The notes under the pieces are model-generated. The model was not told where the DNA came from. It did no database searches and worked only from the letters and a program-made list of their open reading frames with translations. Positions 1 to 64,000 of a stretch of 64,000 nucleotides of DNA are shown piece after piece. A program made the translations under genes and the position numbers. Origin of the DNA: a virus (taxonomy: Duplodnaviria; Heunggongvirae; Uroviricota; Caudoviricetes); IMG/VR virus record IMGVR_UViG_3300043219_000435. The stretch is one strand, 5' to 3'. How positions within the stretch are numbered: the stretch's first letter is position 1; the number at the start of each line of letters is the position of its first letter.

Positions 1-127
1 TTAATAAGGTTTTTAGTTTAGTAAAATATTTAACCATATATTCCACATTGACAGTGGCTATGGTGCTTGTATAACTCTTAAAAGCCTCTAGCTGTTCATT
101 TACCATATCATTAAATTCTTTATTCAT
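1..127 (-). CDS. hypothetical protein, N-terminal part (gene continues beyond window start)
   Basis: Reverse-complement reads ATG at 125-127 then MNKEFNDMVNEQLEAFKSY... with no stop before the window edge. Confidence 0.3.
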   Translation of the reverse strand, partial: MNKEFNDMVNEQLEAFKSYTSTIATVNVEYMVKYFTKLKTLL

Positions 128-232
128 AATATCCTCCGGTTAACTAAAGTATATTATAAACTGGTAGACATGTCAATATAATAAATGTACTTTAGTTTAA
201 GCCGGAGAATTGGAATACAGGTGATTCTCTAA

Positions 233-372
233 GAGTCTGTGGCGAAATAGATATGCTAAAAGCTCTGTAATGGGGTATAGTCAGTAGATGTGGTCCCTGT
301 AAACCGAAAGGCAGACGGGGTTAGTTCTGAGAAAGCCTTACATCTTGTAGGAATCGAATCCTTCCAGGCTCT
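233..372 (+). ncRNA. tRNA-like / Y-RNA-like structured RNA, copy 1 (approx. 140 nt)
   Basis: 5' GAGTCTG pairs with 3' CAGGCTC (one G-U); D-arm-like GGCGAAATAGATATGC follows the 5' strand; T-arm-like AGGAATCGAATCCT precedes the 3' strand; approx. 90-nt structured insert where the anticodon arm would be; ends in a T-run. Confidence 0.55.
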
Positions 373-396
373 TTTTTAAACTAAAGTGAGGTATTA

Positions 397-717
397 ATGT
401 CAATCGACAGACGTGATTATTTAGTAACAGGTTATAAATTACCAGGGGATTTCTTAAACGATTATGATGAAGAAATACTTTTGCCGTATATTGAAGGAAG
501 ACAAGGATTAGAATATCGTATTATTGCCGATAGTATGTGTGGTGAATATGTAGTATTTGGATATGTTCACAGCTCATCTTCTTCCGATGTAGGTTGGGAT
601 TTTGTAGAGATTAATATTGAATGTTACAATGATAACATACTTAAACAGTTTCATAGTTTATTTTTCAAAGAACCTGATGTACCGTTAACTACTTTTATAT
701 TCAGCGAATTCTGTTAA
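397..717 (+). CDS. hypothetical protein
   Basis: ORF with RBS GAGGTATTA upstream; follows the AACTAAAGT motif. Confidence 0.45.
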   Translation: MSIDRRDYLVTGYKLPGDFLNDYDEEILLPYIEGRQGLEYRIIADSMCGEYVVFGYVHSSSSSDVGWDFVEINIECYNDNILKQFHSLFFKEPDVPLTTFIFSEFC

Positions 718-729
718 AACTTTAGTTGT

Positions 730-873
730 GAGTCTGTGGCGAAATAGAAATGCTAATCATATAGGATAGGGTAGGCTTCCTTTGGGCGAAGCTAGAGAGT
801 GATGAATGGATCGTAACCTTACCAATGACCTTATATGGAACTCTCATGCAGGAATCGAATCCTGTCAGACTCA
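730..873 (+). ncRNA. tRNA-like / Y-RNA-like structured RNA, copy 2
   Basis: GAGTCTG...CAGACTC terminal helix; identical GGCGAAATAGAAATGC box; T-arm CAGGAATCGAATCCTG; internal long helix ATATAGG/CCTTATAT and GGTAGG/CCTTACC. Confidence 0.55.
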
Positions 874-924
874 TTTTTAAACTAAAGTAGTTATAGACGT
901 GTCAACAGAATTTGACTACTTTAG

Positions 925-1542
925 TTGCCAAAAAGGATTATAATGAAATATTTAATAATAATAGCTATAACACTAATTACTTCTTGTGTAACAGACCCTA
1001 CACCTCCTGATTTGTCCTCCATAGAAGCTAAACATGAGGCACTTCAAACTAAAGTAGATTCATTGTCACAGATACCAACTAAAGTAGATACGGTTGTTAT
1101 TAATGATACTGTTACTGTGTTTGACACTTTAGTTGTGAATGACACCTCGTTTGTTGTTACTAAGGATACAATGTTTTTTGTTACTAATGATACTATGGTA
1201 GTTCGAGATACTTTAGTTGAATTTGTCCAACAAGATGTTGTAAAGTCGGTTGGTGTTGAAAGATTCAATAGAGCAGATTTTGATTTGGCAGACCTGGGCT
1301 ATCATATGTATAGTCAGGAATATACATACTGTTCAGAAGATAATCCCAGGTTGATAATTATCCAACTGTCAGGAACAGACGATGGTGTTTTTGTTCCATT
1401 ATCGTTGATTGTGGATTTATTTGATAGACACGACATGTTTTTAAGTTTTGTTCATAACAACTGTAGTTTTTCATTTGCTACAAACGATTTAGATTATCTA
1501 CTAGCAAACTATCAATATTATAAAATAATTATGATAGACTAA
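925..1542 (+). CDS. lipoprotein with degenerate V.NDT/DTLV repeats
   Basis: Signal peptide and lipobox (LITSC); 6 short repeats encoded by reiterated ACTAAAGT/ACTTTAGTT-like DNA. Confidence 0.5.
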   Translation: MPKRIIMKYLIIIAITLITSCVTDPTPPDLSSIEAKHEALQTKVDSLSQIPTKVDTVVINDTVTVFDTLVVNDTSFVVTKDTMFFVTNDTMVVRDTLVEFVQQDVVKSVGVERFNRADFDLADLGYHMYSQEYTYCSEDNPRLIIIQLSGTDDGVFVPLSLIVDLFDRHDMFLSFVHNNCSFSFATNDLDYLLANYQYYKIIMID

Positions 1543-1584
1543 CAATACAGCAATCAAATATTAAACTAAAGCAAATAGGAAGTT

Positions 1585-2169
1585 ATGAAAACAATATTAT
1601 TAATCATAATATCATTAAGTGTTTTGTTATCAGCTCAAACAAATAATGGTATATTACAAGCTAAAGACTCTTCATACATCATGGTGGGTATTGGTGCATC
1701 TAGTAGGTATAAGATGAATCTATCAATGGGGTATATTGGAAAAGATAGTGATATTGGAATTTTAGTTAATATAAAATTTGATCCTTCGTCTGATATTACT
1801 GATGAACTAGTATATACAGATTTAAGTAAAAATCCTTTCGGTGATAAAAATGTTACTCAAGATTACAAATCTAGTCAGTGGAATGTGGAATTGATGATAC
1901 GAATGTATGATTATCTTTACTTGAATCCAATTATTGGATGGGGAACCGATGATTATTACAATAAACTTCAGGACAACACTGGTATCCTTAGTAATGGTGG
2001 GGACTATTACTATACACCTGCATACACAGATCAATATTTTGTAACAGGTTTGGGTGCTATGTTAAAAATAGGTTATGTAGTTGCATTATTGGAACTTGAA
2101 GTACCTTTAGGCAACTCAGAAAATAACATATTAGTAGGATTTAACATAGGCTGTATGTTGGGTTGGTAA
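1585..2169 (+). CDS. secreted protein, possible outer-membrane beta-barrel
   Basis: N-terminal signal peptide; alternating hydrophobic strands; C-terminal ...GCMLGW ending in an aromatic residue. Confidence 0.45.
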   Translation: MKTILLIIISLSVLLSAQTNNGILQAKDSSYIMVGIGASSRYKMNLSMGYIGKDSDIGILVNIKFDPSSDITDELVYTDLSKNPFGDKNVTQDYKSSQWNVELMIRMYDYLYLNPIIGWGTDDYYNKLQDNTGILSNGGDYYYTPAYTDQYFVTGLGAMLKIGYVVALLELEVPLGNSENNILVGFNIGCMLGW

Positions 2170-2194
2170 TTAACTAAAGTAAAAAGGAAATAAC

Positions 2195-3253
2195 ATGAAG
2201 ATATTAATACTATTAGTATTATCAATTTTGTCTATTGTAAGTGGTGCAAACATAGATGAAGATTATTTAATTTGTCGAGAATTTGAAAAGAAAAAAGATT
2301 GGACTAAAGTAATTGAGTATTGTGACAAATCTATAAAGAACAAACCTGATGGCAACAACCCATATCATAAGTTATGTATAGCACATAGTATGGTAGGCAA
2401 TAATGAGAAAGCTATTGAAAATTGTACCGTAGTTATAGTTCGTAAAAAATTAAGTAAAGATTTACAATACTCGTCATATTATTATAGAGCATTTGCAGGT
2501 TATAAGTTAAAGTATTATGATAAAGCTCTAATGGATATAGAGAATGCTATCACCTTAAACCAAAAAGGTATGGATCAATATATATTACAAGGTAAAATTA
2601 GATATAGCTTAAATGAATATAAAAAAGCTGATATAAGTTTTTCTCGTGTTATCAACCAGGATCGCAATAATTATACTGCGACATATGGTAGATATCTCAC
2701 AAGGTTAAAGTTAGGTAATTACAAAGGTGCATATACTGATATAACATATGCCATAGATATTAATAAAAGTAAACCTTCTACAAAAGACCTATCCAAGTTA
2801 TATGTATTACGTGGTATAGTATCGAGTAAATTGACTAGATACAAGCAGTCATTTGTAGATTTTAATCATGCACTTAGTGTAGATTCTACAAATTATAAGT
2901 CGCATGTTGGAATAGCGCAACTTAAACATAAGTTGTGCGACTATTATGGTGCTATTCAATCATACAACAATGCTATAAAATTAAGTAAAATTAATTCATC
3001 ACTTTTAACATATCGTGCAGAATCATGGTCTGAATTAAGTGAATATAAAAATGCACTGGCAGATTGCAACAGTGCCATTAAAATAGACGCTAACTACGCA
3101 AAAGCATATTATATGCGTGGTATGATACGAATAAAACAAAATATACTAGACAATAAAGGTTTGTATGATTTGTCTATAGCTGCAAATTTAGGCATGTTTA
3201 AGGTGTATAACGTTTTAAGAAAAATACACAATAAACGGAATTCACCAAACTAA
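2195..3253 (+). CDS. secreted TPR-repeat protein
   Basis: Signal peptide; repeated A..Y..A/KA.Y.RG TPR-like helices. Confidence 0.5.
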   Translation: MKILILLVLSILSIVSGANIDEDYLICREFEKKKDWTKVIEYCDKSIKNKPDGNNPYHKLCIAHSMVGNNEKAIENCTVVIVRKKLSKDLQYSSYYYRAFAGYKLKYYDKALMDIENAITLNQKGMDQYILQGKIRYSLNEYKKADISFSRVINQDRNNYTATYGRYLTRLKLGNYKGAYTDITYAIDINKSKPSTKDLSKLYVLRGIVSSKLTRYKQSFVDFNHALSVDSTNYKSHVGIAQLKHKLCDYYGAIQSYNNAIKLSKINSSLLTYRAESWSELSEYKNALADCNSAIKIDANYAKAYYMRGMIRIKQNILDNKGLYDLSIAANLGMFKVYNVLRKIHNKRNSPN

Positions 3254-3279
3254 AGTAGTTTTGTTGAACAAGGAATATT

Positions 3280-3588
3280 ATGAGTAATGATCACCCCACA
3301 AATGATCCTGAGTTTGGTCTTGATTCAAGATACAGTTCTAATGCAGAATTAACTAAGGATACAATTGCTTTACTAAAGGCAAGATTAAATAGAAATAAGT
3401 TAATGTGTGAATCAGTTAAAAGTATGGCAGTAATTGATGTTGATACTTATGGTTCAGAAGCAGGATCTTTTTGTCCTATGTGTTATGGTAGACCTGATGA
3501 TAAAGGATTTGTTGATAACATATCAAAGATACATCATGAGTTAGACTGTGGTTATATTATAGCCATTGAATTATTAGAAGAAAACTAA
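3280..3588 (+). CDS. small Cys/His protein (CPMCYGRP..DCGY family)
   Basis: Paralog of 4534..4746; shared CPMCYGRP.DKGF.DN...HE.DCGY.IAIELL. Confidence 0.5.
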   Translation: MSNDHPTNDPEFGLDSRYSSNAELTKDTIALLKARLNRNKLMCESVKSMAVIDVDTYGSEAGSFCPMCYGRPDDKGFVDNISKIHHELDCGYIIAIELLEEN

Positions 3589-3602
3589 AGTAGGAATAGT
3601 AT

Positions 3603-3884
3603 ATGATAAAAATAATGTCATTGGCTGTAATATTGATCACTATGTGTTGGTTATGTTTTACCATCAAAATATACCATCTAACCGATAGTTTAGCAGCGAC
3701 TTTAGTTATTGGTTCTTTTGGATTGTTTATATCTTTGTATTTTTGGATAGATTTATATTTTGTAAGTTGTAGATACAGAGCTAGAAACTATATAAATGAA
3801 ACATTGTCCAATAACGACAAACCATCTGCTTCAGCTGCAGATCGAAACATTATGAAAATGATTAAAAACTGGAAACTAAAGTAG
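3603..3884 (+). CDS. small membrane protein
   Basis: Two predicted TM helices; RBS GGAATAG. Confidence 0.45.
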   Translation: MIKIMSLAVILITMCWLCFTIKIYHLTDSLAATLVIGSFGLFISLYFWIDLYFVSCRYRARNYINETLSNNDKPSASAADRNIMKMIKNWKLK

Positions 3885-3890
3885 GTTACG

Positions 3891-4070
3891 ATGAAAGATA
3901 TTAAGAAAGGTTACTACTGGGTGAAGTTTTACAACCATGATGTTATGCAAGTAATGTTGTTTAATGGCAAGAACTTTGAAGGTTTCAAGAGTGACAACTT
4001 AATACCCGATGAGATAGAGGGTTACGAGTATATTGATTACCCACCAGTGGGCTTGTGTAACGACAACTAA
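3891..4070 (+). CDS. hypothetical small protein (59 aa)
   Basis: ATG preceded by AACTAAAGTAGGTTACG; ends within the motif. Confidence 0.3.
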   Translation: MKDIKKGYYWVKFYNHDVMQVMLFNGKNFEGFKSDNLIPDEIEGYEYIDYPPVGLCNDN

Positions 4071-4210
4071 AGTACTTCCCATGGTTCTATATCTTCTTTT
4101 ACTAATATATCGTACATACGGGTTTTTGGATTATATTTGTATGTAGGACCATATTTTTTAACGGGTTTCGGTCCAACTAAAGTATCGAGGTGTTTAACGA
4201 GTTCTGTCAC
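4067..4210 (-). CDS. mini member of the LDTLV...WEV family (47 aa, GTG start)
   Basis: Translation VTELVKHLDTLVGP...EPWEVL; no ATG, so the start is uncertain. Confidence 0.3.
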   Translation of the reverse strand: MTELVKHLDTLVGPKPVKKYGPTYKYNPKTRMYDILVKEDIEPWEVL

Positions 4211-4216
4211 TTTAGT

Positions 4217-4516
4217 TTACTCAAAATTTATTCTGGTTGATCTATATAAGTGACCATCATTTATGTATTTTTGTATGTTATCCAAACCACATGTATATTG
4301 TTTTGAATAAAACCCAACTCTAGTACCAACATGTCCTTTTAAATACAACAATCTTATAACTTGATCAGACCTATCATAAATCAACAATGCAGCAGATCCA
4401 TTGCTCTTTAGTACATAATAAGCAAGTTCAAGTCGTATATGCTCTATCACTTTAGTTGCTGACATAACTACAGGCTGTATGTTATCTTCATGTTCTTCAT
4501 TAATAATTTGTTTCAT
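4217..4516 (-). CDS. hypothetical protein
   Basis: ORF with RBS GAGGGATAA; CACTTTAGTT lies upstream in sense. Confidence 0.45.
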   Translation of the reverse strand: MKQIINEEHEDNIQPVVMSATKVIEHIRLELAYYVLKSNGSAALLIYDRSDQVIRLLYLKGHVGTRVGFYSKQYTCGLDNIQKYINDGHLYRSTRINFE

Positions 4517-4533
4517 TTATCCCTCTTTTTAAA

Positions 4534-4746
4534 CTAAAGTGTTTTTAACAATTCAATTGCTATAGTATATCCACAATCTGGTTCATGTTCTATTTCGGCC
4601 ATGTTATCTGTAAAACCTTTATCATTAGGTCTTCCATAACACATTGGACAATATGAACCTGCTGTAGATCCATTAGTATCAAAATCAATTACAAGCATAT
4701 CTCTAATAGATTCACACATTGTTTTAATTTGTTCTTCATTAGTCAT
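4534..4746 (-). CDS. small Cys/His protein (CPMCYGRP..DCGY family)
   Basis: Paralog of 3280..3588. Confidence 0.5.
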   Translation of the reverse strand: MTNEEQIKTMCESIRDMLVIDFDTNGSTAGSYCPMCYGRPNDKGFTDNMAEIEHEPDCGYTIAIELLKTL

Positions 4747-5020
4747 ACTTTAGTTTCTCTATTGTAGATGTATAATTACTCAAGGCTTCTTTATTTAAAA
4801 ATACTACGTTAGTTCCGTCATGATATATTTCCAAATTTCGATAATATGTATATAATCCATATTGAGAAACCTTTTTCATATGAACTTTATCACCTTCAAC
4901 CTTTATCTGCTGTAAAGTAATAACAAATACCTTAAGCCTTTGATTATTATCTATATCATCGAAACCATATAATAAATTATCATCCATATCAAATATTAAA
5001 CACTTTTTAACTTCTTTCAT
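4739..5020 (-). CDS. hypothetical protein
   Basis: ORF; TACTTTAGTT plus RBS upstream. Confidence 0.4.
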   Translation of the reverse strand: MKEVKKCLIFDMDDNLLYGFDDIDNNQRLKVFVITLQQIKVEGDKVHMKKVSQYGLYTYYRNLEIYHDGTNVVFLNKEALSNYTSTIEKLKYD

Positions 5021-5052
5021 AATCCTATCTTATATCCATAACTAAAGTATCC

Positions 5053-5277
5053 TTACATATTGTCAATACTGTCTTTTAAATTCATTACAATACTATCAGT
5101 ATACAGTTTTTGTTCGTGCATACGGATTAAATTATGGTTCACCATTTTGTAGAGGATTTCAACATCTTCCTTCATACGTTCTATATGTACTTTTAAACGC
5201 ACTATTTCTTCATCGCCAGTATCTTCATCTAAAACACAGGAGGTTAATAATAGTGAAAATAGTATTACAAATTTCAT
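5053..5277 (-). CDS. small lipoprotein
   Basis: MKFVILFSLLLTSC signal peptide with lipobox. Confidence 0.45.
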   Translation of the reverse strand: MKFVILFSLLLTSCVLDEDTGDEEIVRLKVHIERMKEDVEILYKMVNHNLIRMHEQKLYTDSIVMNLKDSIDNM

Positions 5278-5631
5278 TTAGATTCCAATTATCCGTTTAA
5301 GTATGTCTCTTAAATCAACTAGATCTTGAGCGCAATATTCTCCTTCATCAATCCATTCATCAGACATCATTTCCAGAGCTTCTTTAATTGGGAATTTTTT
5401 ATAATTTCCATCTTCAGCGGTTAATCTTTTAGTGACATTTCCAACTAAAGTGTTTACAATTTTATCTGCAGCATCATCAATGTTTACATTGAATACTTTA
5501 GTTTCAGTTCTTTTTTCTCCACAACAGCAGTTTCCAGGTTCATTGCTATATGGAGAACTACAGTAAGGATTGTGGCATTGATATTTTGAATTTGTCCCTC
5601 TCAGGATATCTTTAATTTTTTCTTTATTCAT
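5278..5631 (-). CDS. Cys-rich protein
   Basis: Internal start MNKEK with a strong RBS GGAGGGAAAT; it overlaps the stop of the upstream gene (ATGAATAA). The longer track ORF 5278..5781 would overlap 5624..5971. Confidence 0.4.
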   Translation of the reverse strand: MNKEKIKDILRGTNSKYQCHNPYCSSPYSNEPGNCCCGEKRTETKVFNVNIDDAADKIVNTLVGNVTKRLTAEDGNYKKFPIKEALEMMSDEWIDEGEYCAQDLVDLRDILKRIIGI

Positions 5632-5971
5632 ATTTCCCTCCACATTCGCTGCAGAATTTATGTGGACATCCTGTTGTATAATCTTCATGCCAATGTTCGT
5701 AATTACAGTAAGGACAATTGTATTTAACATTTCTAAAGCTATCTCTTTCTGTAGTTGTAACAATTCTTTTCTTTGTTTCAACTAAAGTATTCATATGATA
5801 TTTTACTTTAGTTGCGAGTTTTTTGGCGCATTCTCCGCAGAATTCTACACCTTTATCTTCATAGCTCAAACTAAAGTAGTCACCGAATTCATCAGATATA
5901 TCATGTCCACACCATGAACCTACAAGTTCATATTCTTTTTTACATTTTTTACATATTGTCATATTTCCCAA
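5624..5971 (-). CDS. zinc-ribbon-rich protein
   Basis: Multiple CxxC pairs (CKKC, CGEC, CPYC, CSEC). Confidence 0.45.
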   Translation of the reverse strand: MGNMTICKKCKKEYELVGSWCGHDISDEFGDYFSLSYEDKGVEFCGECAKKLATKVKYHMNTLVETKKRIVTTTERDSFRNVKYNCPYCNYEHWHEDYTTGCPHKFCSECGGKYE

Positions 5972-6318
5972 CCTTGATATGTTAAATTGTTATTAGGATA
6001 CAAAATCAGTCTACATTTTTCATCTAAAGACATATAATCTGCACCTATACATTTGAAATCTGCAAATGAAGACATATAATCTGTGCTTCTTTTAAAGATA
6101 GAAATGATATTAACTTGATACATCCATACGGTGGTGTTTTTGTATTTTACAATATATATTACATTTTCATCATGAATATCTCTTTCTATGTGGAATTCTT
6201 CAAAAACTAAAGTGAAGTCATCATTATATTTTGTAGCCACCTCTAATATAACATCATACAATTTTTGATGTAATGGAGATCTTATTCCAACTAAAGTATC
6301 GAGATGTTCTGGTGTCAT
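5959..6318 (-). CDS. LDTLV...GWEV family protein
   Basis: MTPEHLDTLVG...YQGWEI; the track ORF extends to 6330 (MGSE-) using an ATG that lies inside the upstream gene's GWE codons. Confidence 0.55.
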   Translation of the reverse strand: MTPEHLDTLVGIRSPLHQKLYDVILEVATKYNDDFTLVFEEFHIERDIHDENVIYIVKYKNTTVWMYQVNIISIFKRSTDYMSSFADFKCIGADYMSLDEKCRLILYPNNNLTYQGWEI

Positions 6319-6575
6319 TTCACTTCCCAACCTTCGTGTTCATCATGTTTTTTATACAATTTTGTTGTGCGGTCGAATACCTTACATAATATATCTTCTA
6401 AAGTATCAAATGCCTTAAACTCTATTACATATACTACACCAAAAGCATGTAAGGAAACCCAATGTTTTTTGTTATTTAAATATTCTATTACTTTAGTTTT
6501 AGCTACATGGAATTCATATAATATAAACGGATCTATATCAGGCACAACTAAAGTGTCCAGGTGTTCCGGTGTCAT
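6315..6575 (-). CDS. LDTLV...GWEV family protein
   Basis: MTPEHLDTLVVP...HEGWEVK; ATGA stop/start overlap with its neighbours. Confidence 0.55.
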   Translation of the reverse strand: MTPEHLDTLVVPDIDPFILYEFHVAKTKVIEYLNNKKHWVSLHAFGVVYVIEFKAFDTLEDILCKVFDRTTKLYKKHDEHEGWEVK

Positions 6576-6733
6576 TTTACTTCCCATCCATTTTCAATAG
6601 GTCTATAATTAGCTTTGTATTTGATATCTAAATAACGGTTATCAACCGTATAAAATCTACAGTATCTCCCTTCAATTATACAATAGCCATAATTATCAGG
6701 TACAACTAAAGTATCGAGGTGATCGGGTGTCAT
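6572..6733 (-). CDS. LDTLV...GWEV family protein (53 aa, absent from the ORF track)
   Basis: MTPDHLDTLVVPDNYGYCIIEG...ENGWEVK; fills the gap between its neighbours and has the same junction repeat. Confidence 0.5.
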   Translation of the reverse strand: MTPDHLDTLVVPDNYGYCIIEGRYCRFYTVDNRYLDIKYKANYRPIENGWEVK

Positions 6734-6963
6734 TTCACTTCCCATCCAGGATGTTGTATTTCTTCCCGATATTCTTGTACGTAGAACAGTTCTTTAAATT
6801 CTTGTACTGTCATATGGAATGTTTCCCAACCTTTATCATTCCCGAACCATACAGCAAAATAATGTGACCATGGTCCATAGCATGTAATAGTACCTCGATC
6901 CCATTGTTTTATATCAAGATCTGGATGATCTATTTTGCTTATAGCTGTTCCATAATCATTCAT
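6730..6963 (-). CDS. GWEV-C-terminus family protein
   Basis: ...HPGWEVK; sigma70-like TTGACT-N17-TATACT lies immediately upstream of the ATG (leaderless-like). Confidence 0.5.
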   Translation of the reverse strand: MNDYGTAISKIDHPDLDIKQWDRGTITCYGPWSHYFAVWFGNDKGWETFHMTVQEFKELFYVQEYREEIQHPGWEVK

Positions 6964-7034
6964 CTTTAAAGTATAATAAAAATATATAGACGAGTCAATA
7001 AAAAATATGTACTTTAGTTAAAAAGGATTAATAT

Positions 7035-7307
7035 ATGACTGGTGAACAGTTAGATGAATACCATAGAAAGCAGCAAGTTGCTATAGATTTTTGGAAGAAG
7101 CGAGGAGCTACTGACAAAGAGATATTGTGGTTTGAGCGTGGTGCGTGTACTGGAATGCATAATTATCGTAATATGTTATATGAGAATAAACAACAAGATA
7201 ATATTATGGTTGAGATGGAAGCTATGAAAGCAGCTAATAAAGTACGAGAACAGAATAATGAAGCTTTAAAGTATTCAGAAGAGTCATTTATGGATTTGAT
7301 AGAATAA
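7035..7307 (+). CDS. hypothetical protein
   Basis: GTCAATAAAAAATATGTACTTTAGTT promoter-like box followed by RBS AAAAGGA. Confidence 0.45.
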   Translation: MTGEQLDEYHRKQQVAIDFWKKRGATDKEILWFERGACTGMHNYRNMLYENKQQDNIMVEMEAMKAANKVREQNNEALKYSEESFMDLIE

Positions 7308-7312
7308 AAGGA

Positions 7313-7600
7313 TTGAGTATGAAGCAATTAATTGGTTGGGTGATAGGAATTGTTATGTTTTGTGTTGTTATGTTTGTTATGACTTGGTTTATAAACGACC
7401 AGATTGGGTCTGAAGCGCAAGAACGTAAGATTAGAAATCGTGATTACAAGTACCAGGTAACATGTACTGTTAATGGTAAAACTATAACCGAATATTTTTT
7501 GGATTGTTATTCTGGTCAAAGTGGTTTGCGATGTGGTAATAGTCGTGCTACTACATTTTTATGTCAGGGTAATTACAGTTACACAATAGTCCCAAAGTAG
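7313..7600 (+). CDS. membrane protein
   Basis: One N-terminal TM helix; RBS AAGGATTGAGT. Confidence 0.45.
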   Translation: MSMKQLIGWVIGIVMFCVVMFVMTWFINDQIGSEAQERKIRNRDYKYQVTCTVNGKTITEYFLDCYSGQSGLRCGNSRATTFLCQGNYSYTIVPK

Positions 7601-7608
7601 GAGTAAGT

Positions 7609-7818
7609 ATGAAGATAATAATTTTATTAAGTTTAATGGTTATGTCATGTAGTTATGATGTAAAATCGATTAAATGTTATTCTGATGATAAGGTAATATA
7701 CGAGAGTAATAATGTGTATAGTTTGATGTTAAATTCAAACAATCGATATACTATAATAGAGAAAGGTTCTAAAAAACATATAAATGTAAGTGGCAATTGT
7801 ATAGTGGAGCATTATTAA
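7609..7818 (+). CDS. small lipoprotein
   Basis: MKIIILLSLMVMSC lipobox. Confidence 0.45.
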   Translation: MKIIILLSLMVMSCSYDVKSIKCYSDDKVIYESNNVYSLMLNSNNRYTIIEKGSKKHINVSGNCIVEHY

Positions 7819-7819
7819 T

Positions 7820-8083
7820 ATGTCAAAAGATTTAAGGGATTTAAAGTCTTATACGATTGAGTTTGCATCGTGGAATAATGGTGACGATGATAATTTAAGT
7901 ACGAAGTTTATCACATATGATACAGAGGAAGAGGCTTTAGCTGTTTTGAAGCTGTGTCAGGACTGTGATAGTGTGAATGAAATCAGTAAAGAGTTGGATT
8001 TTTTAGAACATGAGAATCCAGATAATTTTTTAGTTGAGTTTTATATTCACCAACGTAAGCAATACATTTGGAAGAAGGAGTAA
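7820..8083 (+). CDS. SW.NDGD...ALA.LKLC family protein
   Basis: Paralog of 8335..8745 (FASWNNGDDDN...EEALAVLKLC). Confidence 0.45.
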   Translation: MSKDLRDLKSYTIEFASWNNGDDDNLSTKFITYDTEEEALAVLKLCQDCDSVNEISKELDFLEHENPDNFLVEFYIHQRKQYIWKKE

Positions 8084-8307
8084 ATATGTCAGAAGTAGAA
8101 GTAGTAAACGTTTGGGTATCGATCTCAGGAGATTATTGTGCATTCCATGAGATGGGTTTTTCAGTAGTATATGACATAACAAATGATATTCAGTTTGATG
8201 ATATGACATTAAAGGAATTGAAAGCTTTCAAAAATGATGGTGATTACTGTGATTATGAGAAGCGTAAAGCATTGAAAGATGGTAAGAATTATTATGTCAA
8301 ATGGTAG
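8068..8307 (+). CDS. hypothetical protein (weakly related GDYC motif)
   Basis: ORF with RBS AGGAGTAAAT. Confidence 0.4.
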   Translation: MEEGVNMSEVEVVNVWVSISGDYCAFHEMGFSVVYDITNDIQFDDMTLKELKAFKNDGDYCDYEKRKALKDGKNYYVKW

Positions 8308-8334
8308 AAGCAACTAAAGTAAAAAGGAATAAAT

Positions 8335-8745
8335 ATGGCAAAGAAATTAATAGCTAACAAAGGTTATACAGTTGAAGTTGAATCCTGGGAAAATGATGGT
8401 GATTATCGTGCAACTGAAACCATTGTCTATGAAAACAAGGAAAAGGCTTTAGCATTACTTAAGTTGTGCAAAAAATTGTTTTCTGATGGGGACGGTGGTA
8501 TTGGTAATGGTATGGGTGGATCTGAAGAGAAGATTAAAGCGTATGCAAAAAAGAACCGCAAGGTTATATCTACACTTTTTGGTGAAGATATTGATATTGA
8601 TAACGGGGATCATATTGTAGACTCCATTCGTGATTTAAAAGGTGATATAATGGGTTATACTGAAATATATGACTCAAGAGTATTTGAGAGTGGAACTGTA
8701 TATTATTCACCTGAAGATGTATATTTAGAAGTGATAAAAAAGTAA
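8335..8745 (+). CDS. SW.NDGD...ALA.LKLC family protein
   Basis: VESWENDGDYRATE...EKALALLKLC; RBS AAAGGAATAAAT. Confidence 0.45.
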   Translation: MAKKLIANKGYTVEVESWENDGDYRATETIVYENKEKALALLKLCKKLFSDGDGGIGNGMGGSEEKIKAYAKKNRKVISTLFGEDIDIDNGDHIVDSIRDLKGDIMGYTEIYDSRVFESGTVYYSPEDVYLEVIKK

Positions 8746-8752
8746 CTAAAGT

Positions 8753-8944
8753 ATGAGCGATTGTATTTGTCATAAATGTATAAAAGAGAATAATTTAACG
8801 AATGAAGCTGGTTGGCCGTTAAGTTCTTGTGTAATGATAGTGTGTGACATATGTGGCAATAAACGCTGTCCAAAGGCTTCTGACCATGCTTTAGCTTGTA
8901 CTAATAGCAATGCACCAGGACAGCCAGGAAGTATCTACAGGTAA
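8753..8944 (+). CDS. Cys-rich small protein
   Basis: CICHKC...CDICGNKRCP. Confidence 0.4.
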   Translation: MSDCICHKCIKENNLTNEAGWPLSSCVMIVCDICGNKRCPKASDHALACTNSNAPGQPGSIYR

Positions 8945-8947
8945 CGT

Positions 8948-9145
8948 ATGGATGTAAAATTTAAAGATTTAGAGAATGGTGATATGTTTGAATGTTATGG
9001 TGATATTTTCATTAACTATAATTATTCAAAGATCTGCAGGTGTATTAAGATAGATGAGGATACCGCTCAGGAGATAGATGGTTGTAATTTTCTGGTGGAT
9101 CATAGTGATTATGTATATAAGGTGGATTCAAATGAAAGAATATAA
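8948..9145 (+). CDS. hypothetical protein
   Basis: ORF coupled to the upstream gene. Confidence 0.35.
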   Translation: MDVKFKDLENGDMFECYGDIFINYNYSKICRCIKIDEDTAQEIDGCNFLVDHSDYVYKVDSNERI

Positions 9146-9572
9146 AGTTTTTATGGATTCGAGCATTAAGATTTATACTAAAGAAGAGAATCCTGATATG
9201 ACCTATTATGGGTTTTTAGATTTCTTATATAATGAAGGTTGTAAAAAACCATATTATAGAACTAAAGATACTCAGTTTTATAATTCGATGTATGGTCCAT
9301 ATCATAATTGTTTACGTTTGATGAGATCTAGATATAACCAATCTGGATTTTATCCTGGATGGGACATCCGTGAAGATCGTAGAAAGTTACGTAGGTTGTT
9401 CTTCTATAAATTGGAAGAAGAGGTACAGGCAGCTTTAAATCCGTTAAAATTGGATGATACAATGACGTGGGCAGCTTTAAGTTTGGATCAAGGTGGTTAT
9501 ACATCAATTGATGTTGAATACACTTCACAGACTCTATTTTCAACTGGTAAAGGTTGGGAAATAAATAGTTGA
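9132..9572 (+). CDS. hypothetical protein with a GWEI-type C-terminus
   Basis: MKEYKVF... start with RBS AAGGTGGA; ends ..GKGWEINS. Confidence 0.4.
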   Translation: MKEYKVFMDSSIKIYTKEENPDMTYYGFLDFLYNEGCKKPYYRTKDTQFYNSMYGPYHNCLRLMRSRYNQSGFYPGWDIREDRRKLRRLFFYKLEEEVQAALNPLKLDDTMTWAALSLDQGGYTSIDVEYTSQTLFSTGKGWEINS

Positions 9573-9602
9573 CAAACTGAAGTGATTAATGTACTTTAGT
9601 TG

Positions 9603-9763
9603 TGCGCTGTTGGCGAAACATTGTGCAGACGCTCAGGGATCATAACTCTTATTTAAATTGACTAAGACAAGCATCCCTGGATTTGCGAATGGAAGATTGC
9701 GAGGGGTATACACCGGACAATTGGAAACGAGTAGAATAGGGGTTCGAATCCTTTACGGCGCAT
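9603..9763 (+). ncRNA. tRNA-like / Y-RNA-like structured RNA, copy 3
   Basis: TGCGCTG pairs with CGGCGCA (covarying relative to copies 1 and 2); TTGGCGAAACATTGTGC box; T-arm-like AGGGGTTCGAATCCTTT; starts directly after TACTTTAGTT. Confidence 0.55.
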
Positions 9764-9784
9764 TTTCAACTAAAGTGAATAAAC

Positions 9785-10093
9785 ATGAATAAAGATTGTC
9801 CTTTTTGCGGAGCTGTGGTATTTAAAAATGATTTTGGCAATGCATCTATAGAACATAAAAAAACTTGTTATTTCAACGAAATATATGCATTTCAAGGAAT
9901 ACAAATTTTAGATCTAGAAAAATGGAATAAGCGTGTTATCCCTTCAATGTATAGAGAAATAACAATAAAATCTGTTAAGAGTGTTCGAAGGATATCCAAC
10001 GCAGGTTTGAAAGAATCATTGAACGCACTTAAAGAATGTGACGGTGATATTGATAAAGCTGTAGAATTGTTGAAATTAACTAAAGTGAGATAA
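9785..10093 (+). CDS. zinc-ribbon protein with a UBA-like (EF-Ts N-terminal-like) domain
   Basis: N-terminal CPFCG...; C-terminal LKESLNALKECDGDIDKAVELL resembles the EF-Ts N-terminus (..CKKAL.E..GDIE.AIE.LR). Confidence 0.4.
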   Translation: MNKDCPFCGAVVFKNDFGNASIEHKKTCYFNEIYAFQGIQILDLEKWNKRVIPSMYREITIKSVKSVRRISNAGLKESLNALKECDGDIDKAVELLKLTKVR

Positions 10094-10095
10094 AC

Positions 10096-10302
10096 ATGAC
10101 AGATAATCAGATAAGTGCAGTAATAATATTTTCAATAGTAGAATTCTTCAATTTAATGTTTATGTTTATATTGTTATGTGATGGAAAATTCAGGACGAAA
10201 CTTCAGTTTTTAATTCATTTGTTTATACCATGGAGTTTAATGTATAGATTGTTCAGATATTGGTTTTTATCAGTAGAATCTGCGTGGGTCAGACTAAAGT
10301 AA
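10096..10302 (+). CDS. small membrane protein
   Basis: Hydrophobic helices. Confidence 0.4.
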   Translation: MTDNQISAVIIFSIVEFFNLMFMFILLCDGKFRTKLQFLIHLFIPWSLMYRLFRYWFLSVESAWVRLK

Positions 10303-10437
10303 ATAGGAATAATTATTATGGAAAAATTAGATGCACTTATAAAGATGATAAAGTTGTTTGTAGTCATATTTGTAATATATGGATTTGCATCATTGGTTCG
10401 TGATGTAATTAACTTACTTTAGTTTAAAAGGAAAACT

Positions 10438-10740
10438 ATGGCAGATAAAGAAAAGTGTGAAGAGATTATTTTAGAAGAGCACAAGAATGGTAATGTAGTA
10501 ACCTTTACAATAGAAGGCCCCGTAGCTCACAACCTAAAGGAATTTATCAAGCAGCCAGTTGACGGATTGTTATATGATTTGAATCGTTTAGAGGAAGTTG
10601 CGTTATCTTTGATAGATGATCCAAAATATGTAAATGATTTTGCAGTAGCTAAAGTGATCAGAGAATTATATAGACAATTAGAAGAATTAAAAGAAAAAGA
10701 AAAATTATATAAAGACGCATTAGAAGAGTGTAGACAGTAA
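10438..10740 (+). CDS. hypothetical protein
   Basis: TACTTTAGTT followed by RBS AAAGGAAAACT. Confidence 0.45.
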   Translation: MADKEKCEEIILEEHKNGNVVTFTIEGPVAHNLKEFIKQPVDGLLYDLNRLEEVALSLIDDPKYVNDFAVAKVIRELYRQLEELKEKEKLYKDALEECRQ

Positions 10741-10959
10741 TTACTTTAGTTTAAATAGTTACTCCGAATAATAATAACATAGAGCATATAAAGATAAGCC
10801 AACAGAAAACAATATACATGTCTGTAATTAAATCTCTTTTATTATCAACATTTTGTTGTATATCGTCTTTAGATTCTACCATTTGGTATCCTTTTTAATT
10901 TAAAGTAAATAAAAATATGGTAATGTCAAACAAAAAAATGTACTTTAGTTGTAAAAGGA

Positions 10960-11304
10960 TTGGCTATGAAAATATTAATTATAATAACATGTATGGTGTT
11001 TGGTTATGCTTTAGCTGATGACACGGAAGATATTACTCTTGTTGAGTTGTGTAAATATGCAGGATATGCACATATGTTAGGTGATGTGCATATATCTAAT
11101 GAGTTGCTACAGCAAGCGTTTACAAAAATACTAGTACCACCATGCGACAGTCTTAAAATTGAAACCCGTAGATGTTGGGATTTGTTTGATACTAGTAAAA
11201 AGATAGGTCTTCCTATTAGTGAACGTGAGTTAATAGGAAAAAAAATAGTCAAACTAAAGTTTATAGATATTCATCCTTCAATTTCCCATCCTTCTTTACA
11301 ATAA
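10960..11304 (+). CDS. secreted hypothetical protein
   Basis: Signal peptide MAMKILIIITCMVFGYALA. Confidence 0.45.
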   Translation: MAMKILIIITCMVFGYALADDTEDITLVELCKYAGYAHMLGDVHISNELLQQAFTKILVPPCDSLKIETRRCWDLFDTSKKIGLPISERELIGKKIVKLKFIDIHPSISHPSLQ

Positions 11305-11621
11305 AAATACCTTGATTGTAATTTATATTCTTGTGCAAATCCAATAAGTTTAATAGTCATTCTAATAAGAATTTCGTCTGGTTCAACTAATTTATAAGTC
11401 GGTACAGTCCTTCTAAATCTTCCTTTATATGTCCGTTTTAGTTTATTACTTTTGATTAGATATTTTCTTATAGAATCCATACTTTCAGGATCAAATGAAA
11501 ATATCAGAGTATTTCCAGTAGTATTTTCAATAATACCAATTAGTTTTTTATATGTGCTATCAAATACTTTAGTTGCTTTTTTATCCGCTACAACTAAAGT
11601 GTCCAGGTATTCATGGTTCAT
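11271..11621 (-). CDS. LDTLV...GWEV family protein
   Basis: MNHEYLDTLVV...KEGWEIEG. Confidence 0.55.
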   Translation of the reverse strand: MNHEYLDTLVVADKKATKVFDSTYKKLIGIIENTTGNTLIFSFDPESMDSIRKYLIKSNKLKRTYKGRFRRTVPTYKLVEPDEILIRMTIKLIGFAQEYKLQSRYFYCKEGWEIEG

Positions 11622-12052
11622 TCAATTTCCCATCCATCACCGGTTGTATGTTGAAGTCTGGTTGTATTTTCACAGATTCTTTGATATAGTAATTTGTCAA
11701 GTTCATCTACTTCTTTGCTTATATCTTCTTTAATATCAAATAATAATAGGTAGGTCGATATCCATTGATTATCTTTATCTGCTAACCATTTTTTATAATT
11801 AGTTACATCAGTTGATTGGTTCATCACTACTTTTTCTTCAGCCATGAGTATCATAGTAATTTTCATGATGTCTTTTTTGAAGTCATCCATGAAGTCGAAT
11901 TTTTGTTTGCCGTATGGATCGTTTAGATAACGAGATGAATCCTGGTTCATTATATTCAAAACAATATATTCTCTACATTTTTCATATTCTTTCTGCTGGT
12001 TGTGTGGTAGAATAACTCCAACTAAAGTATCAAGGTATTTCGGATCGTACAT
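11618..12052 (-). CDS. LDTLV...GWEV family protein
   Basis: MYDPKYLDTLVG...GDGWEIE. Confidence 0.55.
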   Translation of the reverse strand: MYDPKYLDTLVGVILPHNQQKEYEKCREYIVLNIMNQDSSRYLNDPYGKQKFDFMDDFKKDIMKITMILMAEEKVVMNQSTDVTNYKKWLADKDNQWISTYLLLFDIKEDISKEVDELDKLLYQRICENTTRLQHTTGDGWEIE

Positions 12053-12328
12053 TTAATATTCCCATCCTGTTTTAGGGTGAAAGATCATATCAATATAATA
12101 TCCGGCAATGATGCTAAACATTCTCGCTTCAAGATCATATACATCTTTAATACCATGTGAATCTACACTAATTATTTGAAATGATTCCTGACCTTGAAAA
12201 CCGATAAGTGTTTCACCATTTTCATAATGTTCAATTGCTTTAATTCTTTCTTTAAAGAATAGGTCTCTTACTTCAGTTGAGATTGTCGGTTTAACTAAAG
12301 TGTCCAGGTGTTTATAATTCATATTCAA
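12053..12328 (-). CDS. LDTLV...GWEV family protein
   Basis: MNMNYKHLDTLVKP...KTGWEY. Confidence 0.55.
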   Translation of the reverse strand: MNMNYKHLDTLVKPTISTEVRDLFFKERIKAIEHYENGETLIGFQGQESFQIISVDSHGIKDVYDLEARMFSIIAGYYIDMIFHPKTGWEY

Positions 12329-12557
12329 GTTCTTTTTGAGTATATTCTTTTCCGTTTATAACTTGTCTCAGAGTGACTACATCAATTTCATATGCTTTCC
12401 AATCTTCCAGGACGTAGATATAATGTTTAATCACTTTAGTTGATTCTCTGGGAGCCGGTTCGAGCATATCCATTTTATATGCATATGCAGCGTAATAAGA
12501 TCCTTCTATCAATGCAAAGTCACTGAATCTTCTTGATCTAAACAATGGAGCATTCAT
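12312..12557 (-). CDS. hypothetical protein inside the array (carries the motif in another frame)
   Basis: No LDTLV or GWEV; STKV is encoded by ACTAAAGT in a different frame. Confidence 0.4.
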   Translation of the reverse strand: MNAPLFRSRRFSDFALIEGSYYAAYAYKMDMLEPAPRESTKVIKHYIYVLEDWKAYEIDVVTLRQVINGKEYTQKELEYEL

Positions 12558-12709
12558 ATAACCTCCCAGCTACTGCATTTATTAATATAGAGATTTGAAA
12601 CAATTTTATAGACATAATTATGTCTGTCGTTATATGTAGTAAGCTTTGAGAAATCTATAGGCTTCTTTTTCCGAGGCCCAACTAAAGTATCCAGGTATTC
12701 AACAGTCAT
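12554..12709 (-). CDS. LDTLV...WEV family protein (51 aa, absent from the ORF track)
   Basis: MTVEYLDTLVGP...SSWEVI; ATGA overlaps on both sides. Confidence 0.45.
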   Translation of the reverse strand: MTVEYLDTLVGPRKKKPIDFSKLTTYNDRHNYVYKIVSNLYINKCSSWEVI

Positions 12710-13059
12710 ACTTCCCATCCTTCACCTTCACTATAACTACTGCAATGTTCACAATATTTTTTCATTTCTTTAATATGAAGTGGTGAGTCATCGAAATCAA
12801 ATCTTTTTATATGTCGTTTATTTTGCGAAGAGATAAAATGTTCGATTCGTATTCGATACATATTATTAGTATTTGGATGGTTTAAAATGGAATGATCTAT
12901 TAATAGTGTGATTAATACATAATTCAAAAATCCATATGAGCCTTTGAAATATATATTACTATATGTCAATGATTTTATGCCTTCATATATCACTTCAAAT
13001 AATTGATCTGACTTTAGTTTCTCCGGCCCAACTAAAGTATCCAGGTGTTCAACAGTCAT
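12706..13059 (-). CDS. LDTLV...GWEV family protein
   Basis: MTVEHLDTLVGP...GEGWEV; the track version starts at 13068 (MGSM). Confidence 0.55.
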   Translation of the reverse strand: MTVEHLDTLVGPEKLKSDQLFEVIYEGIKSLTYSNIYFKGSYGFLNYVLITLLIDHSILNHPNTNNMYRIRIEHFISSQNKRHIKRFDFDDSPLHIKEMKKYCEHCSSYSEGEGWEV

Positions 13060-13415
13060 ACTTCCCATCCTTCACCTGTTGTATCATTTGGGTCATATTT
13101 GAATGTTACAAGTGATACAATTTCAGTAAGTATTTTTTGATAGTCTTCCATTTTTCCAGATATTATATATCTGGCTAATGTTATTGTAATTCTATCGAAA
13201 TTATAATTGTACAACGGGAATAAGCGAGTATGGTGTATGAATCTTTCGGTTACTCTTCTAGTATCTGGATAAGCTATTTCTTTCATATCTGCAATAGTTT
13301 GATGGACACATATAAGTGCAGCCATATATTGTTCATCAGATATTTTTTTAGTTGTAGTAACTAAAGTGTCAAGATATTTTACTTTATAATTTTTTGTATC
13401 CAAAATTTTCCACAT
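13056..13415 (-). CDS. LDTLV...GWEV family protein
   Basis: ..YKVKYLDTLVTT...GEGWEV. Confidence 0.5.
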   Translation of the reverse strand: MWKILDTKNYKVKYLDTLVTTTKKISDEQYMAALICVHQTIADMKEIAYPDTRRVTERFIHHTRLFPLYNYNFDRITITLARYIISGKMEDYQKILTEIVSLVTFKYDPNDTTGEGWEV

Positions 13416-13423
13416 TTAAATAA

Positions 13424-13535
13424 AGAGTCTGGTAGGATTCTAACCTACAATTTAAGATCCGTTTATCGAGATTTTACCGTCTTTGACAACTTAAAGGAAC
13501 CTGACATCCTGCGATTATCATTTCGCTTCAGACTC
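13424..13535 (-). ncRNA. tRNA-like / Y-RNA-like structured RNA, copy 4 (minus strand)
   Basis: Minus-sense 5' GAGTCTG AA GCGA-AATGATAA-TCGC (clean D-arm) ... T-arm GTAGG-TTAGAAT-CCTAC then CAGACTC at the 3' end. Confidence 0.5.
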
Positions 13536-13639
13536 ATATAGAAAGTATATAAAAAATAAAGTTGAGTCAATAAAAATATAGACCAGTTAATAAAAACATA
13601 TTACTTTAGTTACTACGGATTAATAATTGGAGTATATAA

Positions 13640-14296
13640 ATGATAATGACACGGGATCAGATAAAGAAAGAAATATTAAAATTAAATGGATATGCTTTTA
13701 TATCATTTGAAGCGCAATATGACATATCTAAAAGTATCTTAAAAGCAGGTTCTAAGAAGGCTCAGGCTGCTTTATTGGAAAGTGGTATAGATAGATCTAA
13801 GATGTTCAAACGAGTTGTTACACATGCTCATTTGGCTACTACAAAGCGTGGTTATAATGAGTTTGTAGAGAATGAGTTTAAACGTGCTGGAATACCTACA
13901 GGGTTTAAAGAATGGAAGTCTTCCCAGGTAGAGAAATATGGTAAGACTTACAATGGTACATATGAGCGTATTGATGAGAATAATGCAGCATTGGAGATTG
14001 GTAAGAATGATACTGAGTATTTGGTGATATTTCGTGCTAAGAATTTAGAGACGGATTATTACTATATCGATGAGCAAACTAAAGAAAAACAAAAGATTTC
14101 TTTGGATGATTCCAAGCTTGTTGATTTTCAACCGAAGAGTTCAGTGAAGTATTTAGAGTATACTGAATATGAACAGATGGTGCGAAAGGTTCGTGATCGG
14201 ATTAATATACGTAAACCAAAATTAGATAACATACGATCAATCAACATTCTTGGTAATAATATTGATTTGATTGGTGATCACGGTTGGGAAGTTTAA
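13640..14296 (+). CDS. hypothetical protein with a GWEV C-terminus
   Basis: Ends ..IGDHGWEV; conserved GAGTCAATA..TACTTTAGTT promoter-like box upstream. Confidence 0.45.
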   Translation: MIMTRDQIKKEILKLNGYAFISFEAQYDISKSILKAGSKKAQAALLESGIDRSKMFKRVVTHAHLATTKRGYNEFVENEFKRAGIPTGFKEWKSSQVEKYGKTYNGTYERIDENNAALEIGKNDTEYLVIFRAKNLETDYYYIDEQTKEKQKISLDDSKLVDFQPKSSVKYLEYTEYEQMVRKVRDRINIRKPKLDNIRSINILGNNIDLIGDHGWEV

Positions 14297-14297
14297 T

Positions 14298-14666
14298 ATG
14301 TATAGCTTAAATTATAAACTAAAGTGTGAAGAATGCAAAAAGAATTTTACCGGTCGGATGAATGGTAAGTTTTGTTGTTCTTCATGTGCAACGAAGAATT
14401 GGAAGAATAACAATAAAGAGAAGATAAAAAAGAGATCACTGGAATGGTATAAAGAAAATCGTGAAGAACGTTTAAAGAAATCAAAGAAATATCGTGAAGA
14501 GAATCGTGAGAAGGCTTTAACATATGGTTTTTGGTATTATCAAAAGAATCGTCAAATAATTATTGATCGAGCGCAGGAATATCATAAAGCTAATCGTGAT
14601 AAATTATTACCTCGAATGAGAGCGTATATGGCTAAAAGACGTAAAGAAGAATTGGGGAACGTATGA
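14298..14666 (+). CDS. basic Cys-containing protein
   Basis: MYSLNYKLKCEECKK..CCSSC; K/R/E-rich; the ATG overlaps the junction GGTTGGGAAGT. Confidence 0.4.
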   Translation: MYSLNYKLKCEECKKNFTGRMNGKFCCSSCATKNWKNNNKEKIKKRSLEWYKENREERLKKSKKYREENREKALTYGFWYYQKNRQIIIDRAQEYHKANRDKLLPRMRAYMAKRRKEELGNV

Positions 14667-14875
14667 AATATTTAATAATTGTTTTTATTGTTACTTTAGT
14701 TGGGTGTGAAGGTGGAAATCATGTAGGTGATAGAACTTCAGTTTATGATACTGCATGTATAAATGGAGTTAAATATTATAGACGTGGACCTTCATTGGCA
14801 CCTGCATATGATAGAAGTGGTAATGTTGTTTTGTGTGAGGAGGAGGAGGAGGTTAATAAATGCAACCACAAATAG
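14663..14875 (+). CDS. small lipoprotein
   Basis: MKYLIIVFIVTLVGC lipobox. Confidence 0.45.
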   Translation: MKYLIIVFIVTLVGCEGGNHVGDRTSVYDTACINGVKYYRRGPSLAPAYDRSGNVVLCEEEEEVNKCNHK

Positions 14876-15051
14876 TATACACGTACATAGTAGATATGGA
14901 AATAGGTACAAATGGTGGTAGGGCTGTAAATAGTCTCGTAAAGATTCATCATTGTACCAACAACAAATATTATCGTGAGTCTCATGGTAAATTTGCCGGT
15001 GTATTAACTGAAGTATCTAAAGAAGAATTTGACAGTTGTAAACTAAAGTAA
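14860..15051 (+). CDS. hypothetical protein
   Basis: ORF ending in the AACTAAAGTAA motif. Confidence 0.35.
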   Translation: MQPQIVYTYIVDMEIGTNGGRAVNSLVKIHHCTNNKYYRESHGKFAGVLTEVSKEEFDSCKLK

Positions 15052-15237
15052 TATATTTAATCTGGAAGAATGAAGCTCACAGAAGGTACTAATGAAGCTC
15101 ATAATGTGGTACTGGCGAAATATAGTGGCTTATATTGGAACCGACCTCTACTTTAGTTTAGCCGATTAAAGGAATGTCTGAGAAACGGTTTGAGTTTTAC
15201 GAGTAAGTTCTTTCAGGTTTTTAAATAAGGAAAACAA

Positions 15238-15732
15238 ATGAAAAAATTTAAAAATGTAACTATAATAAAATATCCTGTATTCATATGGGATGTAGAGAAT
15301 GAATGTGTTGCGCTGAATGATATTGATAGAAATGTGACCTCTCATGTGATTAGAACATACAAATTTTCTGAAGACCAAACAATTGAAGATTTAATTGAAG
15401 ATCATAAAGATTATCATATTGTAATATGTGCAAACAATGAAACGTTATATTGGGATTATAATAAAAATCCTATTAAATTACCGAATATTAATCGTTCTTT
15501 TCCACCAAAACCAACAAGTGATAAGAGAGTGAGAATTTGTTTAATAGATAAAAATGGAAAATCTGTTGTACCATATGATTCAGAAATTTATATTGAAGGT
15601 AAAGCAATACGTAAATCAGATTTTATTAGAGAGATAGAATCTGGTGGAAGACCAGAATATCATATACGTGTAATTGATGGTGTAAAAACTCCATTTTTTA
15701 ATCCTGGCAAACCAAAAGATCATAGGGATTGA
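15238..15732 (+). CDS. hypothetical protein
   Basis: RBS AAGGAAAACAA. Confidence 0.45.
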   Translation: MKKFKNVTIIKYPVFIWDVENECVALNDIDRNVTSHVIRTYKFSEDQTIEDLIEDHKDYHIVICANNETLYWDYNKNPIKLPNINRSFPPKPTSDKRVRICLIDKNGKSVVPYDSEIYIEGKAIRKSDFIREIESGGRPEYHIRVIDGVKTPFFNPGKPKDHRD

Positions 15733-15755
15733 CAAACTAAAGTAAAGGTGAGTTT

Positions 15756-16004
15756 ATGAGCATGCGTGAAGAATATAGTAAATTGACTAGTTATCAAAAA
15801 TTCATTTTCAACAGTATAAGATATGGGTCAAAACTCGTATCATCTGAAGGTGAAAATTATAAATGTTGTTTAGATATACATGGTAATAAAAAAATGATAA
15901 GAAGAAACTCTGCAGAAATTGTTTGTGATAAAATGAAAGAGTATCTTATATTTGGTGACAATGAAGGTATTATATTTAAAAAACCTAAACGGAAGCAGGA
16001 TTAA
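15756..16004 (+). CDS. hypothetical protein
   Basis: ORF following the motif with RBS AAGGTGAG. Confidence 0.4.
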   Translation: MSMREEYSKLTSYQKFIFNSIRYGSKLVSSEGENYKCCLDIHGNKKMIRRNSAEIVCDKMKEYLIFGDNEGIIFKKPKRKQD

Positions 16005-16637
16005 ATGGATTATGGAAATATAGTAATATTGACGGGTGCAGGAATATCTGCAGAATCTGGAATTCCAACATTCCGTGGTGACGATGGATTGTGGGAAGGT
16101 GAGCCGATTGAAGAAATTGGTACTTCTGAAGGATATAGAAAAGATCCTGAAAGAGTTATTTCTTTTTTAAATGAATTAATAGATAAGTTTGCAGCAAAAC
16201 CAAATGCAGCTCATTACGCTTTAGCTGAAGCGGAAGCTAAAGCAGTATCAAAAGGTTATAAATTTACCTTGATAACTCAGAACATTGATGATTTACATGA
16301 GCAAGCAGGTAGTAAGAATATCTTACATATTCATGGTCAGTTGAACAAAACGGTAATTGATGATAATGGTGAACCAAGACCTGATGTTGTTTTGTTTGGT
16401 GAAAATCCATATCATGTTAAAGAGATTCAGAAGATGATGAAGTTCTGCAGATTGTTTGTATCTATTGGAACATCTGGTGAAGTATTACCGGCAGCATCAT
16501 TTGTTGATTTAGCATTTCGTGGTAGGACTGTAGAACTAAATTTAGAATCTACATGTATCAGTAAACGATTTCAAGAATATTCTTATGGCCCTGCAACTAA
16601 AGTAGTTCCTGAATTTTTCAGCAATATCAATAAATGA
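16005..16637 (+). CDS. Sir2-family NAD-dependent deacylase/ADP-ribosyltransferase (short form without a Zn ribbon)
   Basis: GAGISAESGIPTFRG Rossmann motif; QNIDDLH; HIHG catalytic His. Confidence 0.7.
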   Translation: MDYGNIVILTGAGISAESGIPTFRGDDGLWEGEPIEEIGTSEGYRKDPERVISFLNELIDKFAAKPNAAHYALAEAEAKAVSKGYKFTLITQNIDDLHEQAGSKNILHIHGQLNKTVIDDNGEPRPDVVLFGENPYHVKEIQKMMKFCRLFVSIGTSGEVLPAASFVDLAFRGRTVELNLESTCISKRFQEYSYGPATKVVPEFFSNINK

Positions 16638-16819
16638 CAATTGAGTATTTAGACAGTATTGTATTACCTGAAGAGATTATATATTTAGTTCCATACAACA
16701 TTTATACTATAGAACGATATATAAAATTTCTTAGAAAACAAAATATTTATCAAACGTTTTGGAGTCGTATTACTTTATTTCAAACAGAACAATTTGGTTG
16801 GGAAGTAAATGACAGTTGA
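16634..16819 (+). CDS. LD(S/T)(I/L)V...GWEV family protein
   Basis: MTIEYLDSIVLP...FGWEVNDS; the N-terminus is encoded without the ACTAAAGT motif. Confidence 0.5.
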   Translation: MTIEYLDSIVLPEEIIYLVPYNIYTIERYIKFLRKQNIYQTFWSRITLFQTEQFGWEVNDS

Positions 16820-16994
16820 TTATTTAGACAGTGTTGTATTACCGGAAAAATATTATTATATCGTGCCGTTTCAAGTTAAGTCATTAAGACAATATTTAAA
16901 TTATATGAATAAATATCATAATAGATTGTATAGTGATTATAATAGAATTGTCGTATATCGACCAAAACAAATAGGTTGGGAAGTAAATAGTTGA
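16809..16994 (+). CDS. LD(S/T)(I/L)V...GWEV family protein
   Basis: MTVDYLDSVVLP...IGWEVNS. Confidence 0.5.
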   Translation: MTVDYLDSVVLPEKYYYIVPFQVKSLRQYLNYMNKYHNRLYSDYNRIVVYRPKQIGWEVNS

Positions 16995-17024
16995 AAATGA
17001 ATAATTTTACAAAAGGAAGAAAAA

Positions 17025-17393
17025 ATGACTAAGTTAATAATCGTGCTAAGGAAAGACCTTAATATGCGTAAGGGAAAAATGATCAGCCAAGGTGCTCATG
17101 CCGTTTTAAAAATTTTTACTGATAGAATTACAGATACAGGTTTTTTAGAGACGACTGTAGAGATGGATGAATGGTTAAAAACTGATTACACTAAAATTGC
17201 TTTAGCTGTTAATTCTGAAGAAGAATTGTTGACATTACAAAAAATAGCAGAAGAACAAAATATACCAAATGCTTTAATTAAAGATCTTGGAAAAACTGAA
17301 TTTAATGGTGTCGAAACGTATACTGCTTTAGCTATTGGTCCTGCACAAATAGATATTATTGATGGTATAAGTGGTCATTTAAAATTATTATAG
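17025..17393 (+). CDS. peptidyl-tRNA hydrolase, PTH2 family
   Basis: LIIVLRKDLNMRKGKMISQGAHAV... matches the PTH2 core (GK.AAQ..HA). Confidence 0.7.
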   Translation: MTKLIIVLRKDLNMRKGKMISQGAHAVLKIFTDRITDTGFLETTVEMDEWLKTDYTKIALAVNSEEELLTLQKIAEEQNIPNALIKDLGKTEFNGVETYTALAIGPAQIDIIDGISGHLKLL

Positions 17394-17522
17394 GAATACG
17401 AACTAAAGTAATCAATTGACAATTTTAAGTACTTTAGTTAATATAAACGTGTACGGCACGAGTTTCACAGATGGGTTGTTTAGTCAAGTTCGAATCTTGG
17501 AGCTAAAACCGTATTAACTAAA

Positions 17523-17702
17523 GTAGGTTTTATGAATATTATTACGATTGATGAACAAAATTATGAGATAGTTTATACATCGAAGAAGAGAGATGTTGCA
17601 GCAAATATTTGTTACAAATTGTGCGAATACACACCAGAGCTTTGTCATTGTGAATGTCAATGTGATGATGGTAAAGAATATTATTTAAAGAAAGTAAAAT
17701 AA
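17523..17702 (+). CDS. small Cys-rich protein
   Basis: ..CYKLCEYTPELCHCECQCDDG; follows AACTAAAGTAGG. Confidence 0.35.
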   Translation, partial: VGFMNIITIDEQNYEIVYTSKKRDVAANICYKLCEYTPELCHCECQCDDGKEYYLKKVK

Positions 17703-17867
17703 ATGGAAGTACTTATTGGGCCAGTAGCATTTGGAATCAAATATGGCATATGTCCTATATGTGGTTATGATAAAATAGAGTTAACTGATATTGAATGTTA
17801 TAAATGTGATCAGCCTGTACAACCAGTAGAACGGATACTTACAATAGAATTAAAGGATAAGAAATGA
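17703..17867 (+). CDS. small zinc-ribbon protein
   Basis: CPICGY...CYKCDQ; ATGA overlap with tsf. Confidence 0.35.
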   Translation: MEVLIGPVAFGIKYGICPICGYDKIELTDIECYKCDQPVQPVERILTIELKDKK

Positions 17868-18739
17868 ATATAACAGCATCACAAGTAAAAGAATTAAGAG
17901 AACTGACAGGCATTGGAATGATGCATTGTAAGAAAGCTTTGGTTGAATCTGAAGGTAATATTGAGAAAGCTATTGAGAATCTTCGTAAACAAGGTGAAGA
18001 TCTTTCAAATAAGAGAGCCGGAAAAGATGCCAATGAAGGTTGTGTATTTATAGGTTCTTCTCTTGATAAGACAGCAATTGTTGAGATTAATTGTGAGACT
18101 GATTTTGTAGCAAAGTGTGCAATCTTCCAGGATTTCGGTAAAGCTATTGTTGATTTGTTACTTGAAGGTGATTTCAATGATGTAAATGAATTACTTGGTG
18201 TAGGTATTGATGAGGAAGAGAATATCGAAACACTTGGAGATGCTATTAAACGAATGTCTGGAATGCTCGGTGAAAAGATTGAGATTAAACATTTTGAAAC
18301 TGAAGTAATTGGTGAATTTAATATTGTTGGTACATATTCTCATATGGGTGGTAAGATCGGTGTTATTATTAATTTGACATACAGTGGTTATCATGCAGAT
18401 AAAACGGTTTTAGAGGGTATTGCAAAGAAATTATGTATGCAGGTAGCAGCCACTAAACCAATTGCTGTTCATTCCCATAACGTATCTGAAACGGTCTTAA
18501 ACAAGGAACGTGAGATATACAAAGAACTTGCATTAAAAGCCGGTACTAAAGAAGAATATATTGATCGTCAAATTGAAGGAAAGCTCAAGAAATATCTTAA
18601 AGAAGTTTGTTTGTCTGAACAGAATTATATAAAAGACAATAAGACTTCAGTTGCTAAACTTTTAACAAAAACTGAAGTGGCTATGGGAATTGTTGATTTA
18701 GAGATTGATTCATTTGTTCGTTTTGAGCTTGGAAACTAA
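17864..18739 (+). CDS. tsf: translation elongation factor Ts
   Basis: N-terminal ITASQVKELRELTGIGMMHCKKALVESEGNIEKAIENLRKQG (EF-Ts UBA-like domain); typical length for the family. Confidence 0.85.
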   Translation: MNITASQVKELRELTGIGMMHCKKALVESEGNIEKAIENLRKQGEDLSNKRAGKDANEGCVFIGSSLDKTAIVEINCETDFVAKCAIFQDFGKAIVDLLLEGDFNDVNELLGVGIDEEENIETLGDAIKRMSGMLGEKIEIKHFETEVIGEFNIVGTYSHMGGKIGVIINLTYSGYHADKTVLEGIAKKLCMQVAATKPIAVHSHNVSETVLNKEREIYKELALKAGTKEEYIDRQIEGKLKKYLKEVCLSEQNYIKDNKTSVAKLLTKTEVAMGIVDLEIDSFVRFELGN

Positions 18740-18773
18740 ATTGACAAAGACATTTGAAGCTGTTGCTGTAAAG

Positions 18774-18911
18774 ATGAAAGATGGCAATGTAGGTGTTTGG
18801 ACTGATGGAGTTATGATTCAGAGTGATCATTTAACACATCCATTAGGAGATTATTGTTTCCATAAATTTGTTCCTGGAAATAAGTACAAAATAACAATTG
18901 AGAAAATATGA
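18774..18911 (+). CDS. hypothetical small protein
   Basis: The track ORF begins at 18705 inside tsf; the internal ATG at 18774 is chosen, so the start is uncertain. Confidence 0.3.
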   Translation: MKDGNVGVWTDGVMIQSDHLTHPLGDYCFHKFVPGNKYKITIEKI

Positions 18912-19117
18912 TTGAAGCACAGTTGAAAGAATTAACTAAAACTCCTAAAACTATAGATGGCAATGCTGATCTATCGTTTCATGAAATCTGTTATTGTTCC
19001 AAACTAAAGTTCGGACATACTTGGTATTCCATGAAAGAGATTGAAGTAGGTATGCAGATGTTTGAAAAAGTTAGAGCTGCAGAAGAGTTAAAAAAAATAA
19101 TCGAGGATATTAAATGA
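18908..19117 (+). CDS. hypothetical protein
   Basis: ATGA-coupled ORF. Confidence 0.35.
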   Translation: MIEAQLKELTKTPKTIDGNADLSFHEICYCSKLKFGHTWYSMKEIEVGMQMFEKVRAAEELKKIIEDIK

Positions 19118-19410
19118 AAGAGATATTAAAGAATATAACTAGTGATCGTGACATGAATCTTAATATGTTAATAACGATTTGTATTTCTGGTATTCTGTTG
19201 ATAATAATTTACGGTATAATTTCAAACGTTTCTGCGAAGAATGATATTGATCGTGATAATGCAAAGAACAGGTGTAACTATCACCGGAATGAGGTAATCA
19301 GTAAACATGATAAGATTAAAGAATTGTATAGAGAGTTAGAGATTCAGCAAAGTGAAATAATTCGTTTAGAAGAATTCGAAACTAAAGTGTTAAATAGGAT
19401 AATGAAATAA
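19114..19410 (+). CDS. membrane protein
   Basis: TM helix LITICISGILLIIIYGII. Confidence 0.4.
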   Translation: MKEILKNITSDRDMNLNMLITICISGILLIIIYGIISNVSAKNDIDRDNAKNRCNYHRNEVISKHDKIKELYRELEIQQSEIIRLEEFETKVLNRIMK

Positions 19411-19412
19411 TT

Positions 19413-19718
19413 ATGGAAGAAGAATATTTAGAAAAAAGACTTAAGAGTCAAGAAGAAAAAGTGGAAGATATGATACAACATCATGATCGAAGATTAATGA
19501 GAATACTATCAGAAAATTTCATATCTCTTACCTGGATGGTAGCGTTTATTTGTATGACGTTTGTATTGTCTTGTTTTACAGACTGTGTAATGAAAAATAA
19601 CACAGAAGATAATAAACGCTATTATGATATGGAAAAGATTAAATTGGATAATGAGATTAGGCGTTTAAGAAAGTTGGAAAAGAAAGTTATAAACGATGCA
19701 ATTGGATATACAGAATAA
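19413..19718 (+). CDS. membrane protein
   Basis: TM helix LTWMVAFICMTFVLSCF. Confidence 0.4.
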   Translation: MEEEYLEKRLKSQEEKVEDMIQHHDRRLMRILSENFISLTWMVAFICMTFVLSCFTDCVMKNNTEDNKRYYDMEKIKLDNEIRRLRKLEKKVINDAIGYTE

Positions 19719-19886
19719 TTGTTGAATACAACTGAAGTAATTGTTACTTTAGTTGTATTGGTTTATAGCTAAAGCTGTCGGCTATTGTATATTCGTTAAA
19801 AAGGACACACCATAATGTCAGCCTCGCTTTCAAGGCCGAGACATAGGGAAAGCTTCGATGAATATTCATAAATCATACTAGGGAAA

Positions 19887-19912
19887 GGAGCAATAATTTG
19901 CTCCTTTTTTTA
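19887..19912 (+). terminator. rho-independent terminator
   Basis: GGAGCAATAATTTGCTCC hairpin followed by TTTTTTT. Confidence 0.6.
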
Positions 19913-20476
19913 TACCAATTCCTGGCATTCAGGGCACTTTTTCTCATCAGTTCTTATATATTTTTTATCTACAAAATCAACTAACCATACATCATTTCCT
20001 GTTTTATAAAAGTTAATTCCATCTTCAAACATTGCTTTAGCATCAATCAATGTAACCGCAGCTTTACCTCTTCTTTCTGCAACGTCTACTGCAGTATTAA
20101 TGTTGTCAGATAAATGTACATGATGCCTGGACATCTTTTTAATGCCAGTATTTAATATTGAAGACAATGATTTTATTGGGGTTCCGTGGAATAAAACATC
20201 CGGTGGTTTTATAGCTTCCAACTGAAGTATAACTTTTATCGAATGTCCTTGTTGGGCTTTGATTTTCAATCCATCTTCACTTAATATGAAGCGTTTTTTG
20301 TCATTCTTAGCCACAACTTCTTCAATTATGTCCCTGGTCAAGTCATATTTAGTAGTTTTTTGAATAAGTTCGTCAACATATGCCCAACCATGTTCATCAA
20401 TATTTAAATTTATAGATTCTGGTTTATGTCTTAATATTAAGCTTAAATATTTGGAGATGTGTGTTAATTTTTTCAT
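19910..20476 (-). CDS. kptA: RNA 2'-phosphotransferase Tpt1/KptA
   Basis: ISKYLSLILRHKPE...HGW..VDEL...KKRF.....G..I.A.QGHS...HGT...RHHVHLS aligns with KptA over the full length. Confidence 0.85.
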   Translation of the reverse strand: MKKLTHISKYLSLILRHKPESINLNIDEHGWAYVDELIQKTTKYDLTRDIIEEVVAKNDKKRFILSEDGLKIKAQQGHSIKVILQLEAIKPPDVLFHGTPIKSLSSILNTGIKKMSRHHVHLSDNINTAVDVAERRGKAAVTLIDAKAMFEDGINFYKTGNDVWLVDFVDKKYIRTDEKKCPECQELV

Positions 20477-20521
20477 ATGTTTTCTATTTTTATATAAAAT
20501 ATAATTACTTTAGTTGGAAAT

Positions 20522-20899
20522 ATGGACAATTCAGAATATTGTGAAACAAAAGTTGCTCAAGACTTAGGATTAGCACCAGATTGGAAAGAAAAACTGGCAA
20601 AATTGTTAGAGGGAAGTGAACCAACTCGATTTATGGAAATGCACCAATGTCAAAAAGATATTTTCGAGAAAATTCCCAATCATAAAGAATTTCTTGATCG
20701 TGAAATTGAATCAGTTGCTAAAAATTACTATGAACGATTAGAAAAAACAGCAAACATCATAAAAGACTCATTTGGACAGGGTTATTATATGAAAAATGAA
20801 AAAACTTTAGTTGATGCCTGGGAAAACAGCGAAGCTAAAGCAGCTTACGATTCAATTTTTGTAAAAATTGAAGAAAAAAAGAACTCCACGAATCAATAG
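20522..20899 (+). CDS. hypothetical protein
   Basis: ORF following TACTTTAGTT. Confidence 0.4.
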   Translation: MDNSEYCETKVAQDLGLAPDWKEKLAKLLEGSEPTRFMEMHQCQKDIFEKIPNHKEFLDREIESVAKNYYERLEKTANIIKDSFGQGYYMKNEKTLVDAWENSEAKAAYDSIFVKIEEKKNSTNQ

Positions 20900-20904
20900 A
20901 CAAT

Positions 20905-21438
20905 TTAATTTAAATAGTTCTCAACTAAAGTAATTTCATCTTCATAATAAGGAAAAACTGTATCAAAATCTGTAGAAAAAGTTTTTAATTCTTCCAGGTT
21001 AATCCATTTTACTTCAGAAAGCTCTTCTGTTTGAATGATGAATTTATCTAGATCTTTTTCTCTACATTTTACAATAAAAACATCATTTATCTCGTGATCT
21101 ATAAATTTTCCATTATTAGAAATGGATTTCTTTTTTAATGACTTTATAAATTTAACATCTGCAGGAAATAATATAATACCTAATTCTTCGAAGACTTCTT
21201 TAATGACAGTTCTGAATGATCGATCACCGGCAACAACATGGCCACCACAAGAAATGTCCCACATTCCAGGAAAGGAATCTTTATTCTCAGATCGTTTTTG
21301 AATAAGAATTTGTTTATCTTCATTTATTAACCAGACATGAACCGATAAGTGCCATAAGCCTTCTTTATGAGCCTGTTCCCGTGGTGCTGTATTTCCGGTT
21401 TGTGTTCCGTCTTCATTTAATATATCTAAATATTCCAT
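20905..21438 (-). CDS. Nudix hydrolase
   Basis: Nudix box GGHVVAGDRSFRTVIKEVFEELGI. Confidence 0.7.
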   Translation of the reverse strand: MEYLDILNEDGTQTGNTAPREQAHKEGLWHLSVHVWLINEDKQILIQKRSENKDSFPGMWDISCGGHVVAGDRSFRTVIKEVFEELGIILFPADVKFIKSLKKKSISNNGKFIDHEINDVFIVKCREKDLDKFIIQTEELSEVKWINLEELKTFSTDFDTVFPYYEDEITLVENYLN

Positions 21439-21704
21439 TATTTTTCCGGTTTTAATTTTGTAACTATACCATCAATATATCCAGGCCAACTATCCACAAA
21501 TGATGATTCATTGTGTTCACGAAATCCTATAAAAACAATTCTTAACATTTCAACAGGTGTAGCAACGACCACTGCAACCGCAATACATATAAATGCTGGA
21601 ATTGTAAATATCACATATATTAATCTTTTAATCATTCCTATCATATTGTTCTCGATTTTATTTCTTTTTCTTTTTTTAATAACCAATCTTTCAACTCCAA
21701 CCAT
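21438..21704 (-). CDS. membrane protein
   Basis: TM helix VIFTIPAFICIAVAVVVA. Confidence 0.4.
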   Translation of the reverse strand: MVGVERLVIKKRKRNKIENNMIGMIKRLIYVIFTIPAFICIAVAVVVATPVEMLRIVFIGFREHNESSFVDSWPGYIDGIVTKLKPEK

Positions 21705-21916
21705 ATTTTTTTGTCACAATCATTACCTAACATATCGGTTTTATCTCCATAATCAATATCTTTTATAATTTGATTTACAGAATTGCCATCTAATACATCA
21801 TGATAATTTTTTATTAATTCAGAAGATTCGAGAGTAGCATATGTTTTTCTTCCTAATGCATATCTGAAAGTACAGATTAACAAAGTTCTTAATTCAGTAC
21901 GAGGTATCATTATCAT
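21641..21916 (-). CDS. hypothetical protein
   Basis: ORF overlapping its neighbours. Confidence 0.35.
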   Translation of the reverse strand: MIMIPRTELRTLLICTFRYALGRKTYATLESSELIKNYHDVLDGNSVNQIIKDIDYGDKTDMLGNDCDKKIWLELKDWLLKKEKEIKSRTI

Positions 21917-22314
21917 GTGAACTTCTTTTTTAAACGTTCAAATTCATCTTTTTCTTCTTTTTCTAGTTCTTCTTTTTTAGCTTTAGCTTCAACGTCTTTA
22001 TGTTCTCTATCTGCTTTAGCAGCAAGTTCTTTTTTCATGTTTACAACAACAAGAATATCTTCATTCGACATATTCAATTCTTCAAATTGAACTGAAGTAT
22101 AAACCTCTTCACCTCTACAACAACTACAAGTTGTATCTTCATAGAATACTACTTCTAAATAATCGTTTTCATAATCAACTGAAGTGGCTGAATCATAAGA
22201 TGACAACTCTTCCGAACCATATCTTTTTAATGATGCAACTCTTATTGCAGCTTTATCAATTTCTGCTGTTTTAGTATAACATTCGGTTATATATTCTTTA
22301 GTAAAGGTTTTCAT
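21913..22314 (-). CDS. hypothetical protein with a K/E-rich tail
   Basis: ORF; CSCCRGEE motif. Confidence 0.4.
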   Translation of the reverse strand: MKTFTKEYITECYTKTAEIDKAAIRVASLKRYGSEELSSYDSATSVDYENDYLEVVFYEDTTCSCCRGEEVYTSVQFEELNMSNEDILVVVNMKKELAAKADREHKDVEAKAKKEELEKEEKDEFERLKKKFT

Positions 22315-22377
22315 AATTATCTAAGACTGAAGTACTTACACATCATTTAAATATTATTTAATGGCTTGTCAATAATA

Positions 22378-22593
22378 TTATTCTGGTATATTCATCCAGG
22401 CTACAATAAGACTGTCATCTATCCAAAACTTCCCGTTTCTACCCCAGCGATTGTGTTCTTTGTTGTACCAACCAAAAGTACACATCTTTACAGTATTTCG
22501 TTGATATTTAATTAAAACGGGTTCACCATCTTCCGGCAATCTATCTTTTACATCAATCCAATCTGAATTATTTGAATTCATTCCACTTACCAT
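22378..22593 (-). CDS. hypothetical protein
   Basis: ORF. Confidence 0.35.
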   Translation of the reverse strand: MVSGMNSNNSDWIDVKDRLPEDGEPVLIKYQRNTVKMCTFGWYNKEHNRWGRNGKFWIDDSLIVAWMNIPE

Positions 22594-22837
22594 TTTCTTG
22601 TTGAATTATCATTTCAAGATAATGAAGAGCCTTCTTAAGATCTTCCATTCCATTTTTAAGCTTATATCTGGTAACATACTTAACAACATTTCCTTGGAAA
22701 TAGTCCAGTTTGTTTGCATAAATATATTGGATAGGTTGAATAGCTTGTTTAGTATAATGATCGCCACCGATTTGATGATCAAAGGTTGTTTTAATTTCAC
22801 CTGTATTTATTATTTTATCTCTGCTACTAGGAGGCAT
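22568..22837 (-). CDS. hypothetical protein
   Basis: ORF. Confidence 0.35.
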   Translation of the reverse strand: MPPSSRDKIINTGEIKTTFDHQIGGDHYTKQAIQPIQYIYANKLDYFQGNVVKYVTRYKLKNGMEDLKKALHYLEMIIQQENGKWNEFK

Positions 22838-22896
22838 ATATACTCCGGTTATTGTTTAATAACTAAAGTACATATTTTTTATTAACTAGTCAATGA

Positions 22897-23322
22897 TTAT
22901 GGTGACGGTAGTAAATTTTTCCAGGCATCTTTTTTAAAACTGCCTTCGGAAATTTTATTTGGCTTAATATCAATCGAATGATTTATAGGCTTTGGATATG
23001 TCGCATCAATCCATCTTGATTGATTTCTACACCTGAATGGCTTGTCAGATAATCCATTTTGTTGTTGATAATACTCAGACATGTCTTCCATAAAATAAAA
23101 CAATTCAGCAGGACTCAACTTTAGTTTATACAATATATTACAAAAACTACCCATCGTTGGCAAATGATCTCCATGGATTATCCTCGACACTGAAGAAGGA
23201 TAGGTATTTAATTTAAAAGACATTTCTTTTGTACTTAAGTCATGTCTTTTCATATAAAGCCTAACTATTTTTTGAAACGGGTTATCGGAACGAATTCTTT
23301 TGACTTTTTTAACTTTGGGCAT
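22897..23322 (-). CDS. HTH (XRE/Cro-like) DNA-binding protein
   Basis: LSTKEMSFKLNTYPSSVSRIIHG helix-turn-helix. Confidence 0.5.
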   Translation of the reverse strand: MPKVKKVKRIRSDNPFQKIVRLYMKRHDLSTKEMSFKLNTYPSSVSRIIHGDHLPTMGSFCNILYKLKLSPAELFYFMEDMSEYYQQQNGLSDKPFRCRNQSRWIDATYPKPINHSIDIKPNKISEGSFKKDAWKNLLPSP

Positions 23323-23680
23323 TAAATATTAATCCTATAAATTTTTTCAAATATCTTATTTGTTCTAGATATGTACATATTTCACGATCAGGCTCTGCTT
23401 CAATATCAGAATATTTATTATTAGCATAATCAAAGGATCTTTTTATTAATTCATCCATGTATCCATATTGAAATCTTTCTTTAAGATAATTTTCTTGATG
23501 AATCCAAAACGCACCTGTACCTTTTGATTCATCTAACCATTCATCAAGACATGCATGTAAAAATTCTCTCCTCTTTTTTGTTAATTTTAAAAGATCACAT
23601 TCGGGAGGACAAATATCACTATGAATTTTCGTTCCATCGTCTTTGAGATATTCTATTTGTGCATGTACATTATTTTTCAT
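23309..23680 (-). CDS. hypothetical protein
   Basis: ORF. Confidence 0.4.
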   Translation of the reverse strand: MKNNVHAQIEYLKDDGTKIHSDICPPECDLLKLTKKRREFLHACLDEWLDESKGTGAFWIHQENYLKERFQYGYMDELIKRSFDYANNKYSDIEAEPDREICTYLEQIRYLKKFIGLIFNAQS

Positions 23681-24153
23681 CTACTATGATTCCAGGCAGT
23701 TCGATAATGAATATTTAATTTTTTTGCAATATCAGGCAAAGACATTTTTTTATATTGCAATTCTTTAACTTTTTTTCTTAAAGTAATGCGTTGAATTTCA
23801 CGCATAGTGATTTTAGTATTATCATGTTCTGGATGGTTTATAAAAAATTGAGTGATTAAATATCTTGAAATCGTTGCTTGTGCAATTCCAAGATCTTCAA
23901 TAATATCAGCAGTAGATTTTCCTTCCATATGCATTTCATAAACACGTTCCATTTTTTCTTTTTTTGATAATTTTAATTTTTTTATTGGTCCAACCATAGT
24001 AATCAATTCTCTTAGAGAATGACTATAAACTTTACTTTTATATCTTATTGATAATCTTCCAAATTTGTCATATGGAACAACTGTATTAACTCGATAAACA
24101 ATTTTTGTGTTTAAATCTATACAGTGATTTGGATACTTTGGTATTATTTTCAT
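23677..24153 (-). CDS. DNA-binding protein with two HTH motifs (regulator or sigma-region-4-like)
   Basis: ADIIEDLGIAQATISRYL and LPDIAKKLNIHYRTAWNH. Confidence 0.45.
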   Translation of the reverse strand: MKIIPKYPNHCIDLNTKIVYRVNTVVPYDKFGRLSIRYKSKVYSHSLRELITMVGPIKKLKLSKKEKMERVYEMHMEGKSTADIIEDLGIAQATISRYLITQFFINHPEHDNTKITMREIQRITLRKKVKELQYKKMSLPDIAKKLNIHYRTAWNHSR

Positions 24154-24419
24154 TTTTTCCCTTTAAAAAATAAATGAGTCGATAGGTTATTATCCTACTT
24201 GCCTTATCCACGTACATTTTAATCCTATTATAACCGAAGCTACCATTCCGATAATGTGGATTATATCAGAGGTAATTACGCTGTTTCACATTATAATACA
24301 GACTCACTTCACAGTGCAACTCATCTATCAATAAAAACTAAAGTAATTTATATCATTTTTAATGTCAATACATAAATGATATGTTATATTATAACAATGA
24401 AAATTTATTAAGGATTAAT
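24154..24419. promoter_or_regulatory. 266-bp divergent intergenic control region
   Basis: Largest non-coding gap apart from the RNA clusters; lies between divergent operons and contains AACTAAAGTA, GTCAATA-N12-TTATATT and an AAGGAT RBS. Confidence 0.4.
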
Positions 24420-25079
24420 ATGAAAGTACTTATAACAGCCGGTAGCACCAAAACAATGATTGACCAAGTAAGATGTATCACCAACGTCTTTAAAGGCCGT
24501 ACAGGGGCTGATATGGCAGAATACTTTGGTGCAAATGGTCATTATGTTGATTTATTAACATCGAATACAGATATCAAATTAATGAACAATGTAATGGTCC
24601 TTCCTCATTACAAAACATATGATGATTTGTTTGAGTCAATGAAAAAATTTATTACTATGAAAAAATATGATGTGATTATTCATAGTGCTGCAGTATCAGA
24701 TTATAAACCTGATGGGATATTTAAACCTGATATGTCGTCTGGTGAATTGGAATTAGAATGTGTTTCTTCAGCAACTAAAGTAAGTTCTGATCATGATGAA
24801 CTTTATATCAAAATGATTCCTACAGAAAAGATAATAGATAAAATTCGTTCTGAATGGGGTTTTGAAGGTACTTTAGTTAAGTTCAAGTTACAAGTTGATA
24901 TGAAAGATAAAGAGTTAATATCGGTAGCCCAGGAATCTCGCAAAGCAAGTAATGCTGATATTATTGTTGCAAACTGTTTAGAATGGGCAAGAGAAAGAGC
25001 ATATATTTGTGATGATAATGGACATTTAAATGTTAAACGTTGTAATCTATCTAAAAAATTATTGGAGAAGATTAGCTAA
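24420..25079 (+). CDS. coaB: phosphopantothenate-cysteine ligase (CoaB domain)
   Basis: MKVLITAGSTKTMIDQVRCITNVFKGRTG...AAVSDY matches the CoaB domain of CoaBC. Confidence 0.75.
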   Translation: MKVLITAGSTKTMIDQVRCITNVFKGRTGADMAEYFGANGHYVDLLTSNTDIKLMNNVMVLPHYKTYDDLFESMKKFITMKKYDVIIHSAAVSDYKPDGIFKPDMSSGELELECVSSATKVSSDHDELYIKMIPTEKIIDKIRSEWGFEGTLVKFKLQVDMKDKELISVAQESRKASNADIIVANCLEWARERAYICDDNGHLNVKRCNLSKKLLEKIS

Positions 25080-25639
25080 TGAATATATTATTAGGAATCA
25101 CCGGATCTATCAGTGCATATAAAGCATGTGATATCATATCTGGATTAAATGCTACCGGCCATGATGTTAAAGTAATAATGACTGAAGATGCTAAAAACTT
25201 TATAACTGAAATGAGTTTATCAATTATTTCCGGTAGAGAAGTTGTTTCAAAATTTTCAACTGAAGTAACTGGTCAGGTTGAACATATTGATCTGGCTGAG
25301 TGGGGAGAAATGTTATTAATTGCTCCTGCTACTGCCAATACAATTGCAAAACTTGCAAATGGAATTTGTGATAATGTATTGACTGCAACCGCTTTAGCTT
25401 TTCGAGGAAAGTTTAAAATACTTGCTCCTGCAATGAATACTCTAATGTATGACCATAAAACAACCAAAGGCAATTTAAAAAAACTTGGGGGTAAATTTTC
25501 TGAAAAAAATGTTTGGCATATTATTGAACCTGATGAAGGATTGTTAGCTTGTGGTGAAACCGGAGTTGGTAAATTACGAAAACCTAGAAGGATCGTTGAA
25601 ATAATAAACAAACTGGTAACTTTAAAAGAGGAAATATAA
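25079..25639 (+). CDS. coaC: phosphopantothenoylcysteine decarboxylase (CoaC flavoprotein)
   Basis: LLGITGSISAYKA..GH.V.V.MTE.A..FI; LIAPATANTIAKLANG; PAMN..M. Confidence 0.8.
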   Translation: MNILLGITGSISAYKACDIISGLNATGHDVKVIMTEDAKNFITEMSLSIISGREVVSKFSTEVTGQVEHIDLAEWGEMLLIAPATANTIAKLANGICDNVLTATALAFRGKFKILAPAMNTLMYDHKTTKGNLKKLGGKFSEKNVWHIIEPDEGLLACGETGVGKLRKPRRIVEIINKLVTLKEEI

Positions 25640-26835
25640 TGAGCAAAGCAGTATTCGCATTCTCTGCAGATCCAATAACATTTGGACATATTGATATAAT
25701 CAAAAGAGCATTAACTATGTTTGATGAAGTTATAATTGCCATTGGTAATAATACTGAGAAAACATATTTGTTTCCAACAGAAAAAAGAATTGAAATGACA
25801 ATTGATGCTTTAGCTACTATTGGACATGTAAATCAATATCCATATACAAATACAGTTAAAACATATGAAGGTTTATTAATTGATTTTGCATATGAACAAA
25901 AAGCAAATGTAATCGTAAGAGGAGTTCGAAATGCTGCCGATTTTGATTATGAAAAAAGAATGGCTTTGTGTGGTGAATCCCAGGATCTTGATATAGAAAC
26001 CGTTTTGTTAATGTCAAATCAAAAATATGAACATGTATCTTCTGGATCTGTAAAATCTCTTTTAAAAAGTGGGGGCTTCATTCATAAGATGGTTCCTCTC
26101 AATGTTAAATATAATCTTGAAAAAGAACTGCTAAAGCAATATATAATTGGTGTAACTGGTGAGATGGGTTCCGGCAAATCATTTGTTACTAAAAAATTAA
26201 TTGAAAAGATCGAATCAAAAGGTTATGAAGTTCATCATCTGGATCTTGATAAGATTGCTCACGAAGTATTGAAAGATTTAAAACAACCTGCTTATGTAAA
26301 TGTAAGAAAAATGCTGATAAGTACTTTTGGATTGGTTCATCAATGCAATGACGATTATATTGACCGTGCAGAAATAGGTAAAATTATTTTTGCTGATAAA
26401 AATGATATGGAAACATTTAATTCTATAATGCTTAAACCAATGCTCACAAGAATCAAGAAAGAACTGTTTGGCAAGAAAGGAATCATTCTTTTCAACAGTG
26501 CATTATTGGCTGAAGCAGATTGGAATTTGATCTGTAATAATTTTGTAATACTTATTAATACAACCAAAGAACTTCAGTTAAAGCGTTTACTAAATCGTGG
26601 CTTGGATGAAGATCAAATTAAAGAACGTCTTGATAATCAATTGAGTTTTGAAGATAAATACAATAAGATTTATTCTGATATAACAAAACATAATCAAGGT
26701 AAAACTTTTGTGTTCGAAAATACTTTAGATGATCTTGAACCAGAATTGGAAAGAGTCACAACTGAAGTAATTAGTTCAATTATTAATACTGAAAATTATG
26801 ATGCCTATTACCAAGAAGTAAATGGTTTACTTTAA
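25639..26835 (+). CDS. coaDE: bifunctional phosphopantetheine adenylyltransferase / dephospho-CoA kinase
   Basis: N-terminal AVFAFSADPITFGHIDII..RGVRNAADFDYE (CoaD); C-terminal IIGVTGEMGSGKSFV... with a P-loop (CoaE). Confidence 0.8.
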   Translation: MSKAVFAFSADPITFGHIDIIKRALTMFDEVIIAIGNNTEKTYLFPTEKRIEMTIDALATIGHVNQYPYTNTVKTYEGLLIDFAYEQKANVIVRGVRNAADFDYEKRMALCGESQDLDIETVLLMSNQKYEHVSSGSVKSLLKSGGFIHKMVPLNVKYNLEKELLKQYIIGVTGEMGSGKSFVTKKLIEKIESKGYEVHHLDLDKIAHEVLKDLKQPAYVNVRKMLISTFGLVHQCNDDYIDRAEIGKIIFADKNDMETFNSIMLKPMLTRIKKELFGKKGIILFNSALLAEADWNLICNNFVILINTTKELQLKRLLNRGLDEDQIKERLDNQLSFEDKYNKIYSDITKHNQGKTFVFENTLDDLEPELERVTTEVISSIINTENYDAYYQEVNGLL

Positions 26836-26841
26836 ATAAAA

Positions 26842-26880
26842 AGAGAGTTGGACATAGTGTACCCAACTCTCTCTTATTCT
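26842..26880. terminator. hairpin terminator between convergent genes
   Basis: AGAGAGTTGG-loop-CCAACTCTCT followed by a T-rich stretch. Confidence 0.5.
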
Positions 26881-26949
26881 TGGAAATGCATCAAACGATG
26901 CTCAAACAAAATAAATTAATTATTTTGTTTGGTCAACAATTATTATTTG

Positions 26950-27909
26950 TTATTTGCTACCTGCAGCTACTTCCGCAACTTTTTTGATAGTTGCTGCGTC
27001 AGCTTGTGCATTAAGAGCACTCTTAGCCATATCAGAAATTTGATTTACTTGATTTTCGATGATTGAATTTGATTTGTCAAGTTGAGCAATAAGATCTGTT
27101 ATTTTTTCCTCTAAAGAATTAATTCTTCCTTCCTGGATCTCAGCTTTAGATTCAGCACCCATTTTTGCCATACTAGAAGCATACTGTGCAGATCTTTTTG
27201 CTTTATCTTCACCGTCAACATATGATTTAGCAACTTTTTCTGCAGTCGAGTTTTCAAGCTCTGTGATCTTATTATTGAGAACTTCAACTTCTGCTTCACG
27301 TTGCTCAAGATCATCTTCACGACCATTGAGTTCCGTTTCACGAGTATCAAGAGATTTGAGTTTTGTACGAAGTGCATCATCAACAGCATCATTTGACATT
27401 GAACGTTTTCTGTCTGTCTCATATGAATAAACTTCAAGTTCACGTCTACGAGAAACTTCAAGATCATTTTTCTTGTCTGATGAATTCTCAATAATTTCAT
27501 TGTAATAAGTGTCAGCACGATCTCTGATGTCTTTTGCTTTTTCGTCAGCATCAGTAACCAGTTTTTCTTTAACTGCAGCTAAAGCAGCAAGATCATTTGC
27601 ACTTACTTCAATACCATGAACATCTTTAAGCTCAGCTTTTTTAGCTTCGATAGCAGTAATGATATCTTCATATTGACTTTTAAGATCAGTAATTTGACCA
27701 ACTAAAGTACTAAGAACACCATCAATAGCACTAATGTCCATTGAGTTTGCACTTGCAATAGAACCTTTGATTTTAGCTTCTGTTGCTTTAGCTGTTGTAG
27801 TGATTGGTCCACCTTGAATAGCTTCCAATTTTGCTTTTTGCTCTTTGTATGCATCCCACAAATCTTTTTTTGTTGAACCCATGAATTTAATTCCGTTATT
27901 ATCTGACAT
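26950..27909 (-). CDS. long coiled-coil protein (function unknown)
   Basis: Heptad-rich E/K/A sequence with no catalytic motifs. Confidence 0.4.
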   Translation of the reverse strand: MSDNNGIKFMGSTKKDLWDAYKEQKAKLEAIQGGPITTTAKATEAKIKGSIASANSMDISAIDGVLSTLVGQITDLKSQYEDIITAIEAKKAELKDVHGIEVSANDLAALAAVKEKLVTDADEKAKDIRDRADTYYNEIIENSSDKKNDLEVSRRRELEVYSYETDRKRSMSNDAVDDALRTKLKSLDTRETELNGREDDLEQREAEVEVLNNKITELENSTAEKVAKSYVDGEDKAKRSAQYASSMAKMGAESKAEIQEGRINSLEEKITDLIAQLDKSNSIIENQVNQISDMAKSALNAQADAATIKKVAEVAAGSK

Positions 27910-28134
27910 ATGTACTCCTTATTAATTCCGTTATTGTCATGTATAGAATATAATAACAATTAATATTACTTGTCAATACAATTAATAAAAAATATTAATT
28001 ATTATTAAATTTTATTAATAATAACTGTAATGAATATGTGTTTTTAAACTCAACAATAAGAACTTGTTGACAGACTAAATGGATATTGTTACTTTAGTTG
28101 TACAATCATTTTTGTTCATTATGATTGCCTTTTG

Positions 28135-28172
28135 AAAAAACAGATCTTTTGGCTAAGGATCTGTTTTTTTTT
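28135..28172. terminator. bidirectional rho-independent terminator
   Basis: A-run, then CAGATCTTT..AAGGATCTG hairpin, then T9. Confidence 0.6.
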
Positions 28173-28467
28173 ATGATTTGAAGCAATGTTTTATTTTATC
28201 TGCATATTTTAAGTAGAAGCCGGAGATCTCCGTCAACATATTTTTCTTAGTATCGAGTTTCGGATTTTCGAGGATACAATCAGCTTTTGATAAATGTAAA
28301 TTCATCTCACTAATCATATCTCTTTTCATCAACCGTTCTAAATGAACAACTTCAATTATTGCTAATAATGAATTTGGATCTTCAGCTAAAGCAACGATAA
28401 TTTGATAATGTTTTTCTTTATCAGAATCAGAAGAGTTAACTATTTCTGTAATCTTTTCCAGGTTCAT
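28171..28467 (-). CDS. hypothetical protein
   Basis: ORF. Confidence 0.4.
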   Translation of the reverse strand: MNLEKITEIVNSSDSDKEKHYQIIVALAEDPNSLLAIIEVVHLERLMKRDMISEMNLHLSKADCILENPKLDTKKNMLTEISGFYLKYADKIKHCFKS

Positions 28468-28924
28468 CTTTTATTCCTAATAGTTCATGAATTTCTTTTG
28501 GTGTGGGTGCCGGTGGCATATATTTCCAAAGTATTACAGGATCTATTCTATCTATCCTACATCTACCTTCGGGACCTTCAGCAGATGTCATATCAAAACC
28601 TGTTTTACGCATATAGCTATCTTCGTGTACATCCGGTTTATTTCCCATATGAGATACCCAGCAAGGATCATACTCAATAGCCAAAACACTCTTACCATAC
28701 ATTGGCTTAGGTACTTCAGGGAGGCCCTTACGCACGTCTATCCATGGATCTATATCATTAACTGTCAAGTTCAATGCTTTTATCAAATCTTTCTTACGTA
28801 CTTTAGTTGAAATAGTAGCTTTTTGTCCAACCGGATTAAGTCCACAGATTCTGTGACCATTAATATAAATGGTAGGATCTTTAGTAACATAAAATACATC
28901 TAATTCAATTAGTTCATTTTTCAT
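28436..28924 (-). CDS. hypothetical protein
   Basis: ORF of 162 aa. Confidence 0.4.
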   Translation of the reverse strand: MKNELIELDVFYVTKDPTIYINGHRICGLNPVGQKATISTKVRKKDLIKALNLTVNDIDPWIDVRKGLPEVPKPMYGKSVLAIEYDPCWVSHMGNKPDVHEDSYMRKTGFDMTSAEGPEGRCRIDRIDPVILWKYMPPAPTPKEIHELLGIKDEPGKDYRNS

Positions 28925-29106
28925 GAAATACCTTCTAAAAAATATCTTAATTTAAGTTCATGAGTATCTACTTGAATACCAATAATAGCATTTCTTAATT
29001 TATTATGATCTATTGGCTTTTCCTCTGATTCCAAGTTAATAGATTGTTGTACAATTGATAGTAATTTTTCCTCTATGATAGTAATTCTTTTTAAACCATC
29101 ACCCAT
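28921..29106 (-). CDS. hypothetical protein
   Basis: ORF. Confidence 0.35.
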   Translation of the reverse strand: MGDGLKRITIIEEKLLSIVQQSINLESEEKPIDHNKLRNAIIGIQVDTHELKLRYFLEGIS

Positions 29107-29263
29107 TCTTATACCATACTACAAATTTATCTATTATTGATGATATGACAGCACCGCCCATAAAGAACATAACACTGGTTTTCGGCAAATCAAAAAGCAT
29201 TGCTGCGAGGTTTATATTTATGAATATTAATGTCCATATCAATACTACCATCGTTATCTCACT

Positions 29264-29521
29264 TTAGTCTAATTTAAACAGTTTATGATCATTGTCTATC
29301 ATTGATACCAAATTCCCCAGGGAGAATATTAAATCATATGATTGATCTACAATATCAAAACCGATATCTGATCTGTTGGAAAAACTACATTCAGGATTAT
29401 GCTTGCTGCTTGTAGATGCACAACGATATTCCTTATATTGTTCTCTTATTTCTATAATAATGTAACACGGTTCACCAATATAAGGATTTTTACAACGTAT
29501 TACATCACCAAGTCTAAGCAT
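29264..29521 (-). CDS. hypothetical protein
   Basis: ORF. Confidence 0.35.
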   Translation of the reverse strand: MLRLGDVIRCKNPYIGEPCYIIIEIREQYKEYRCASTSSKHNPECSFSNRSDIGFDIVDQSYDLIFSLGNLVSMIDNDHKLFKLD

Positions 29522-29786
29522 GTTTATTATGCTTCGTTTTTAATAAATCTGTAAAATTGAAAAAATCTTCATGAGCCTTCCGTATTTTTGCTTTAAGCTC
29601 AACCATAAATACATCATTGAAAAAATGAAATCCATCATGAAATTCAACAACTAAAGTAACTTTACCTTGAGCAATTTTAACATAAACGATTCCTGCAGGA
29701 AATTGCATTTTATCATCTACCTTTAATGAAAAGAAAGATTTAAAGGGATTACCCTGTAACGATATTTGTATGCCATCTATAATCAT
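29514..29786 (-). CDS. hypothetical protein
   Basis: ORF. Confidence 0.35.
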   Translation of the reverse strand: MIIDGIQISLQGNPFKSFFSLKVDDKMQFPAGIVYVKIAQGKVTLVVEFHDGFHFFNDVFMVELKAKIRKAHEDFFNFTDLLKTKHNKHA

Positions 29787-30277
29787 TTATTAAGTTGTCC
29801 TCCAACTAATCTATCATATGCTTTCATATATTTGATTAATCGTCTAGAAAACGATTCTTGAGAATCTATTGACCAATCACCAAATACACGTCTTGACACA
29901 TCCAAATTGTGACGAAGATCTTCTATCTTAACTTCCCTGGCAATATCATTCTGTGCAACTATTTCAACATATTCTTCATAAGAATGTTTTTCTTTATCAT
30001 GAGTTAACGCACTGACTGCAGCTACAATTTCATAACTAAAGTCATATGACAAATCTTCTATAGTAATTTCATTCTTTTTACCCTTAGTATCTTCAACCAC
30101 ATCATGTAAGACAGCAACGATTAAAAATCTTTCATCAAAATTTTTTTCTTTTAATTTATGCATTACATGCATTGGATGAAATATATAAGGTCTTCCACTT
30201 TTATCCATTTGTCCTGCATGACCTGTAACGGATATGATTATTGCTCTATCTATATCATTCATAATTATCCTTTTCAA
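29783..30277 (-). CDS. small alarmone hydrolase (RelA/SpoT-type HD (p)ppGpp hydrolase)
   Basis: VTGHAGQMDKSGRPYIFHPMHV...VAVLHDVVEDT, the HD-domain signature of SpoT/Mesh1. Confidence 0.7.
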   Translation of the reverse strand: MKRIIMNDIDRAIIISVTGHAGQMDKSGRPYIFHPMHVMHKLKEKNFDERFLIVAVLHDVVEDTKGKKNEITIEDLSYDFSYEIVAAVSALTHDKEKHSYEEYVEIVAQNDIAREVKIEDLRHNLDVSRRVFGDWSIDSQESFSRRLIKYMKAYDRLVGGQLNK

Positions 30278-30350
30278 TCATCCCATAGATGATATAAGTT
30301 ATTAACATAACCATATTAATAACTTATTAAATGTAAGCAGATTTGTCAAT

Positions 30351-30380
30351 AAAAAAAGAAGAGAGCTGTGGAACTCTCTT
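30351..30380 (-). terminator. rho-independent terminator (minus strand)
   Basis: AAGAGAGCTGTGGAACTCTCTT hairpin; the A-run on plus gives a T-run on minus. Confidence 0.45.
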
Positions 30381-30440
30381 ATATAGCAGGAACACAAACT
30401 AAGTGGAAAAGCTTGTGCAGTATTAATATAAACTTTTATT

Positions 30441-30602
30441 TACGTTTCGTCAACTTTTTCTTTTGCATCTTCATATTCATCATGACATTTGAAACAACAA
30501 AAATTAAGTGTACCATTTGACAAACCATATTTAGTATAATTAAATTCTTTTTTACAAAAATCACATATTCTCAATCTTTCTTTTTGTTTTTCCCTGGGCA
30601 TT
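30441..30602 (-). CDS. small zinc-ribbon protein (53 aa, absent from the ORF track)
   Basis: MPREKQKERLRICDFCKKEF..CCFKCHDEY; its ATG overlaps the upstream stop (TAATG). Confidence 0.35.
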
Positions 30603-31041
30603 AATCAAACCCCCCACAATCACCACTGTCACAGCTAGATCCTGAGTCACATGATGAGCCTGAGTCATAGCTTGAAGAATCTGAATAACTATCACTCACA
30701 CAGCCACTCGCATCATCATAAGATGGTGATTCATCAGCATGTACATTAATGTTTGCTATAGTTTCATCTATCACATCACTTACATGATCCAACACAACTA
30801 AAGTATCATCTACCATATCTTCGACTTGTCTCAATGTGTTTTGCCTACGAATGTTTCTAACCAAATCATTTTCTTCATTACGATGATAATATGTATTTGT
30901 AGGACTAGCTGTTCTTCTCAGTTCTTCCATAGCCAGTTTCTTTTCCTCTTTCTCTTTTCTCTTGCGGTTATAAATTATAACAAAAGCAACTATTAAAGTA
31001 ACCAATACTACTGCTATTATAATTTCCATTTGCATTTCCAT
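30601..31041 (-). CDS. membrane protein with a Cys/Ser/Asp-rich tail
   Basis: N-terminal TM helix; C-terminal SSYDSGSSCDSGSSCDSGDCGG; RBS AGGAGTAAAA. Confidence 0.45.
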   Translation of the reverse strand: MEMQMEIIIAVVLVTLIVAFVIIYNRKRKEKEEKKLAMEELRRTASPTNTYYHRNEENDLVRNIRRQNTLRQVEDMVDDTLVVLDHVSDVIDETIANINVHADESPSYDDASGCVSDSYSDSSSYDSGSSCDSGSSCDSGDCGGFD

Positions 31042-31053
31042 TTTTACTCCTAT

Positions 31054-31082
31054 AAAAAAAGGGGGCTTATTATTAAGCCCCC
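31054..31082 (-). terminator. rho-independent terminator (minus strand)
   Basis: GGGGGCTTA..TAAGCCCCC hairpin; T7 on the minus strand. Confidence 0.6.
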
Positions 31083-31121
31083 TACTAAAGTAAATACAAG
31101 TTATTAACTTGTCAATATAAT

Positions 31122-32867
31122 TTATGCATCAGATTCTGGTACATCTTTTTTTGGAGTAATACATTCTGTTAAACCATTAAGAGAATCAGCATTCATACCA
31201 AGCTCGTTCAATAGATTATTGATCATTGGCGCTTGTGCTTTATACTTAAGAGCAGCTTCTGCCATGCTATCAGCCATATTAGTAGACTGTGGAGCACCTT
31301 CAACTGAAGTTCCTGTAGAAGAGCCTATACCGTTCAAACCTTCATATTGAACGATTTTAATTGATTCGATTGCTTCTATTGGTTTAACACTTTGCTCAAT
31401 GATTTTTGGAAGATTCTCAATAGTTTTCATTTTGATTTTCATTTCGATTATCTCAGGAGACAGAGAATTTTCGGCATCAACCATTTCTTTCTTACCGGCA
31501 GCATCAACAGAGTATTCTTTTTCTTTTGTTTCAGCTTTCATCATATCAGCGTTCTTATTAGCCTCAGCAATGATTTCAATTGAGTCCGCTTTGTCTTTAG
31601 AAGCTTTCTTTTCAGCATCAGCAGCAATAGTAATAGATACCGCATCTTTTTCAGCTTCTTCTTTTGCTTTAATGATTTCGATTTCTTTGTTACGATTAGC
31701 TACTTCAGTTTCTTTAACAGTAGTAACGTTCTCTTCCGCTTTAACAGCTAAAGCTCTTGCATCTTCAGCTTCTGCTTTAGCTTCAGACTCTTCTTTTGAC
31801 TTCTCACTGATAGCAATAGCTTTATCTTGAGAAGCGATCTCAAGGGTTTTGTTCTTATTAATCTCTGCAGATTGAATAGCTTGATTCTTTGTAATCTCTG
31901 CAGATTGAATAGCCTGTTCAGATTTAATGCTTTGCTCTTTGATAGCTTTTTGATTCTGAATAGTTTCTTCTTGAATTGCTTGGTTTGTAGAGAGTTGAGC
32001 TAAATCAATACTTTGTTGAGCTTTGATCTCTGCTTCTTCAGCTTCTTGTCTTTTCTCAGCTCGTTGTTTAGCAGTACTGGTAGATTCCTCTTGAGTTTTG
32101 ATAGAGATTTCTCTTTGCTGTTCAAGACGTGCATATTCATTATCTTTCTTGATAGACAGAGATTCTTTTTCAGCTTCAAGATTTTTCTTTTGAATTGCAA
32201 TTTTAGTTGACTGTTCAATGTCATTTCTTGATTTGTTACGAGATTCAATTTCTTGAGTAAGTTTCAATAAGCCTTCAGCATCAAATGCATTGTTCGGATT
32301 AAAGAATTCTTTATTAGTTTGATCCAATGAAGTAAGTGAAACAGATTCAAGTTCCATACCATTCTTCAATAAATCTTCTGTTACTGCTCGTTGAACTTTT
32401 TGAACAAAATCCGTTCTTTTTTCATGTAAATGTTCCATTGACATTTCAGCAGCTACAGAACGAAGTGCATCAACAAATTTACCCTCAACCAAATCTTTCA
32501 ATTCATTGATGACCAATGTTTTACTACCAAGAGTTTGTGCAGCATCTGCAATCGATTCATTTGTTGGTTTTACACGAACATAAAATTCTGCAGTAACGTC
32601 TACTCTCATTCTATCACTTGTAATTAATGAGTCCTTACATTTTCTATTAACGACTAATCTGATAGTGTTCATGTTTACCATAATGATGTCATGAAGAACA
32701 GGAAGTACTAACGCACCACCATTCATGATAACTTTTTGACCACCTAAACCAGTTCTTACAAAAGATCTTTCTTTAGTTGATCTGGTATATAATTTTGAAA
32801 ATACGATTCCCATTGTAAGTAATGCGACCACTGGTATTGCTATGAATAATATTAAACTGATATCCAT
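31122..32867 (-). CDS. flotillin-like SPFH/band-7 protein
   Basis: N-terminal TM, SPFH core (GGQKVIMNGGALVLP..), long EA-rich coiled coil; YqiK/FloT-like. Confidence 0.75.
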   Translation of the reverse strand: MDISLILFIAIPVVALLTMGIVFSKLYTRSTKERSFVRTGLGGQKVIMNGGALVLPVLHDIIMVNMNTIRLVVNRKCKDSLITSDRMRVDVTAEFYVRVKPTNESIADAAQTLGSKTLVINELKDLVEGKFVDALRSVAAEMSMEHLHEKRTDFVQKVQRAVTEDLLKNGMELESVSLTSLDQTNKEFFNPNNAFDAEGLLKLTQEIESRNKSRNDIEQSTKIAIQKKNLEAEKESLSIKKDNEYARLEQQREISIKTQEESTSTAKQRAEKRQEAEEAEIKAQQSIDLAQLSTNQAIQEETIQNQKAIKEQSIKSEQAIQSAEITKNQAIQSAEINKNKTLEIASQDKAIAISEKSKEESEAKAEAEDARALAVKAEENVTTVKETEVANRNKEIEIIKAKEEAEKDAVSITIAADAEKKASKDKADSIEIIAEANKNADMMKAETKEKEYSVDAAGKKEMVDAENSLSPEIIEMKIKMKTIENLPKIIEQSVKPIEAIESIKIVQYEGLNGIGSSTGTSVEGAPQSTNMADSMAEAALKYKAQAPMINNLLNELGMNADSLNGLTECITPKKDVPESDA

Positions 32868-32876
32868 GATATCTCC

Positions 32877-33542
32877 CTATTGTTTTTTTAATAATTGATT
32901 ATTGTTTTTTATTGCTTTGAATATATGATTGTTTTTTTCTGTTAAAATTACTTCAGTTCCTTGCTTAAACTCAACATTCTCTTCATCAGGCTCAACCATT
33001 ATATGATGAGTAGTGCCATGATGATCTTGAAATTTTGCCGAAGCCGGATAATTCAACTTTGCTGTACCTAAAGTTATAATAGCAACTTCACCGATAAACG
33101 AATCTTCTGATATTGATTGAGATTCATCATCAGGAATAATTTTATTTAACATGTTTGCACATGTTTTTATTATCGGTACAGAAATTACTATAGCCAGGAT
33201 ACTTGCAATGAATGAAGGAAAAAACTGAAGTAATATGGATTTTGATATTATCTGTATTAAATATCCAGACAAACCAAAAGTTGTTAATGCGAGTATTAAC
33301 AAAATTAGTATTGGTACTTTACCAATACAGAACCAAGTTAATATTCTTGAAAAGAAATCCGGTGTATCAAAATTATCTGGCACATCAGTATCAATATCAA
33401 AATCTGGTAATATTGAATCCAAAAGATTAGAAAATCCGACACCAATTAATAAACCAAAACCTTCCATAAATGATATAGTAATCATTATTCCAATTGCTAC
33501 AGTAAATGGAAGATTCTCGTTTGCTAAAATTAAATCAATCAT
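32877..33542 (-). CDS. NfeD-like membrane protein (flotillin partner)
   Basis: Multi-TM N-terminus plus a C-terminal soluble beta-domain; lies immediately upstream of the flotillin, as in yqiJ-yqiK. Confidence 0.5.
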   Translation of the reverse strand: MIDLILANENLPFTVAIGIMITISFMEGFGLLIGVGFSNLLDSILPDFDIDTDVPDNFDTPDFFSRILTWFCIGKVPILILLILALTTFGLSGYLIQIISKSILLQFFPSFIASILAIVISVPIIKTCANMLNKIIPDDESQSISEDSFIGEVAIITLGTAKLNYPASAKFQDHHGTTHHIMVEPDEENVEFKQGTEVILTEKNNHIFKAIKNNNQLLKKQ

Positions 33543-34201
33543 TACAGATTCTGTTTAAATTTTTGTAAACGAACTTCAATTTTATTTTTTCTTCTTATCT
33601 CTTTAAGTTCCTCGATTTCACGATCTGCTTTCATATCAGTACTTGATTTTGTAAGATCTTTGCCAACAATATTTGTAACAACTCTTTCAAATGCTGCTTC
33701 AGCTTTTGAAATATTATCTTCAATATTATGTTCTTTATCTGTTTGTGAATCAACTAATACTTTAGTTTCTTTTAACAGTGTTAACTCATCTTTCATTTCT
33801 CTAATTTTACTTTCAAGAGCAAGGATGAAATTTTCAAGTTCAATTTTCTTGTTATTGTTTTCTTTTAAAGACGATTCGATGATAGGTAATTGAGTTTCAA
33901 TATCAATTTGTTGAGAAATTACAGATTCTGCATGTTCATCTTTACCTTCATCAACAGCAATTTTGATAAGTTCATTATAGTCGTTGATTTTATTTTCAGC
34001 TTCTATTTTTCTCTTTGATCCTAGATAAAGAGCTGCTTCAATTTTACCAAGTTCAGATTTGATCTCACTCATTGCATCCTGAATTTCTTTTATGGATTGC
34101 TCCATCATAACTTCAGGCATAGAACTTTCTACAATGTTTATTAATTTGTGTGTGCTACCACTAATAATTCTGGTAACTTTTGATGATATACTTTCTTTCA
34201 T
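33542..34201 (-). CDS. pspA: PspA/IM30-family protein
   Basis: N-terminus ..MPEVMMEQSIKEIQDAMSEIKSELGKIEAA aligns with the PspA helix 1-2 region; all coiled coil. Confidence 0.55.
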   Translation of the reverse strand: MKESISSKVTRIISGSTHKLINIVESSMPEVMMEQSIKEIQDAMSEIKSELGKIEAALYLGSKRKIEAENKINDYNELIKIAVDEGKDEHAESVISQQIDIETQLPIIESSLKENNNKKIELENFILALESKIREMKDELTLLKETKVLVDSQTDKEHNIEDNISKAEAAFERVVTNIVGKDLTKSSTDMKADREIEELKEIRRKNKIEVRLQKFKQNL

Positions 34202-34279
34202 TTATTGATCCTTTAATTAAAAGTATTAACTAAAGTAATTCAAATGTATATTGTTGTCAATAAAAAAAATGGATCTAAA

Positions 34280-34312
34280 TAAAAAGAAATCAGCCTTTGC
34301 GGGACTGATTTC
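34280..34312 (-). terminator. rho-independent terminator (minus strand)
   Basis: AAATCAGCC..GGGACTGATTT hairpin with an A-run on the plus side. Confidence 0.45.
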
Positions 34313-34367
34313 TCTTAACATTAAGGAGAAGTCTACTGTAATTGACCTCAATAATAATATACATTAT

Positions 34368-34739
34368 TCATTTTCGATTGTCAACAGCCCATCCTTCAAT
34401 ATCGATCAATTTACGTCTTCTTTCATTAAAGATAGCAATTTGATTATATCCAATTATAAACATTTCTCCTTTCAAGAAAGCAATTTCATTGCTGATATCA
34501 CCAACTATTTTAAAGTTATGTTTATTTCCATCATCAATTAATTTGCCATCACACAGCATTTCTTCTTGTATCATTAATAAAGTATCACCAAAATTAGCTA
34601 TATGCATGTTACTTTCACATTCTAATTCTTTACGCACTACACAAGAAATAGTTTTATAATATGTTTCGATGAAGTCTGTACATTCTTTACTAAGTTTCGG
34701 TCTAACTAAAGTATTAAGATGTTTCACTTTAGTTGGCAT
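34368..34739 (-). CDS. L.TLV...GW.V family protein
   Basis: MPTKVKHLNTLVRP...EGWAVDNRK. Confidence 0.45.
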   Translation of the reverse strand: MPTKVKHLNTLVRPKLSKECTDFIETYYKTISCVVRKELECESNMHIANFGDTLLMIQEEMLCDGKLIDDGNKHNFKIVGDISNEIAFLKGEMFIIGYNQIAIFNERRRKLIDIEGWAVDNRK

Positions 34740-34979
34740 TCATTGTCCGGTTAATAACGATGATATCCATTTAAGGAATAATACAAATGAAGCAAGAATA
34801 AGAAAGACCGTTGCAAAAAATAATACAACAGGCCATATTAATATACATATCATAATAAACGGACCTTCATCTTCTACCTCTATAGCATTTATTCTTCCAA
34901 GAATTCCATAGCCAATTATTCCAATTACAACACCGGCAATCCATATTTTAAAAAGATGTGTATCAATAAATTCTATCAC
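34740..34979 (-). CDS. small membrane protein (GTG start)
   Basis: Two TM helices. Confidence 0.35.
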   Translation of the reverse strand: MIEFIDTHLFKIWIAGVVIGIIGYGILGRINAIEVEDEGPFIMICILIWPVVLFFATVFLILASFVLFLKWISSLLTGQ

Positions 34980-35137
34980 TTTTGTTTATCCATTTCTTCC
35001 AGGTAAAGTTCTTTAGTGAAATCATTCACTCTCTGGCTGAAATTTTTTATGACACCATCGGAACTTCTACCAATACCTTCATGTGCCATGCTATAACATT
35101 TATTCCATACTTCTTGATCTCTTTCATTTTCCATTTA
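34979..35137 (-). CDS. hypothetical small protein (52 aa, absent from the ORF track)
   Basis: MENERDQEVWNKCYSMAHEG...; RBS GGAGTATATAA. Confidence 0.3.
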
Positions 35138-35196
35138 TATACTCCGGTTAATAACTGATATTAACTAAAGTACATATAAAATATTTACATGTCCAT

Positions 35197-35224
35197 AAAA
35201 AAAGCCAGATCTCTCGATCCGGCT
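35197..35224 (-). terminator. rho-independent terminator (minus strand)
   Basis: GCCAGATCTCTCGATCCGGC hairpin followed by T7 on the minus strand. Confidence 0.5.
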
Positions 35225-35291
35225 CAACAATAAATGCACAAGATAATTACCCTGGCTGTATTATAATAAGTAATAATACTTTAGTTGTCAT

Positions 35292-35633
35292 CTAGTTTTT
35301 ATATAATTCACACCATTTGTCAAATTTATAATCTCCAACAAGTCGTTTTATTTGATTGAACATAGTAAATCGTATCATAGTATCTTTTTTGTTAACGAAA
35401 TTCATAACAATATATTTAAAACCATCTTCCATATCACATATTTTTTTAGAATCTCTTAACAGAGAATCAATCAAAAGTTGTACATCTTGTTTTGGTGTAC
35501 TGTATTTTTCTAATAATTTATGGCGAAGCTTCCAGTAATTACGTTCGGATTCCATAGCACTAAATTTGATCTCAGGAGATAACTCTAAATCTACAGGATC
35601 ATTAAAATCTGATTTTGATATTTTACTGTTCAT
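35292..35633 (-). CDS. hypothetical protein
   Basis: ORF. Confidence 0.4.
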   Translation of the reverse strand: MNSKISKSDFNDPVDLELSPEIKFSAMESERNYWKLRHKLLEKYSTPKQDVQLLIDSLLRDSKKICDMEDGFKYIVMNFVNKKDTMIRFTMFNQIKRLVGDYKFDKWCELYKN

Positions 35634-35811
35634 TATATGGCTCCGTTAAATATGCTCGTATATCAGTTTTAATATCTTCATATTCTTCTGACAACGATGA
35701 AAAAGGTATAGGACTTATACTTTCATGGTGCTTTTTAAGAATAGCCATTACACTTCTAACAGCTTTTTCGTCCTCTTCTTTTAATAACTCATTTATTACG
35801 GAATTTTCCAT
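35623..35811 (-). CDS. hypothetical protein
   Basis: ORF. Confidence 0.35.
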   Translation of the reverse strand: MENSVINELLKEEDEKAVRSVMAILKKHHESISPIPFSSLSEEYEDIKTDIRAYLTEPYNEQ

Positions 35812-35861
35812 GTTATCTCACTTTAGTTTTTCAACTAAAGTAAATCAATTAACTAAGTTTG

Positions 35862-36275
35862 TCATCTGATATTTCCACTTAAAGTGCTTACTGCACCTTT
35901 AATATTTTTAGCTTTAACATTACCACTTGTTGTTTTAATATCTCCATCGACATCACCACATTCAATATCACCGCTCGTTGTTGATATGTTACCATGGACA
36001 TCACCCATAACTTCAACATCACCACTCGTTGTAGATAACTTTCCAACATCACCACGAACTTCAATTGATTCACAATAATCAACAGTAAGAGTTAATATCG
36101 ATTTTTCAATAACAATATTAATATTTTTATCGTCGGAATCTACTTTCTTACCATCAATGATAACAGTTCCATTCTTCATAGATAATGAATTGCCATGATA
36201 ACTTTTACCATTTATACTAATGGTTCCTTTATTGTTAATTATTTTTTCTTTTAATTTTTTAAAAAACATATTCAC
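35862..36275 (-). CDS. beta-helix repeat protein, DUF4097/LiaG-like (bactofilin-like is an alternative)
   Basis: Four 14-residue repeats ..STTSGD(V/I)E..GDV.G.I.. Confidence 0.45.
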   Translation of the reverse strand: MNMFFKKLKEKIINNKGTISINGKSYHGNSLSMKNGTVIIDGKKVDSDDKNINIVIEKSILTLTVDYCESIEVRGDVGKLSTTSGDVEVMGDVHGNISTTSGDIECGDVDGDIKTTSGNVKAKNIKGAVSTLSGNIR

Positions 36276-36341
36276 TCCTTTTAATAACTAAAGTAAATAG
36301 AAATTATTGACACGTCTACACATTTTGTATATACTTTCTAT

Positions 36342-36698
36342 ATGAATCCTATTAATTATATAAAACAAAAACTGATGGTTAAGAAGCTCACTACTTTAGT
36401 TTTGCCGACAATTCACACAGAAGATATATTTTATGAGATATGTCAAGGATTGAGAGAGGTTAATAATCCTGGATCTCATTATACCAAACTTAATTTGAAA
36501 ATTGTGAATGAATCAGTTGGTGCAACTATAAGCAATGTGAAAATTTGTTATAATAATATACATTATATTGAAATAAGAAGATATGATATTATGCCAACTC
36601 ATTATTCTTATAATGATCTACAGGATTTGGAAACTTTTTGTGAGAGTATAAGCAGAAGTAATAGAGCTGACAAATATGAAGGATGGGAAGTTGATTAA
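36342..36698 (+). CDS. L.TLV...GWEV family protein
   Basis: ..KKLTTLVLP...YEGWEVD. Confidence 0.45.
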   Translation: MNPINYIKQKLMVKKLTTLVLPTIHTEDIFYEICQGLREVNNPGSHYTKLNLKIVNESVGATISNVKICYNNIHYIEIRRYDIMPTHYSYNDLQDLETFCESISRSNRADKYEGWEVD

Positions 36699-36735
36699 TA
36701 AAAAAATAAAATGGTACGAAAGCTTACAAGCAAGA

Positions 36736-37086
36736 ATGATTGATGAATGTATAATTGAAGAAAAATCAGTACAGGCAAAAGTTTGTATATCAACAGTCTT
36801 AGTAACGTTAAATGAAATCAAAAACACTTTAGTTGAGCAGAGAACAAAAGCTGTTGATATATTTAATAAGAAACATGATAGTGGAGATTTAGGAAATTAT
36901 CTTGAATATTATGCTTGGCCTCAAACCTTCAGTGGAACTAATCCATTTGGACCTGGGGGCTGCGCTATAACCTCTTTTACGATAGAGTGCTATCATAATG
37001 ACCTGTACAAGGATTGTGTCTTGTTCCTATGTGGGAGGCCACAATACCATGATAACTTTAAGCCCTTTATGAGATACAACACATGA
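36736..37086 (+). CDS. hypothetical protein (start uncertain)
   Basis: The track ORF starts at 36676, at the ATG inside the GWE codons of the upstream gene; the internal ATG at 36736 is used here. Confidence 0.3.
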   Translation: MIDECIIEEKSVQAKVCISTVLVTLNEIKNTLVEQRTKAVDIFNKKHDSGDLGNYLEYYAWPQTFSGTNPFGPGGCAITSFTIECYHNDLYKDCVLFLCGRPQYHDNFKPFMRYNT

Positions 37087-37313
37087 TTAATGAATATATT
37101 ATTGGAAGATTGAAATTAGGTCATTTGAAATCAAATAAAACCAAAGCAATTGCCATCTTTTTAAATAGTCCTACTTGTTGGGATATGGATGAAGCAAAAG
37201 GATCTATTATGAGTCATGGTGAAATCTGTGAACATGATACCGGATATATGTGCGAATGCAGAATCCAACATTTACTTGATTTTATTAATGATAATTTTAA
37301 TGAGAAACCTTAA
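37083..37313 (+). CDS. hypothetical protein
   Basis: ATGA-coupled ORF. Confidence 0.35.
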   Translation: MINEYIIGRLKLGHLKSNKTKAIAIFLNSPTCWDMDEAKGSIMSHGEICEHDTGYMCECRIQHLLDFINDNFNEKP

Positions 37314-37531
37314 CCACCCCACGGTACATGTTTACATGTTATTACTGCTTTACGGCTTCCACTATATTTTTTTAATTTATCTAAATCTTCTTGAGTATAC
37401 TTCTCTGGATGTGGATGGGGATTCTCAATTGAAACATTCAAACCATTTTCTTTTAAAGCTTTCTCAATGATATGAATCTCATAATCAAAAGTTGTTCCCA
37501 TTCCTTTTATTTCTATATGTATAGTATCCAT
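37310..37531 (-). CDS. hypothetical protein
   Basis: ORF. Confidence 0.35.
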   Translation of the reverse strand: MDTIHIEIKGMGTTFDYEIHIIEKALKENGLNVSIENPHPHPEKYTQEDLDKLKKYSGSRKAVITCKHVPWGG

Positions 37532-37722
37532 TACATCACTCTTTTAAATTTTTTATAAGATAATATTAAATCTGTAATAAAATATATATTGACCAATATA
37601 AGATTTATAATTATCAATATAAATATCGTTCCAAATCCAAAAGTATCATATATTATAATAGTAACACAAACAGATGCTGCTATTATTAATAATACACATA
37701 CAAACATTATTTTAATTAACAT
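37531..37722 (-). CDS. small membrane protein
   Basis: Two TM helices. Confidence 0.35.
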   Translation of the reverse strand: MLIKIMFVCVLLIIAASVCVTIIIYDTFGFGTIFILIIINLILVNIYFITDLILSYKKFKRVM

Positions 37723-37731
37723 TTTAACCCT

Positions 37732-37950
37732 TCACTTTAGTTCTTTAACATAGTCTACAATTTGTGTTGTATCACCAAAATTTATTGGATGTTCACCAAC
37801 CATTTTAGTACAAATAATAGCTATCTCATCAAGTATTTCTGTTTCTTCTTCTAATGTCAAATTACATTCACCAAAAGCAGGTAACTCAATATTTGATCCA
37901 ATAGTTGCAATTAACAATTTTGCTATTAATTTCTTTTTCTTTCTATTCAT
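37732..37950 (-). CDS. hypothetical protein
   Basis: ORF. Confidence 0.35.
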   Translation of the reverse strand: MNRKKKKLIAKLLIATIGSNIELPAFGECNLTLEEETEILDEIAIICTKMVGEHPINFGDTTQIVDYVKELK

Positions 37951-38354
37951 AATTTAAAAAATCGCTTTTCACTTACCGGCTTGTTTATGACATTTTCACG
38001 GATAACTTTAGTTGTACCATCAGGATACTCTTTTATTATGTCACATCCAGATAAGTATGTAATAGGAACGTTATTTGCTTTAGCTTCAAATACTGCCTTC
38101 TGACCACCAGCTAAAGCAAACTTTGCTATCTCTTCATCATATTCTATTATATATGATAAATCTCTTTTATCTTCAACTTTATCAAGTTCTTCATGAATAG
38201 AATTAAACTCTTCAATAGTTTTTGCTGCCATTAAACGATCTTCAAACTTCTTAGCAACATCATATATATTTTTCATTTGAATAGAAGTCAAATATCTACT
38301 ACGTAAATATTCTTGATAATCTTTCTGTTCCCATACTAATTCACTAATAATCAT
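37947..38354 (-). CDS. hypothetical protein
   Basis: ORF of 135 aa. Confidence 0.4.
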   Translation of the reverse strand: MIISELVWEQKDYQEYLRSRYLTSIQMKNIYDVAKKFEDRLMAAKTIEEFNSIHEELDKVEDKRDLSYIIEYDEEIAKFALAGGQKAVFEAKANNVPITYLSGCDIIKEYPDGTTKVIRENVINKPVSEKRFFKL

Positions 38355-38374
38355 AATTCACTTTAGTTTAAAAA

Positions 38375-38433
38375 GACGAGGGAGAGATTCGAACTCCCAT
38401 CTGCAGATATCTTGCCGGACCAAGAACCTCGTC
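38375..38433 (-). ncRNA. anticodon-arm-less mini tRNA-like element (59 nt)
   Basis: Minus-sense GACGAGG TT CTTG-GTCCGG-CAAG ATATCTGCAGAT GGGAG-TTCGAAT-CTCTC CCTCGTC; perfect acceptor, D- and T-arms, but only a 12-nt palindrome where the anticodon arm should be. Confidence 0.45.
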
Positions 38434-38437
38434 AGGA

Positions 38438-38725
38438 TTATAAATTCAACATACCTTTTAACTTATGCATACAGGCACGAATGTCTTTTTTATCTTCACG
38501 TAATCTGATTTCATTATCAACAAGGTTTTGACAATTAAATATCAAATAATATTTCTCAACTTCGGATTCAGCTAAATCTACCATATCAACAATATCATAT
38601 TTAAGAATCTCATTGGCTAACTGCCAACTCATTATTTCTAATTCAGATTGTTTAGTATATCTGACACATTTTTTAAATAATCGTTGAATCTCTGCTTGAT
38701 CTTTCTTACCAATCTTACCAATCAT
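38438..38725 (-). CDS. hypothetical protein
   Basis: ORF. Confidence 0.4.
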   Translation of the reverse strand: MIGKIGKKDQAEIQRLFKKCVRYTKQSELEIMSWQLANEILKYDIVDMVDLAESEVEKYYLIFNCQNLVDNEIRLREDKKDIRACMHKLKGMLNL

Positions 38726-38913
38726 AGTATACCAAATGTTATATCTAAGTAATAATATAACTAAAGTACTTTAGTTTGTCAATGGAATACAAATCATTTC
38801 AACATTTTCTATTGGATATTCTTTCCGTTCAGTAAATAACATCTTTAATTCAAATTCTTCGAAACTTGATGCTTCTTCATTAAATATGTAATCTTCTAAT
38901 GTCATCTTTTCAA

Positions 38914-39294
38914 TCATAATAAATTTGTAGCTCTCATTAAATCTTCATCTATTTCATCGAGTGGTGAAACAATCTGATACCAATCATAACCAGAGTCTTT
39001 GCGAAATATTCTATTATTTGTAGTTACGATGGTTGTAACTACATTTTGAGAAGAAACTCCATCATCTTTTGAATCAACTGAAGTAACATCCAACAATTTT
39101 ATATCTTCTGGTTCTTCAGGTTTCGTTGCATAATATTTACCTTTCAACTCTGTAAATAATGATCTTGCCTCACAGATAGCAGCAGTATGAATATGAGTTT
39201 CAGGATTTTTAATATGTTTAAAAGAACTTATTTCTTCACCTAAAAATTTGATCATATGATTTATATGTTCTATATCCACTTTAGTTTTCCTCAT
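38914..39294 (-). CDS. hypothetical protein
   Basis: ORF; MRKTKVD is encoded by the motif. Confidence 0.4.
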   Translation of the reverse strand: MRKTKVDIEHINHMIKFLGEEISSFKHIKNPETHIHTAAICEARSLFTELKGKYYATKPEEPEDIKLLDVTSVDSKDDGVSSQNVVTTIVTTNNRIFRKDSGYDWYQIVSPLDEIDEDLMRATNLL

Positions 39295-39415
39295 AATTTA
39301 TATGACAACGACAAGAGGCACAAACTGAAGTGCCATTGTGTCTACATGTATAACAATCACCTAACATAATATTCTCTACATTAAAAAACTAAAGTAATCC
39401 ATTTTTATTAATTTG

Positions 39416-39619
39416 TCAAGTCAATTTGACATGATAAGAATGTATTTTCATATCAACTTCTTCAAGATATTTTTCACACTCGTGGATCTTTTTGAGACAA
39501 CTTCCCAGATTAGTAGAACTTCCACAATCCATAGACATATGCGTTTCTGCAATTATGTCCATGTAAAGTTTTCGTAATTCTATTACAGCTTTAAAATCAT
39601 TATATTCTGTTTTTATCAT
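39416..39619 (-). CDS. hypothetical protein
   Basis: ORF. Confidence 0.35.
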   Translation of the reverse strand: MIKTEYNDFKAVIELRKLYMDIIAETHMSMDCGSSTNLGSCLKKIHECEKYLEEVDMKIHSYHVKLT

Positions 39620-39978
39620 TTCTTACTCCGATTAAAAGATTCATGCTGTACAGCTCTCGAATGTATTCTTTCTGACATCACCCGAACCACTACCGGAAAA
39701 TCATCTTCAGAAATACATTTGGAACAATTTACAGAATTAATAGAAGATGCATATTCTGACATTACTTCAGTTAACAACTCTTCAAGCTCATAATCAATAC
39801 CAGGAATGGTTTTGCTTTTAACATATTTGTCCGTTTCTTCCTGACTCTTCAGATCAATTAAAATACTCATAACTTCATTTCTCAATAAAGTATGATCCAA
39901 CACAACTTGATTCTTCTCCTGAGCAACAATATAATCAACCAAATTCAAAAGCTCATCCTTTACTTCAATTCCCATCAC
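39616..39978 (-). CDS. hypothetical protein
   Basis: ORF. Confidence 0.4.
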   Translation of the reverse strand: MMGIEVKDELLNLVDYIVAQEKNQVVLDHTLLRNEVMSILIDLKSQEETDKYVKSKTIPGIDYELEELLTEVMSEYASSINSVNCSKCISEDDFPVVVRVMSERIHSRAVQHESFNRSKK

Positions 39979-40190
39979 TTGTTTATTGCATCAGTAATTT
40001 TAGTTGTTGCATTAGGAAGCATCAATGCAACTAATACTTGTAGAGATACCATCTGCCAATATTTCAAAACTGGTAAACCGAAAACTTCAGGCATAACACT
40101 ATTCCATGTCCACATTGTAGGAAATGCAAACAATAATAACATTCCTGCAACAATTACCATTGTAATTATAAATCCAACTACCTTTTCCAT
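39975..40190 (-). CDS. small membrane protein
   Basis: TM helices. Confidence 0.4.
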   Translation of the reverse strand: MEKVVGFIITMVIVAGMLLLFAFPTMWTWNSVMPEVFGLPVLKYWQMVSLQVLVALMLPNATTKITDAINK

Positions 40191-40306
40191 AATTTACTCC
40201 TTTATTAACTAAAGTAACTAATTTTTATGTACTTGTCATTATTTAATTGACTTTAGTTAATATTTTTTATATACTTAAGTATAACTTACTTTAGTTGGAG
40301 AAAACT

Positions 40307-40492
40307 ATGAAAAGAAAACCCTCTGGATTTTATAACGATAAACAAAATGTATTGAATGCTGCAAATGTATGTGAATCTCTCGCAGAATTCCACAACTTAT
40401 TTAGAGGAGCTTATAATTCAGCTCTAAAAAATAAATGGCTAACAGAAATAAATAAATCATTTAAAATGATAGATCTCGCTTTAGCTGTTTAA
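40307..40492 (+). CDS. hypothetical protein
   Basis: ATG with RBS GGAGAAAACT (the track starts at a TTG at 40295). Confidence 0.4.
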   Translation: MKRKPSGFYNDKQNVLNAANVCESLAEFHNLFRGAYNSALKNKWLTEINKSFKMIDLALAV

Positions 40493-40879
40493 ATGAAACT
40501 TACAAATCAAATGGTTTCAGAGCAGTATAAGAATATTCAATTCTTTCTTATGCCAAGTGATTTTAAAGGTGCTTTAGCTTATTATATAGCTGTTCAAAAC
40601 CCAAATGCTATACTTGAAAATAATGAAGCTTTAATTGCTTATATGGATTTCTTATATTTTGTACACTTTAAAAATCCTAAAGAACCAATAAAATTTACTT
40701 GTGAGAAATTAAGGAATATTGTAAATGAAGATATATTCTGTGCCATACCTGAAGTTCGAGACCTCAATGAAATGAGGCCGGACTTTATCGATTTAGGTGC
40801 TTTAGCCAGGAATGTCTATTATATGATTATTAAACAAGTTATCATTGAAGATAATCTTGCAGATCCTTTAATGTTATAA
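40493..40879 (+). CDS. hypothetical protein
   Basis: ORF coupled to the upstream gene. Confidence 0.4.
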   Translation: MKLTNQMVSEQYKNIQFFLMPSDFKGALAYYIAVQNPNAILENNEALIAYMDFLYFVHFKNPKEPIKFTCEKLRNIVNEDIFCAIPEVRDLNEMRPDFIDLGALARNVYYMIIKQVIIEDNLADPLML

Positions 40880-40896
40880 CGACATATAACATGTTT

Positions 40897-41181
40897 TTAA
40901 CATTTTAAATGTACTGCAGTCAAAGTAGGTTCTTCCGGTTCCGTTACTTTAGTTGCTACTTCTTCTATAAAAACTTCAATAACTTGTTTTTTGAAGTGTT
41001 TGCGTTTCAAATATTCTTGATATTTACCAATTAAAAATCTTTCACAATAATCTAAACTATAACATGATTTTGTATCATCATAAGAATCTTTATAAATATG
41101 CCAAAATAAAAAAGTTTTATATTGAGGTATATACTGTTTATTTGCCATGGCATCTAATTTAATAATAATTCTATATTTCAT
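40897..41181 (-). CDS. MK(Y/T)RI-family small protein
   Basis: MKYRIIIKLD...; paralog of 41277..41591, 43115.., 43404.. and 44629..; RBS AAGGA. Confidence 0.45.
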   Translation of the reverse strand: MKYRIIIKLDAMANKQYIPQYKTFLFWHIYKDSYDDTKSCYSLDYCERFLIGKYQEYLKRKHFKKQVIEVFIEEVATKVTEPEEPTLTAVHLKC

Positions 41182-41195
41182 TTTAAATCCTTAAG

Positions 41196-41270
41196 CAGAC
41201 GTGGAAGGAATCGAACCCTCACTAGCGCTGATTTTGGAGATCAGTGTTCTACCGTTTGAACTACACGTCT
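41196..41270 (-). tRNA. tRNA, anticodon CCA (Trp)
   Basis: Minus-sense AGACGTG TA GTTC-AAACGGTA-GAAC A CTGAT-CTCCAAA-ATCAG .. GAGGG-TTCGATT-CCTTC CACGTCT; canonical cloverleaf, no encoded CCA. Confidence 0.7.
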
Positions 41271-41276
41271 ATAATA

Positions 41277-41591
41277 TTAATATTCTATTGTGATTGGGGC
41301 AAAGTCTACGTTCTCTATTTTTCTATCTTTGTCAAGATCTACCTTAGGTCTTTTGTCAAATCTCATAGGAACAATATTTATTTCAATTGGTTGTTGGCCT
41401 TCTATCAAAAATCTCTTGCGTCTTACCTTAAAGTCATTTAGTATATTATTTGTGACACTTTTAATATTACGGTTATCTACAAATGAATTAAATGACACGG
41501 GAACATCGTACCAACATATAAAGCTTTTCATTTCAGAACGATAATATACTTCTCCATCGTCATTTACTTTTACAATTATTCTATATTTCAT
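41277..41591 (-). CDS. MK(Y/T)RI-family small protein
   Basis: MKYRIIVKVNDDGEVYY.. start with RBS AGGAG; the longer track ORF to 41675 would run through the tRNA. Confidence 0.45.
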   Translation of the reverse strand: MKYRIIVKVNDDGEVYYRSEMKSFICWYDVPVSFNSFVDNRNIKSVTNNILNDFKVRRKRFLIEGQQPIEINIVPMRFDKRPKVDLDKDRKIENVDFAPITIEY

Positions 41592-41604
41592 TTTAACTCC
41601 TAAG

Positions 41605-41677
41605 CAGGTGTGACAGGCATCGAACCCGTAACCGTTGGATTTGGAATCCAGTGCTCTGCCAATTGAGCTACACACCT
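41605..41677 (-). tRNA. tRNA, probably anticodon CCA (one anticodon-stem mismatch)
   Basis: Minus-sense AGGTGTG TA GCTC-AATTGGCA-GAGC A CTGGA-TTCCAAA-TCCAA .. ACGGG-TTCGATG-CCTGT CACACCT. Confidence 0.6.
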
Positions 41678-41815
41678 ATTAATTATATTTATATAAAGTA
41701 CCAGATTACTCTGAACACTATTAAACAAGTTACCAGGAAAACCCAATTGAATTTCAATCGAAAATTTCCTATTTCTAATGAGATCCAAGCCCAACGTTTT
41801 TTCATCTTTGCCATT

Positions 41816-42919
41816 TTAAGCCTTTATGTTTATTAATGGAATAACTCGATGTTTTACTTCAACCAATTCTTCCTGTTCTTTCATTACATGGAAAATATCT
41901 TTATATGCAAATGGTGATTCATCAATTGTTCCTTGAATAACTTTTGCTTTAATACCTACCATAGATTCTTTAAAATCATCTAATGATATATTTTCTTTTG
42001 CTTGTCTTCTGCTAAGAATTCTACCGGCACCATGGGAAGATGAATAAAGAGAATCTGGATTTCCTTTACCTTCAACAATAAAAGACCCATCTCTCATATT
42101 CCCAGGTATCACACCTTCCATACCTGCTTCAGCATGTGTTGCACCTTTTCTATGAATCCACAAACCATCTTTAAATGTTGCATGATTATGATTTCTATTA
42201 ATCAATGATCTGAAATTTGCACCACCTTCACAATAATGTTTAATCTCTCTTACAACTCTTTCAAGCATTATCTCTCTATTACGAAGAGCAAACTCAAGAC
42301 AGAAATTAAGATCCATTATATAATTTTCACCTTCAACTGAAGTAACTTCTAAAGAATAATTTCCTTCTCTTGCTTTATTAGAATTTGAAGCAAGTTTCAT
42401 ATAATGTGTAGCAGTTTTATGACCAAGATTTCTAGATCCTGAATGAATAATAATCCAGATATCATCATTCTCATCATATCCTATTTCGATAAAATGATTT
42501 CCACTTCCCAGGGAACCCAATTGTTTTAATCCATTAATATCAAAATTTTCTCGACATGTTTTTGTACATTCAATTGCTTCAGCTTCTTTCCATGTACTTG
42601 AATGATCATTACGATTCATTCCGGTAGGAATTGCTCTATAGATACCATTAAAAATCTTTTCAGTTTGATCTACAATATCGCTCTTTTTAAAAGTGGTTTT
42701 TAAGGCACCTACACCGCAGCCAATATCATAACCAACCCATGCAGGGACAATATGTCCATCAGTGGCTACAACGGCTCCTATGGGTATAGAATAGCCCAAA
42801 TGTGCATCAGGCATCAATGCGCCACGTACAACAAAATCACATTTCATTGCATCATAAAATTGATTCATTGTTTTTGGTTCTATGTATTCAGCAAATACTT
42901 TATGTGGTTTTAATTTCAT
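41816..42919 (-). CDS. rtcB: RNA-splicing ligase RtcB (3'-phosphate/5'-OH RNA ligase)
   Basis: Full-length RtcB fold signatures: ..GCG.. Cys, NRNHNHA, SSSHGAGR, IPGNMRDGSFIVEG. Confidence 0.85.
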   Translation of the reverse strand: MKLKPHKVFAEYIEPKTMNQFYDAMKCDFVVRGALMPDAHLGYSIPIGAVVATDGHIVPAWVGYDIGCGVGALKTTFKKSDIVDQTEKIFNGIYRAIPTGMNRNDHSSTWKEAEAIECTKTCRENFDINGLKQLGSLGSGNHFIEIGYDENDDIWIIIHSGSRNLGHKTATHYMKLASNSNKAREGNYSLEVTSVEGENYIMDLNFCLEFALRNREIMLERVVREIKHYCEGGANFRSLINRNHNHATFKDGLWIHRKGATHAEAGMEGVIPGNMRDGSFIVEGKGNPDSLYSSSHGAGRILSRRQAKENISLDDFKESMVGIKAKVIQGTIDESPFAYKDIFHVMKEQEELVEVKHRVIPLINIKA

Positions 42920-43143
42920 TTTATCATCCTCTTGAGAAAAATTTCTGGGTAATCAGGTAATGGCATCCACCATTCTACATCTTTAGTATCACAGAAATAA
43001 TCATCTCCTTCTTCATCATCCCAACATTTATGATGGTCATTATAACACAGTATTTTCTGTGTTCCTTTATGTATAGCTAATACATAGGGATGTTTTTCAG
43101 GAGGTACTTGTACTTCAGTTTTTATCCAATCCGTCTTTTTCAA
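42916..43143 (-). CDS. hypothetical protein
   Basis: ORF. Confidence 0.35.
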   Translation of the reverse strand: MKKTDWIKTEVQVPPEKHPYVLAIHKGTQKILCYNDHHKCWDDEEGDDYFCDTKDVEWWMPLPDYPEIFLKRMIK

Positions 43144-43429
43144 AGAAAAACTCTTCTGTTAATTGTTGAATTTTCTTACCTGGATGTTCATCATATATGT
43201 AATCATGATATTTGATTGTAGTTACTTGGCTGTGTCGGCCTAAAAATCTACGTGCTTCATCAATATCGTAGAAATATATTTCATCACTACATTCAGGATG
43301 TGTATGTCTATCATACGTCCACCACATTGGAAATATCCAAAACAATCGGAATAAATGTTGTGGGTAAAACTTACTCTTACCGTTCTTCTTAACTTCTTTA
43401 ATTCTATACTTCATGGTCTGTCTCATCAT
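43115..43429 (-). CDS. MK(Y/T)RI-family small protein
   Basis: ..MKYRIKEVKKNGKSKFYPQ.. Confidence 0.4.
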   Translation of the reverse strand: MMRQTMKYRIKEVKKNGKSKFYPQHLFRLFWIFPMWWTYDRHTHPECSDEIYFYDIDEARRFLGRHSQVTTIKYHDYIYDEHPGKKIQQLTEEFFFEKDGLDKN

Positions 43430-43658
43430 GATATTTTACAACAGGAATACTATCAATTTTTTCTTGTATGAATGTTCTAGCATCTTTTATTGATTGGAAG
43501 GATATATTTCTTTTAATAGGTTGCATCTGTGGGAATGTAGGTGATGATGACATAATTTGATCCGTTTTTGTAAAACAAACCCATCCACTTAAATCTGCAT
43601 ACTGAGGGTAGAAACTACTTTTACCTTTAACAATTGATTCTTTTATTCTTGTTTTCAT
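43404..43658 (-). CDS. MK(Y/T)RI-family small protein
   Basis: MKTRIKESIVKGKSSFYPQ.. Confidence 0.4.
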   Translation of the reverse strand: MKTRIKESIVKGKSSFYPQYADLSGWVCFTKTDQIMSSSPTFPQMQPIKRNISFQSIKDARTFIQEKIDSIPVVKYHDETDHEV

Positions 43659-43744
43659 ATTAACTCCATAACTAAAGTATATAATTTTTATACACAGGTG
43701 TCAATAATTTTTATATACTCTTAATATAATTAAACGGAGTTAAT

Positions 43745-44632
43745 ATGAAAACAACATTTAAACGGTATGATAGTTCAGAAGGGAATGTCTGGAAGTATGT
43801 ATTTGATTTTGGTGACGCAATAGCTGAAGCGGTACTATATAAATATGAAGATTTTTATGAGCGTACAGTGATATGCATATCGGTCCAAAGTGGCTGTCCT
43901 GTAGGATGTACATTTTGTGGGACCGGCAAGAAATTTATTCGTAATCTTAATAGGCTTGAAATTGTTGAGCAAGTTGAAATTATTTTAGCGGATATGGATA
44001 TTAAAGATATAAGTCGTAATGGAAGAAGATTTCAAATAATGTTTATGTCTATGGGCGAACCATTTTTAAATTATGATGAGTTTAGTAGTGCGCTTGAGAG
44101 ATTAAATAGTTGTTATGTTAATGCTGAATTATTGGTATCAACAATTGCACCAAAAAAAGATGAAGAGAATTATGGTCATTTTATTGGTATGTCACAAACA
44201 TTTAGTAGAATTGGACTTCAGTTTTCAATCCACGAATCCAGTGATTATAGACGGAATATGTTGATACCATATAAGAACAAATATAATCTGAGAGAGATTC
44301 GAGATCTTGGATTAACTTGGCATATGAAAACGAATAGACCGGTTTATATTAATTATTGTGTTCACGAACATAATTCAGATATCACTGATTTTATATCTTT
44401 GAAAGATCTTTTTTCTCCCCTGGCATTCAGATTTACATTCTCAGTAATATGTTCTGCAGATGAGACTATGAAAGATGCAGGTGAAAAGAATATGGATTTA
44501 TTAACTAAAGTAAGTCAGAACTTTTTGAATGATGGTTATAATGTAAGAGTATTTGATCCGGCTGGACAAGATGATATTGGCGGTGGCTGTGGTCAGTTAT
44601 GGCATGTACAACAATGGATGAAAGAGCATTAA
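43745..44632 (+). CDS. radical-SAM RNA methyltransferase, RlmN/Cfr-like
   Basis: CISVQSGCPVGCTFCGTGKKFIRNL matches the RlmN ...SSQ.GC...C.FC.T...G..RNL motif; MSMGEPFLN; N-terminally shorter than RlmN. Confidence 0.6.
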   Translation: MKTTFKRYDSSEGNVWKYVFDFGDAIAEAVLYKYEDFYERTVICISVQSGCPVGCTFCGTGKKFIRNLNRLEIVEQVEIILADMDIKDISRNGRRFQIMFMSMGEPFLNYDEFSSALERLNSCYVNAELLVSTIAPKKDEENYGHFIGMSQTFSRIGLQFSIHESSDYRRNMLIPYKNKYNLREIRDLGLTWHMKTNRPVYINYCVHEHNSDITDFISLKDLFSPLAFRFTFSVICSADETMKDAGEKNMDLLTKVSQNFLNDGYNVRVFDPAGQDDIGGGCGQLWHVQQWMKEH

Positions 44633-44850
44633 GCTCTTTCTTTAGTAATATCTATAGGATAATGATATTTAGAAGCAGGGAATCTATTATTAATATATTC
44701 CACTGCTTCTTCATGTGTATAAAATTTTGTTGTTTCATACAAACTAAAACTATTTATTTTAGAACAATTCATCCACCACCAAAGAAGTTTTGTTTGTGGA
44801 ATGAATTCACTATACTTATGGTATTTTAATTCTAATATTCTTGTTTTCAT
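44629..44850 (-). CDS. MK(Y/T)RI-family small protein
   Basis: MKTRILELKYHKYSEFIPQ.. Confidence 0.4.
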   Translation of the reverse strand: MKTRILELKYHKYSEFIPQTKLLWWWMNCSKINSFSLYETTKFYTHEEAVEYINNRFPASKYHYPIDITKERA

Positions 44851-44883
44851 AAAAAAATGAGAGCCTTTCGACTCTCACCCATA

Positions 44884-45447
44884 TTATCTTCTTCTAGATT
44901 TACTTTTACTTCTACTCGGAGATGATTTTCTGATATTCATTCTACTTGGTGATTTCTTCTTAAGATTTAATCTTTTATTAGATTTTTTCTTAAGATTAAT
45001 ACGATTTGATTTTGCTTTAGCTGCAGGTTTCTTTTTTAAATCAATTCGTTTTTTAGCTGTTGGTTTAACAGATTTTTTAGTAGTTGTTTTTTTAGTAACT
45101 GTCTTTGTTTTTTTAACAATTTTTTTATTTGGATGTTTCTTTTGATAAGAATCTTGAGTAGGATAACGATCTCTTGTACCAGTATGATAACTTGAATTAT
45201 ATCCTACACTACCTACAAATATAAACACGCCAAGTGGACTGTAATAGCCACGATTACTATAAAAGTCTTGTTGATATACTCCTTGAGCATTCATATGACC
45301 TTGATCATAATAATCTTGCTGTACAGTTACCGGCTGAACAGGTACATGTACTACAGCTCTGCGTGTTGGTATACTTGTGATAATAATAACCAGAATCACT
45401 ACAGCAATTAATGATCCAAATATTAGTGTTGTTTTATTTCCATTCAT
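44884..45447 (-). CDS. membrane-anchored highly basic protein
   Basis: N-terminal TM helix; C-terminal K/R-rich tail with INLKKKS repeats. Confidence 0.45.
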   Translation of the reverse strand: MNGNKTTLIFGSLIAVVILVIIITSIPTRRAVVHVPVQPVTVQQDYYDQGHMNAQGVYQQDFYSNRGYYSPLGVFIFVGSVGYNSSYHTGTRDRYPTQDSYQKKHPNKKIVKKTKTVTKKTTTKKSVKPTAKKRIDLKKKPAAKAKSNRINLKKKSNKRLNLKKKSPSRMNIRKSSPSRSKSKSRRR

Positions 45448-45669
45448 TTTGTTTCTCAGTTAAATTAATAATATTAATAGTATATTAAATAAATCAATAT
45501 TATTCAAGGGTGTTTGTTAATTAAACATTCAAAGTTTTTTTGTTATAAAATCTTTACAAGTATCGATAATTGATATATTATTCATATATAAACCCTTTTA
45601 TTTGTTATAATATTATATTAATATTACGTTTAATGAATAGGTGATAATACTTTAACTAAGGACTAATTT

Positions 45670-46410
45670 ATGAAACAAATACTTAAAGATCCGGCAATTA
45701 TGGCAATAATATTTCTCGTATCTTGTACATTAGGTATATGTGTTTTTTCATTTATTACTCGTGAATGTGACATAAATAAACCATGTCCAGAAAAAACTAA
45801 AGTAACAGCAAACATTTATAATAAATTAACTGAAATTAATAATACTTTAGTTATTACAAAAACTGAACAGAAACAAAATGATAAACTTACTCATGAGTTA
45901 ATTAAAGATGTGAAAGATGATATTGTTGTCATACAAAATCAATATAAAGAACCATCATTTAATTATTTAATAACAGGCAGTATAATATTCATATTCGGGA
46001 TTGCTTTAGCTTTATATTTAAAATCAAATCCATTAAAACGAATGTCATATGAAAGAAGCTTATTTCTATTAAGTAAACTTGAACAAGAATTACTTGATCG
46101 TAAAATGTTATTAGAAGTACATAAACATGATATGATTGACAAATTAAAAAATTGTGATACTGAAAGTTCGGCTATTCAAAAAAATAATGTTGTATGTTTA
46201 TTAGATACATATACAAATTCATATCTTATGACTTTAGAAAGAATGTGTCATTTGTTATTATCTAATAGAAAATTAATATGGACTATACGTTATCGTTATA
46301 TGGATCAAATACACATGGTCTTAAAACAATATCCAGAAGAATTAAATTCTGTGACTACAGATTATAGAAGTGTTGTAAAAGTTTATAACAAATGGATGCA
46401 TGGTGAATAG
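45670..46410 (+). CDS. membrane protein
   Basis: Two TM helices. Confidence 0.45.
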   Translation: MKQILKDPAIMAIIFLVSCTLGICVFSFITRECDINKPCPEKTKVTANIYNKLTEINNTLVITKTEQKQNDKLTHELIKDVKDDIVVIQNQYKEPSFNYLITGSIIFIFGIALALYLKSNPLKRMSYERSLFLLSKLEQELLDRKMLLEVHKHDMIDKLKNCDTESSAIQKNNVVCLLDTYTNSYLMTLERMCHLLLSNRKLIWTIRYRYMDQIHMVLKQYPEELNSVTTDYRSVVKVYNKWMHGE

Positions 46411-46588
46411 AAAGAAACATCTAAAAATACCGACACGAAAACCAATGGTTTCAATGTCTTTAAAAGAATTACAACAAACATTTTGTAATGAAGCTTGTTG
46501 TCGAGACGTAGATTGTAATGAATGTATATTTAAGGATCGTCATTTTAAACAATTTGAGAAATGGGTTAAAAAACATGGAATAATATGA
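46400..46588 (+). CDS. Cys-rich small protein
   Basis: CNEACCRDVDCNEC. Confidence 0.35.
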   Translation: MVNRKKHLKIPTRKPMVSMSLKELQQTFCNEACCRDVDCNECIFKDRHFKQFEKWVKKHGII

Positions 46589-46773
46589 GTTTAATAGATG
46601 AAGAACCTGACAATGAATTCGTTCCTGTGTGTTTAGGAGTTGATGGTAGATGGCATCACAAAAAATTGGGATCTGATACTACGTTATGTGGCATAAAAAC
46701 AATTAAAGATTATAAAGTAGACAAACAACAAAATGTATCTGGTCGTCATGGTTGTTATGAATGCTCTTATTAA
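46585..46773 (+). CDS. hypothetical small protein
   Basis: Coupled ORF. Confidence 0.35.
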   Translation: MSLIDEEPDNEFVPVCLGVDGRWHHKKLGSDTTLCGIKTIKDYKVDKQQNVSGRHGCYECSY

Positions 46774-46782
46774 AAGGAAATT

Positions 46783-47315
46783 ATGAATAGTACAAATCTT
46801 ATAGAAGCTGCTAATAAAGCACATGATCGTTTAAAACATAAGAACTATGATAGAGTAAGTTTTACGAATGGATTTTTTGAATGCTTTGCTCATATGCTTA
46901 CAAAATATGAATCATTACAAATAAATGGTAAATTCTATACCCGTGATCAAATAGAATTAGCATTACACAGATTTGATCCACCTCCTGTAAAAGGATTTTG
47001 TGAATACTGCATGATAGTAGTTGAAGGTAGACCAGATCATGATGGAATGGGAACTTATTGTACGACTACTGAATGTGGTAGATTAGCTTCTACTTACAAA
47101 TTCGAAAAATATAAAGATGGTGAAAAGATTAAAAAACAATATGGTCTCGGTGAAGAAAGAACTATTGAAGATCATGTAGATGGATGTGGTTGTAGTGACT
47201 GTATTGGTGATACTGGATGGTGGTGTGAAAAATGTCAACCATACGACAGAGAACAAAACAAAATAATATTTCCAGGTACATATGACAAATGTCATTTTTG
47301 TGAGTCAAAAAGATA

Positions 47316-47316
<1 letters not shown>
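46783..47316 (+). CDS. Cys-rich protein (multiple zinc-ribbon-like motifs)
   Basis: CEYC, CTTTEC, CGCSDC, CEKC, CHFC. Confidence 0.4.
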
Positions 47317-49531
<2,215 letters not shown>

Positions 49532-49538
49532 GGATCTG

Positions 49539-49925
49539 ATGAAAATAATGCCCAACAAATTGACCGATGAAAATGTAGCTGATATAACCGTATCTGAAGT
49601 AGTTAAAATTGATTGTCCCATCTGCACTGATGGGATTGATCCATTCGGTGATAAATGTGATCATTGTAAAGGTTTAGGTAGTTCTATGAGAACTGTAGTT
49701 ATGTCTGCAGACAATATAAAATCTTTATATGATACTTTAGTTGAAAAATTAGGTGAACCAACTAAGCCTATCGCAAACACACCAACTAAGCCTATTGCAG
49801 ACATAGTAACTAAAGAAGCTACTAAAACAACAAAAGTAGCGAAATGTATTGATTGTGGTAAAGAAATCAAAATAGCAATCCGTGCTCGTCGTGAAACTGC
49901 TAAATGTCTAAAATGTAAAAAATAA
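49539..49925 (+). CDS. zinc-ribbon protein with a PTKPIA tandem repeat
   Basis: CPICTDG..CDHCKG at the N-terminus and CIDCG..CLKCKK at the C-terminus. Confidence 0.4.
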   Translation: MKIMPNKLTDENVADITVSEVVKIDCPICTDGIDPFGDKCDHCKGLGSSMRTVVMSADNIKSLYDTLVEKLGEPTKPIANTPTKPIADIVTKEATKTTKVAKCIDCGKEIKIAIRARRETAKCLKCKK

Positions 49926-50206
49926 TTTATAGATCCTTAATAATATGTATTATATTTACTAATACATATTATTAAAAGGTTTATAATGATTAATACATAT
50001 TTTAGAATAATTAAAGAACATCCTATTGCACATATTGTAGCATTCGTAACTGGAATATTTGTTTATAATTATATGTTTTAATGAATAGACGAACTAAACA
50101 CGCTATACAAACTCTTTTATTTTTCATGATTATAAACGCACTCACTTTTTGTGCATGTTACATGATTGCTTATGACCCCAATATATACTAAAGAACCCTT
50201 CGGCTT

Positions 50207-50365
50207 ATGAAACTAAAGTGTTTTAATTGTGGCGAAGAATATGATGGACCAGAACTGGAATATTGTTGTAATGGTAGTGATTGTGGATGTAATGGTCTTC
50301 CAATAGATCCTATTCTATGTGAACCATGCGAACATATATATTTTAACGGAGGTAATTATGAATGA
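50207..50365 (+). CDS. small Cys-rich protein (52 aa, absent from the ORF track)
   Basis: MKLKCFNCGEEY..CCNGSDCGCNG..CEPCEH; its ATG lies within the motif. Confidence 0.3.
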   Translation: MKLKCFNCGEEYDGPELEYCCNGSDCGCNGLPIDPILCEPCEHIYFNGGNYE

Positions 50366-50759
50366 TATTTTGAATATGTTATTTGATGATTTAGAAGATG
50401 ATGAAGTACAATTAGATTCCGATATTCAAGAAGAACCAGAATTAACTGAAGTACAAATTCATTACGACAAATTAGTTAACAAAACTGATAAGAGTTATTT
50501 GTTTGAAATTAATGGTATTGAGCTTTGGCACCCAAAGAAATTAATCACTGGCCTGGACACTGCAGAACAAACTTTTTTCATACCGGAATGGTTATATGAA
50601 AAAAAGAAAGATGAATATAATACAGCTATAATCACAGAGTTCAAGAATATATTCCATGATTTTTTAGATGAAAATGACATTACTATTACTAATCTTAATA
50701 ATAATTTGATGTTCAATGTCGAGGATTTAATGATTCCAATAGAGGACTGTATAAAATGA
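50358..50759 (+). CDS. acidic hypothetical protein
   Basis: Start MNDILNML with RBS GGAGGTAATT (the track starts earlier at 50319). Confidence 0.4.
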   Translation: MNDILNMLFDDLEDDEVQLDSDIQEEPELTEVQIHYDKLVNKTDKSYLFEINGIELWHPKKLITGLDTAEQTFFIPEWLYEKKKDEYNTAIITEFKNIFHDFLDENDITITNLNNNLMFNVEDLMIPIEDCIK

Positions 50760-50965
50760 GTTATATAATATATTATATCTGCACAATAATTTTTTCACTA
50801 TGTTTATTAATGTCATGCCTACATACCATTTTTATTGTTAAGCTCTATGTTCCAGGAACTATTGCTGCAGTAGGGACCATTGTATTATGTTTAATAATAA
50901 TAGATGCCATAAGAGCAACTAAAAGCAGAAATTTAAAATGGAATGAAAAATATAACCAGGACTAA
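50756..50965 (+). CDS. small membrane protein
   Basis: Two TM helices. Confidence 0.35.
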   Translation: MSYIIYYICTIIFSLCLLMSCLHTIFIVKLYVPGTIAAVGTIVLCLIIIDAIRATKSRNLKWNEKYNQD

Positions 50966-50967
50966 AG

Positions 50968-51192
50968 TTATTCAACTTCTTCAGCAATGAAACCTATATG
51001 TGGTTCTTTATCTGAAGGAATAATACCAGGACTGAATTGTTCAGCTTCTATGATAAGAAATATACCTTCAACTTTTCCTTCAAACTTCATTTCTTTACCA
51101 ATATAATCTTTAAAGTCAGGGAAGTGTTCACCGCAGCAAGCTCTTCCTCGACCTGTTATATTAAAAGAATCTTGTACGATAAAGGTTTTCAA
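50968..51192 (-). CDS. hypothetical protein
   Basis: ORF. Confidence 0.35.
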   Translation of the reverse strand: MKTFIVQDSFNITGRGRACCGEHFPDFKDYIGKEMKFEGKVEGIFLIIEAEQFSPGIIPSDKEPHIGFIAEEVE

Positions 51193-51650
51193 AACTCACC
51201 TCTTATTGGATTGATTTCACCTTCAAGAACCTGGATAACCGGCAATTTCATTTCTATCCATTTATTAACAACTTTGTTTCGATCTTCCAGGATAAGTGCT
51301 ATATCTTCCGGTTTAATTCCTGCCTTGACGAGTAATTCAGGCTTTGCGATAGTATCACACCGTCTATCATTTTCTTCCTTCATAAGCAGCTTAAAATCAG
51401 AAATATTGATGTGTTGTTTTAGCCAAACTTTAGTTTCATCATAGATCTCTTTGCTTCTACCAGTACAAAATACAATCTCATAGCTTTTAGAAAGCATCTC
51501 GACTAATTGTATAATTTCTGGAATAGGGGTATCAAGAGTGCATAATTTAAAAAAGGTTCTGTAATCTTTTCTTTTTCTCTCGATAAAATGTACTCGATGT
51601 TGTATATCTGCAACTGTGCCATCAACATCAACGATAACTATATTTCTCAT
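51189..51650 (-). CDS. HAD-superfamily phosphatase (phage Pnkp-phosphatase-like / 5'-nucleotidase-like)
   Basis: Motif I IVIVDVDGTV, motif II FCTGR, conserved Lys, motif IV LEDR; 153 aa. Confidence 0.55.
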   Translation of the reverse strand: MRNIVIVDVDGTVADIQHRVHFIERKRKDYRTFFKLCTLDTPIPEIIQLVEMLSKSYEIVFCTGRSKEIYDETKVWLKQHINISDFKLLMKEENDRRCDTIAKPELLVKAGIKPEDIALILEDRNKVVNKWIEMKLPVIQVLEGEINPIRGEF

Positions 51651-51731
51651 ATATATCCAAGTTAATATTTATTAATGATTATATCATAATAATAAATAAA
51701 AAACAAGGAAAATATATAAAAAGTATTAATC

Positions 51732-52049
51732 CTACTTTCTTTGCATTACATAATCAATAATTAAATTGATTTCTTCAAGTTCATGTGAATTAGCTTTTTT
51801 TACTTTTTCAATTATCATATCCTGTTCTCGATTCAATCCATGATCGGAACCTGTTAACTCTTTTGCATTACATTCAAAAACTTTACATAATTTGAAAATC
51901 ATTGATTTTGTTGCAATTCTCTCACCGGTTTCAAGTTGGGAGATAGCTGCTTGTGATACCCCACTTGATTTTGACAACTGAGTTTGGGTTAATTCTTTAC
52001 AATTTCTTAAAAACTTTAAATTCTCTGAAAATATAGACATCTTATGCAC
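51732..52049 (-). CDS. XRE-family HTH transcriptional regulator
   Basis: LTQTQLSKSSGVSQAAISQLETG. Confidence 0.65.
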   Translation of the reverse strand: MHKMSIFSENLKFLRNCKELTQTQLSKSSGVSQAAISQLETGERIATKSMIFKLCKVFECNAKELTGSDHGLNREQDMIIEKVKKANSHELEEINLIIDYVMQRK

Positions 52050-52221
52050 CTCTCAAATTAATCTTGCAGATATAAAATAAATATAGAAAAAATATGTAAC
52101 ACTTTAAATAAAACATAACAACTTTACATAAAACGACACACTTGCAACTAAAGTAAAAAAGTAGTTCCTTATTATCGTTCTATTTAGATGCCCAGGAACT
52201 ACTTCGAAGTGTCTCATATAA

Positions 52222-52509
52222 CTATTTTATTAGGGATTTTCTCTTCTTTTCTTTGAGATATTTAGATAACTTGTGAATTAAATCTAACACTTCATCGGAT
52301 TTAAGTTCCAATCCTACACAAATCTTTGTAAAAACTTCCATTGAAGGCAAATGTATTCCATTCATGAGACGATTTAATGTTGTAGTATTCAATTTTGTTC
52401 TAGCTATCATATCACCAACCGAGCCATGCTTTTTATAATTTTCAATCAATAAATGCTGAACAGGATTGTTATCGAATGCAGGTAAATGCTTTTTAAATGC
52501 AGACTCCAT
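52222..52509 (-). CDS. HTH (XRE-like) DNA-binding protein
   Basis: Internal start MESAF with a 1-nt overlap with the upstream stop; TTTLNRLMNGIHLPSMEVFTKIC. Confidence 0.45.
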   Translation of the reverse strand: MESAFKKHLPAFDNNPVQHLLIENYKKHGSVGDMIARTKLNTTTLNRLMNGIHLPSMEVFTKICVGLELKSDEVLDLIHKLSKYLKEKKRKSLIK

Positions 52510-52787
52510 TAACTTGCACCTACTATATGTGTTAGCATAGATGCAAAATGAGGCACTTCTGAGCAAATAACTGTTTGTGTCATAGGTGTTATAGCACAAG
52601 CAGATAATGACGTTGAATGGGTTTCCTCGTCCTTAACTGAAGACAATTGAAAATCTTCACAAGATTCACAAGCCTCAGATCCTACTATAATTAATTTACC
52701 CTTACATTTTTTTTTATATGGGCATTTTTTTTCTTTTCCATTTTCATCAAGTGAAGAAATTTCTTGAGTGTAAATTTTATTTGCCAT
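52509..52787 (-). CDS. Cys-rich small protein
   Basis: CPYKKKC..CESCEDF. Confidence 0.35.
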   Translation of the reverse strand: MANKIYTQEISSLDENGKEKKCPYKKKCKGKLIIVGSEACESCEDFQLSSVKDEETHSTSLSACAITPMTQTVICSEVPHFASMLTHIVGAS

Positions 52788-52977
52788 TATTATCCTTTAA
52801 TTGTAAACTTTAGTTTACGGTGTTGCTTTAATTATTTGAAATATAACATAATATAACAAATTGGTCTGTAATTTTAATTATTTGGGAATTATATGCTGTT
52901 ATTGTAAAATAATGTACACATAAAGTTAAAAGTTATTTAAATTACCATAAAGCTATTACTTATTTGCTTGGAGGCAT

Positions 52978-53382
52978 ATGATTAACAAACAAGAATTAAC
53001 TACTTTGGTTGCATCTGATTTATTACATCCAGAAATGTCTGTACGTAAGCATCCTGAGTTGCTGTTTAACTTTTATTATAATCTCCATGAGATGTCTGAA
53101 ATTTATATAGATATTAATCGTCAAAAATCGTATTTTGTTAATATTCATACTAAGTTTTTATCTGAAAGTATCCAGTTCCTCAATGATTACAAAAAACTAA
53201 ATGAATCTTCTTATAACGTCGAATTCTGTCAATCATATGTTACTTATCATTATCCTTTCCATACTAATGATGAGTTTTGTTATTATCTCGATATTCTGGT
53301 AAAAGAAAGCGAAGATGATATAAAGTTATGGAAACGATCAGATGGTATCATGACAGATATCTTCGACATATTCAAAAAATAA
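52978..53382 (+). CDS. hypothetical protein (N-terminus QELTTLVASD resembles the family N-terminus)
   Basis: ORF; no GWEV C-terminus. Confidence 0.4.
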   Translation: MINKQELTTLVASDLLHPEMSVRKHPELLFNFYYNLHEMSEIYIDINRQKSYFVNIHTKFLSESIQFLNDYKKLNESSYNVEFCQSYVTYHYPFHTNDEFCYYLDILVKESEDDIKLWKRSDGIMTDIFDIFKK

Positions 53383-53406
53383 GAGGCTTACGCCTCTTTA
53401 TTTTTA
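53374..53406. terminator. bidirectional rho-independent terminator
   Basis: A7, then GAGGCTTACGCCTC hairpin, then T8. Confidence 0.6.
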
Positions 53407-53615
53407 TAATTATTACACCATTTTATTTTCCAAGTTGGATCGAAGTTGATAGGATAGAAAAACCATCCATTTTGTATACCATATCCTTCACCTTTCATAT
53501 TTGGATCTGGAACAGCACATGATGAGTGACAATCACCTGGACAGGTGCGTCTATGTTCACAACTATAGCATTCATTCTGTATGGTTCTTGCATCACCTGC
53601 CATAATATTCCTCAA
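53388..53615 (-). CDS. Cys-rich small protein
   Basis: CYSCEHRRTCPGDCHSSC. Confidence 0.35.
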   Translation of the reverse strand: MRNIMAGDARTIQNECYSCEHRRTCPGDCHSSCAVPDPNMKGEGYGIQNGWFFYPINFDPTWKIKWCNNYKNKEA

Positions 53616-54528
53616 TCATATCAATCATTATTTTTTCAATATTATCTCTATCGGGTTCTTCTGGAAAATCTGATTTTTCATAAAGAACTTCAATATCAGC
53701 TTGAAGATCATTTGCCAACTGAAGTAAATCCTCATATTTCCATTTTCCAAATCTAATATCTTTCAATTGATCAGCATCAATTCCAGTACGATCAACAATA
53801 ACTTCACCGGTTTCAAATATTTCTTTAGATTGCTTTAGCAGCCTGATAACATGCATTGCATGTTTAGTATCATAACCTACTTTTAATTCCTGTTTAAGAC
53901 GGTCTACATTACGATTTTTCATGTGAGAGACATAATCATTGTATTCTTGTAATTGCTTCTGATAAAGCTTCTCTGCCTTTACTTGATCATGTATACCAGG
54001 ATTTAAATATTTTTCTGGAATTGATAATATTGCTTTTCCGTGAATTTCAAATTCATCTTTACGTACAGGCTTTACAACGTTCTTATCGAGCCAAGACTTG
54101 TGTCTCTTCAATCGATGCAATTGAGCTTGAGCATAACAAGTATAAGTATTTTTGATTCTTTTTGATATGAATTGATATCGGTTGTCATAGATTTCCATCC
54201 AGATAGAATCACAATAAGTCCAAAATTCAGGAGGTGCAAATAATATATCCAACATATTAGGATTGTTATTAAGCATTAACTTTAAAGCTTTTTGTAATGA
54301 ATAAATTACGTTGTCAGTATCTCGATCTTCGAATTGTTGATAGTCTTTGAACCCCAGGATATATTCTTTGGGAGGTATTGCAATACCTTTATAATCATGA
54401 TCTGATTCGTCACAAAAAGTACCGTATAATCGTGATCCAGTAAGTGTTTTGAAAATACAATTATTAGTTGCTATTTTCTTTTCGTTATCATAGTTTATTA
54501 CATCTTGTTCTGTTTTTAATTCTTTCAT
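53593..54528 (-). CDS. Pol-beta-superfamily nucleotidyltransferase
   Basis: N-terminal LTGSRLYGTFCDESDHDYKGI (hG[GS]..G....D.D minimal NTase motif) plus a helical C-terminal domain. Confidence 0.5.
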   Translation of the reverse strand: MKELKTEQDVINYDNEKKIATNNCIFKTLTGSRLYGTFCDESDHDYKGIAIPPKEYILGFKDYQQFEDRDTDNVIYSLQKALKLMLNNNPNMLDILFAPPEFWTYCDSIWMEIYDNRYQFISKRIKNTYTCYAQAQLHRLKRHKSWLDKNVVKPVRKDEFEIHGKAILSIPEKYLNPGIHDQVKAEKLYQKQLQEYNDYVSHMKNRNVDRLKQELKVGYDTKHAMHVIRLLKQSKEIFETGEVIVDRTGIDADQLKDIRFGKWKYEDLLQLANDLQADIEVLYEKSDFPEEPDRDNIEKIMIDMIEEYYGR

Positions 54529-55070
54529 TTTATACAGTTATCCTTTCTAAAATCTAATATGCATTTGAATTCTCTATCATCAAATAAAAGATTCCATTCT
54601 TCTTTAACATCAATCCACATGTTTAAATAATCACACTGATTTTTAGGTGGCATATATTTACAAGGATCTCTGGCACCCTTTTTTCTATTCTCTGATGCTT
54701 TAACCGCAATCAAATGATTAGGATTTTTTAAATAGTTAGAATATTTTTGTTTCTTTTTTTTATTCCATTCATAAGCACCCGATACATATGCTTCTTTTAA
54801 TGGGACCAAATGGTCAATGTCAAGTTCAGAAGCGTTGTATATAGTATCCCCAGAATAGAAACAAATCCATAAGCCTGTAACAACTTTTCTTCCATCTTCA
54901 GACATGGTAACTTTAGTTGATAAATTTTCTTCTAGCAAAACTTCGTGTCTGGTATTGATTTTATCTTTGTCCATATCTTTCCAACCACCGAATTCTCCAC
55001 GGTTATAACCGTTGCTGAATGCTATTTGGAATAATAATAGTAATGGTATTATATATTTAATATTTTTCAT
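54525..55070 (-). CDS. secreted HNH-type (DUF1524-like) nuclease
   Basis: Signal peptide; DIDHLVPLKEAYVSGAYEWN...NHLIAVKASENRKKG HNH-like core. Confidence 0.45.
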   Translation of the reverse strand: MKNIKYIIPLLLLFQIAFSNGYNRGEFGGWKDMDKDKINTRHEVLLEENLSTKVTMSEDGRKVVTGLWICFYSGDTIYNASELDIDHLVPLKEAYVSGAYEWNKKKKQKYSNYLKNPNHLIAVKASENRKKGARDPCKYMPPKNQCDYLNMWIDVKEEWNLLFDDREFKCILDFRKDNCIK

Positions 55071-55081
55071 ATATTTACTTC

Positions 55082-55612
55082 TTATTTACAATGTATTCTT
55101 TTTAGTTTTTTTATTTTCTTTTTTTCATAACGATCCATACTTAAACCCCACCAACTTTTAATTGATGTCCATTCGTTTAAGTATCCACATTTATTAATTT
55201 CGGGAAGCCATAATGTAGGCTCTCTACTCTTTCTTTCATATGCTAATTTTTTTTTAATAACAATTAAATGTTTTTCATAGTCAAGATAATTTGAAAATTT
55301 ATTTTTCTTTTTAGTATTCCATCTATTACCACCAGATCTCCAAGCTTCTCTTGTAGAAACTAAAGTGATAACTGAAATATTTTTCGGTTCGGTTATAGTA
55401 TCACCACTAAAAAAACATATCCATTTACCGGCTAATATATGTTTATAATCAGTTGATAATGTAATAGGTTCGATACTTCGGTCTATTAAAACTACATCTC
55501 GTATAGTACGTCCATAAGTAGATTCATAAAACATTTTCCATTCATATGATTTGTATGGTATAAGAGAGAATGTGTTGCTGATAAGTATGATAATTAAAAA
55601 GATATATTTCAT
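55082..55612 (-). CDS. secreted paralog of 54525..55070 with a degenerate HNH core
   Basis: Same architecture (GKWICFFSGDTI..), but the catalytic His positions are replaced (VITLVSTREAW). Confidence 0.4.
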   Translation of the reverse strand: MKYIFLIIILISNTFSLIPYKSYEWKMFYESTYGRTIRDVVLIDRSIEPITLSTDYKHILAGKWICFFSGDTITEPKNISVITLVSTREAWRSGGNRWNTKKKNKFSNYLDYEKHLIVIKKKLAYERKSREPTLWLPEINKCGYLNEWTSIKSWWGLSMDRYEKKKIKKLKRIHCK

Positions 55613-55690
55613 TTTTGTCCTGAATAGACAGTCCTGCAGCGATTAGGGTGGGGACGTGGGTGTTAATCGTTATCTGCAGGACTTTTGGGA

Positions 55691-56101
55691 TTATGAGTTA
55701 GTTAAATTTGCTACTTCTTCTTTTACTTTAGTTACTTCGAGAGCATCGAATTTTTCAAGAAAAGTATTTATTTCATGTAATTTTTTAATTGTATTAAGAG
55801 CAAGTTCTTTATAATAAAACTTGGATTTCTTTTTTGATTTAAAATCTTTAATCAGTGCCTCAAGCATTTCAGGTTGTTGTTTGAATTGTTCAATTGGAAC
55901 GATTGCTTCAATACCTTCGTCTGTCTTAACATGGCCATTAAATGTAGGGTCGTCGAGTAAATCTTTGGTTTTTTCTAAAATTGTCATTTGAGTTGATAAA
56001 TGTCTCTGCTCCATATCTTTATCGTCACAAAATTCTTCGATCGATTTTTCTAGTAATCGAAGTTCGGAGCCATCAAAAATTAATTTGTTTTTCATATTCA
56101 T
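55691..56101 (-). CDS. hypothetical protein
   Basis: ORF. Confidence 0.4.
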   Translation of the reverse strand: MNMKNKLIFDGSELRLLEKSIEEFCDDKDMEQRHLSTQMTILEKTKDLLDDPTFNGHVKTDEGIEAIVPIEQFKQQPEMLEALIKDFKSKKKSKFYYKELALNTIKKLHEINTFLEKFDALEVTKVKEEVANLTNS

Positions 56102-56165
56102 AATACATTCCTTTCGTTTTGGTAGTTATAATATAACATAAAAATTAATAATTGTACTTATTTTT

Positions 56166-56384
56166 TTATGTTTTTTTAAATAAAAACTCAAGTACTCTAG
56201 ACTTATTAATATCAACTTCAGTATTTTGGCCTTTAGGAGCTGAATCTATTACATATTTAACGTATTCTGCTGATGATGAAGTGCTTCCAAATAATTTAGT
56301 ACAGGCATTTAAATACATCCCCAATGTGTGTTTATTTTGATTTTTTAATTTCCCCATTGCCACTAAATCTTTTTTTTCTCTCAT
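56166..56384 (-). CDS. hypothetical protein
   Basis: ORF. Confidence 0.35.
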   Translation of the reverse strand: MREKKDLVAMGKLKNQNKHTLGMYLNACTKLFGSTSSSAEYVKYVIDSAPKGQNTEVDINKSRVLEFLFKKT

Positions 56385-56619
56385 CTTTTTTCTTACCAGT
56401 ATTTAAATTAATGTATTTTATCTTCTTTATTTTCTTAATTAAAGCCAATCTAGATTTCAATTTATAAACTAAAGTTTTTTCATACATTCGAGTTATTATT
56501 TTTAATTCTTTTAACAAATCATTCTTTTCTTTATCTTTTAATTCGTCATCTTTACACCATCTATCATAAAGATCGTTAATAATAACCCATTTCGTTCTAT
56601 CGGATATATAATCAAGCAT
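56332..56619 (-). CDS. basic hypothetical protein
   Basis: K-rich ORF. Confidence 0.35.
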   Translation of the reverse strand: MLDYISDRTKWVIINDLYDRWCKDDELKDKEKNDLLKELKIITRMYEKTLVYKLKSRLALIKKIKKIKYINLNTGKKKDERKKRFSGNGEIKKSK

Positions 56620-56878
56620 CGATATTTAAAACCCTTTCAGGATCTGTATTATTTCTAATACAGTCTATATGTTTTTCTAATTGATAAAGACTGTCCGATT
56701 TTAATAATGTATTTAAATAATCTACAAGAGATTCATTGGTCATACCACCCCAGGACGTAGATAATTCCATTGTAACAATATCATTCTTGTTTACAATTCG
56801 TAACCACCATCCCAAAGTATTACTAAAGCCAAATATCAGCTTATTATCGTTTTTAGTATGACCTTGAAATACAGACAT
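56612..56878 (-). CDS. hypothetical protein
   Basis: ORF. Confidence 0.35.
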   Translation of the reverse strand: MSVFQGHTKNDNKLIFGFSNTLGWWLRIVNKNDIVTMELSTSWGGMTNESLVDYLNTLLKSDSLYQLEKHIDCIRNNTDPERVLNIDA

Positions 56879-57924
56879 TAATTAGTAATACCTAATATGA
56901 ATTCACCTACTGTATTGGCCCACGCAACTCCAATACCTCTTGATAAAGTATAGAAAGCATATACAGCATAACAAGTAAGAAGGAAGGCTGCAGTCTTATA
57001 ACCTAATTTTTTTAACGAAAGGAAAATGAATAATAAGACTACAGTCAATCCTAAGAGCAATATTCGTAGTTCAGCAACACCAGCATCTATTGTTATGGTT
57101 GGTTCTTTTATTAAAGTAAATGCTAATAATGGGACTCCAAGACAAATACATATATCAAATATATTTGATCCTACAGCATTACTTACAGCATCATCATAAT
57201 TACCTTTTTTAGCATCTTTCATACTGATAATTGTATCGGGGACTGAAGTGGCTGCAGCAGCAATAATAACGGCTATAAAGAACGTAGGTATCTCTAAAAT
57301 CTTTGCAATTTCAACTACTGAGAAGGACATGATAAAACAACCTATACCAATTGATACAATTGCTCCAAGTAATAATAACCATGCTTTTTTGGTAGTCATT
57401 CCATTAAAGTCTTCTTCATCATCATCTTCAGAACGCACTTTAGTTGAAATTTTATTATGGATGTATAGAGTTAAAGCATAAAGGATATAAATTCCTATTA
57501 AAACAGCACCCATCCACCATTCTAATTTACCATCTGTTAATATTAATATTAAAGCCAATTCAGCAAGAATAAAGAAAAAACCATCTCTTATAATAACAAC
57601 TTTATTTATTGAAATGTTTTTGAGATTTGGTATAAATTTTAAAGCTGATACAATTACTAAACCAGGAATAATAAATGCATTAAATACACTAGATCCGGCA
57701 GTAGTTCCAATTGCTGCTGCAAATTCCTTTTCACCAAAAATAAACAAGAAGATAATAGTTGTCCATAATTCGGGCATAGAGCTGCCTATAGCGTTTATTG
57801 TGGCACCTTTAATGCCTGGGCCGAGATTTCTTCCAAGATAGCTTGAAGCGTCCTCAAACGGGTCACATGACTTCATTATCCATAAACAACCTACAATTAC
57901 TAATGCTAACCATAAAAATATCAT
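56878..57924 (-). CDS. Ca2+/cation antiporter (CaCA family, YrbG/NCKX-like)
   Basis: 10-TM-like hydropathy with two alpha-repeat signatures, GSSMPEL and GSNIFDI. Confidence 0.65.
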   Translation of the reverse strand: MIFLWLALVIVGCLWIMKSCDPFEDASSYLGRNLGPGIKGATINAIGSSMPELWTTIIFLFIFGEKEFAAAIGTTAGSSVFNAFIIPGLVIVSALKFIPNLKNISINKVVIIRDGFFFILAELALILILTDGKLEWWMGAVLIGIYILYALTLYIHNKISTKVRSEDDDEEDFNGMTTKKAWLLLLGAIVSIGIGCFIMSFSVVEIAKILEIPTFFIAVIIAAAATSVPDTIISMKDAKKGNYDDAVSNAVGSNIFDICICLGVPLLAFTLIKEPTITIDAGVAELRILLLGLTVVLLFIFLSLKKLGYKTAAFLLTCYAVYAFYTLSRGIGVAWANTVGEFILGITN

Positions 57925-57933
57925 TATATCTCC

Positions 57934-58542
57934 TTATTTTATAATTTTCATATTAAAATCATCTTCATTTTCATCATAAGTGATTACACATGGTGATTTT
58001 GGTTTAACTTGCCATTCATCAAGTGTTTTATAATTTGAGTTTCCATCATAAATAGTAACTTCATGATCATCATTAAATGATGGCAATTTTCTTAATTTTT
58101 TAACAAGATCAAAAATATAAATGGCATATGCTTCATAAGCATGAATACTTTCATCGAGATCATGTGTAGAATAAAACTCTTCCATAAAATTAGAGCAATA
58201 TATTTCCCATTCAAATGCAGAACCCATACGAACATTCCAACCAGATAATTTAGCTTCATTACAAATATGAAGAAATGCTTTAAATTGTGCTTGGATAGTA
58301 GGCATTTGAAATATAACATAACATTTTTTCAAAGAATGCGATTTAGGTTCTTCTTCACCATCATATGAAAAACCACAACAAGAAAATTTTGTAGGGATAC
58401 CTATTCGGTGCATCTCATATATAAGAGGTTTCATAGGTCTGTCAATCGAATTCCAAACAGATTTTTCATTACTATCAGCATTTAAAGATTTTAATCTTTT
58501 GCTATAGTTTAAATAATTGGAATCTTCCACTATATTTGTCAT
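57934..58542 (-). CDS. hypothetical protein
   Basis: ORF of 202 aa. Confidence 0.4.
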   Translation of the reverse strand: MTNIVEDSNYLNYSKRLKSLNADSNEKSVWNSIDRPMKPLIYEMHRIGIPTKFSCCGFSYDGEEEPKSHSLKKCYVIFQMPTIQAQFKAFLHICNEAKLSGWNVRMGSAFEWEIYCSNFMEEFYSTHDLDESIHAYEAYAIYIFDLVKKLRKLPSFNDDHEVTIYDGNSNYKTLDEWQVKPKSPCVITYDENEDDFNMKIIK

Positions 58543-58593
58543 ATATTTCCTTTAAATTAGGTATGGGGAAAGGCCATCCCCCACACCTAAATA

Positions 58594-59211
58594 TTATGGA
58601 TTTGTTTGAAATCCAAATGAGTGCAACAGGTCGCCAAGATCTTCATTTGATCCTTGACCTTGTGGGTGGAATTTCCACGCATCATTCTTTTTGTAAATTT
58701 CAAATACTCTCATGAATTTGAATTGACTATAATCTTCAGTAAGATCATACTCAACCAATTTTTCACCACTTGCATCATCAACAATACTAATTTGAGCGTT
58801 AACAGCTTGACCAAGATTCAAACCTGTCTGACCTTCTTTTTCATCAATTGAAATAAAGAAAGCGATTTTTGCTTTTGGTACTGTAGAAAGTTTTGCAACG
58901 ATTTCTTCAACTGAAAGACCGTCAGTTCCACCGTCAAGAACATCACCTGAGTGCATGATTGCACCTTCAGCAATAATTTTCTTGCCATCAGAATTTACAG
59001 TTTCGGTATTATAAAACAATAAATCCTCTGCACATAACATTTTGTCATTTTCATCAAGCATGATTGCAGATAAATCCAAATCAATTGCTTCAGTCATTGC
59101 AGGACTTTTTCCCCAACTTAAAACAGCTTTTACTTTGTCAAGTCCTGGAAGTGCTTTTGTAAGGTCGATTCTTACACCAGTTTGTGCTTTTTGTAAATTA
59201 ATTACAGTCAT
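58594..59211 (-). CDS. TerD-family protein (TerZ/TerE-like)
   Basis: VRIDLTK..LDLSAIMLD...GDVLDGGTDG...KFMRVFEIYKKNDAWKF matches the TerD fold signature. Confidence 0.7.
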   Translation of the reverse strand: MTVINLQKAQTGVRIDLTKALPGLDKVKAVLSWGKSPAMTEAIDLDLSAIMLDENDKMLCAEDLLFYNTETVNSDGKKIIAEGAIMHSGDVLDGGTDGLSVEEIVAKLSTVPKAKIAFFISIDEKEGQTGLNLGQAVNAQISIVDDASGEKLVEYDLTEDYSQFKFMRVFEIYKKNDAWKFHPQGQGSNEDLGDLLHSFGFQTNP

Positions 59212-59263
59212 ATTATTTCCCTTCCTAAATCATTTGAGGCCGAAGCCCCAAACGATAAGTTAA

Positions 59264-59740
59264 TTAAGCTTCTTCTGTGTCTGCAACGTCTTCAGTTGTT
59301 TCTACAGTAGTTTCAGTAACAGTTTCTTCTACAACAGTTTCTTCTGCTTCAACAGCAGGGAGAAGTGCATAAAGTTCGTCAAGAGCAGGATCAATTGATG
59401 TTGCTTTAGCTTTGATCTCTCTAAGAAGAGCTTGTTCGTTGTCATCTAATGAACCATCACCAGAGATTTTGTCAAACAGATATTTTGCTTCGTCTGCATC
59501 AACAACACCTGGAGTTTTTTCATCAGCAAGAACACCATCAGTAATAGCTTTAACAAATAGAGTTTTGAATGATGAATCGAAGTTGCCACTTTCTGAAACA
59601 GCATCATTGAGATCAAAAAGAACATCCATTTCTTCTTTATCAACAATACCATCTGCATAGATAGTAGTTTCGAGTTGTTTTACTTCTTCTGCGTCAATTT
59701 TACCGTCAGCAAGTATATCTTCTTTTAATTTTTGTAACAT
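59264..59740 (-). CDS. terB: TerB-family protein
   Basis: Repeated DG.ID.EE...L acidic helical motifs typical of TerB. Confidence 0.55.
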   Translation of the reverse strand: MLQKLKEDILADGKIDAEEVKQLETTIYADGIVDKEEMDVLFDLNDAVSESGNFDSSFKTLFVKAITDGVLADEKTPGVVDADEAKYLFDKISGDGSLDDNEQALLREIKAKATSIDPALDELYALLPAVEAEETVVEETVTETTVETTEDVADTEEA

Positions 59741-59808
59741 AAGTTACTCCTTTTTCGTTATTAGGTTAAAAGCGCATTTAACCCTGCGCTACAGGTTAAT
59801 TTTTTTGA

Positions 59809-60489
59809 TTAGTTCATCAATCCACGAAGTCTTCCCATAATCCCACCACCGGAATTACTAGAAGATGAATCTTGACTTGGAGTAGAACCGGAACTATAAT
59901 CTTTTGATGCAATAGCTCGTTCCATTTCTGCAATATTATTATGATTTGTAGCAATACCGAGGGCATTGAATTTCCATTCACCATTGTGACGATATACTTC
60001 ACCAAAGAAAAGGGCTTTATTGTCAGCAACAGATTTATCATCACTCAAAGTAAACTGATATAAATCTTTTTTAGAATCTGCATTTGAAAGACGAATCCAT
60101 GCATTTTTAAGATCTTTGAATTTGAAACCACTACTAAAAGTATTCATTATGATAACACATTTATCAACATCAGCAGCTACAGAATCAAAAATAACATCAA
60201 TTTTTTCATTTGGTGCATCAGCTCTTCCACCACCATCCAAATCGTCACCATGATGCTTAACACCTCTACATGAACTATTAAATTTTTGATATGAAACGGT
60301 TTCTTTAACTTTACCATCAGCTTTAACTAATACAATAGAAGCATCAAGATCGATTGTTCCCATTCCTTTTTTAGCCCAACCCATTCCCAACTGAAGTTTC
60401 TTCAAACCATCATGTTTTTTAGTAAGATCAATTCGTTGACCTTTATCTATTTTCTCTAAATTAATTACACTCATATGCACTCCTACCAA
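59809..60489 (-). CDS. terD: TerD tellurite-resistance-family protein
   Basis: QRIDLTK..IDLDASIVL..HGDDLDGGG...IDVIFDSV...FGEVYRHNGEWKFNALG. Confidence 0.8.
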   Translation of the reverse strand: MVGVHMSVINLEKIDKGQRIDLTKKHDGLKKLQLGMGWAKKGMGTIDLDASIVLVKADGKVKETVSYQKFNSSCRGVKHHGDDLDGGGRADAPNEKIDVIFDSVAADVDKCVIIMNTFSSGFKFKDLKNAWIRLSNADSKKDLYQFTLSDDKSVADNKALFFGEVYRHNGEWKFNALGIATNHNNIAEMERAIASKDYSSGSTPSQDSSSSNSGGGIMGRLRGLMN

Positions 60490-60575
60490 TTAAATTTTTA
60501 TTTCCGTTATACCATATTAAGTATTAATTTTTTGTCAGTCAATATATTTTTTAAATATTATTACTTTAGTTGTAA

Positions 60576-60603
60576 ATAAAAAAAAGACACTCAAAAGAGT
60601 GCC
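60576..60603 (-). terminator. rho-independent terminator (minus strand)
   Basis: GGCACTCTTTTGAGTGTC hairpin followed by T8 on the minus strand. Confidence 0.5.
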
Positions 60604-60630
60604 TTATAATCAGACGAATATCATGTACAA

Positions 60631-60713
60631 AGTTTTGATAGGATTTGAACCTATAGTTACTTGGCGTTAACCAAGTAGCCGGTTTATGAGACCAGTGCGT
60701 TTACCAATTTCGC
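60631..60713 (-). ncRNA. tRNA-like element (canonical arm order, CAU anticodon loop, extra variable-arm hairpin, mismatched acceptor)
   Basis: D-arm GCG-AAATTGGTAAA-CGC, anticodon arm CTGGT-CTCATAA-ACCGG, hairpin ACTTGG..CCAAGT, T-arm ATAGG-TTCAAAT-CCTAT; the complementary 5' strand GGTTTTG lies about 35 nt upstream of the D-arm. Confidence 0.4.
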
Positions 60714-60855
60714 TACGATGTAATTGTACATTGCAGTACTGATTAATCAAAACCTGGACTGTAGTTATATAATAATGAAATTATAAAAATTAACTACAGC
60801 CAGGATTTTCAATCATATAAATGGGTAAAAGTCAAAATAAGCGTTTTCTCCCGTT

Positions 60856-60911
60856 GCTCTACCAACTGAGCTACTTGCCCCCGTTATGGGCAAAGATGGA
60901 TTTGAACCACC
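60856..60911 (-). ncRNA. circularly permuted tRNA-like module B (YrlA-type Y-RNA-like)
   Basis: Minus-sense T-arm GGTGG-TTCAAAT-CCATC, acceptor 3' TTTGCCC, loop ATAAC, acceptor 5' GGGCAAG, TA, D-arm GCTC-AGTTGGTA-GAGC; preceded by the GTGTTGCAG..AGATACTTCG box. Confidence 0.5.
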
Positions 60912-61005
60912 GACACACAGCTTTACATACGAAGTATCTTATTCCTGCAACACCATTTAAAACATAAAAAAATTATAGGAAAAAATCAATCAGAGAGAAT
61001 ATCGT

Positions 61006-61061
61006 GCTCTACCAACTGAGCTATTCCCCCATGTTACGGGGAAAGATGGACTCGAACCACC
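61006..61061 (-). ncRNA. circularly permuted tRNA-like module C
   Basis: T-arm GGTGG-TTCGAGT-CCATC, TTTCCCC, G TAACAT, GGGGGAA, TA, GCTC-AGTTGGTA-GAGC; same flanking box. Confidence 0.5.
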
Positions 61062-61218
61062 GGCCACGTCGTTAAAAGCGAAGTAACTCTAATCTGCATC
61101 ACTACAATTTTTTTTATCACTCTCTAATCTTTGATCTACATAATAAAGAACATGATCTCAGAATGATAAAAATCAAATAAATAAATGGGTAAAAATCGTT
61201 AAGAGAATCTATATCGTT

Positions 61219-61275
61219 GCTCTACCAGACTGAGCTATCTCCCCACGTTACGGGGAAAGGTGGATTCGAACCACC
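61219..61275 (-). ncRNA. circularly permuted tRNA-like module D
   Basis: T-arm GGTGG-TTCGAAT-CCACC, TTTCCCC, G TAACGT, GGGGAGA, TA, GCTC-AGTCTGGTA-GAGC; same flanking box. Confidence 0.5.
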
Positions 61276-61381
61276 GACACACGGCTCCTAATGCGAAGTA
61301 ACTCTACACTGCAACACCATTTATTTAATATTTTAAAAATACAATAAAAAGAATGGTAAAAATCAATATAACAAATTTTTT

Positions 61382-61434
61382 TCTCTACCAATTGAGCTAT
61401 ATCCCCCTGGGGGAACAATCGGACTCGAACCGAT
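61382..61434 (-). ncRNA. circularly permuted tRNA-like module E (short loop)
   Basis: T-arm ATCGG-TTCGAGT-CCGAT, TGTTCCC, CCA, GGGGGATA, D-arm GCTC-AATTGGTA-GAGA; variant flanking box. Confidence 0.4.
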
Positions 61435-61541
61435 AACCTTTTGTATTTCAAACAATCGAAGTAAGTCATATTTGCAACACATTCTTTTTATTTTATTCTT
61501 AAAAAATTAGTAGGTAAAAAACGTAATAAGTGGTCTTTTGT

Positions 61542-61611
61542 TTACAATACCGGGATTGAACCAGTAACGTTTGATTAGCTATCAAATGCTCTACCAGTTG
61601 AGCAAATTGTA
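61542..61611 (-). ncRNA. tRNA-like element, canonical order but atypical (A33 in anticodon loop TAGCTAA, terminal acceptor mismatch)
   Basis: D-arm GCTC-AACTGGTA-GAGC, anticodon arm TTTGA-TAGCTAA-TCAAA, T-arm ACTGG-TTCAATC-CCGGT, acceptor GTACAAT/ATTGTAA; preceded by the flanking box. Confidence 0.35.
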
Positions 61612-61797
61612 CGAAGTAACTTATAACTGCAACACTACTAAAAGTTTTAAATTATAATAATCAGGTAAGTATCGAGGATAGTGTCTAGTTTTTTATTTTG
61701 AGAAAAAATTTTTCGAAGTAACTATTCCCTGCAACACTAATTATTATTTTTTATTAATTTCTTATCTATATATAAAGATAATAAAGATCAAAGTTAT

Positions 61798-61833
61798 AGT
61801 CAACCATTATCTTTCAAATGGCTGACTTTTTTA
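61798..61833. terminator. hairpin plus T-run abutting the Ro60 stop codon
   Basis: TAGTCAACCA..TGGCTGACT followed by TTTTTT on the plus strand; orientation relative to a transcript is unclear. Confidence 0.35.
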
Positions 61834-61834
61834 A

Positions 61835-63517
61835 TTATAAATCTACAGCATTTACCATGTCAATAATACCATGCTTCATAGTTTCCATTTCAACTACACT
61901 CTTAAGAAGATTATCACTCCATCCGCTAAGATGCATGTAATTATTATTCTTAGGATCTAACTGAGTAGAACTATCATTTGCTGCCAAGTTAAATTCATAA
62001 ACCTTAATTGACTTATTCACTTTAGTTTGATAAGTTTTAAGATCCTGGAACAAACTTGATCCACCATTATATGATCCGTTAAACTGACAATCAGTGAATA
62101 CGAACATTTGATCAACATGTATATTTCGCTTTGTAATATCTTGCATTACAGAAGCAAAATTTGTTGAATGACCAACTGAAGTACTCATGATCTGTTTAAC
62201 TCGATCAAGAGGATTATGTTTACGTTCATCAACTGCTACTATTTTCTCATGATTACCGAAACCATAAATAATTGATTTATCACAATACTGTTGCGCCAAT
62301 GAACCCATAACAGCACCGATTTCCATATAAGTAACAGATCCTTCTGCAGACAAAAGAGTATTCATAGAAGCTGACAAATCAACAGCAATTACGGTATTAC
62401 CATTCATCTTTGGTACATTCTTACCGGAATGCCATAATGCTTTATTAAGAGCACTTAAATAACGATCCCTGACAGTTCTAGTGTTTTCAGTGCCAGACCC
62501 ACCATATTTAGAATCGAAGGGATCTGTATTTTTATGTCCCCAACCACTCGTATTATATCCAGAGTTTCCACCAATAGCTTTATACGCACTCCAATATCTG
62601 AAAGGGAATTGTTTGCCTTTTTCTACTGCAGTCTCATTGGATAAAAACTGAAGTGCCATTCTATGTGCTTCTTCTGACAAACCACTTTCAATGATGTTAC
62701 GAATATTTCTTAACAAAGCCATATAAGGAAGTTTTTTAGCAAGAATTAATTGTTCCCAATTATCTTTTTTGGCAGCATCAACTTCTTTTTTCACTTCAGT
62801 TTTAGTCTTACCTTTTTTATCAATCTGACCGGCACCTGAAATTTTATTTTCCCAGGTATTTGCTTTCTCAAGAGTACCGTTCATAAATTTCTTCCAAAGC
62901 TCAGCTTGATCAGAATCAATTGGTTTAGGTCTAAGAATTCTGAAAATATCTCTCAATTTAACTTCTTTCTTAGCAGCTTTGTATTTGTCCAACTGATAAG
63001 CATCAAATTTTGAAATAGAATTTTGTAAACCAATTCTCAATTGTTTTGAAAGTTTTTTCTTGATATGTCTAGAACCATGTACAGTTGTTTTTTCTTTACT
63101 GTAATTATAAATCAAGTAAGAGATAATTTCTGTAATATCATCAACACGACAAGTAACTCTTTCAGCAACAGTTTTAACAACTGAAGTATCAACATCTTCT
63201 TTTTCATTTAACTTAGAAACAATTCTTGAAAGTTCCGCAGTCAATACATGAGAAACACTTCTTAGATTAAACTTTTCACGGCTTAATACAGCAAGTTTAG
63301 CAAGAAATACAGGATCTTCTTTACCGACTTTGTCGATAAGTTTATGTAGTTCTTTATCAGATTTGTATCCGCTTTTATAAAATTTATCTTGACCATAGAA
63401 ACACGTTAAAACTCTATCACACAAATCTTGATAGATAGATTTTTCAAATGCTTTTACTCCATCACATGAAGTAGTCATTTTACGTGTTTTTTTCGGAGTG
63501 GTATTAAACTTAGACAT
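61835..63517 (-). CDS. rsr: Ro60/TROVE-domain protein (Rsr orthologue) with a C-terminal vWA/MIDAS domain
   Basis: 560 aa; a helical TROVE-like N-terminal two-thirds and a C-terminal VIAVDLSASM (DxSxS MIDAS)...T...D vWA; adjacent to the tRNA-like RNA cluster, with rtcB in the same genome region. Confidence 0.6.
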   Translation of the reverse strand: MSKFNTTPKKTRKMTTSCDGVKAFEKSIYQDLCDRVLTCFYGQDKFYKSGYKSDKELHKLIDKVGKEDPVFLAKLAVLSREKFNLRSVSHVLTAELSRIVSKLNEKEDVDTSVVKTVAERVTCRVDDITEIISYLIYNYSKEKTTVHGSRHIKKKLSKQLRIGLQNSISKFDAYQLDKYKAAKKEVKLRDIFRILRPKPIDSDQAELWKKFMNGTLEKANTWENKISGAGQIDKKGKTKTEVKKEVDAAKKDNWEQLILAKKLPYMALLRNIRNIIESGLSEEAHRMALQFLSNETAVEKGKQFPFRYWSAYKAIGGNSGYNTSGWGHKNTDPFDSKYGGSGTENTRTVRDRYLSALNKALWHSGKNVPKMNGNTVIAVDLSASMNTLLSAEGSVTYMEIGAVMGSLAQQYCDKSIIYGFGNHEKIVAVDERKHNPLDRVKQIMSTSVGHSTNFASVMQDITKRNIHVDQMFVFTDCQFNGSYNGGSSLFQDLKTYQTKVNKSIKVYEFNLAANDSSTQLDPKNNNYMHLSGWSDNLLKSVVEMETMKHGIIDMVNAVDL

Positions 63518-64000
63518 CGCACAGCTCCTTTTAATTAGTTTTAAACCGACACATTCGGTTTGTTAATATAAGTATAGCAACTTTTATATTAACCGTCAAT
63601 ACTTTTAAGTAACTAATTTCATTTTATATAAATTGGAGTGTAATTACATTAATATTTTCAATAAATTTAAACTTATTATCATAATGATCTATATGCATCA
63701 TTTCATGAATATAGATTTTATCCTTATTAATAATTTTATAATAATGAACCACAACATTGTAGTTATTTTGTAACGCGAAATCTTTTGAATACATGGCTAA
63801 TCCTTAATAGAGATTATATACTAAGTTATTTATTTAACGTTGTCAATAAATTTATAAATATAATATAAGGATGAGACCTGAGAGGCAGAATGAATACTTT
63901 AACTAAAGTAGATTTTAAAGAATTAATAGCACAATTTATAAATTTATACGGACAGAATTTTATATGGTTTATTATAATTTTTATTTCTTTTTTCTTTTTA

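Follow-up and report, generated by a model that had tools for sequence, protein, structure and literature searches.

A large uncultured tailed phage encodes its own PspA/IM30 protein, NfeD-like YqiJ protein, and flotillin as one consecutive module, a reading that is supported by the agreement of profile searches, operon anatomy, and gene order in bacterial operons. PspA and flotillin systems are usually studied as the means by which a host responds when its envelope is damaged, by phages among other causes. In this case, the effector half is carried by a phage, with the first gene trimmed off and the remainder adapted to phage composition. The module lies within a 64-kb stretch of DNA, called the window throughout, which has ~31% GC and is part of a contig that is ≥131 kb long. 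An original prediction had joined four open reading frames (ORFs) of the window in an envelope-stress module, and all four were present at the coordinates and on the strands listed in Table 1; three of the four calls were confirmed.

Table 1. Features of the phage module and its surroundings
Feature	Coordinates	Strand	Description
Intrinsic-terminator-like hairpin	31060..31083	-	10-bp stem with 6 G-C pairs, followed by a T7 run
yqiK-type flotillin gene	31122..32867	-	581 aa; Band_7 and Flot domains
yqiJ	32877..33542	-	221 aa; NfeD-like inner-membrane protein; 3 hydrophobic TM regions, then an OB fold at the C terminus
pspA	33542..34201	-	219 aa; PspA/IM30/Vipp1 (ESCRT-III-like); first gene of the phage operon
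Candidate sigma70-like promoter	34356..34384	-	TTGACA-17-TATATT; 11/12 match
Beta-solenoid protein gene, phrog_3163	35862..36275	-	137 aa; soluble, with an N-terminal helix; outside the trio module
HD_4 hydrolase gene	29783-30277		Putative counter-defense or RNA-repair gene of the accessory region

Family assignment of the three proteins

The predicted PspA/IM30 identity of the first protein was borne out by Pfam and by sequence similarity to structures in the PDB. PspA exceeded the curated gathering cutoff of the PspA_IM30 profile (PF04012; E value of 2.6e-10; score of 40.7 bits, cutoff of 33.9), and its residues 7 to 207 aligned to profile positions 4 to 205 of 220, a full-length match. The profile built for its subfamily (A2) matched PDB Vipp1/PspA chains from end to end with E values of 7e-10 to 4e-9, and in this alignment, profile positions 7 to 223 matched chain residues 5 to 214, across helices a0 to a5. 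The E. coli-type PspA equivalog TIGR02977 (20.3 bits against a cutoff of 242.95) and the LiaH equivalog NF045984 (14.4 bits against a cutoff of 380) were both rejected. The N terminus carries the conserved amphipathic-helix motif KVTRIISGS...PE, no TM-like segment was found in the protein, and 43 columns were invariant in an alignment of 14 sequences that included that of the window. Moreover, PspA matched no PHROG family at an E value of ≤0.01 and nothing in a tblastn search of 50,697 phage records, and thus, it differs from the published phage PspA-like genes and is clearly of a bacterial-type subfamily. We conclude that the window PspA, as judged from its sequence, is a distinct subfamily that is neither the PspA of the Psp regulon nor LiaH.

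The second and third proteins were likewise what had been predicted, namely, NfeD-like and flotillin/SPFH proteins. Membership in the YqiJ/NfeD-like group was defined by PF21001 together with PF07290, and both domains scored above their curated cutoffs (YqiJ_N, 3.3e-32 and 111.5 bits against a cutoff of 23; YqiJ_OB, 1.6e-25 and 89.3 bits against a cutoff of 25.4) in a protein with TM-like segments at about residues 11 to 37, 63 to 100, and 98 to 133. A YqiK-type flotillin was defined by PF01145 and PF15975 in combination with an N-terminal membrane anchor, and the phage protein matched Band_7 (7.9e-16 and 59 bits against a cutoff of 23.6) and Flot (4.7e-34 and 117.6 bits against a cutoff of 27). 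Its layout consists of the anchor, with a TM-like segment at residues 1 to 28, followed by the SPFH/Band_7 domain, a long coiled-coil region rich in Ala, Glu, and Lys, and the C-terminal Flot domain. More than 100 columns were invariant across 13 aligned flotillins, the window's included, and the protein was 52 to 63% identical to thousands of bacterial proteins that their sources name YqiK or flotillin. The FloT equivalog NF058507, which has a cutoff of 700, was rejected with 50.8 bits, and therefore, the phage flotillin is of the YqiK type and not a FloT orthologue.

Operon anatomy

The three genes are tightly packed, with translational coupling at one junction and 9 nt at the other. The pspA stop codon and the yqiJ start codon overlap in the sequence TAATG, and yqiJ ends at 32877 on the same strand on which the flotillin gene starts at 32867, in the yqiJ-then-yqiK order that had been predicted. 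The intervening 9-nt spacer is of identical length in the nearest bacterial locus (L004), and a GGGAG ribosome-binding site precedes the flotillin start. An NfeD-like 3-TM/OB gene also sits immediately upstream of flotillin in E. coli yqiJ-yqiK and B. subtilis yuaF-floT; neither of those operons is known to have an adjacent pspA. Downstream, a hairpin located 38 nt past the flotillin stop codon is a predicted strong intrinsic terminator that would delimit the trio on its 3′ side, and terminator-like sites numbered 8 in the window, compared to 1.9 ± 1.4 expected in shuffled sequences. Upstream, the candidate promoter lies ~155 nt before the pspA ATG and overlaps the stop codon of the preceding ORF. 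The claim that it was the cleanest sigma70-like promoter in the window did not hold, as it is one of ten sites matching at 11/12, a 12/12 site is located at 61863-61834, and the total of 11 sites matching at ≥11/12 does not exceed chance (7.4 ± 3.1 expected).

A bacterial operon in a phage genome

The association of PspA, band-7/flotillin, and YqiJ (YuaF) genes is known in bacteria (Ravi et al. 2024, mSystems, PMC11237479), and the neighborhoods described there have the same three families in the same PspA-YqiJ-flotillin order and with the same tight coupling. Consistent with that report, of 80 loci in bacterial genomes that hold this PspA subfamily, 77 had the three genes collinear, an arrangement spread over several bacterial phyla, and the window trio is collinear on one strand in the same order. 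The phage operon differs from its bacterial counterparts in its 5′ portion, however. An unannotated first gene of ~173 aa precedes pspA in 69 of the 80 bacterial loci, but a profile built from those upstream ORFs and run with --max had no match in the window (best E value of 9.6), and the window ORF upstream of pspA (34368-34739) is unrelated to the bacterial gene. Some bacterial versions are also described with an AAA+ ATPase or CesT/Tir-like gene (PMC11237479), whereas none was identified among the scanned ORFs flanking the phage trio.

The nearest relatives of the trio were metagenome-assembled genomes (MAGs) labeled Fibrobacterales, Reichenbachiella, Ignavibacteriaceae, and Melioribacteraceae. 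Compared to the genes of L004, the window PspA was 45% identical, YqiJ was 59% identical over its full length, and flotillin was 63% identical. GC3 was 0.17 to 0.21 in the trio, 0.16 to 0.24 in neighboring phage genes, and 0.22 to 0.28 in the L004 genes; the agreement between the trio and the surrounding phage genes indicates that the transfer was not recent, and the composition of the trio has drifted to fit the phage. We conclude that the phage apparently took up, in a single block, the effector genes of a bacterial operon that is widespread, and that the usual first gene was not included. Should the ~173-aa gene encode not a regulator but an obligatory chaperone, the trio may need a host copy of it.

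Phage context

The contig is rich in RNA-repair and tRNA genes. Within the window, PHROG matches included RtcB, NAD-dependent ligase, nucleotidyltransferase, a Ro-like protein, Tpt1, and Sir2, as well as several phage-only families, and three tRNA genes were present. The genes neighboring the trio had their top tblastn matches in uncultured phages of 634 to 735 kb, and an independent Logan assembly matched 14.5 kb around the trio at 100% identity. No virion or structural gene was found within the 64 kb, and thus, the phage assignment is based on accessory-gene content. The original prediction had suggested that the module could stabilize the host membrane or control the timing of lysis; no lysis gene was identified beside the trio.

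Whether related jumbo phages carry homologous modules was answered in part positively. The 469-kb Sinorhizobium phage Phosso and 14 IMG/VR contigs, seven of which are 380 to 543 kb, also had YqiJ-flotillin pairs, in which yqiJ neighbors the gene for a YqiK-type flotillin and the order is that of the window. The window's type of PspA was absent from these phage loci, however, and the full trio was found in no other phage; it was seen in a single lineage, represented by the window, by the Logan contig identical to it, and by a variant from another sample whose PspA is 96% identical. The flotillins of the very large phages are only 39 to 53% identical to that of the window, and most cluster together, whereas the nearest sequences of the window flotillin are bacterial MAG loci, with no other phage flotillin among the closest five. 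The modules of the very large phages and that of the window look like independent acquisitions. We note that, among comparative arguments, recurrence would speak most strongly for an adaptive role and that it is missing for PspA.

PspA homologues are nevertheless on record in other phages. Kuttervirus SeF3a gp125 (phrog_1203) is PspA-like and has been proposed to protect the membrane or the proton motive force (PMF) during infection (PMC9409062), and in Jug phages, a pspA-like gene next to terD is transcribed in vivo (PMC12880540). These cases resemble the window in that a phage-encoded PspA homologue is proposed to guard the membrane or PMF, but they have no YqiJ or flotillin partner, and the window PspA is of a different subfamily.

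Proposed role of the trio

The best experimental model of how the trio might work is pspA-ydjGHI of B. subtilis, in which the SPFH protein YdjI and the membrane proteins YdjG/H are needed to place PspA at the membrane (Scholz et al. 2021, PMC8581546). There, too, PspA is encoded alongside an SPFH protein as well as partners that are integral to the membrane, but YdjI is soluble and lacks the C-terminal domain of flotillins, and YqiJ is not related to YdjG/H, such that the likeness is one of functional analogy and not of orthology. On balance, we think it probable, with moderate confidence, that a large phage captured pspA-yqiJ-flotillin as a block and that the trio keeps the host inner membrane energized and intact. 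The trio would be expressed during infection from the phage's own promoter, outside host stress-sensing control. Flotillin, through its anchor, SPFH domain, and coiled coil, and YqiJ, through its TM segments and OB fold, would build a membrane-bound scaffold that recruits or positions PspA. PspA would bind stressed membrane via its N-terminal amphipathic helix and polymerize as an ESCRT-III-like coat to limit proton leakage, and the membrane would thereby stay energized and intact while the phage completes a long replication cycle, be it membrane proteins of the phage itself or suicide effectors of the host that cause the damage. Such biology is plausible rather than surprising, and all components belong to known families. 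The captured trio and the independent uptakes of YqiJ-flotillin together suggest that an intact host inner membrane is a recurring need of large phages.

Another explanation, which we consider rather unlikely, is that the trio is a counter-defense device that neutralizes abortive-infection effectors that depolarize or perforate the inner membrane (Rex-like, TM-effector CBASS, and similar systems), with PspA sealing the lesions while the phage finishes replication. The same hypothesis has been published for the SeF3a protein (PMC9409062), a CBASS cyclase of B. subtilis is held on host PspA (PMC11153139), which ties PspA to phage-defense biology, and the accessory region carries the putative counter-defense or RNA-repair genes for RtcB, Tpt1, the Ro-like protein, and the HD_4 hydrolase. 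PADLOC models matched none of the three proteins, but this shows only that they are not known defense components. Counter-defense is, moreover, a subcase of the membrane-maintenance explanation. Superinfection exclusion, in which a membrane scaffold would block DNA entry by later phages in a manner analogous to phage Ter/TelA roles, seems quite unlikely. XpaC-TelA lies directly beside YqiJ-flotillin, on its downstream side, in 10 IMG/VR contigs (five of them 435 to 480 kb) and in Phosso, and jumbo-phage Ter/TelA genes have been proposed to act against superinfecting phages (Iyer et al., PMC7824862), but no TelA, XpaC, or TerD homologue was found among the window ORFs, and the established activity of PspA is repair and PMF maintenance, not exclusion, which is an entirely inferential idea here.

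The trio could also be a neutral passenger, that is, host DNA that entered through illegitimate recombination and plays no part in the life cycle of the phage. Its restriction to one phage lineage and the finding of the window PspA in no other phage are in keeping with such an origin. Nonetheless, the three ORFs are intact and full length and retain the family-invariant residues, and the boundaries are trimmed exactly to three genes with their own terminator. Moreover, identity to the nearest bacteria is only 45 to 63% at phage-like GC3, which indicates that the genes were maintained through long divergence, and several lineages of very large phages took up YqiJ-flotillin independently; we regard a passenger as improbable. 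Very unlikely, in our estimation, is that the ESCRT-III-like PspA and the flotillin/NfeD scaffold remodel the host inner membrane rather than only patching it, for example, into an intracellular compartment or vesicle for the genome or assembly, or that the trio acts as a dedicated antidote to or decoy for membrane-targeting or PspA-tethered immunity such as CBASS. If true, either would be a bacterial-virus counterpart of the use of ESCRT and flotillin by eukaryotic viruses. With its small size, self-contained layout, and ease of synthesis, the trio offers a direct test of PspA recruitment by flotillin-YqiJ, and it also suits testing whether a regulator-free module protects against membrane-depolarizing defense systems.

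The beta-solenoid protein is not part of the module

The fourth protein of the original prediction was described as a beta-helix with a 14-residue repeat that resembles DUF4097 (LiaG/YvlB) and accompanies PspA. The beta-solenoid is real, but its period is ~16 residues (G-D-V-x-G-x-[IV]-x-T-T-S-G-D-[IV]-x-x) rather than 14, and the resemblance failed in profile searches, in which the protein matched no Pfam family at an E value of ≤1, DUF4097 (PF13349) included, and only 1 of 24 members of its family had a weak match to DUF4097 (4e-4). Membership in a common module also failed, as the gene is set apart from pspA by five ORFs, along with a terminator-like hairpin on the minus strand (35225-35202), and lies in another transcription unit. 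A four-part Lia-like module, with this protein as the LiaG/DUF4097 (Toastrack) partner of the phage PspA, is therefore highly improbable. No TM segment was found that could serve the protein as a membrane anchor, and its homologues occur in 181 GenBank phage records, whereas the same phage collection gave no tblastn match to the window PspA. We conclude that it is an unrelated and widespread phage protein that is transcribed separately from the trio.

A three-gene membrane operon in the phage window

All four open reading frames of the membrane module in the original prediction were found where proposed. Pfam searches placed three of them above curated cutoffs in the flotillin, NfeD-like and PspA/IM30 families, as predicted, but did not bear out the reading of the fourth as a DUF4097 protein. 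The NfeD-like protein is YqiJ, a combination of three transmembrane helices and an OB-fold that is the partner of flotillins in bacteria. A profile of the closest relatives of the window PspA (A2) matched solved Vipp1/PspA chains end to end (E ~1e-9), including the N-terminal amphipathic-helix region. Hydropathy analysis indicated an N-terminal anchor in the flotillin and three hydrophobic regions in YqiJ but none in PspA, and alignments with relatives showed that the family-invariant residues were all retained in the trio. NCBIfam equivalog models of E. coli PspA, LiaH and FloT scored the trio far under their cutoffs, and thus its proteins are YqiK-type and non-canonical PspA subfamily members rather than textbook orthologues. 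PADLOC gave no meaningful match for any protein of the set.

The yqiJ start codon overlaps the pspA stop codon (TAATG), the flotillin gene follows after 9 nt with a GGGAG motif preceding its start, and a terminator-like hairpin lies beyond its stop codon. In the 155 nt leading up to pspA, Rfam recognized no RNA element. The pspA gene had also been credited with the cleanest sigma70-like promoter in the window, but a scan of the whole window found ten sites that scored 11/12 and one that scored 12/12, at 61863-61834. Moreover, the 11 sites at or above 11/12 were not in excess of the 7.4 +/- 3.1 expected from a first-order Markov control, and the promoter argument was dropped. We note that the window contains seven nearly identical strings of the form TTGACA-N17/18-TATA[TC]T (176-148, 15029-15057, 27976-27947, 34384-34356, 36307-36335, 38782-38754 and 43704-43676), at least four of them intergenic and just 5' of open reading frames; these could be phage early promoters, the count of sites at or above 11/12 being not significant.

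Features of the trio, its surroundings and related loci
Feature	Locus	Coordinates	Strand	Remarks
Flotillin	window	31122-32867	-	Pfam Flot 4.7e-34, Band_7/SPFH 7.9e-16
YqiJ, NfeD-like	window	32877-33542	-	Pfam YqiJ_N 3.3e-32, YqiJ_OB 1.6e-25
PspA	window	33542-34201	-	Pfam PspA_IM30 2.6e-10, 40.7 bits against cutoff of 33.9, whole length
Terminator-like hairpin	window	31083-31060	-	10-bp, GC-rich, then T-run; 38 nt past flotillin stop
Candidate promoter string	window	34384-34356	-	TTGACA-17-TATATT; ~155 nt 5' of pspA ATG
HD_4 protein (RelA/SpoT-type hydrolase domain)	window	29783-30277	-	164 aa; phrog_990, 3.8e-43
146-aa protein	window	30601-31041	-	directly past trio terminator
Beta-solenoid protein	window	35862-36275	-	phrog_3163, 3.7e-44
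Terminator-like hairpin	window	35225-35202	-	between pspA and beta-solenoid gene
RNA 2'-phosphotransferase Tpt1/KptA	window	19910-20476
RtcB ligase	window	41816-42919		same window as extra tRNA-like sites
Nucleotidyltransferase	window	53593-54528		phrog_388; possibly tRNA CCA-adding type
Ro-like RNA-binding protein	window	61835-63517
Upstream gene of bacterial operon	L004 (nearest bacterial locus)	8116-8637		directly 5' of pspA
Upstream gene of bacterial operon	L005 (bacterial locus)	1240-1761		directly 5' of pspA
YqiJ-flotillin-XpaC-TelA block	L001 (Phosso)	4691-9473
YqiJ-flotillin-XpaC-TelA block	L010-L013, L016-L020 (IMG/VR)	~2700-8700

The bacterial operon and the gene absent from the phage

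In bacteria, an association of PspA, band-7/flotillin and YqiJ genes is already on record (Ravi et al. 2024, PMC11237479). Bacterial YqiK proteins with 52 to 63% identity to the window flotillin numbered in the thousands, and the two best flotillin matches lie in ordinary cellular contexts, among glycoside hydrolase, beta-lactamase and Fib_succ_major proteins. At both loci the gene order was a 173-aa open reading frame, PspA, YqiJ and flotillin, and identity of the window proteins to their bacterial counterparts was 45% for PspA, 59% for YqiJ and 63% for the flotillin. The 9-nt spacer between yqiJ and the flotillin gene was also present in the nearest bacterial locus. A PspA-alignment scan of GTDB, with one genome for each species, returned 455 relatives; among the best 80, PspA, YqiJ and flotillin were collinear in 77 loci and the ~173-aa upstream gene was also present in 69. 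Nearest relatives of the trio were metagenome-assembled genomes labelled Fibrobacterales, Reichenbachiella, Ignavibacteriaceae, Melioribacteraceae and Bacteroidetes, with 32 to 42% GC, taxa that point to a likely host in Fibrobacterota, Ignavibacteriota or Bacteroidota.

The upstream gene lies directly 5' of pspA in L004, L005 and 67 further genome loci (L021-L100), and its profile had no match in the whole window (best E, 9.6). Nor did the open reading frames flanking the trio resemble those flanking the bacterial operon, which indicates that only three genes were transferred and that the phage has exactly three of the four operon genes. The upstream protein is conserved, with the N-terminal consensus K.V..SVR.S.EDAEFI..L...GA.TPSDKLRAII..AR, and had no match in Pfam and PDB sequence searches; it could not be equated with the CesT/Tir-like partner described by Ravi et al. 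(PMC11237479). The consensus looks like a ribbon-helix-helix DNA-binding motif, and the gene may encode a regulator of the bacterial operon. If the protein is of the ribbon-helix-helix type, the phage would have left the regulator of the operon behind. We conclude that the window carries, in a phage accessory region, the conserved PspA-YqiJ-flotillin operon of bacteria in compact and intact form but without its first gene.

Phage context and age of the acquisition

No virion gene was found within the 64-kb window, and thus the phage assignment rests on gene content. GC is ~31%, and short open reading frames are densely packed, most of them without a Pfam match. PHROG families included RtcB, NAD-dependent DNA ligase, nucleotidyltransferase, Ro-like RNA-binding protein, RNA 2'-phosphotransferase and Sir2, as well as several phage-only families without assigned function, and three tRNA genes were present. 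Uncultured phages of 634 to 735 kb gave the best tblastn matches of the genes neighboring the trio; among 50,697 phage records, megablast found none that matched the 5.9-kb region. An identical flotillin was present on a JGI contig of 131,247 bp, and an independent Logan assembly reproduced 14.5 kb around the trio at 100% identity, such that the junctions of the trio are not an assembly artefact.

The GC3 of the trio (0.17 to 0.21) fit the neighboring phage genes (0.16 to 0.24) and not the bacterial copies (0.22 to 0.28). Moreover, a PspA variant 96% identical to that of the window was found in another sample. From the GC3 match, the retained invariant residues and the variant, we infer that the trio is an old, maintained acquisition.

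YqiJ-flotillin and PspA in other phages

Among the 50,697 phage records, tblastn with the window flotillin gave a single full-length match, in Sinorhizobium phage Phosso (469 kb; 39% identity), where the gene order is YqiJ, flotillin, XpaC (Halogen_Hydrol) and TelA. A flotillin-alignment scan of IMG/VR returned 14 contigs, seven of them of 380 to 543 kb. YqiJ was directly upstream of flotillin in all 13 with upstream sequence available, and XpaC-TelA was directly downstream in ten (44 to 480 kb, five of them 435 to 480 kb). The block shared by Phosso and these ten contigs begins with a 174-aa protein without assigned function; two genes intervene between the 174-aa gene and yqiJ in L013, one for a receiver-domain and one for a DUF4326 protein. 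It seems that very large phages repeatedly carry this block as a membrane module, which differs from the module of the window; TelA, XpaC and TerD were all absent from the window. In pairwise distances the window flotillin was nearest to the Fibrobacterales and Reichenbachiella loci, whereas most phage flotillins were nearest one another, which suggests that phages captured YqiJ-flotillin several times independently.

PspA of the window type was absent from all 14 flotillin contigs. Likewise, window PspA had no tblastn match in GenBank phages, a pattern scan with its alignment gave no locus in IMG/VR, and a pattern scan of JGI metagenome contigs gave none above 42% identity among the matches listed. 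A PspA-like gene for which an anti-Abi hypothesis was proposed is known from Kuttervirus (PMC9409062), and in Jug phages a transcribed PspA-like gene adjoins terD (PMC12880540), but both belong to other subfamilies than the window protein and are without flotillin partners. Among the collections searched, the complete trio was seen on phage only in the lineage of the window, with no second phage lineage found.

The beta-solenoid protein

The proposed fourth member proved to be a real repeat protein, but the period was ~16 residues (G-D-V-x-G-x-[IV]-x-T-T-S-G-D-[IV]-x-x) rather than 14, and the Lia/DUF4097 reading was not upheld, as Pfam gave nothing at E<=1. Among 24 homologues, Pfam indicated DUF4097 once, weakly, DUF2807 once, bactofilin and FapA three times each and DUF3060 four times. 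An AF2 model (pLDDT 85.8) showed a right-handed beta-solenoid and, at the N-terminus, a helix; Foldseek found nothing significant for the model in the PDB, and its BFVD matches were small proteins of phages and giant eukaryotic viruses. Five open reading frames and a terminator-like hairpin separate the gene from pspA, and homologues occurred in 181 phage records of a collection that had no match to window PspA. We conclude that the beta-solenoid is an independent phage protein and that, of the original prediction, the three-gene module stands but the fourth member and the promoter do not. We note that phrog_3163 also occurs in phages of many hosts and has relatives, by both structure and sequence, in the giant eukaryotic viruses Sylvanvirus, Fadolivirus and Klosneuvirus (24 to 30% identity; Foldseek E 4.5e-6 to 1.3e-3), an unusually broad viral spread for a protein of 110 to 160 aa.

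Proposed role of the trio

In B. subtilis, membrane localization of PspA requires the SPFH protein YdjI together with its membrane partners YdjG/H (PMC8581546). From that result and PspA/Vipp1 biology we infer that the trio would be expressed by the phage during infection, that a membrane-anchored flotillin-YqiJ scaffold would position PspA and that PspA would polymerize on the stressed membrane and preserve proton-motive force. Candidate threats countered in this way may be the membrane traffic of the phage itself, a host abortive-infection effector (anti-Abi) or competing phages. With the trio, a bacterial system known from earlier work is represented on a phage. None of the components is new, nor is the bacterial operon, and PspA-like genes and SPFH genes of phages had been noted separately; the three-gene find is solid and moderately interesting.

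Neighboring genes and tRNA-like sites

The 146-aa protein beyond the trio terminator combines an N-terminal transmembrane helix with a charged central part and, at the C-terminus, a tail rich in Ser, Asp and Cys (SSSYDSGSSCDSGSSCDSGDCGGFD), and is unrelated to the small open reading frame 3' of the bacterial operons. Its matches were weak: a YxzE-like bacteriocin (1.4e-5, below cutoff) and an Rz-like spanin PHROG (E 0.004), the latter being the nearest indication of any lysis gene and too weak to sustain the idea that the module controls lysis timing. The HD_4 protein is encoded two genes downstream of the trio and may be a small alarmone hydrolase.

The Rfam tRNA model indicated three further sites without an ARAGORN call, at 60637-60716, 60887-61030 and 61251-61406, all on the minus strand. 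Two of them matched the model in full (1-71) but extended across 144 and 156 nt; insertions of ~70 to 85 nt are thus implied, and these two are possibly intron-containing tRNA genes.

Follow-up and report, generated by a model that had tools for sequence, protein, structure and literature searches.

A tRNA-like gene without an anticodon arm in a large A+T-rich phage: architecture, genomic setting and similar phage genes

The locus and its surroundings

The DNA analyzed here, a stretch of 64,000 nt referred to below as the window, looks like a part of a large, A+T-rich phage rich in RNA-related functions. On its minus strand, two orphan ORFs follow one another, and a tRNA-like element devoid of the anticodon arm occupies most of the 83-nt gap between them (Table 1). 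The upstream ORF ends with the TAA codon at 38440-38438, 4 nt ahead of the element, and the ATG of the downstream ORF (at 38354) is placed 20 nt past it. The original prediction located the element between a motif and the downstream gene. The order turned out to be different, as the element is followed by U5, the motif AACTAAAGTGAAT, and the ATG; hence, the element lies upstream of the motif. The sequence AACTAAAGT is present in 121 exact copies in 64 kb.

The 3′ context of the element, comprising the acceptor 3′ strand, the U-run, AACTAAAGT, and the start codon, is common to the element and three paralogous RNAs of approximately 150 nt encoded in the window. Exact matches to GTTCGAATC were found four times in the window, all of them within intergenic RNA candidates. 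The window also encodes an RtcB protein, followed by two tRNA-Trp genes which, similarly to the element, are wedged between ORFs and lack the encoded CCA, as well as an NAD-dependent ligase and a Ro60/TROVE protein, the gene of which precedes 4-5 tandem YrlA-like Y RNAs. The element is separated from the Ro60 gene by 23 kb. It adds to the unusual cluster of tRNA-related functions in the window, represented by RtcB, Ro60 with the Y RNA array, the duplicated tRNA-Trp, and the T-arm-bearing RNAs.

Table 1. Coordinates of the element, its parts and the neighboring features in the window.
Feature	Position	Strand	Remarks
tRNA-like element without anticodon arm	38375..38433	-	59 nt; based on sequence, MFE fold, Rfam tRNA model and descriptor scan
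Acceptor stem, 5′ strand	38433-38427	-	GACGAGG
U8 U9	38426-38425	-	based on sequence
D stem-loop	38424-38411	-	CTTG GTCCGG CAAG; 4-bp stem, 6-nt loop
Linker ATATCTGCAGAT	38399..38410	-	12 nt; stands in for position 26, anticodon arm and variable loop
T stem-loop	38398-38382	-	GGGAG-UUCGAAU-CUCUC; 5-bp stem
Acceptor stem, 3′ strand	38381-38375	-	CCTCGTC; abuts the T stem
Discriminator U and U-run (UUUUU)	38370..38374	-	CCA not encoded
Upstream ORF, orphan	38438..38725	-	95 aa; only self match; no PHROG match
Downstream ORF, orphan	37947..38354	-	135 aa; only self match; no PHROG match
Motif AACTAAAGTGAAT	38356..38368	-	just upstream of the downstream ORF start; 9-mer core recurs genome-wide
Sigma-70-like promoter candidate TTGACA-17-TATATT	38754..38782	-	consensus match only; precedes the 95-aa ORF; palindromic spacer AACTAAAGTACTTTAGT
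Three paralogous RNAs of ~150 nt	228-378, 725-879, 9600-9766		T-arm-like hairpin plus acceptor-like stem at the end of each
RF02553 matches (YrlA-like Y RNAs)	60830-61447		next to Ro60

Architecture of the element and chance expectation

Read from 38433 to 38375 on the minus strand, the element has the sequence GACGAGG TT CTTG GTCCGG CAAG ATATCTGCAGAT GGGAG TTCGAAT CTCTC CCTCGTC and is followed by TTTTT. The perfect acceptor stem GACGAGG/CCTCGTC (7 of 7 positions paired), the D-arm CTTG-GTCCGG-CAAG, the minus-strand location, and the length of 59 nt announced by the original prediction were all seen in the sequence. None of the 16 base pairs is disrupted, and the T-loop agrees with the consensus. 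The T-arm had been described as canonical, which holds for the loop and the 5-bp stem, with the reservation that the stem includes one G·U wobble (G50·U64). In the D-loop GUCCGG, the GG is kept, and both A14 and A21 are absent. The acceptor pair 3:70 is C-G, not G3:U70.

The linker had been considered a 12-nt palindrome unable to form an anticodon stem-loop. Only 12 nt separate the D stem from the T stem, too few to accommodate both an anticodon arm and the variable loop; however, the palindrome does not span the whole of ATATCTGCAGAT and is confined to the inner 10-mer ATCTGCAGAT. In the MFE fold, the linker can pair into no more than a 3-bp stem around a 4-nt loop, and the fold of the whole element corresponds to the cloverleaf minus the anticodon arm. 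Of the features of a canonical tRNA, the element possesses the acceptor stem of 7 bp and, next to it without a gap, the T-arm (5 bp, UUCRANY loop) and misses the anticodon arm with its 5-bp stem and 7-nt loop. The core of the original reading was supported: the element is a tRNA-like gene which retains the acceptor stem, D-arm, and T-arm and lacks the anticodon arm. The roles suggested for it fared differently, as discussed below. The CTGCAG palindrome of the linker was ruled out as a special site, since it is common across the genome (35 copies versus 22 under a maximal-order Markov model) and its enrichment reflects mostly lower-order composition.

ARAGORN called neither a tRNA nor a tmRNA at the element. 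The Rfam tRNA model RF00005 aligned to it end to end with the D and anticodon regions collapsed and a score of 24.1 bits versus the gathering score of 29, the E value being 0.0097 in the local search and 1.4 in the search of the whole window. The window was also scanned with a descriptor that called for a T-arm with the TTCRANN loop, a D stem no shorter than 3 bp, and an acceptor stem abutting the T-arm in which no more than one of the 7 pairs may be missing. Besides the element, which was the sole match in the range of 50-66 nt, the scan returned a weak candidate of 75 nt and three tRNAs of the ordinary cloverleaf type. In 300 simulated sequences (first-order Markov, dinucleotide transitions of the window), only six descriptor matches were obtained in total, i.e., approximately 0.02 per window, with criteria looser than what the element satisfies. 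The G+C content of the element is 53% against 30% for the genome. Its folding energy is not exceptional (z = -1.05), which is usual for short RNAs. From these results, the element was concluded to be tRNA-derived and not a chance match.

A recurrent class of armless tRNA-like genes in phages

Megablast of the region 37400-39400 against GenBank phages gave no hits, and the element, used as an exact or degenerate DNA pattern, was not found in IMG/VR, JGI metagenomes, or GTDB genomes. The flanking proteins had no relatives in IMG/VR, and both were singletons (self matches only) among 5.8 billion proteins. The armless element was absent from three RtcB-bearing IMG/VR contigs, the RtcB of which is 52-62% identical to that of the window. 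The D-arm pattern gave one match in metagenomes, inside a soil coding sequence, and this was considered to be due to chance. A parent tRNA was sought among the tRNAs of the window, of the contigs L001-L003, and of S-PM2, and no convincing one was found; the best blastn match in S-PM2 proved to be an ordinary unannotated tRNA-Ser-like gene. Because no relatives were present in any collection searched, direct comparison of the locus is barred, and selection on the window copy is judged here from analogues, not orthologues.

Such analogues are numerous, and the armless architecture is a discrete, recurrent, and covarying class in phages. Its members are 57-62 nt long. The 5′ strand of the 7-bp acceptor stem is followed by 2 nt and by a D-arm with a 4-bp stem and a GG-containing loop; a linker of 8-13 nt then leads to the T-arm (5-bp stem, canonical loop), which the acceptor 3′ strand abuts. 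The window element, with its 59 nt and the 12-nt linker, satisfies this definition. When IMG/VR was scanned with the commonest D-arm followed by N{3,16} and the T-arm, matches were obtained in at least 58 contigs, and the scan with the D-stem bases freed gave matches in at least 79 contigs; these counts are lower bounds. The class was ascertained via sequence patterns tied to one D-loop/T-loop type. Among the matches listed for the first scan, the spacers were exclusively 11-16 nt long. In the scan with the freed D stem, three loci with 6- or 8-nt spacers had no acceptor stem and one locus with a 10-nt spacer was well formed. The companion scan with N{17,24} detected almost nothing at 17-20 nt and many matches at 21-24 nt. 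This gap in the spacer length indicates that the armless genes, 57-62 nt long overall, form a discrete class by length.

The search pattern placed no constraint on the acceptor stem. At least 6 of its 7 pairs, together with the complete T stem, were found in 36 of the 46 distinct sequences (approximately 0.03 estimated to be expected by chance), and imperfect acceptor stems were found in about 10 of the 46. Double compensatory changes were observed at all seven acceptor pairs and at the three free T-stem pairs in an alignment that had been pre-filtered for pairing. The percentage of paired positions is inflated due to this pre-filtering and to the patterns fixing one D-loop/T-loop type. The freed D stems stayed paired in the variants GAAC/GTTC, GCAC/GTGC, GTTC/GAAC, and GATC/GATC. 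In two T7-like contigs, the element is located between the scaffold and capsid genes and differs by three compensated pair changes, with the scaffold proteins being only 47% identical. Hence, at this orthologous locus the element is conserved with compensatory changes.

The class members tend to be oriented in the same direction as the flanking ORFs (28 versus 10 for the upstream and 23 versus 12 for the downstream neighbors, gene calls at these loci being crude ORF calls), as is the case for the window copy. Many of them occupy late-operon junctions, i.e., between capsid and tail-tubular genes, between scaffold and capsid genes, upstream of terS, or downstream of the lysin gene. All-against-all blastp of the neighboring ORFs revealed no conserved partner protein for the class. 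The same pattern applied to bacterial and archaeal genomes (596 Gb) gave at least 72 matches, 17 of them well formed; several of the latter were identical to copies from viral contigs, which suggests that they belong to prophages.

The window copy differs from the ascertained members in its D-arm (CTTG GTCCGG CAAG, with the 6-nt loop and no A14/A21) and in its U-run, which is usually missing in the members found elsewhere. A covariance model of the class, R1, was built from 33 members with the window copy left out. It matched the element end to end with 17.8 bits and an E value of 4.7e-6 when 801 nt were searched with filters off. With default filters over the full window, the element was passed over, since a single D-arm sequence dominates the model.

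Members of the class are present in known phages. Polaribacter phage Danklef_1 carries a 58-nt copy at 43546-43603, annotated as tRNA-OTHER, Undet_(NNN). Approximately 30 Lactococcus phages of the P335 group, including ul36, P335, bIL286, bIL309, TP712, and 63301, possess a copy of 60 nt, left without annotation, that is flanked by the lysin gene on one side and by the integrase/attachment region on the other, and the armless gene of proPhi1 adjoins Abi-like and methylase genes. On the map of the Lactococcus prophage phiKW2, a "predicted unspecified tRNA" appears without a comment (PMC3757294). The phage genes labeled "tRNA-OTHER/Undet(NNN)" have the same size and architecture as the window element; they are annotation by-products with no described function, and their D-arm is of the common GCTCAGTTGGTAGAGC type, unlike CTTG GTCCGG CAAG of the window copy. 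Some copies have been annotated in passing, as "tRNA-OTHER/Undet" or "unspecified tRNA"; a study of the class by anyone appears to be absent, as our search of the full-text literature on phage tRNA-like genes without the anticodon arm found no dedicated one.

As to the origin of such genes, the 3′ half of the armless gene of L026/Streptococcus porci is nearly identical to the intact tRNA-Phe(GAA) of Streptococcus phage Javan565. From this sequence likeness, at least this gene looks to be derived from an intact tRNA-Phe, which implies that armless genes arise from tRNAs via the loss of the anticodon arm. Some of the armless copies may be on the way to decay. A precise deletion of just the 7-nt anticodon loop was rejected as the source of the architecture, since it would give no variable loop and an extra base.

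Possible roles and comparison with other tRNA-like RNAs

The reading we favor, with confidence that is about even, is that the element is a genuine, selected tRNA mimic without the anticodon arm, which RNase P and RNase Z would release from the transcript of the operon. This minus-strand operon would run from the promoter candidate at ~38782-38754 via the 95-aa ORF and the element to the 135-aa ORF. The 5′ end would be generated by host RNase P, with the cut separating U(-1) (38434) from G1 (38433), RNase Z or its equivalent would cut past the discriminator U at 38374, and CCA would probably be added after the cleavage. The U at -1, G1, the U discriminator, the U-rich trailer, and the lack of the encoded CCA (as in the tRNA-Trp genes) fit the excision. 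The parts that have been retained, i.e., the T-arm with the 7-bp acceptor stem stacked on it and the elbow formed by GG of the D-loop and the T-loop, would be those which the processing enzymes read. RNase P, RNase Z, and the CCA-adding enzyme do not require the anticodon arm.

Several precedents are consistent with such processing. External guide sequences deprived of the anticodon stem-loop still direct RNase P (PMC4693268), and RNase P also cuts the tRNA-like module of Y RNA, which has a 7-bp acceptor and acquires CCA (PMC4201824). At mRNA ends in plant mitochondria, RNase P and RNase Z are guided in cis by t-elements, a type of degenerate tRNA; that of Arabidopsis nad6 has no anticodon arm (PMC5499578; see also PMC1920247). 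Among the roles originally proposed, that of a handle for RNase P or other readers of the acceptor, T-arm, or elbow appears to be the best supported, as judged from the architecture, the operon position, and analogy. The suggested primer-like function found no support.

The predicted processing would have two consequences. The two cistrons would be separated, which would represent mRNA punctuation as with plant mitochondrial t-elements, and a stable tRNA-shaped RNA of ~60 nt would be released, unable to decode and most likely not aminoacylated. Charging is unlikely because of the C3-G70 pair and the lack of the anticodon, and aminoacylation by AlaRS was ruled out, as G3:U70 was found neither in the element nor in the class. 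The pay-off might fall in cis or in trans. A benefit in cis is not obvious, since after the cleavage the upstream mRNA would end without any 3′ structure, and the downstream one would begin with a 5′ monophosphate.

We consider it unlikely, though worth serious attention, that the element is only a deletion relic, i.e., a non-functional pseudogene of a phage tRNA which recently lost the anticodon stem-loop and for which decay is still to come. Armless genes do come from tRNAs, as exemplified by L026/S. porci and the Javan565 tRNA-Phe(GAA); moreover, the copy in the window is a singleton with a degenerate D-loop and a score under the tRNA threshold, and the imperfect acceptor stems in a part of the class speak in the same direction. 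However, the 16 pairs and the T-loop consensus have stayed intact despite the strong A+T pressure on the genome. The combination of the non-canonical D-loop with perfect stems fits selection on the stems only better than a fresh deletion. Elsewhere, the architecture is length-discrete, covarying, and syntenic across 47% protein identity, and the 3′ context of the element is common to other structured RNAs of this phage; all of this argues against a relic.

If the selected, excised mimic acted in trans, it might serve as a decoy or sponge that titrates a factor recognizing the acceptor end or the elbow, an option which seems to us quite doubtful. The candidate targets are host immune toxins altering or cutting tRNA 3′ ends or acceptor stems, processing or modification enzymes, and a partner from the Ro60/Y RNA/RtcB set. 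The phage is heavy in tRNA mimicry and RNA repair (RtcB, Ro60, and the YrlA-like Y RNAs), the armless gene of the Lactococcus P335 phages resides in the lysin-integrase "moron" region with the proPhi1 copy next to Abi-like and methylase genes, and the loss of the anticodon arm would presumably spare translation yet keep the protein-binding surfaces. Nevertheless, no conserved partner protein accompanies the class, and the element lies far from Ro60, whereas Y RNAs are found within 4 kb of it (PMC4201824). The decoy for anticodon nucleases put forward in the original prediction is unlikely, as the loop cut by such enzymes is missing in the element. A wider version of the trans-acting role, which we hold to be equally doubtful, would have many phage lineages encode dedicated armless tRNA mimics of ~58 nt that are excised, supplied with CCA, and act on readers of the acceptor end or the elbow without entering translation. 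T7-like podoviruses, lactococcal P335 siphoviruses, flavobacterial phages, and the large A+T-rich phage described here would be the candidate lineages, with tRNA-targeting immune effectors or enzymes of tRNA maturation and quality control as the candidate targets. The element would then be a member of a T-arm-RNA toolkit together with the Y RNAs and the three paralogous RNAs of ~150 nt.

It is very improbable, in our view, that the element is a terminator or a 3′ stabilizer, the G+C-rich branched structure and UUUUU of which end or protect the upstream transcript, with the likeness to tRNA being incidental. The terminator scan flagged the T-arm hairpin with a T-rich tail (38398-38382), the U5 run is placed directly past the acceptor stem, and the motif found genome-wide, possibly promoter-related, stands before the next gene. 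Yet the 7 nt of the acceptor strand intervene between the flagged hairpin and the U-run, and intrinsic terminators need no 7/4/5-bp cloverleaf with the perfect T-loop and GG in the D-loop. The mostly missing U-run in the class members elsewhere is also at odds with a terminator function.

The results suggest that phages encode RNAs of a kind that has mostly escaped attention and that makes use of the tRNA-processing enzymes of the cell without decoding. If functional, these genes would represent a common class of phage small RNAs overlooked by the standard tRNA finders or labeled by them "tRNA-Undet". Phages would then use the tRNA shape stripped of decoding either as an operon processing signal or as a mimic directed at the tRNA-binding machinery of the host. 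The former outcome would be a bacterial-virus counterpart of the mitochondrial tRNA punctuation and t-elements. Both are testable in the Lactococcus P335-group phages and in Polaribacter phage Danklef, which share the same architecture. Annotation of phage genomes would also improve. The value lies more in the recurrent class than in the single copy of the window.

Among the known systems, the element seems, by analogy, to most resemble t-elements and mascRNA in the functional sense, and structurally also the tRNA-like modules of YrlA and tmRNA. The tRNA-like domain of tmRNA shares with it the acceptor stem, the T-arm, the reduced D region, and the lack of the anticodon arm. However, tmRNA has a ~300-nt mRNA-like/pseudoknot insert and the G3:U70 alanine identity pair, neither of which is present in the element (59 nt, C3-G70). 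mascRNA is cut from MALAT1 by RNase P and RNase Z and receives CCA, the RNase P cut forming the 3′ end of the upstream RNA. Both mascRNA and the element are tRNA-like RNAs of ~60 nt with a defective anticodon region; the former is eukaryotic and nuclear, keeps a reduced anticodon stem-loop, and has no homology to the element.

YrlA (RF02553), a substrate of tRNA enzymes, has the T-arm, the D-arm, and an acceptor-like stem in common with the element, and no anticodon arm. In contrast to the element, it is circularly permuted, 100-150 nt long, encoded within ~4 kb of Ro60, and has a Ro60-binding stem, made up of the two RNA ends, in place of the anticodon stem (PMC4201824). The element is unpermuted, with open acceptor ends and no Ro-binding stem, and the RF02553 search gave no match at it, the matches in the window being those next to Ro60.

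The t-elements are likewise degenerate and tRNA-like, mimic the acceptor/T-arm with a conserved T-loop, lack an arm (the anticodon arm in the case of nad6), and are found at mRNA boundaries in the same orientation as the genes. They are organellar, with the cleavage demonstrated, whereas the phage element is viral and its cleavage is predicted; no sequence relationship exists between the two. The phage class is also more regular than the t-elements, with the full 7-bp acceptor, the 4-bp D stem, and the linker of fixed length.

A repeated 9-mer and the small RNAs associated with it

The 9-mer AACTAAAGT occurs in 121 exact copies in the 64 kb, on both strands and throughout the window; about two would be expected from the base composition by our estimate. 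It is frequently located 0–14 nt upstream of a start codon, its reverse complement is found in a promoter-like layout (TAGACNTGTCAA-N11-13-TACTTTAGTT), and stems built from inverted pairs of the motif enclose small RNAs.

Three paralogous intergenic RNAs share a 9-bp terminal acceptor-like stem, in which the changes are compensated, with an invariant UGGCGAAA directly behind its 5' strand. In each, a T-arm-like hairpin precedes the 3' strand, followed by a U-run and AACTAAAGT. They matched no Rfam family, and no tmRNA was detected in them by ARAGORN. Another candidate small RNA is the intergenic region at 17398-17530. Its T-arm, TCAAG-TTCGAAT-CTTGG, is perfect, and the 15-bp stem that closes it pairs the motif with its complement (z = -2.2 for the fold).

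Coordinates of features in the window
Feature	Position	Strand	Remarks
Paralogous intergenic RNAs (three)	228-378, 725-879, 9600-9766	plus	~150 nt each
Motif AACTAAAGT, example sites	9768-9780, 38356-38368, 62015-62027		
Intergenic region with T-arm	17398-17530	plus	
RtcB ligase gene, then duplicated unit	41100-42919	minus	
G+C-rich island	55609-55695		inverted repeat GTCCTGCAG...CTGCAGGAC, loop ~30 nt
Tandem Y RNA-like units (4-5)	60637-61800	minus	downstream of Ro60/TROVE gene
Ro60/TROVE gene	61835-63517		

Y RNA-like array and tRNA-Trp unit

Every unit of the Y RNA-like array starts with GTGTTGCAG...GTTACTTCG, and most units carry a permuted tRNA-like module. One of them (61541-61612) holds a full cloverleaf, called by ARAGORN as tRNA-Ser(gct). 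The Rfam YrlA matches in the array reached 25–38 bits and so fell short of the gathering score (69). The 144–156-nt matches to the tRNA model are artefacts, each covering two neighbouring units. The duplicated unit after the RtcB ligase gene comprises a tRNA-Trp(cca) and a small ORF whose protein starts with MKYRII; neither of the two tRNA-Trp genes encodes CCA.

Restriction-site counts

CTGCAG was counted 35 times in the whole window; dinucleotide shuffles predict 5 copies, and a maximal-order Markov model predicts 22. No copy of GGATCC, TCCGGA, CTCGAG, GTGCAC, GCCGGC, GAGCTC, or GGTACC is present in the window (4–8 copies expected of each). This absence looks like restriction-site avoidance.

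tRNA-like genes in other phages and bacteria

Synechococcus phage S-PM2 (NC_006820) has an apparently intact class II tRNA-Ser(UGA)-like gene at ~102852-102939 (1440-1527 of locus L004), under which the record carries no annotation. The IMG/VR contigs L063-L182, of which many come from sample 3300045988, contain numerous tRNA-like genes whose anticodon region is 2–5 nt below the canonical length, with a D-arm to T-arm spacing of 21–24 versus the canonical 25–26; several of these have a 3-bp 'anticodon' stem and lack U33. In a Bacteroidota group (genomes L191, L200, L206, L208, L210, L214, L219, and others, from Chitinophagaceae, Spirosoma, Larkinella, and Flavobacterium), a canonical D-arm is followed 13–16 nt on by a T-arm, but an acceptor stem is missing from the tRNA register; the group probably represents a different tRNA-like RNA family.

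What the first reader, a model, noticed from the sequence alone, without database searches (positions are those of the whole stretch)
56878..60489. Tellurite-resistance Ter proteins (TerD, TerB, TerD-like) together with a Ca2+/cation antiporter
The minus-strand run contains a clear TerD (59809-60489, FGEVYRHNGEWKF), a TerB-like acidic helical protein (59264-59740), a second TerD-family protein (58594-59211) and, two genes on, a CaCA-family antiporter with both alpha-repeat signatures (56878-57924). TerD domains bind Ca2+, and ter clusters are linked to phage-resistance and stress phenotypes. Their co-location with a Ca2+ exchanger suggests a phage-controlled calcium-signalling or ion-homeostasis module. 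It may be used for superinfection exclusion or to counter abortive-infection systems.
Basis: partly seen in the sequence, partly recalled or inferred. Interest (0 to 1): 0.65.

Follow-up and report, generated by a model that had tools for sequence, protein, structure and literature searches.

The report
Phage Ter proteins with calcium antiporter
A probable large marine phage carries two TerD proteins, a TerB-like protein and a calcium/cation antiporter as one gene cluster, and the same pairing recurs in many other marine phages and in bacterial ter clusters, so it is a real, probably host-derived cation-handling module whose function has not been tested.

Summary
All four ORFs exist on the minus strand. 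Both TerD calls are strong (Pfam 9e-39 and 7e-38). The antiporter has two Na_Ca_ex repeats (2.7e-42) and keeps the NCX_Mj ion-site residues. The middle protein is only "TerB-like": it scores below the Pfam threshold, but 24 of 40 relatives hit TerB. The 202-aa gene between TerD2 and the antiporter looks like an unrelated insertion.

The linkage is not chance. This CaCA subfamily lies directly downstream of TerD and/or TerB(-like) genes in 8 of 9 IMG/VR loci and in all 5 cultured marine phage groups carrying it. It also does so in 20 of 80 bacterial loci, where it ends full ter clusters that show no TerC hit. No TerC-like membrane protein is present in the window.

Best reading: a host-derived minimal Ter module with the exchanger as its membrane component. 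It probably controls cytosolic Ca2+ during infection. Both TerD copies have degenerate Ca2+-binding loops (7 of 13 motif positions). No known defence family matches.

Phage TerD genes and phage CaCA genes are each already reported. The linkage between them is not described in the papers I could search. I rate it a new variant of a known kind, of moderate interest.

The parts
59809..60489 (-). TerD paralogue 1 (TerD1 type). The probable true start is ATG 60474. It has a Ser/Gly-rich tail that ends in the conserved peptide GIMGRLRGLMN.
   Evidence: Pfam TerD 9e-39. PDB 2kxt 5e-26. Orthologues are L001 7374-8024 (46% identity) and L002 6138-6782 (34%). The acidic loop is degenerate, GDDLDGGGRADAPNE. 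The C-terminal peptide is shared with L001.
59264..59740 (-). TerB-like acidic helical protein with four DG-x-(I/V)D-x-x-E motifs and an acidic Thr/Glu/Val tail.
   Evidence: Sub-threshold Pfam TerB and DUF533 hits. 24 of 40 relatives hit TerB at E<=0.01, best 3e-8. Homologues are named TerB family in Winogradskyella and Cellulophaga, and one lies inside the Maribacter ter cluster. AF2 pLDDT is 89.7. Fold searches did not retrieve TerB structures.
58594..59211 (-). TerD paralogue 2 (TerD2 type).
   Evidence: Pfam TerD 7e-38. 2kxt 1e-19. Orthologues are L001 8708-9289 and L002 7329-7892 (36% each). The loop is GDVLDGGTDGLSVEE, whereas the orthologues keep GDNLTGDGDGDDE.
57934..58542 (-). 202-aa gene of unknown function lying inside the cluster. 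Probably an unrelated inserted phage gene, not a Ter component.
   Evidence: No Pfam, PHROG, NCBIfam or PADLOC hit. Only 17 homologues were found. Elsewhere they sit next to OMP_b-brl and dCMP-deaminase genes, not Ter or CaCA genes. The gene is absent from L002, where TerD2 directly precedes the antiporter.
56878..57924 (-). CaCA-superfamily cation/Ca2+ exchanger. It is the only polytopic membrane protein in the window.
   Evidence: Pfam Na_Ca_ex x2, 2.7e-42. Full-length alignment to NCX_Mj. Ion-site residues S48 S49 E52 S78 N82 S227 D230 S253 D257 are invariant across 19 phage and host members, and A45, A223 and T226 match NCX_Mj positions. Eight hydrophobic segments, against 3 or fewer for every other ORF.
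56612..56878 (-). 88-aa ORF whose start overlaps the antiporter stop. It may be co-translated. Function unknown.
   Evidence: Coordinates. A weak orthologue sits directly after the antiporter in L001 (34% identity, 4e-13). No family hit.
60584..60605 (-). Terminator-like hairpin with a T-run, separating the upstream tRNA/YrlA-like RNA array from the TerD1 gene. It is the probable upstream boundary of the Ter-CaCA transcription unit.
   Evidence: 9-bp stem, 4 GC pairs, T-rich tail. Sequence.

Best explanation
This is a minimal Ter module carried by a probable jumbo phage and derived from bacterial ter clusters. In it a CaCA exchanger, not TerC, is the membrane component. The exchanger most likely extrudes Ca2+, or a related divalent cation, against an inward Na+ or H+ gradient. 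The TerB-like protein is its closest partner, and the two TerD paralogues are cytosolic beta-sandwich accessory subunits that sense, buffer or regulate.

Expressed during infection, the module would hold cytosolic Ca2+ and envelope homeostasis of the infected marine host within limits that suit a long replication cycle.

Shown here: the family assignments, the intact ion-site residues, the conserved linkage in phages and cells, and the host-like origin.

Inferred: the transported ion and its direction, physical association of TerB/TerD with the exchanger, expression timing, and any benefit to the phage.
For: - **Domains.** Established.
- **Ion site.** 10 of the 12 NCX_Mj ion-coordinating positions (residue list recalled from Liao et al. 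2012) are identical. The other two are conservative changes, T50 to S48 and E213 to D230.
- **Synteny in relatives.** It is conserved in relatives whose antiporters are 79% (L001, 212-kb IMG/VR contig) and 56% (L002, 209 kb) identical.
- **Viral loci.** 8 of 9 IMG/VR CaCA loci carry TerD and/or TerB-like genes directly upstream on the same strand.
- **Cultured marine phage groups.** All 5 with this subfamily show the linkage: D93, D69, 1.084.O and J2-1 with TerD x2-3, and D497/K479 with a bona fide Pfam TerB (1e-10).
- **Bacteria.** The antiporter is the last gene of ter clusters in Maribacter forsetii, Aquimarina longa and contig L004, and no TerC hit is listed in any of the three. 20 of 80 GTDB loci have TerD or TerB-like genes within 10 kb.
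- **TerB-like as closest partner.** TerB-like plus CaCA occur without a detected TerD in L015-L017, and Pfam TerB plus CaCA in the D497 group. TerB-like (76%) and CaCA (79%) are conserved far better than the TerDs (46% and 36%) between the window and L001.
- **No TerC.** No TerC-like multi-pass protein is in the window.
- **Independent association.** TerD x3 arrays lie next to a P-type cation ATPase in gut phage-like contigs.
- **Other membrane-integrity genes.** The window also encodes a flotillin plus YqiJ pair.
Against: - No experiment or expression data exist for this element.
- Both window TerDs match only 7 of 13 positions of the published Ca2+-binding motif, with several acidic residues lost. 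They may not bind Ca2+ in the canonical way.
- The TerB assignment is sub-threshold, and three fold searches did not recover TerB structures.
- 75% of the bacterial members fetched show no ter gene within 10 kb, although many of those contigs are short. The exchanger therefore does not need Ter partners.
- Ion specificity cannot be read from sequence. The protein scores below the YrbG-type model cut-off (TIGR00367, 129.9 against 179.65).
- Promoters were not identified, and the sigma-70 scan was not enriched over shuffles.
- The window contains no phage structural gene, so the phage setting rests on relatives and gene content.
Confidence: 0.5

Rival explanations
1. Anti-defence decoy. Host Ter/TerY-P clusters (TerD, vWA, PP2C phosphatase, Ser/Thr kinase, CaCA) would act as stress- or infection-sensing systems. 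The phage expresses only the sensor and membrane parts, without the signalling triad, to titrate or override that host response, for example by blunting a Ca2+ signal that would trigger abortive infection.
For: - The phage module lacks the vWA, PP2C, kinase and PRTase genes that accompany the same antiporter in bacteria.
- The Maribacter cluster lies next to Dnd genes and a DUF87 protein, a defence-island-like setting.
- The TerDs diverge much faster than the antiporter (36-46% against 79%), as expected under an arms race.
- ter operons reduce phage growth in Enterobacteria (PMC12054061, which also cites Whelan 1995).
Against: - No PADLOC model matches any of the five proteins.
- Fast TerD divergence could equally reflect relaxed constraint.
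- Nothing shows that flavobacterial Ter clusters defend against phage.
- An intact, well-conserved transporter is more than a decoy would need.
Confidence: 0.2
2. Superinfection exclusion. The module reproduces the 'phage inhibition' phenotype of plasmid ter operons, so that an infected cell becomes refractory to competing phages.
For: Insertions in terZ, terC and terD abolish phage inhibition on IncHI2 plasmid R478, and a terC deletion enlarges plaques in Klebsiella (PMC12054061). The module recurs in unrelated lytic marine phages.
Against: - The component most tied to phage inhibition in those studies, TerC, is absent here.
- No mechanism for the inhibition phenotype is known.
- No data exist for these phages.
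Confidence: 0.12
3. The exchanger handles another divalent cation, such as Mn2+ or Zn2+, or works in the uptake direction. In that case the module is a metal-homeostasis cassette rather than a Ca2+ system.
For: In Klebsiella the ter operon is induced by Zn(II) and Mn(II), and terC contributes to resistance to both (PMC12054061). The antiporter falls below the cut-offs of all curated Ca2+ antiporter models. It has Asp rather than Glu in alpha-2, invariant across this subfamily. The TerD acidic loops are degenerate.
Against: All 12 NCX_Mj ion-site positions are identical or conservatively replaced. Characterised CaCA members transport Ca2+ (established knowledge of the superfamily). A P-type ATPase with a Ca2+-ATPase-like domain set is also found next to TerD arrays.
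Confidence: 0.13
4. Passenger genes. The cluster was captured en bloc from a host operon and persists without a specific role in infection, so its co-location only reflects ancestry.
For: The gene order mirrors bacterial clusters. An unrelated gene has been inserted into the cluster. Window TerD2 has lost the canonical loop.
Against: - The module is retained in three lineages that have diverged to 56% antiporter identity.
- It occurs in at least two deep, separate phage CaCA clades infecting different bacterial classes.
- The ion-site residues are invariant.
- Related terD operons are highly transcribed in Bacteroides jumbo phages (PMC12880540).
Confidence: 0.05

Closest known systems
   Same: TerD paralogues, a homologue of the TerB-like protein (52% identity to the Maribacter 126-aa protein) and the same CaCA subfamily (41-43% identity) sit in one co-directional cluster.
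   Different: The phage version lacks the vWA/TerY, PP2C, kinase, PRTase and HAD genes. It has only two TerDs. Its antiporter lacks a ~30-aa cytoplasmic loop insert, and its TerB-like protein has gained an acidic tail.
Classical terZABCDEF operon of IncHI2 plasmids and Klebsiella
   Same: It has TerD-family proteins and a TerB-type protein together with an integral membrane protein. It is linked to phage inhibition and metal stress (PMC12054061).
   Different: The window has no TerC, TerA, TerZ or TerF. The membrane component here is a CaCA exchanger, which belongs to a different superfamily.
TerD(x2-3)-small protein-CaCA and TerB-CaCA clusters in cultured marine phages (Vibrio phages 1.084.O, D93, D69, D497/K479; Pseudoalteromonas phage J2-1)
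   Same: The same antiporter subfamily (34-39% identity) lies directly downstream of TerD or TerB genes on the same strand.
   Different: They differ in phage lineage and host class (Gammaproteobacteria), and their antiporters form a separate deep clade. The small proteins between TerD and CaCA show no detectable similarity to the TerB-like family. Greiner et al. 2018 listed two of these antiporters as 'sodium/calcium symporters' but did not mention Ter genes.
terD-hypothetical-terD operon and Ca2+-translocating P-type ATPase of Bacteroides 'Jug' jumbo phages (PMC12880540)
   Same: These are jumbo phages infecting Bacteroidota, and two terD genes flank a small unannotated gene. That operon is highly transcribed, and the phage carries a Ca2+ exporter acquired from its host.
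   Different: The Jug exporter is a P-type ATPase, not a CaCA exchanger, and the paper does not report it next to terD. I did not test whether the Jug middle gene is related to the TerB-like protein. tblastn of the TerB-like protein against the phage collection found nothing.
NCX_Mj and eukaryotic NCX exchangers regulated by Calx-beta Ca2+-binding domains
   Same: Ten-TM CaCA architecture by full-length alignment, with conserved alpha-repeat ion sites. By analogy only, a Ca2+-binding beta-sandwich (TerD) is associated with the exchanger.
   Different: TerD is a separate polypeptide of a different fold family from Calx-beta. No interaction has been shown. Alpha-2 carries Asp (as I recall for NCKX) rather than Glu.

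Membership tests
TerD family (Pfam PF02342) | Profile match above the curated threshold over the whole domain | tested here: met
   59809-60489: 133.3 bits. 58594-59211: 130.4 bits. The cut-off is 25.3, and both cover about 180 of 187 profile positions.
TerD family (Pfam PF02342) | Sequence homology to solved TerD structures | tested here: met
   2kxt/2kxv at 5e-26 and 1e-19; 3ibz at 1e-24 and 1e-19.
   DLD and GD are kept in both copies. The 13-mer matches only 7 of 13 positions: TerD1 GDDLDGGGRADAPNE with a 2-residue insertion, and TerD2 GDVLDGGTDGLSVEE. The L001 and L002 orthologues of TerD2 and several host TerDs keep the full motif.
TerB family (Pfam PF05099) | Profile match above the curated threshold | tested here: not met
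   17.1 bits, E 0.0068, against a cut-off of 24.4. DUF533 scores similarly at 17.4 bits.
TerB family (Pfam PF05099) | Family-level support: relatives match TerB and share paired DG...E motifs | tested here: met
   24 of 40 aligned relatives hit TerB at E<=0.01, best 3e-8. There are four DG-x-(I/V)D-xx-E motifs with invariant D12 G13 E19 G31 E37 D99 E102. NCBI names homologues 'TerB family'. A profile search of the PDB puts 2h5n (PG_1108) on top, at E 0.01.
TerB family (Pfam PF05099) | TerB fold recovered by structure comparison | tested here: inconclusive
TerB family (Pfam PF05099) | Location within ter gene clusters | tested here: met
   The homologue P0153 lies between vWA genes in the Maribacter ter cluster. 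The family lies upstream of CaCA in 6 of 9 IMG/VR loci and near CaCA in 9 of 80 GTDB loci. A bona fide Pfam TerB occupies the same position in Vibrio phage D497.
CaCA superfamily (Pfam PF01699 Na_Ca_ex) | Two Na_Ca_ex repeats with alpha-1 and alpha-2 signatures carrying the acidic ion-binding residues | tested here: met
   Two stretches, 144.7 bits. GSSMPE (E52) and ATSVPD (D230). 10 of 12 NCX_Mj site residues are identical and 2 are conservative replacements.
CaCA superfamily (Pfam PF01699 Na_Ca_ex) | Cation/Ca2+ exchange activity | not testable with these tools
   This needs a transport assay.
YrbG-type Ca2+/Na+ antiporters (TIGR00367, PRK10734) | Score above the curated cut-off | tested here: not met
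   129.9 against 179.65, and 74.2 against 432. The protein belongs to a separate subfamily that I could find only as unannotated or generically named proteins.
Classical ter operon (terZABCDEF) | Presence of TerC as the integral membrane component | tested here: not met
   The antiporter is the only ORF in the 64 kb with 4 or more hydrophobic segments. No TerC Pfam hit is listed in the bacterial clusters L004-L006 either.
TerY-P triad systems | vWA (TerY) plus PP2C phosphatase plus Ser/Thr kinase | tested here: not met
   The triad is present beside the antiporter in Maribacter and Aquimarina. It is absent from the phage cluster and from the neighbouring genes I scanned.
Catalogued anti-phage defence systems (PADLOC-DB 2.0) | Match to any defence-system protein model | tested here: not met
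   No hit at E<=0.01 for any of the five proteins.

The most novel reading that the evidence does not exclude
TerB and TerD would be trans-acting cation-sensing regulatory subunits of a membrane Ca2+ exporter. That would be a prokaryotic and phage counterpart of the Calx-beta regulation of eukaryotic NCX. The long-unexplained Ter systems would then be, at their core, divalent-cation efflux-control machines. Phages would have captured the minimal core repeatedly, with either a CaCA exchanger or a P-type ATPase, to suppress a Ca2+ signal in the infected cell.
Probability: 0.2. Interest if true: 0.75.

Novelty: new variant of a known kind. Interest (0 to 1): 0.5.

Why it matters
The function of Ter proteins has been unclear since the 1990s. 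Their reported phenotypes include tellurite, colicin, phage and metal resistance.

A stripped-down module, with TerB(-like) plus a CaCA exchanger at its core and optional TerD paralogues, recurs in unrelated marine phages and at the end of bacterial ter clusters that lack TerC. That gives a small, testable system. One can ask whether TerB or TerD binds and regulates a defined transporter, and whether phages manipulate host Ca2+.

Cultured analogues with tractable Vibrio and Pseudoalteromonas hosts already exist.

The finding also adds a second class of phage-borne Ca2+ exporter to the recently reported P-type ATPases of gut jumbo phages.

Tried and rejected
- Megablast of 56000-64000 against INPHARED phages gave no match.
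- Exact-sequence look-ups of the window antiporter and its 100%-identical entry P0001 found nothing on record. The source contig and the sequence beyond base 64000 could therefore not be examined.
- PADLOC gave no hit.
- The 202-aa gene was first considered a possible new Ter component. I rejected this because its homologues lie in other contexts and it is missing from L002.
- I tested whether the ~140-165-aa proteins just upstream of the antiporter in Vibrio and Pseudoalteromonas phages are TerB-like. hhalign probabilities were below 1%.
- tblastn of the TerB-like protein against cultured phages found nothing.
- The sigma-70 promoter scan was not enriched over shuffles, 45 against 36.3 +/- 6.9. 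By eye I found no Bacteroidota-type TAnnTTTG motif upstream of TerD1.
- Three key papers were not held: Anantharaman 2012, Daigle 2015 and Pan 2011 (a search for it, did not turn it up). Statements taken from them are marked as recalled.
- dN/dS was not attempted because the orthologues are too diverged.

Full report
**1. The observation.**
The minus strand carries a tight co-directional run of ORFs with gaps of 68, 52, 51 and 9 nt.

| Coordinates | Length | Call |
|---|---|---|
| 59809-60489 | 226 aa | TerD1 |
| 59264-59740 | 158 aa | TerB-like |
| 58594-59211 | 205 aa | TerD2 |
| 57934-58542 | 202 aa | unknown |
| 56878-57924 | 348 aa | CaCA antiporter |

- Pfam places the first and third proteins in TerD (9e-39 and 7e-38) and the last in Na_Ca_ex with two repeats (2.7e-42).
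- Both TerDs match the solved K. pneumoniae and Streptomyces TerD structures (5e-26 and 1e-19 against 2kxt). They are only 29% identical to each other.
- The 158-aa protein has only sub-threshold hits to TerB (17.1 bits against a cut-off of 24.4) and DUF533.
- TerD1 most likely starts at the ATG at 60474, which is preceded by AGGAG. That start gives MSVINLEK..., parallel to MTVINLQK... in TerD2.
- A terminator-like hairpin at 60605-60584 separates the cluster from an upstream RNA array.

**2. What the replicon is.**
- The window is about 30% GC throughout. It is dense in short ORFs and has no megablast match in cultured phages.
- It encodes RtcB, an NAD-dependent ligase, RNA 2'-phosphotransferase, Sir2-like and NUDIX proteins, Ro60, RlaP, EF-Ts, a flotillin/YqiJ pair and several PHROG families of unknown function.
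- It contains no structural genes.
- The closest relative of the cluster lies on a 211,777-bp IMG/VR contig (L001, antiporter 79% identical). A further relative lies on a 209-kb contig (L002, 56%).
- I treat it as a jumbo phage accessory region. That is an inference, at roughly 85% confidence.
- The closest cellular homologues of the TerB-like protein, and many of those of the antiporter, are marine Flavobacteriaceae. The nearest cellular antiporters in a rough NJ tree, however, are from an unassigned contig and MAGs of other phyla. The host is therefore not established.

**3. The linkage is conserved.**
- L001 has Ro60, TerD, TerB-like, TerD, the 202-aa homologue and CaCA in the same order.
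- L002 has TerD, TerB-like (55% identical), TerD and then CaCA directly, with no 202-aa gene.
- An IMG/VR scan with a 19-sequence CaCA alignment returned 9 loci. Using HMMs I built from the sequences in hand, 8 of them have TerD and/or TerB-like ORFs immediately upstream on the same strand. The exception is a 27%-identical outlier.
- tblastn against cultured phages found 42 records. The 38 marine ones fall into five groups:

| Phage group | Arrangement |
|---|---|
| Vibrio phage D93 group | TerD x3, hypothetical, CaCA |
| Vibrio phage D69 group | TerD x3, hypothetical, CaCA |
| Vibrio phage 1.084.O | TerD x3, hypothetical, CaCA |
| Pseudoalteromonas phage J2-1 | TerD x2, three hypotheticals, CaCA |
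| Vibrio phage D497/K479 group | Pfam TerB (about 1e-10, above threshold), CaCA, no TerD |

- The two distant human-gut 'Bacteriophage sp.' CaCA records I examined (26-30% identity, of four such records) show no Ter neighbours.

**4. The arrangement comes from bacteria.**
- The closest cellular-looking homologue (P0006, 49%) lies in a cluster of TerB, TerD x4, PRTase_3, Na_Ca_ex and vWA-TerF-like x2.
- In Maribacter forsetii the order is TerD x4, vWA, a 126-aa homologue of the TerB-like protein (52% identical), vWA, vWA-TerY_C, PP2C, Ser/Thr kinase and Na_Ca_ex. Dnd genes follow.
- Aquimarina longa is similar and adds HAD and PRTase_3 genes.
- No TerC hit is listed in any of these clusters.
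- In a GTDB scan limited to 80 loci, 20 of 80 have TerD or TerB-like genes within 10 kb. Among the 48 loci with at least 8 kb upstream, 13 do.
- A random 20-kb window should contain a TerD gene about 1% of the time. That figure is my estimate, not a computed value.
- Ter-linked members are scattered over the rough NJ tree. The gammaproteobacterial phage antiporters form a separate deep clade from the window's clade. The linkage is therefore old, or repeatedly re-formed, and phages acquired it more than once.

**5. The components.**

*Antiporter.*
- It aligns over its full length with NCX_Mj.
- The 12 ion-coordinating positions of NCX_Mj (list recalled from Liao et al. 2012) map as follows: A47/T50/S51/E54 to A45/S48/S49/E52; S77/N81 to S78/N82; A206/T209/S210/E213 to A223/T226/S227/D230; S236/D240 to S253/D257.
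- S48, S49, E52, S78, N82, S227, D230, S253 and D257 are invariant in all 19 phage and host sequences aligned.
- The Asp in alpha-2 is a subfamily trait.
- The close phage-type copies in the alignment lack a loop insert of about 30 aa that cellular copies have.
- The protein falls below the cut-offs of all curated Ca2+ antiporter models.
- It is the only polytopic membrane protein in the window, so no TerC is present.

*TerDs.*
- Both keep the DLD strand motif and the GD of the GDN motif.
- Their acidic loops are degenerate, matching 7 of 13 motif positions.
- The TerD1 type has its own conserved variant, HHGDDLxGGGxAxxPNE, in all three phages.
- The TerD2 orthologues in L001 and L002 keep GDNLTGD(G/A)(D/A)GDDE.
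- Between the window and L001 the TerDs are 46% and 36% identical. The TerB-like protein is 76% and the antiporter 79%.

*TerB-like protein.*
- A 40-sequence alignment shows four DG-x-(I/V)D-xx-E motifs.
- 24 of the 40 members hit Pfam TerB, best 3e-8, and 5 hit EF-hand_5.
- The best PDB profile hit is 2h5n at E 0.01.
- A confident AF2 model has seven helices.
- Structure searches returned only generic helical repeats. The top BFVD hit, a 'TerB_like domain' protein, is non-significant at E 0.11.
- Context supports the TerB role, because a bona fide TerB sits in the same position in the D497 phages.

*202-aa protein.* It has 17 homologues, none near Ter or CaCA genes elsewhere. I regard it as an insertion.

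**6. Mechanism.**
The best-supported reading is a host-derived minimal Ter module with the exchanger as its membrane component.
- The pairing of TerB(-like) with CaCA persists without a detected TerD (L015-L017 and the D497 group).
- These two proteins are also similarly conserved. Together this suggests TerB-like is the closest partner, with the TerDs as more variable accessory subunits.
- The known chemistry of CaCA exchangers points to Ca2+ extrusion driven by Na+ or H+. That would be plausible in seawater (about 10 mM Ca2+, my background figure), where an infected, perturbed envelope admits Ca2+.
- An independent hint that TerD arrays go with Ca2+-type pumps comes from two unverified human-gut phage contigs. 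There, TerD x3 adjoins a P-type ATPase with a Ca2+-ATPase-like domain set, and one contig also has TelA.
- The window also carries a flotillin/YqiJ pair, which is consistent with investment in membrane integrity.
- All steps beyond domain identity and linkage are inferred.
- The rivals are an anti-defence decoy of host TerY-P signalling, superinfection exclusion, a different cation, and passenger genes. They are weighed in their own section.

**7. Relation to the literature.**
- Phage TerD genes are common: 39 records matched TerD1.
- Bacteroides 'Jug' jumbo phages have a highly transcribed terD-hypothetical-terD operon and, separately, a Ca2+ P-type ATPase described as new to phages (PMC12880540).
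- Greiner et al. 2018 listed the antiporters of phages 1.084.O and J2-1 as 'sodium/calcium symporters'. Their text contains neither 'TerD' nor 'tellur' (PMC6163359).
- Full-text searches found no paper that joins TerD with a CaCA exchanger.
- I could not read Anantharaman et al. 2012, which may mention such neighbourhoods.

**8. Verdict.**
- The annotation is right and the co-location is a real, recurrent module, not a one-off.
- It is a variant of ter systems with CaCA in place of TerC, carried by phages. The parts are each known, while the linkage itself appears undescribed.
- Function is untested, and the TerD Ca2+ sites are degenerate in this copy.
- Interest is moderate, at 0.5.

Noticed in passing
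window 60600-61760 (minus strand), with Ro60/TROVE+vWA gene at 61835-63517: There is a tandem array of about six units sharing GTGTTGCAG...GTTACTTCG. Each is followed by a T-arm, a 7-bp acceptor-like stem closed by a loop, and a D-arm. This is the permuted-tRNA layout of YrlA-type Y RNAs, and it lies directly downstream of a phage Ro60 gene. Rfam YrlA hits are sub-threshold (25-38 bits against 69). The 144-156-nt 'tRNA' hits are chimeras of neighbouring units. A tRNA-Ser(gct) lies at 61541-61612 and an odd tRNA-like element at 60637-60716.
   Followed up: partly
window 41816-42919, 53593-54528, 19910-20476, 47540-49531, 41195-41677: The window carries an RNA-repair and NAD-related gene set: RtcB ligase, an RlaP nucleotidyltransferase, RNA 2'-phosphotransferase, an NAD-dependent DNA ligase and two tRNA-Trp genes. 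Together with Ro60 and the YrlA-like RNAs, this resembles a phage-borne Rsr/YrlA/RtcB system.
   Followed up: no
window 31122-32867 and 32877-33542 (minus strand): A flotillin (SPFH/Band 7 plus Flot domains) sits next to a YqiJ/NfeD-like inner-membrane protein. This is a second membrane-organisation module on the same element.
   Followed up: no
window 17864-18739 (+): A full-length elongation factor Ts homologue (Pfam EF_TS 7.5e-55) is encoded on what appears to be a phage.
   Followed up: no
L106 (MT836648.1) 3-3658 and L107 (MT840059.1) 2-4495: In unverified human-gut 'Bacteriophage sp.' contigs, TerD x3 arrays lie directly next to a P-type cation ATPase (Cation_ATPase_N/C and E1-E2 domains, DKTGT motif). 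L106 also has TelA. This is a second, unrelated class of cation pump linked to TerD.
   Followed up: partly
window 59809-59900 (TerD1 C-terminus); L001 7374-8024: TerD1-type proteins of the window and L001 end in a conserved peptide, G(I/F)(M/L)GRLRGL(M/I)x, after a Ser/Gly-rich linker, although the proteins are only 46% identical overall. It may be a docking or membrane-targeting peptide. It is absent from the L002 orthologue.
   Followed up: no
window 59264-59360 (C-terminal ~30 residues of the TerB-like protein): An acidic Thr/Glu/Val-rich low-complexity tail (pLDDT about 62) is present in the close long-form relatives (e.g. P0126; the L001 copy is also longer, at 176 aa). It is absent from the 126-aa bacterial homologues.
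   Followed up: no
window 56878-60489 compared with L001 7374-11056: Divergence within the one cluster is very uneven: antiporter 79%, TerB-like 76%, 202-aa protein 51%, TerD1 46% and TerD2 36% identity. The cause of the fast TerD divergence is unexplained; it could be an arms race or relaxed constraint.
   Followed up: partly
window 54525-55070 and 55082-55612 (minus strand): These are two adjacent paralogous small proteins with hydrophobic N-termini. One matches the GmrSD C-terminal nuclease domain (3.6e-7).
   Followed up: no
L005 (Maribacter forsetii) 11102-16733: The bacterial TerD-TerY-P-CaCA cluster is followed by Dnd-like genes (a PAPS-reductase-like gene, an AAA_15/AAA_23 ATPase, DndE and DndB) and a 1740-aa DUF87 protein. 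This is a defence-island-like neighbourhood.
   Followed up: no
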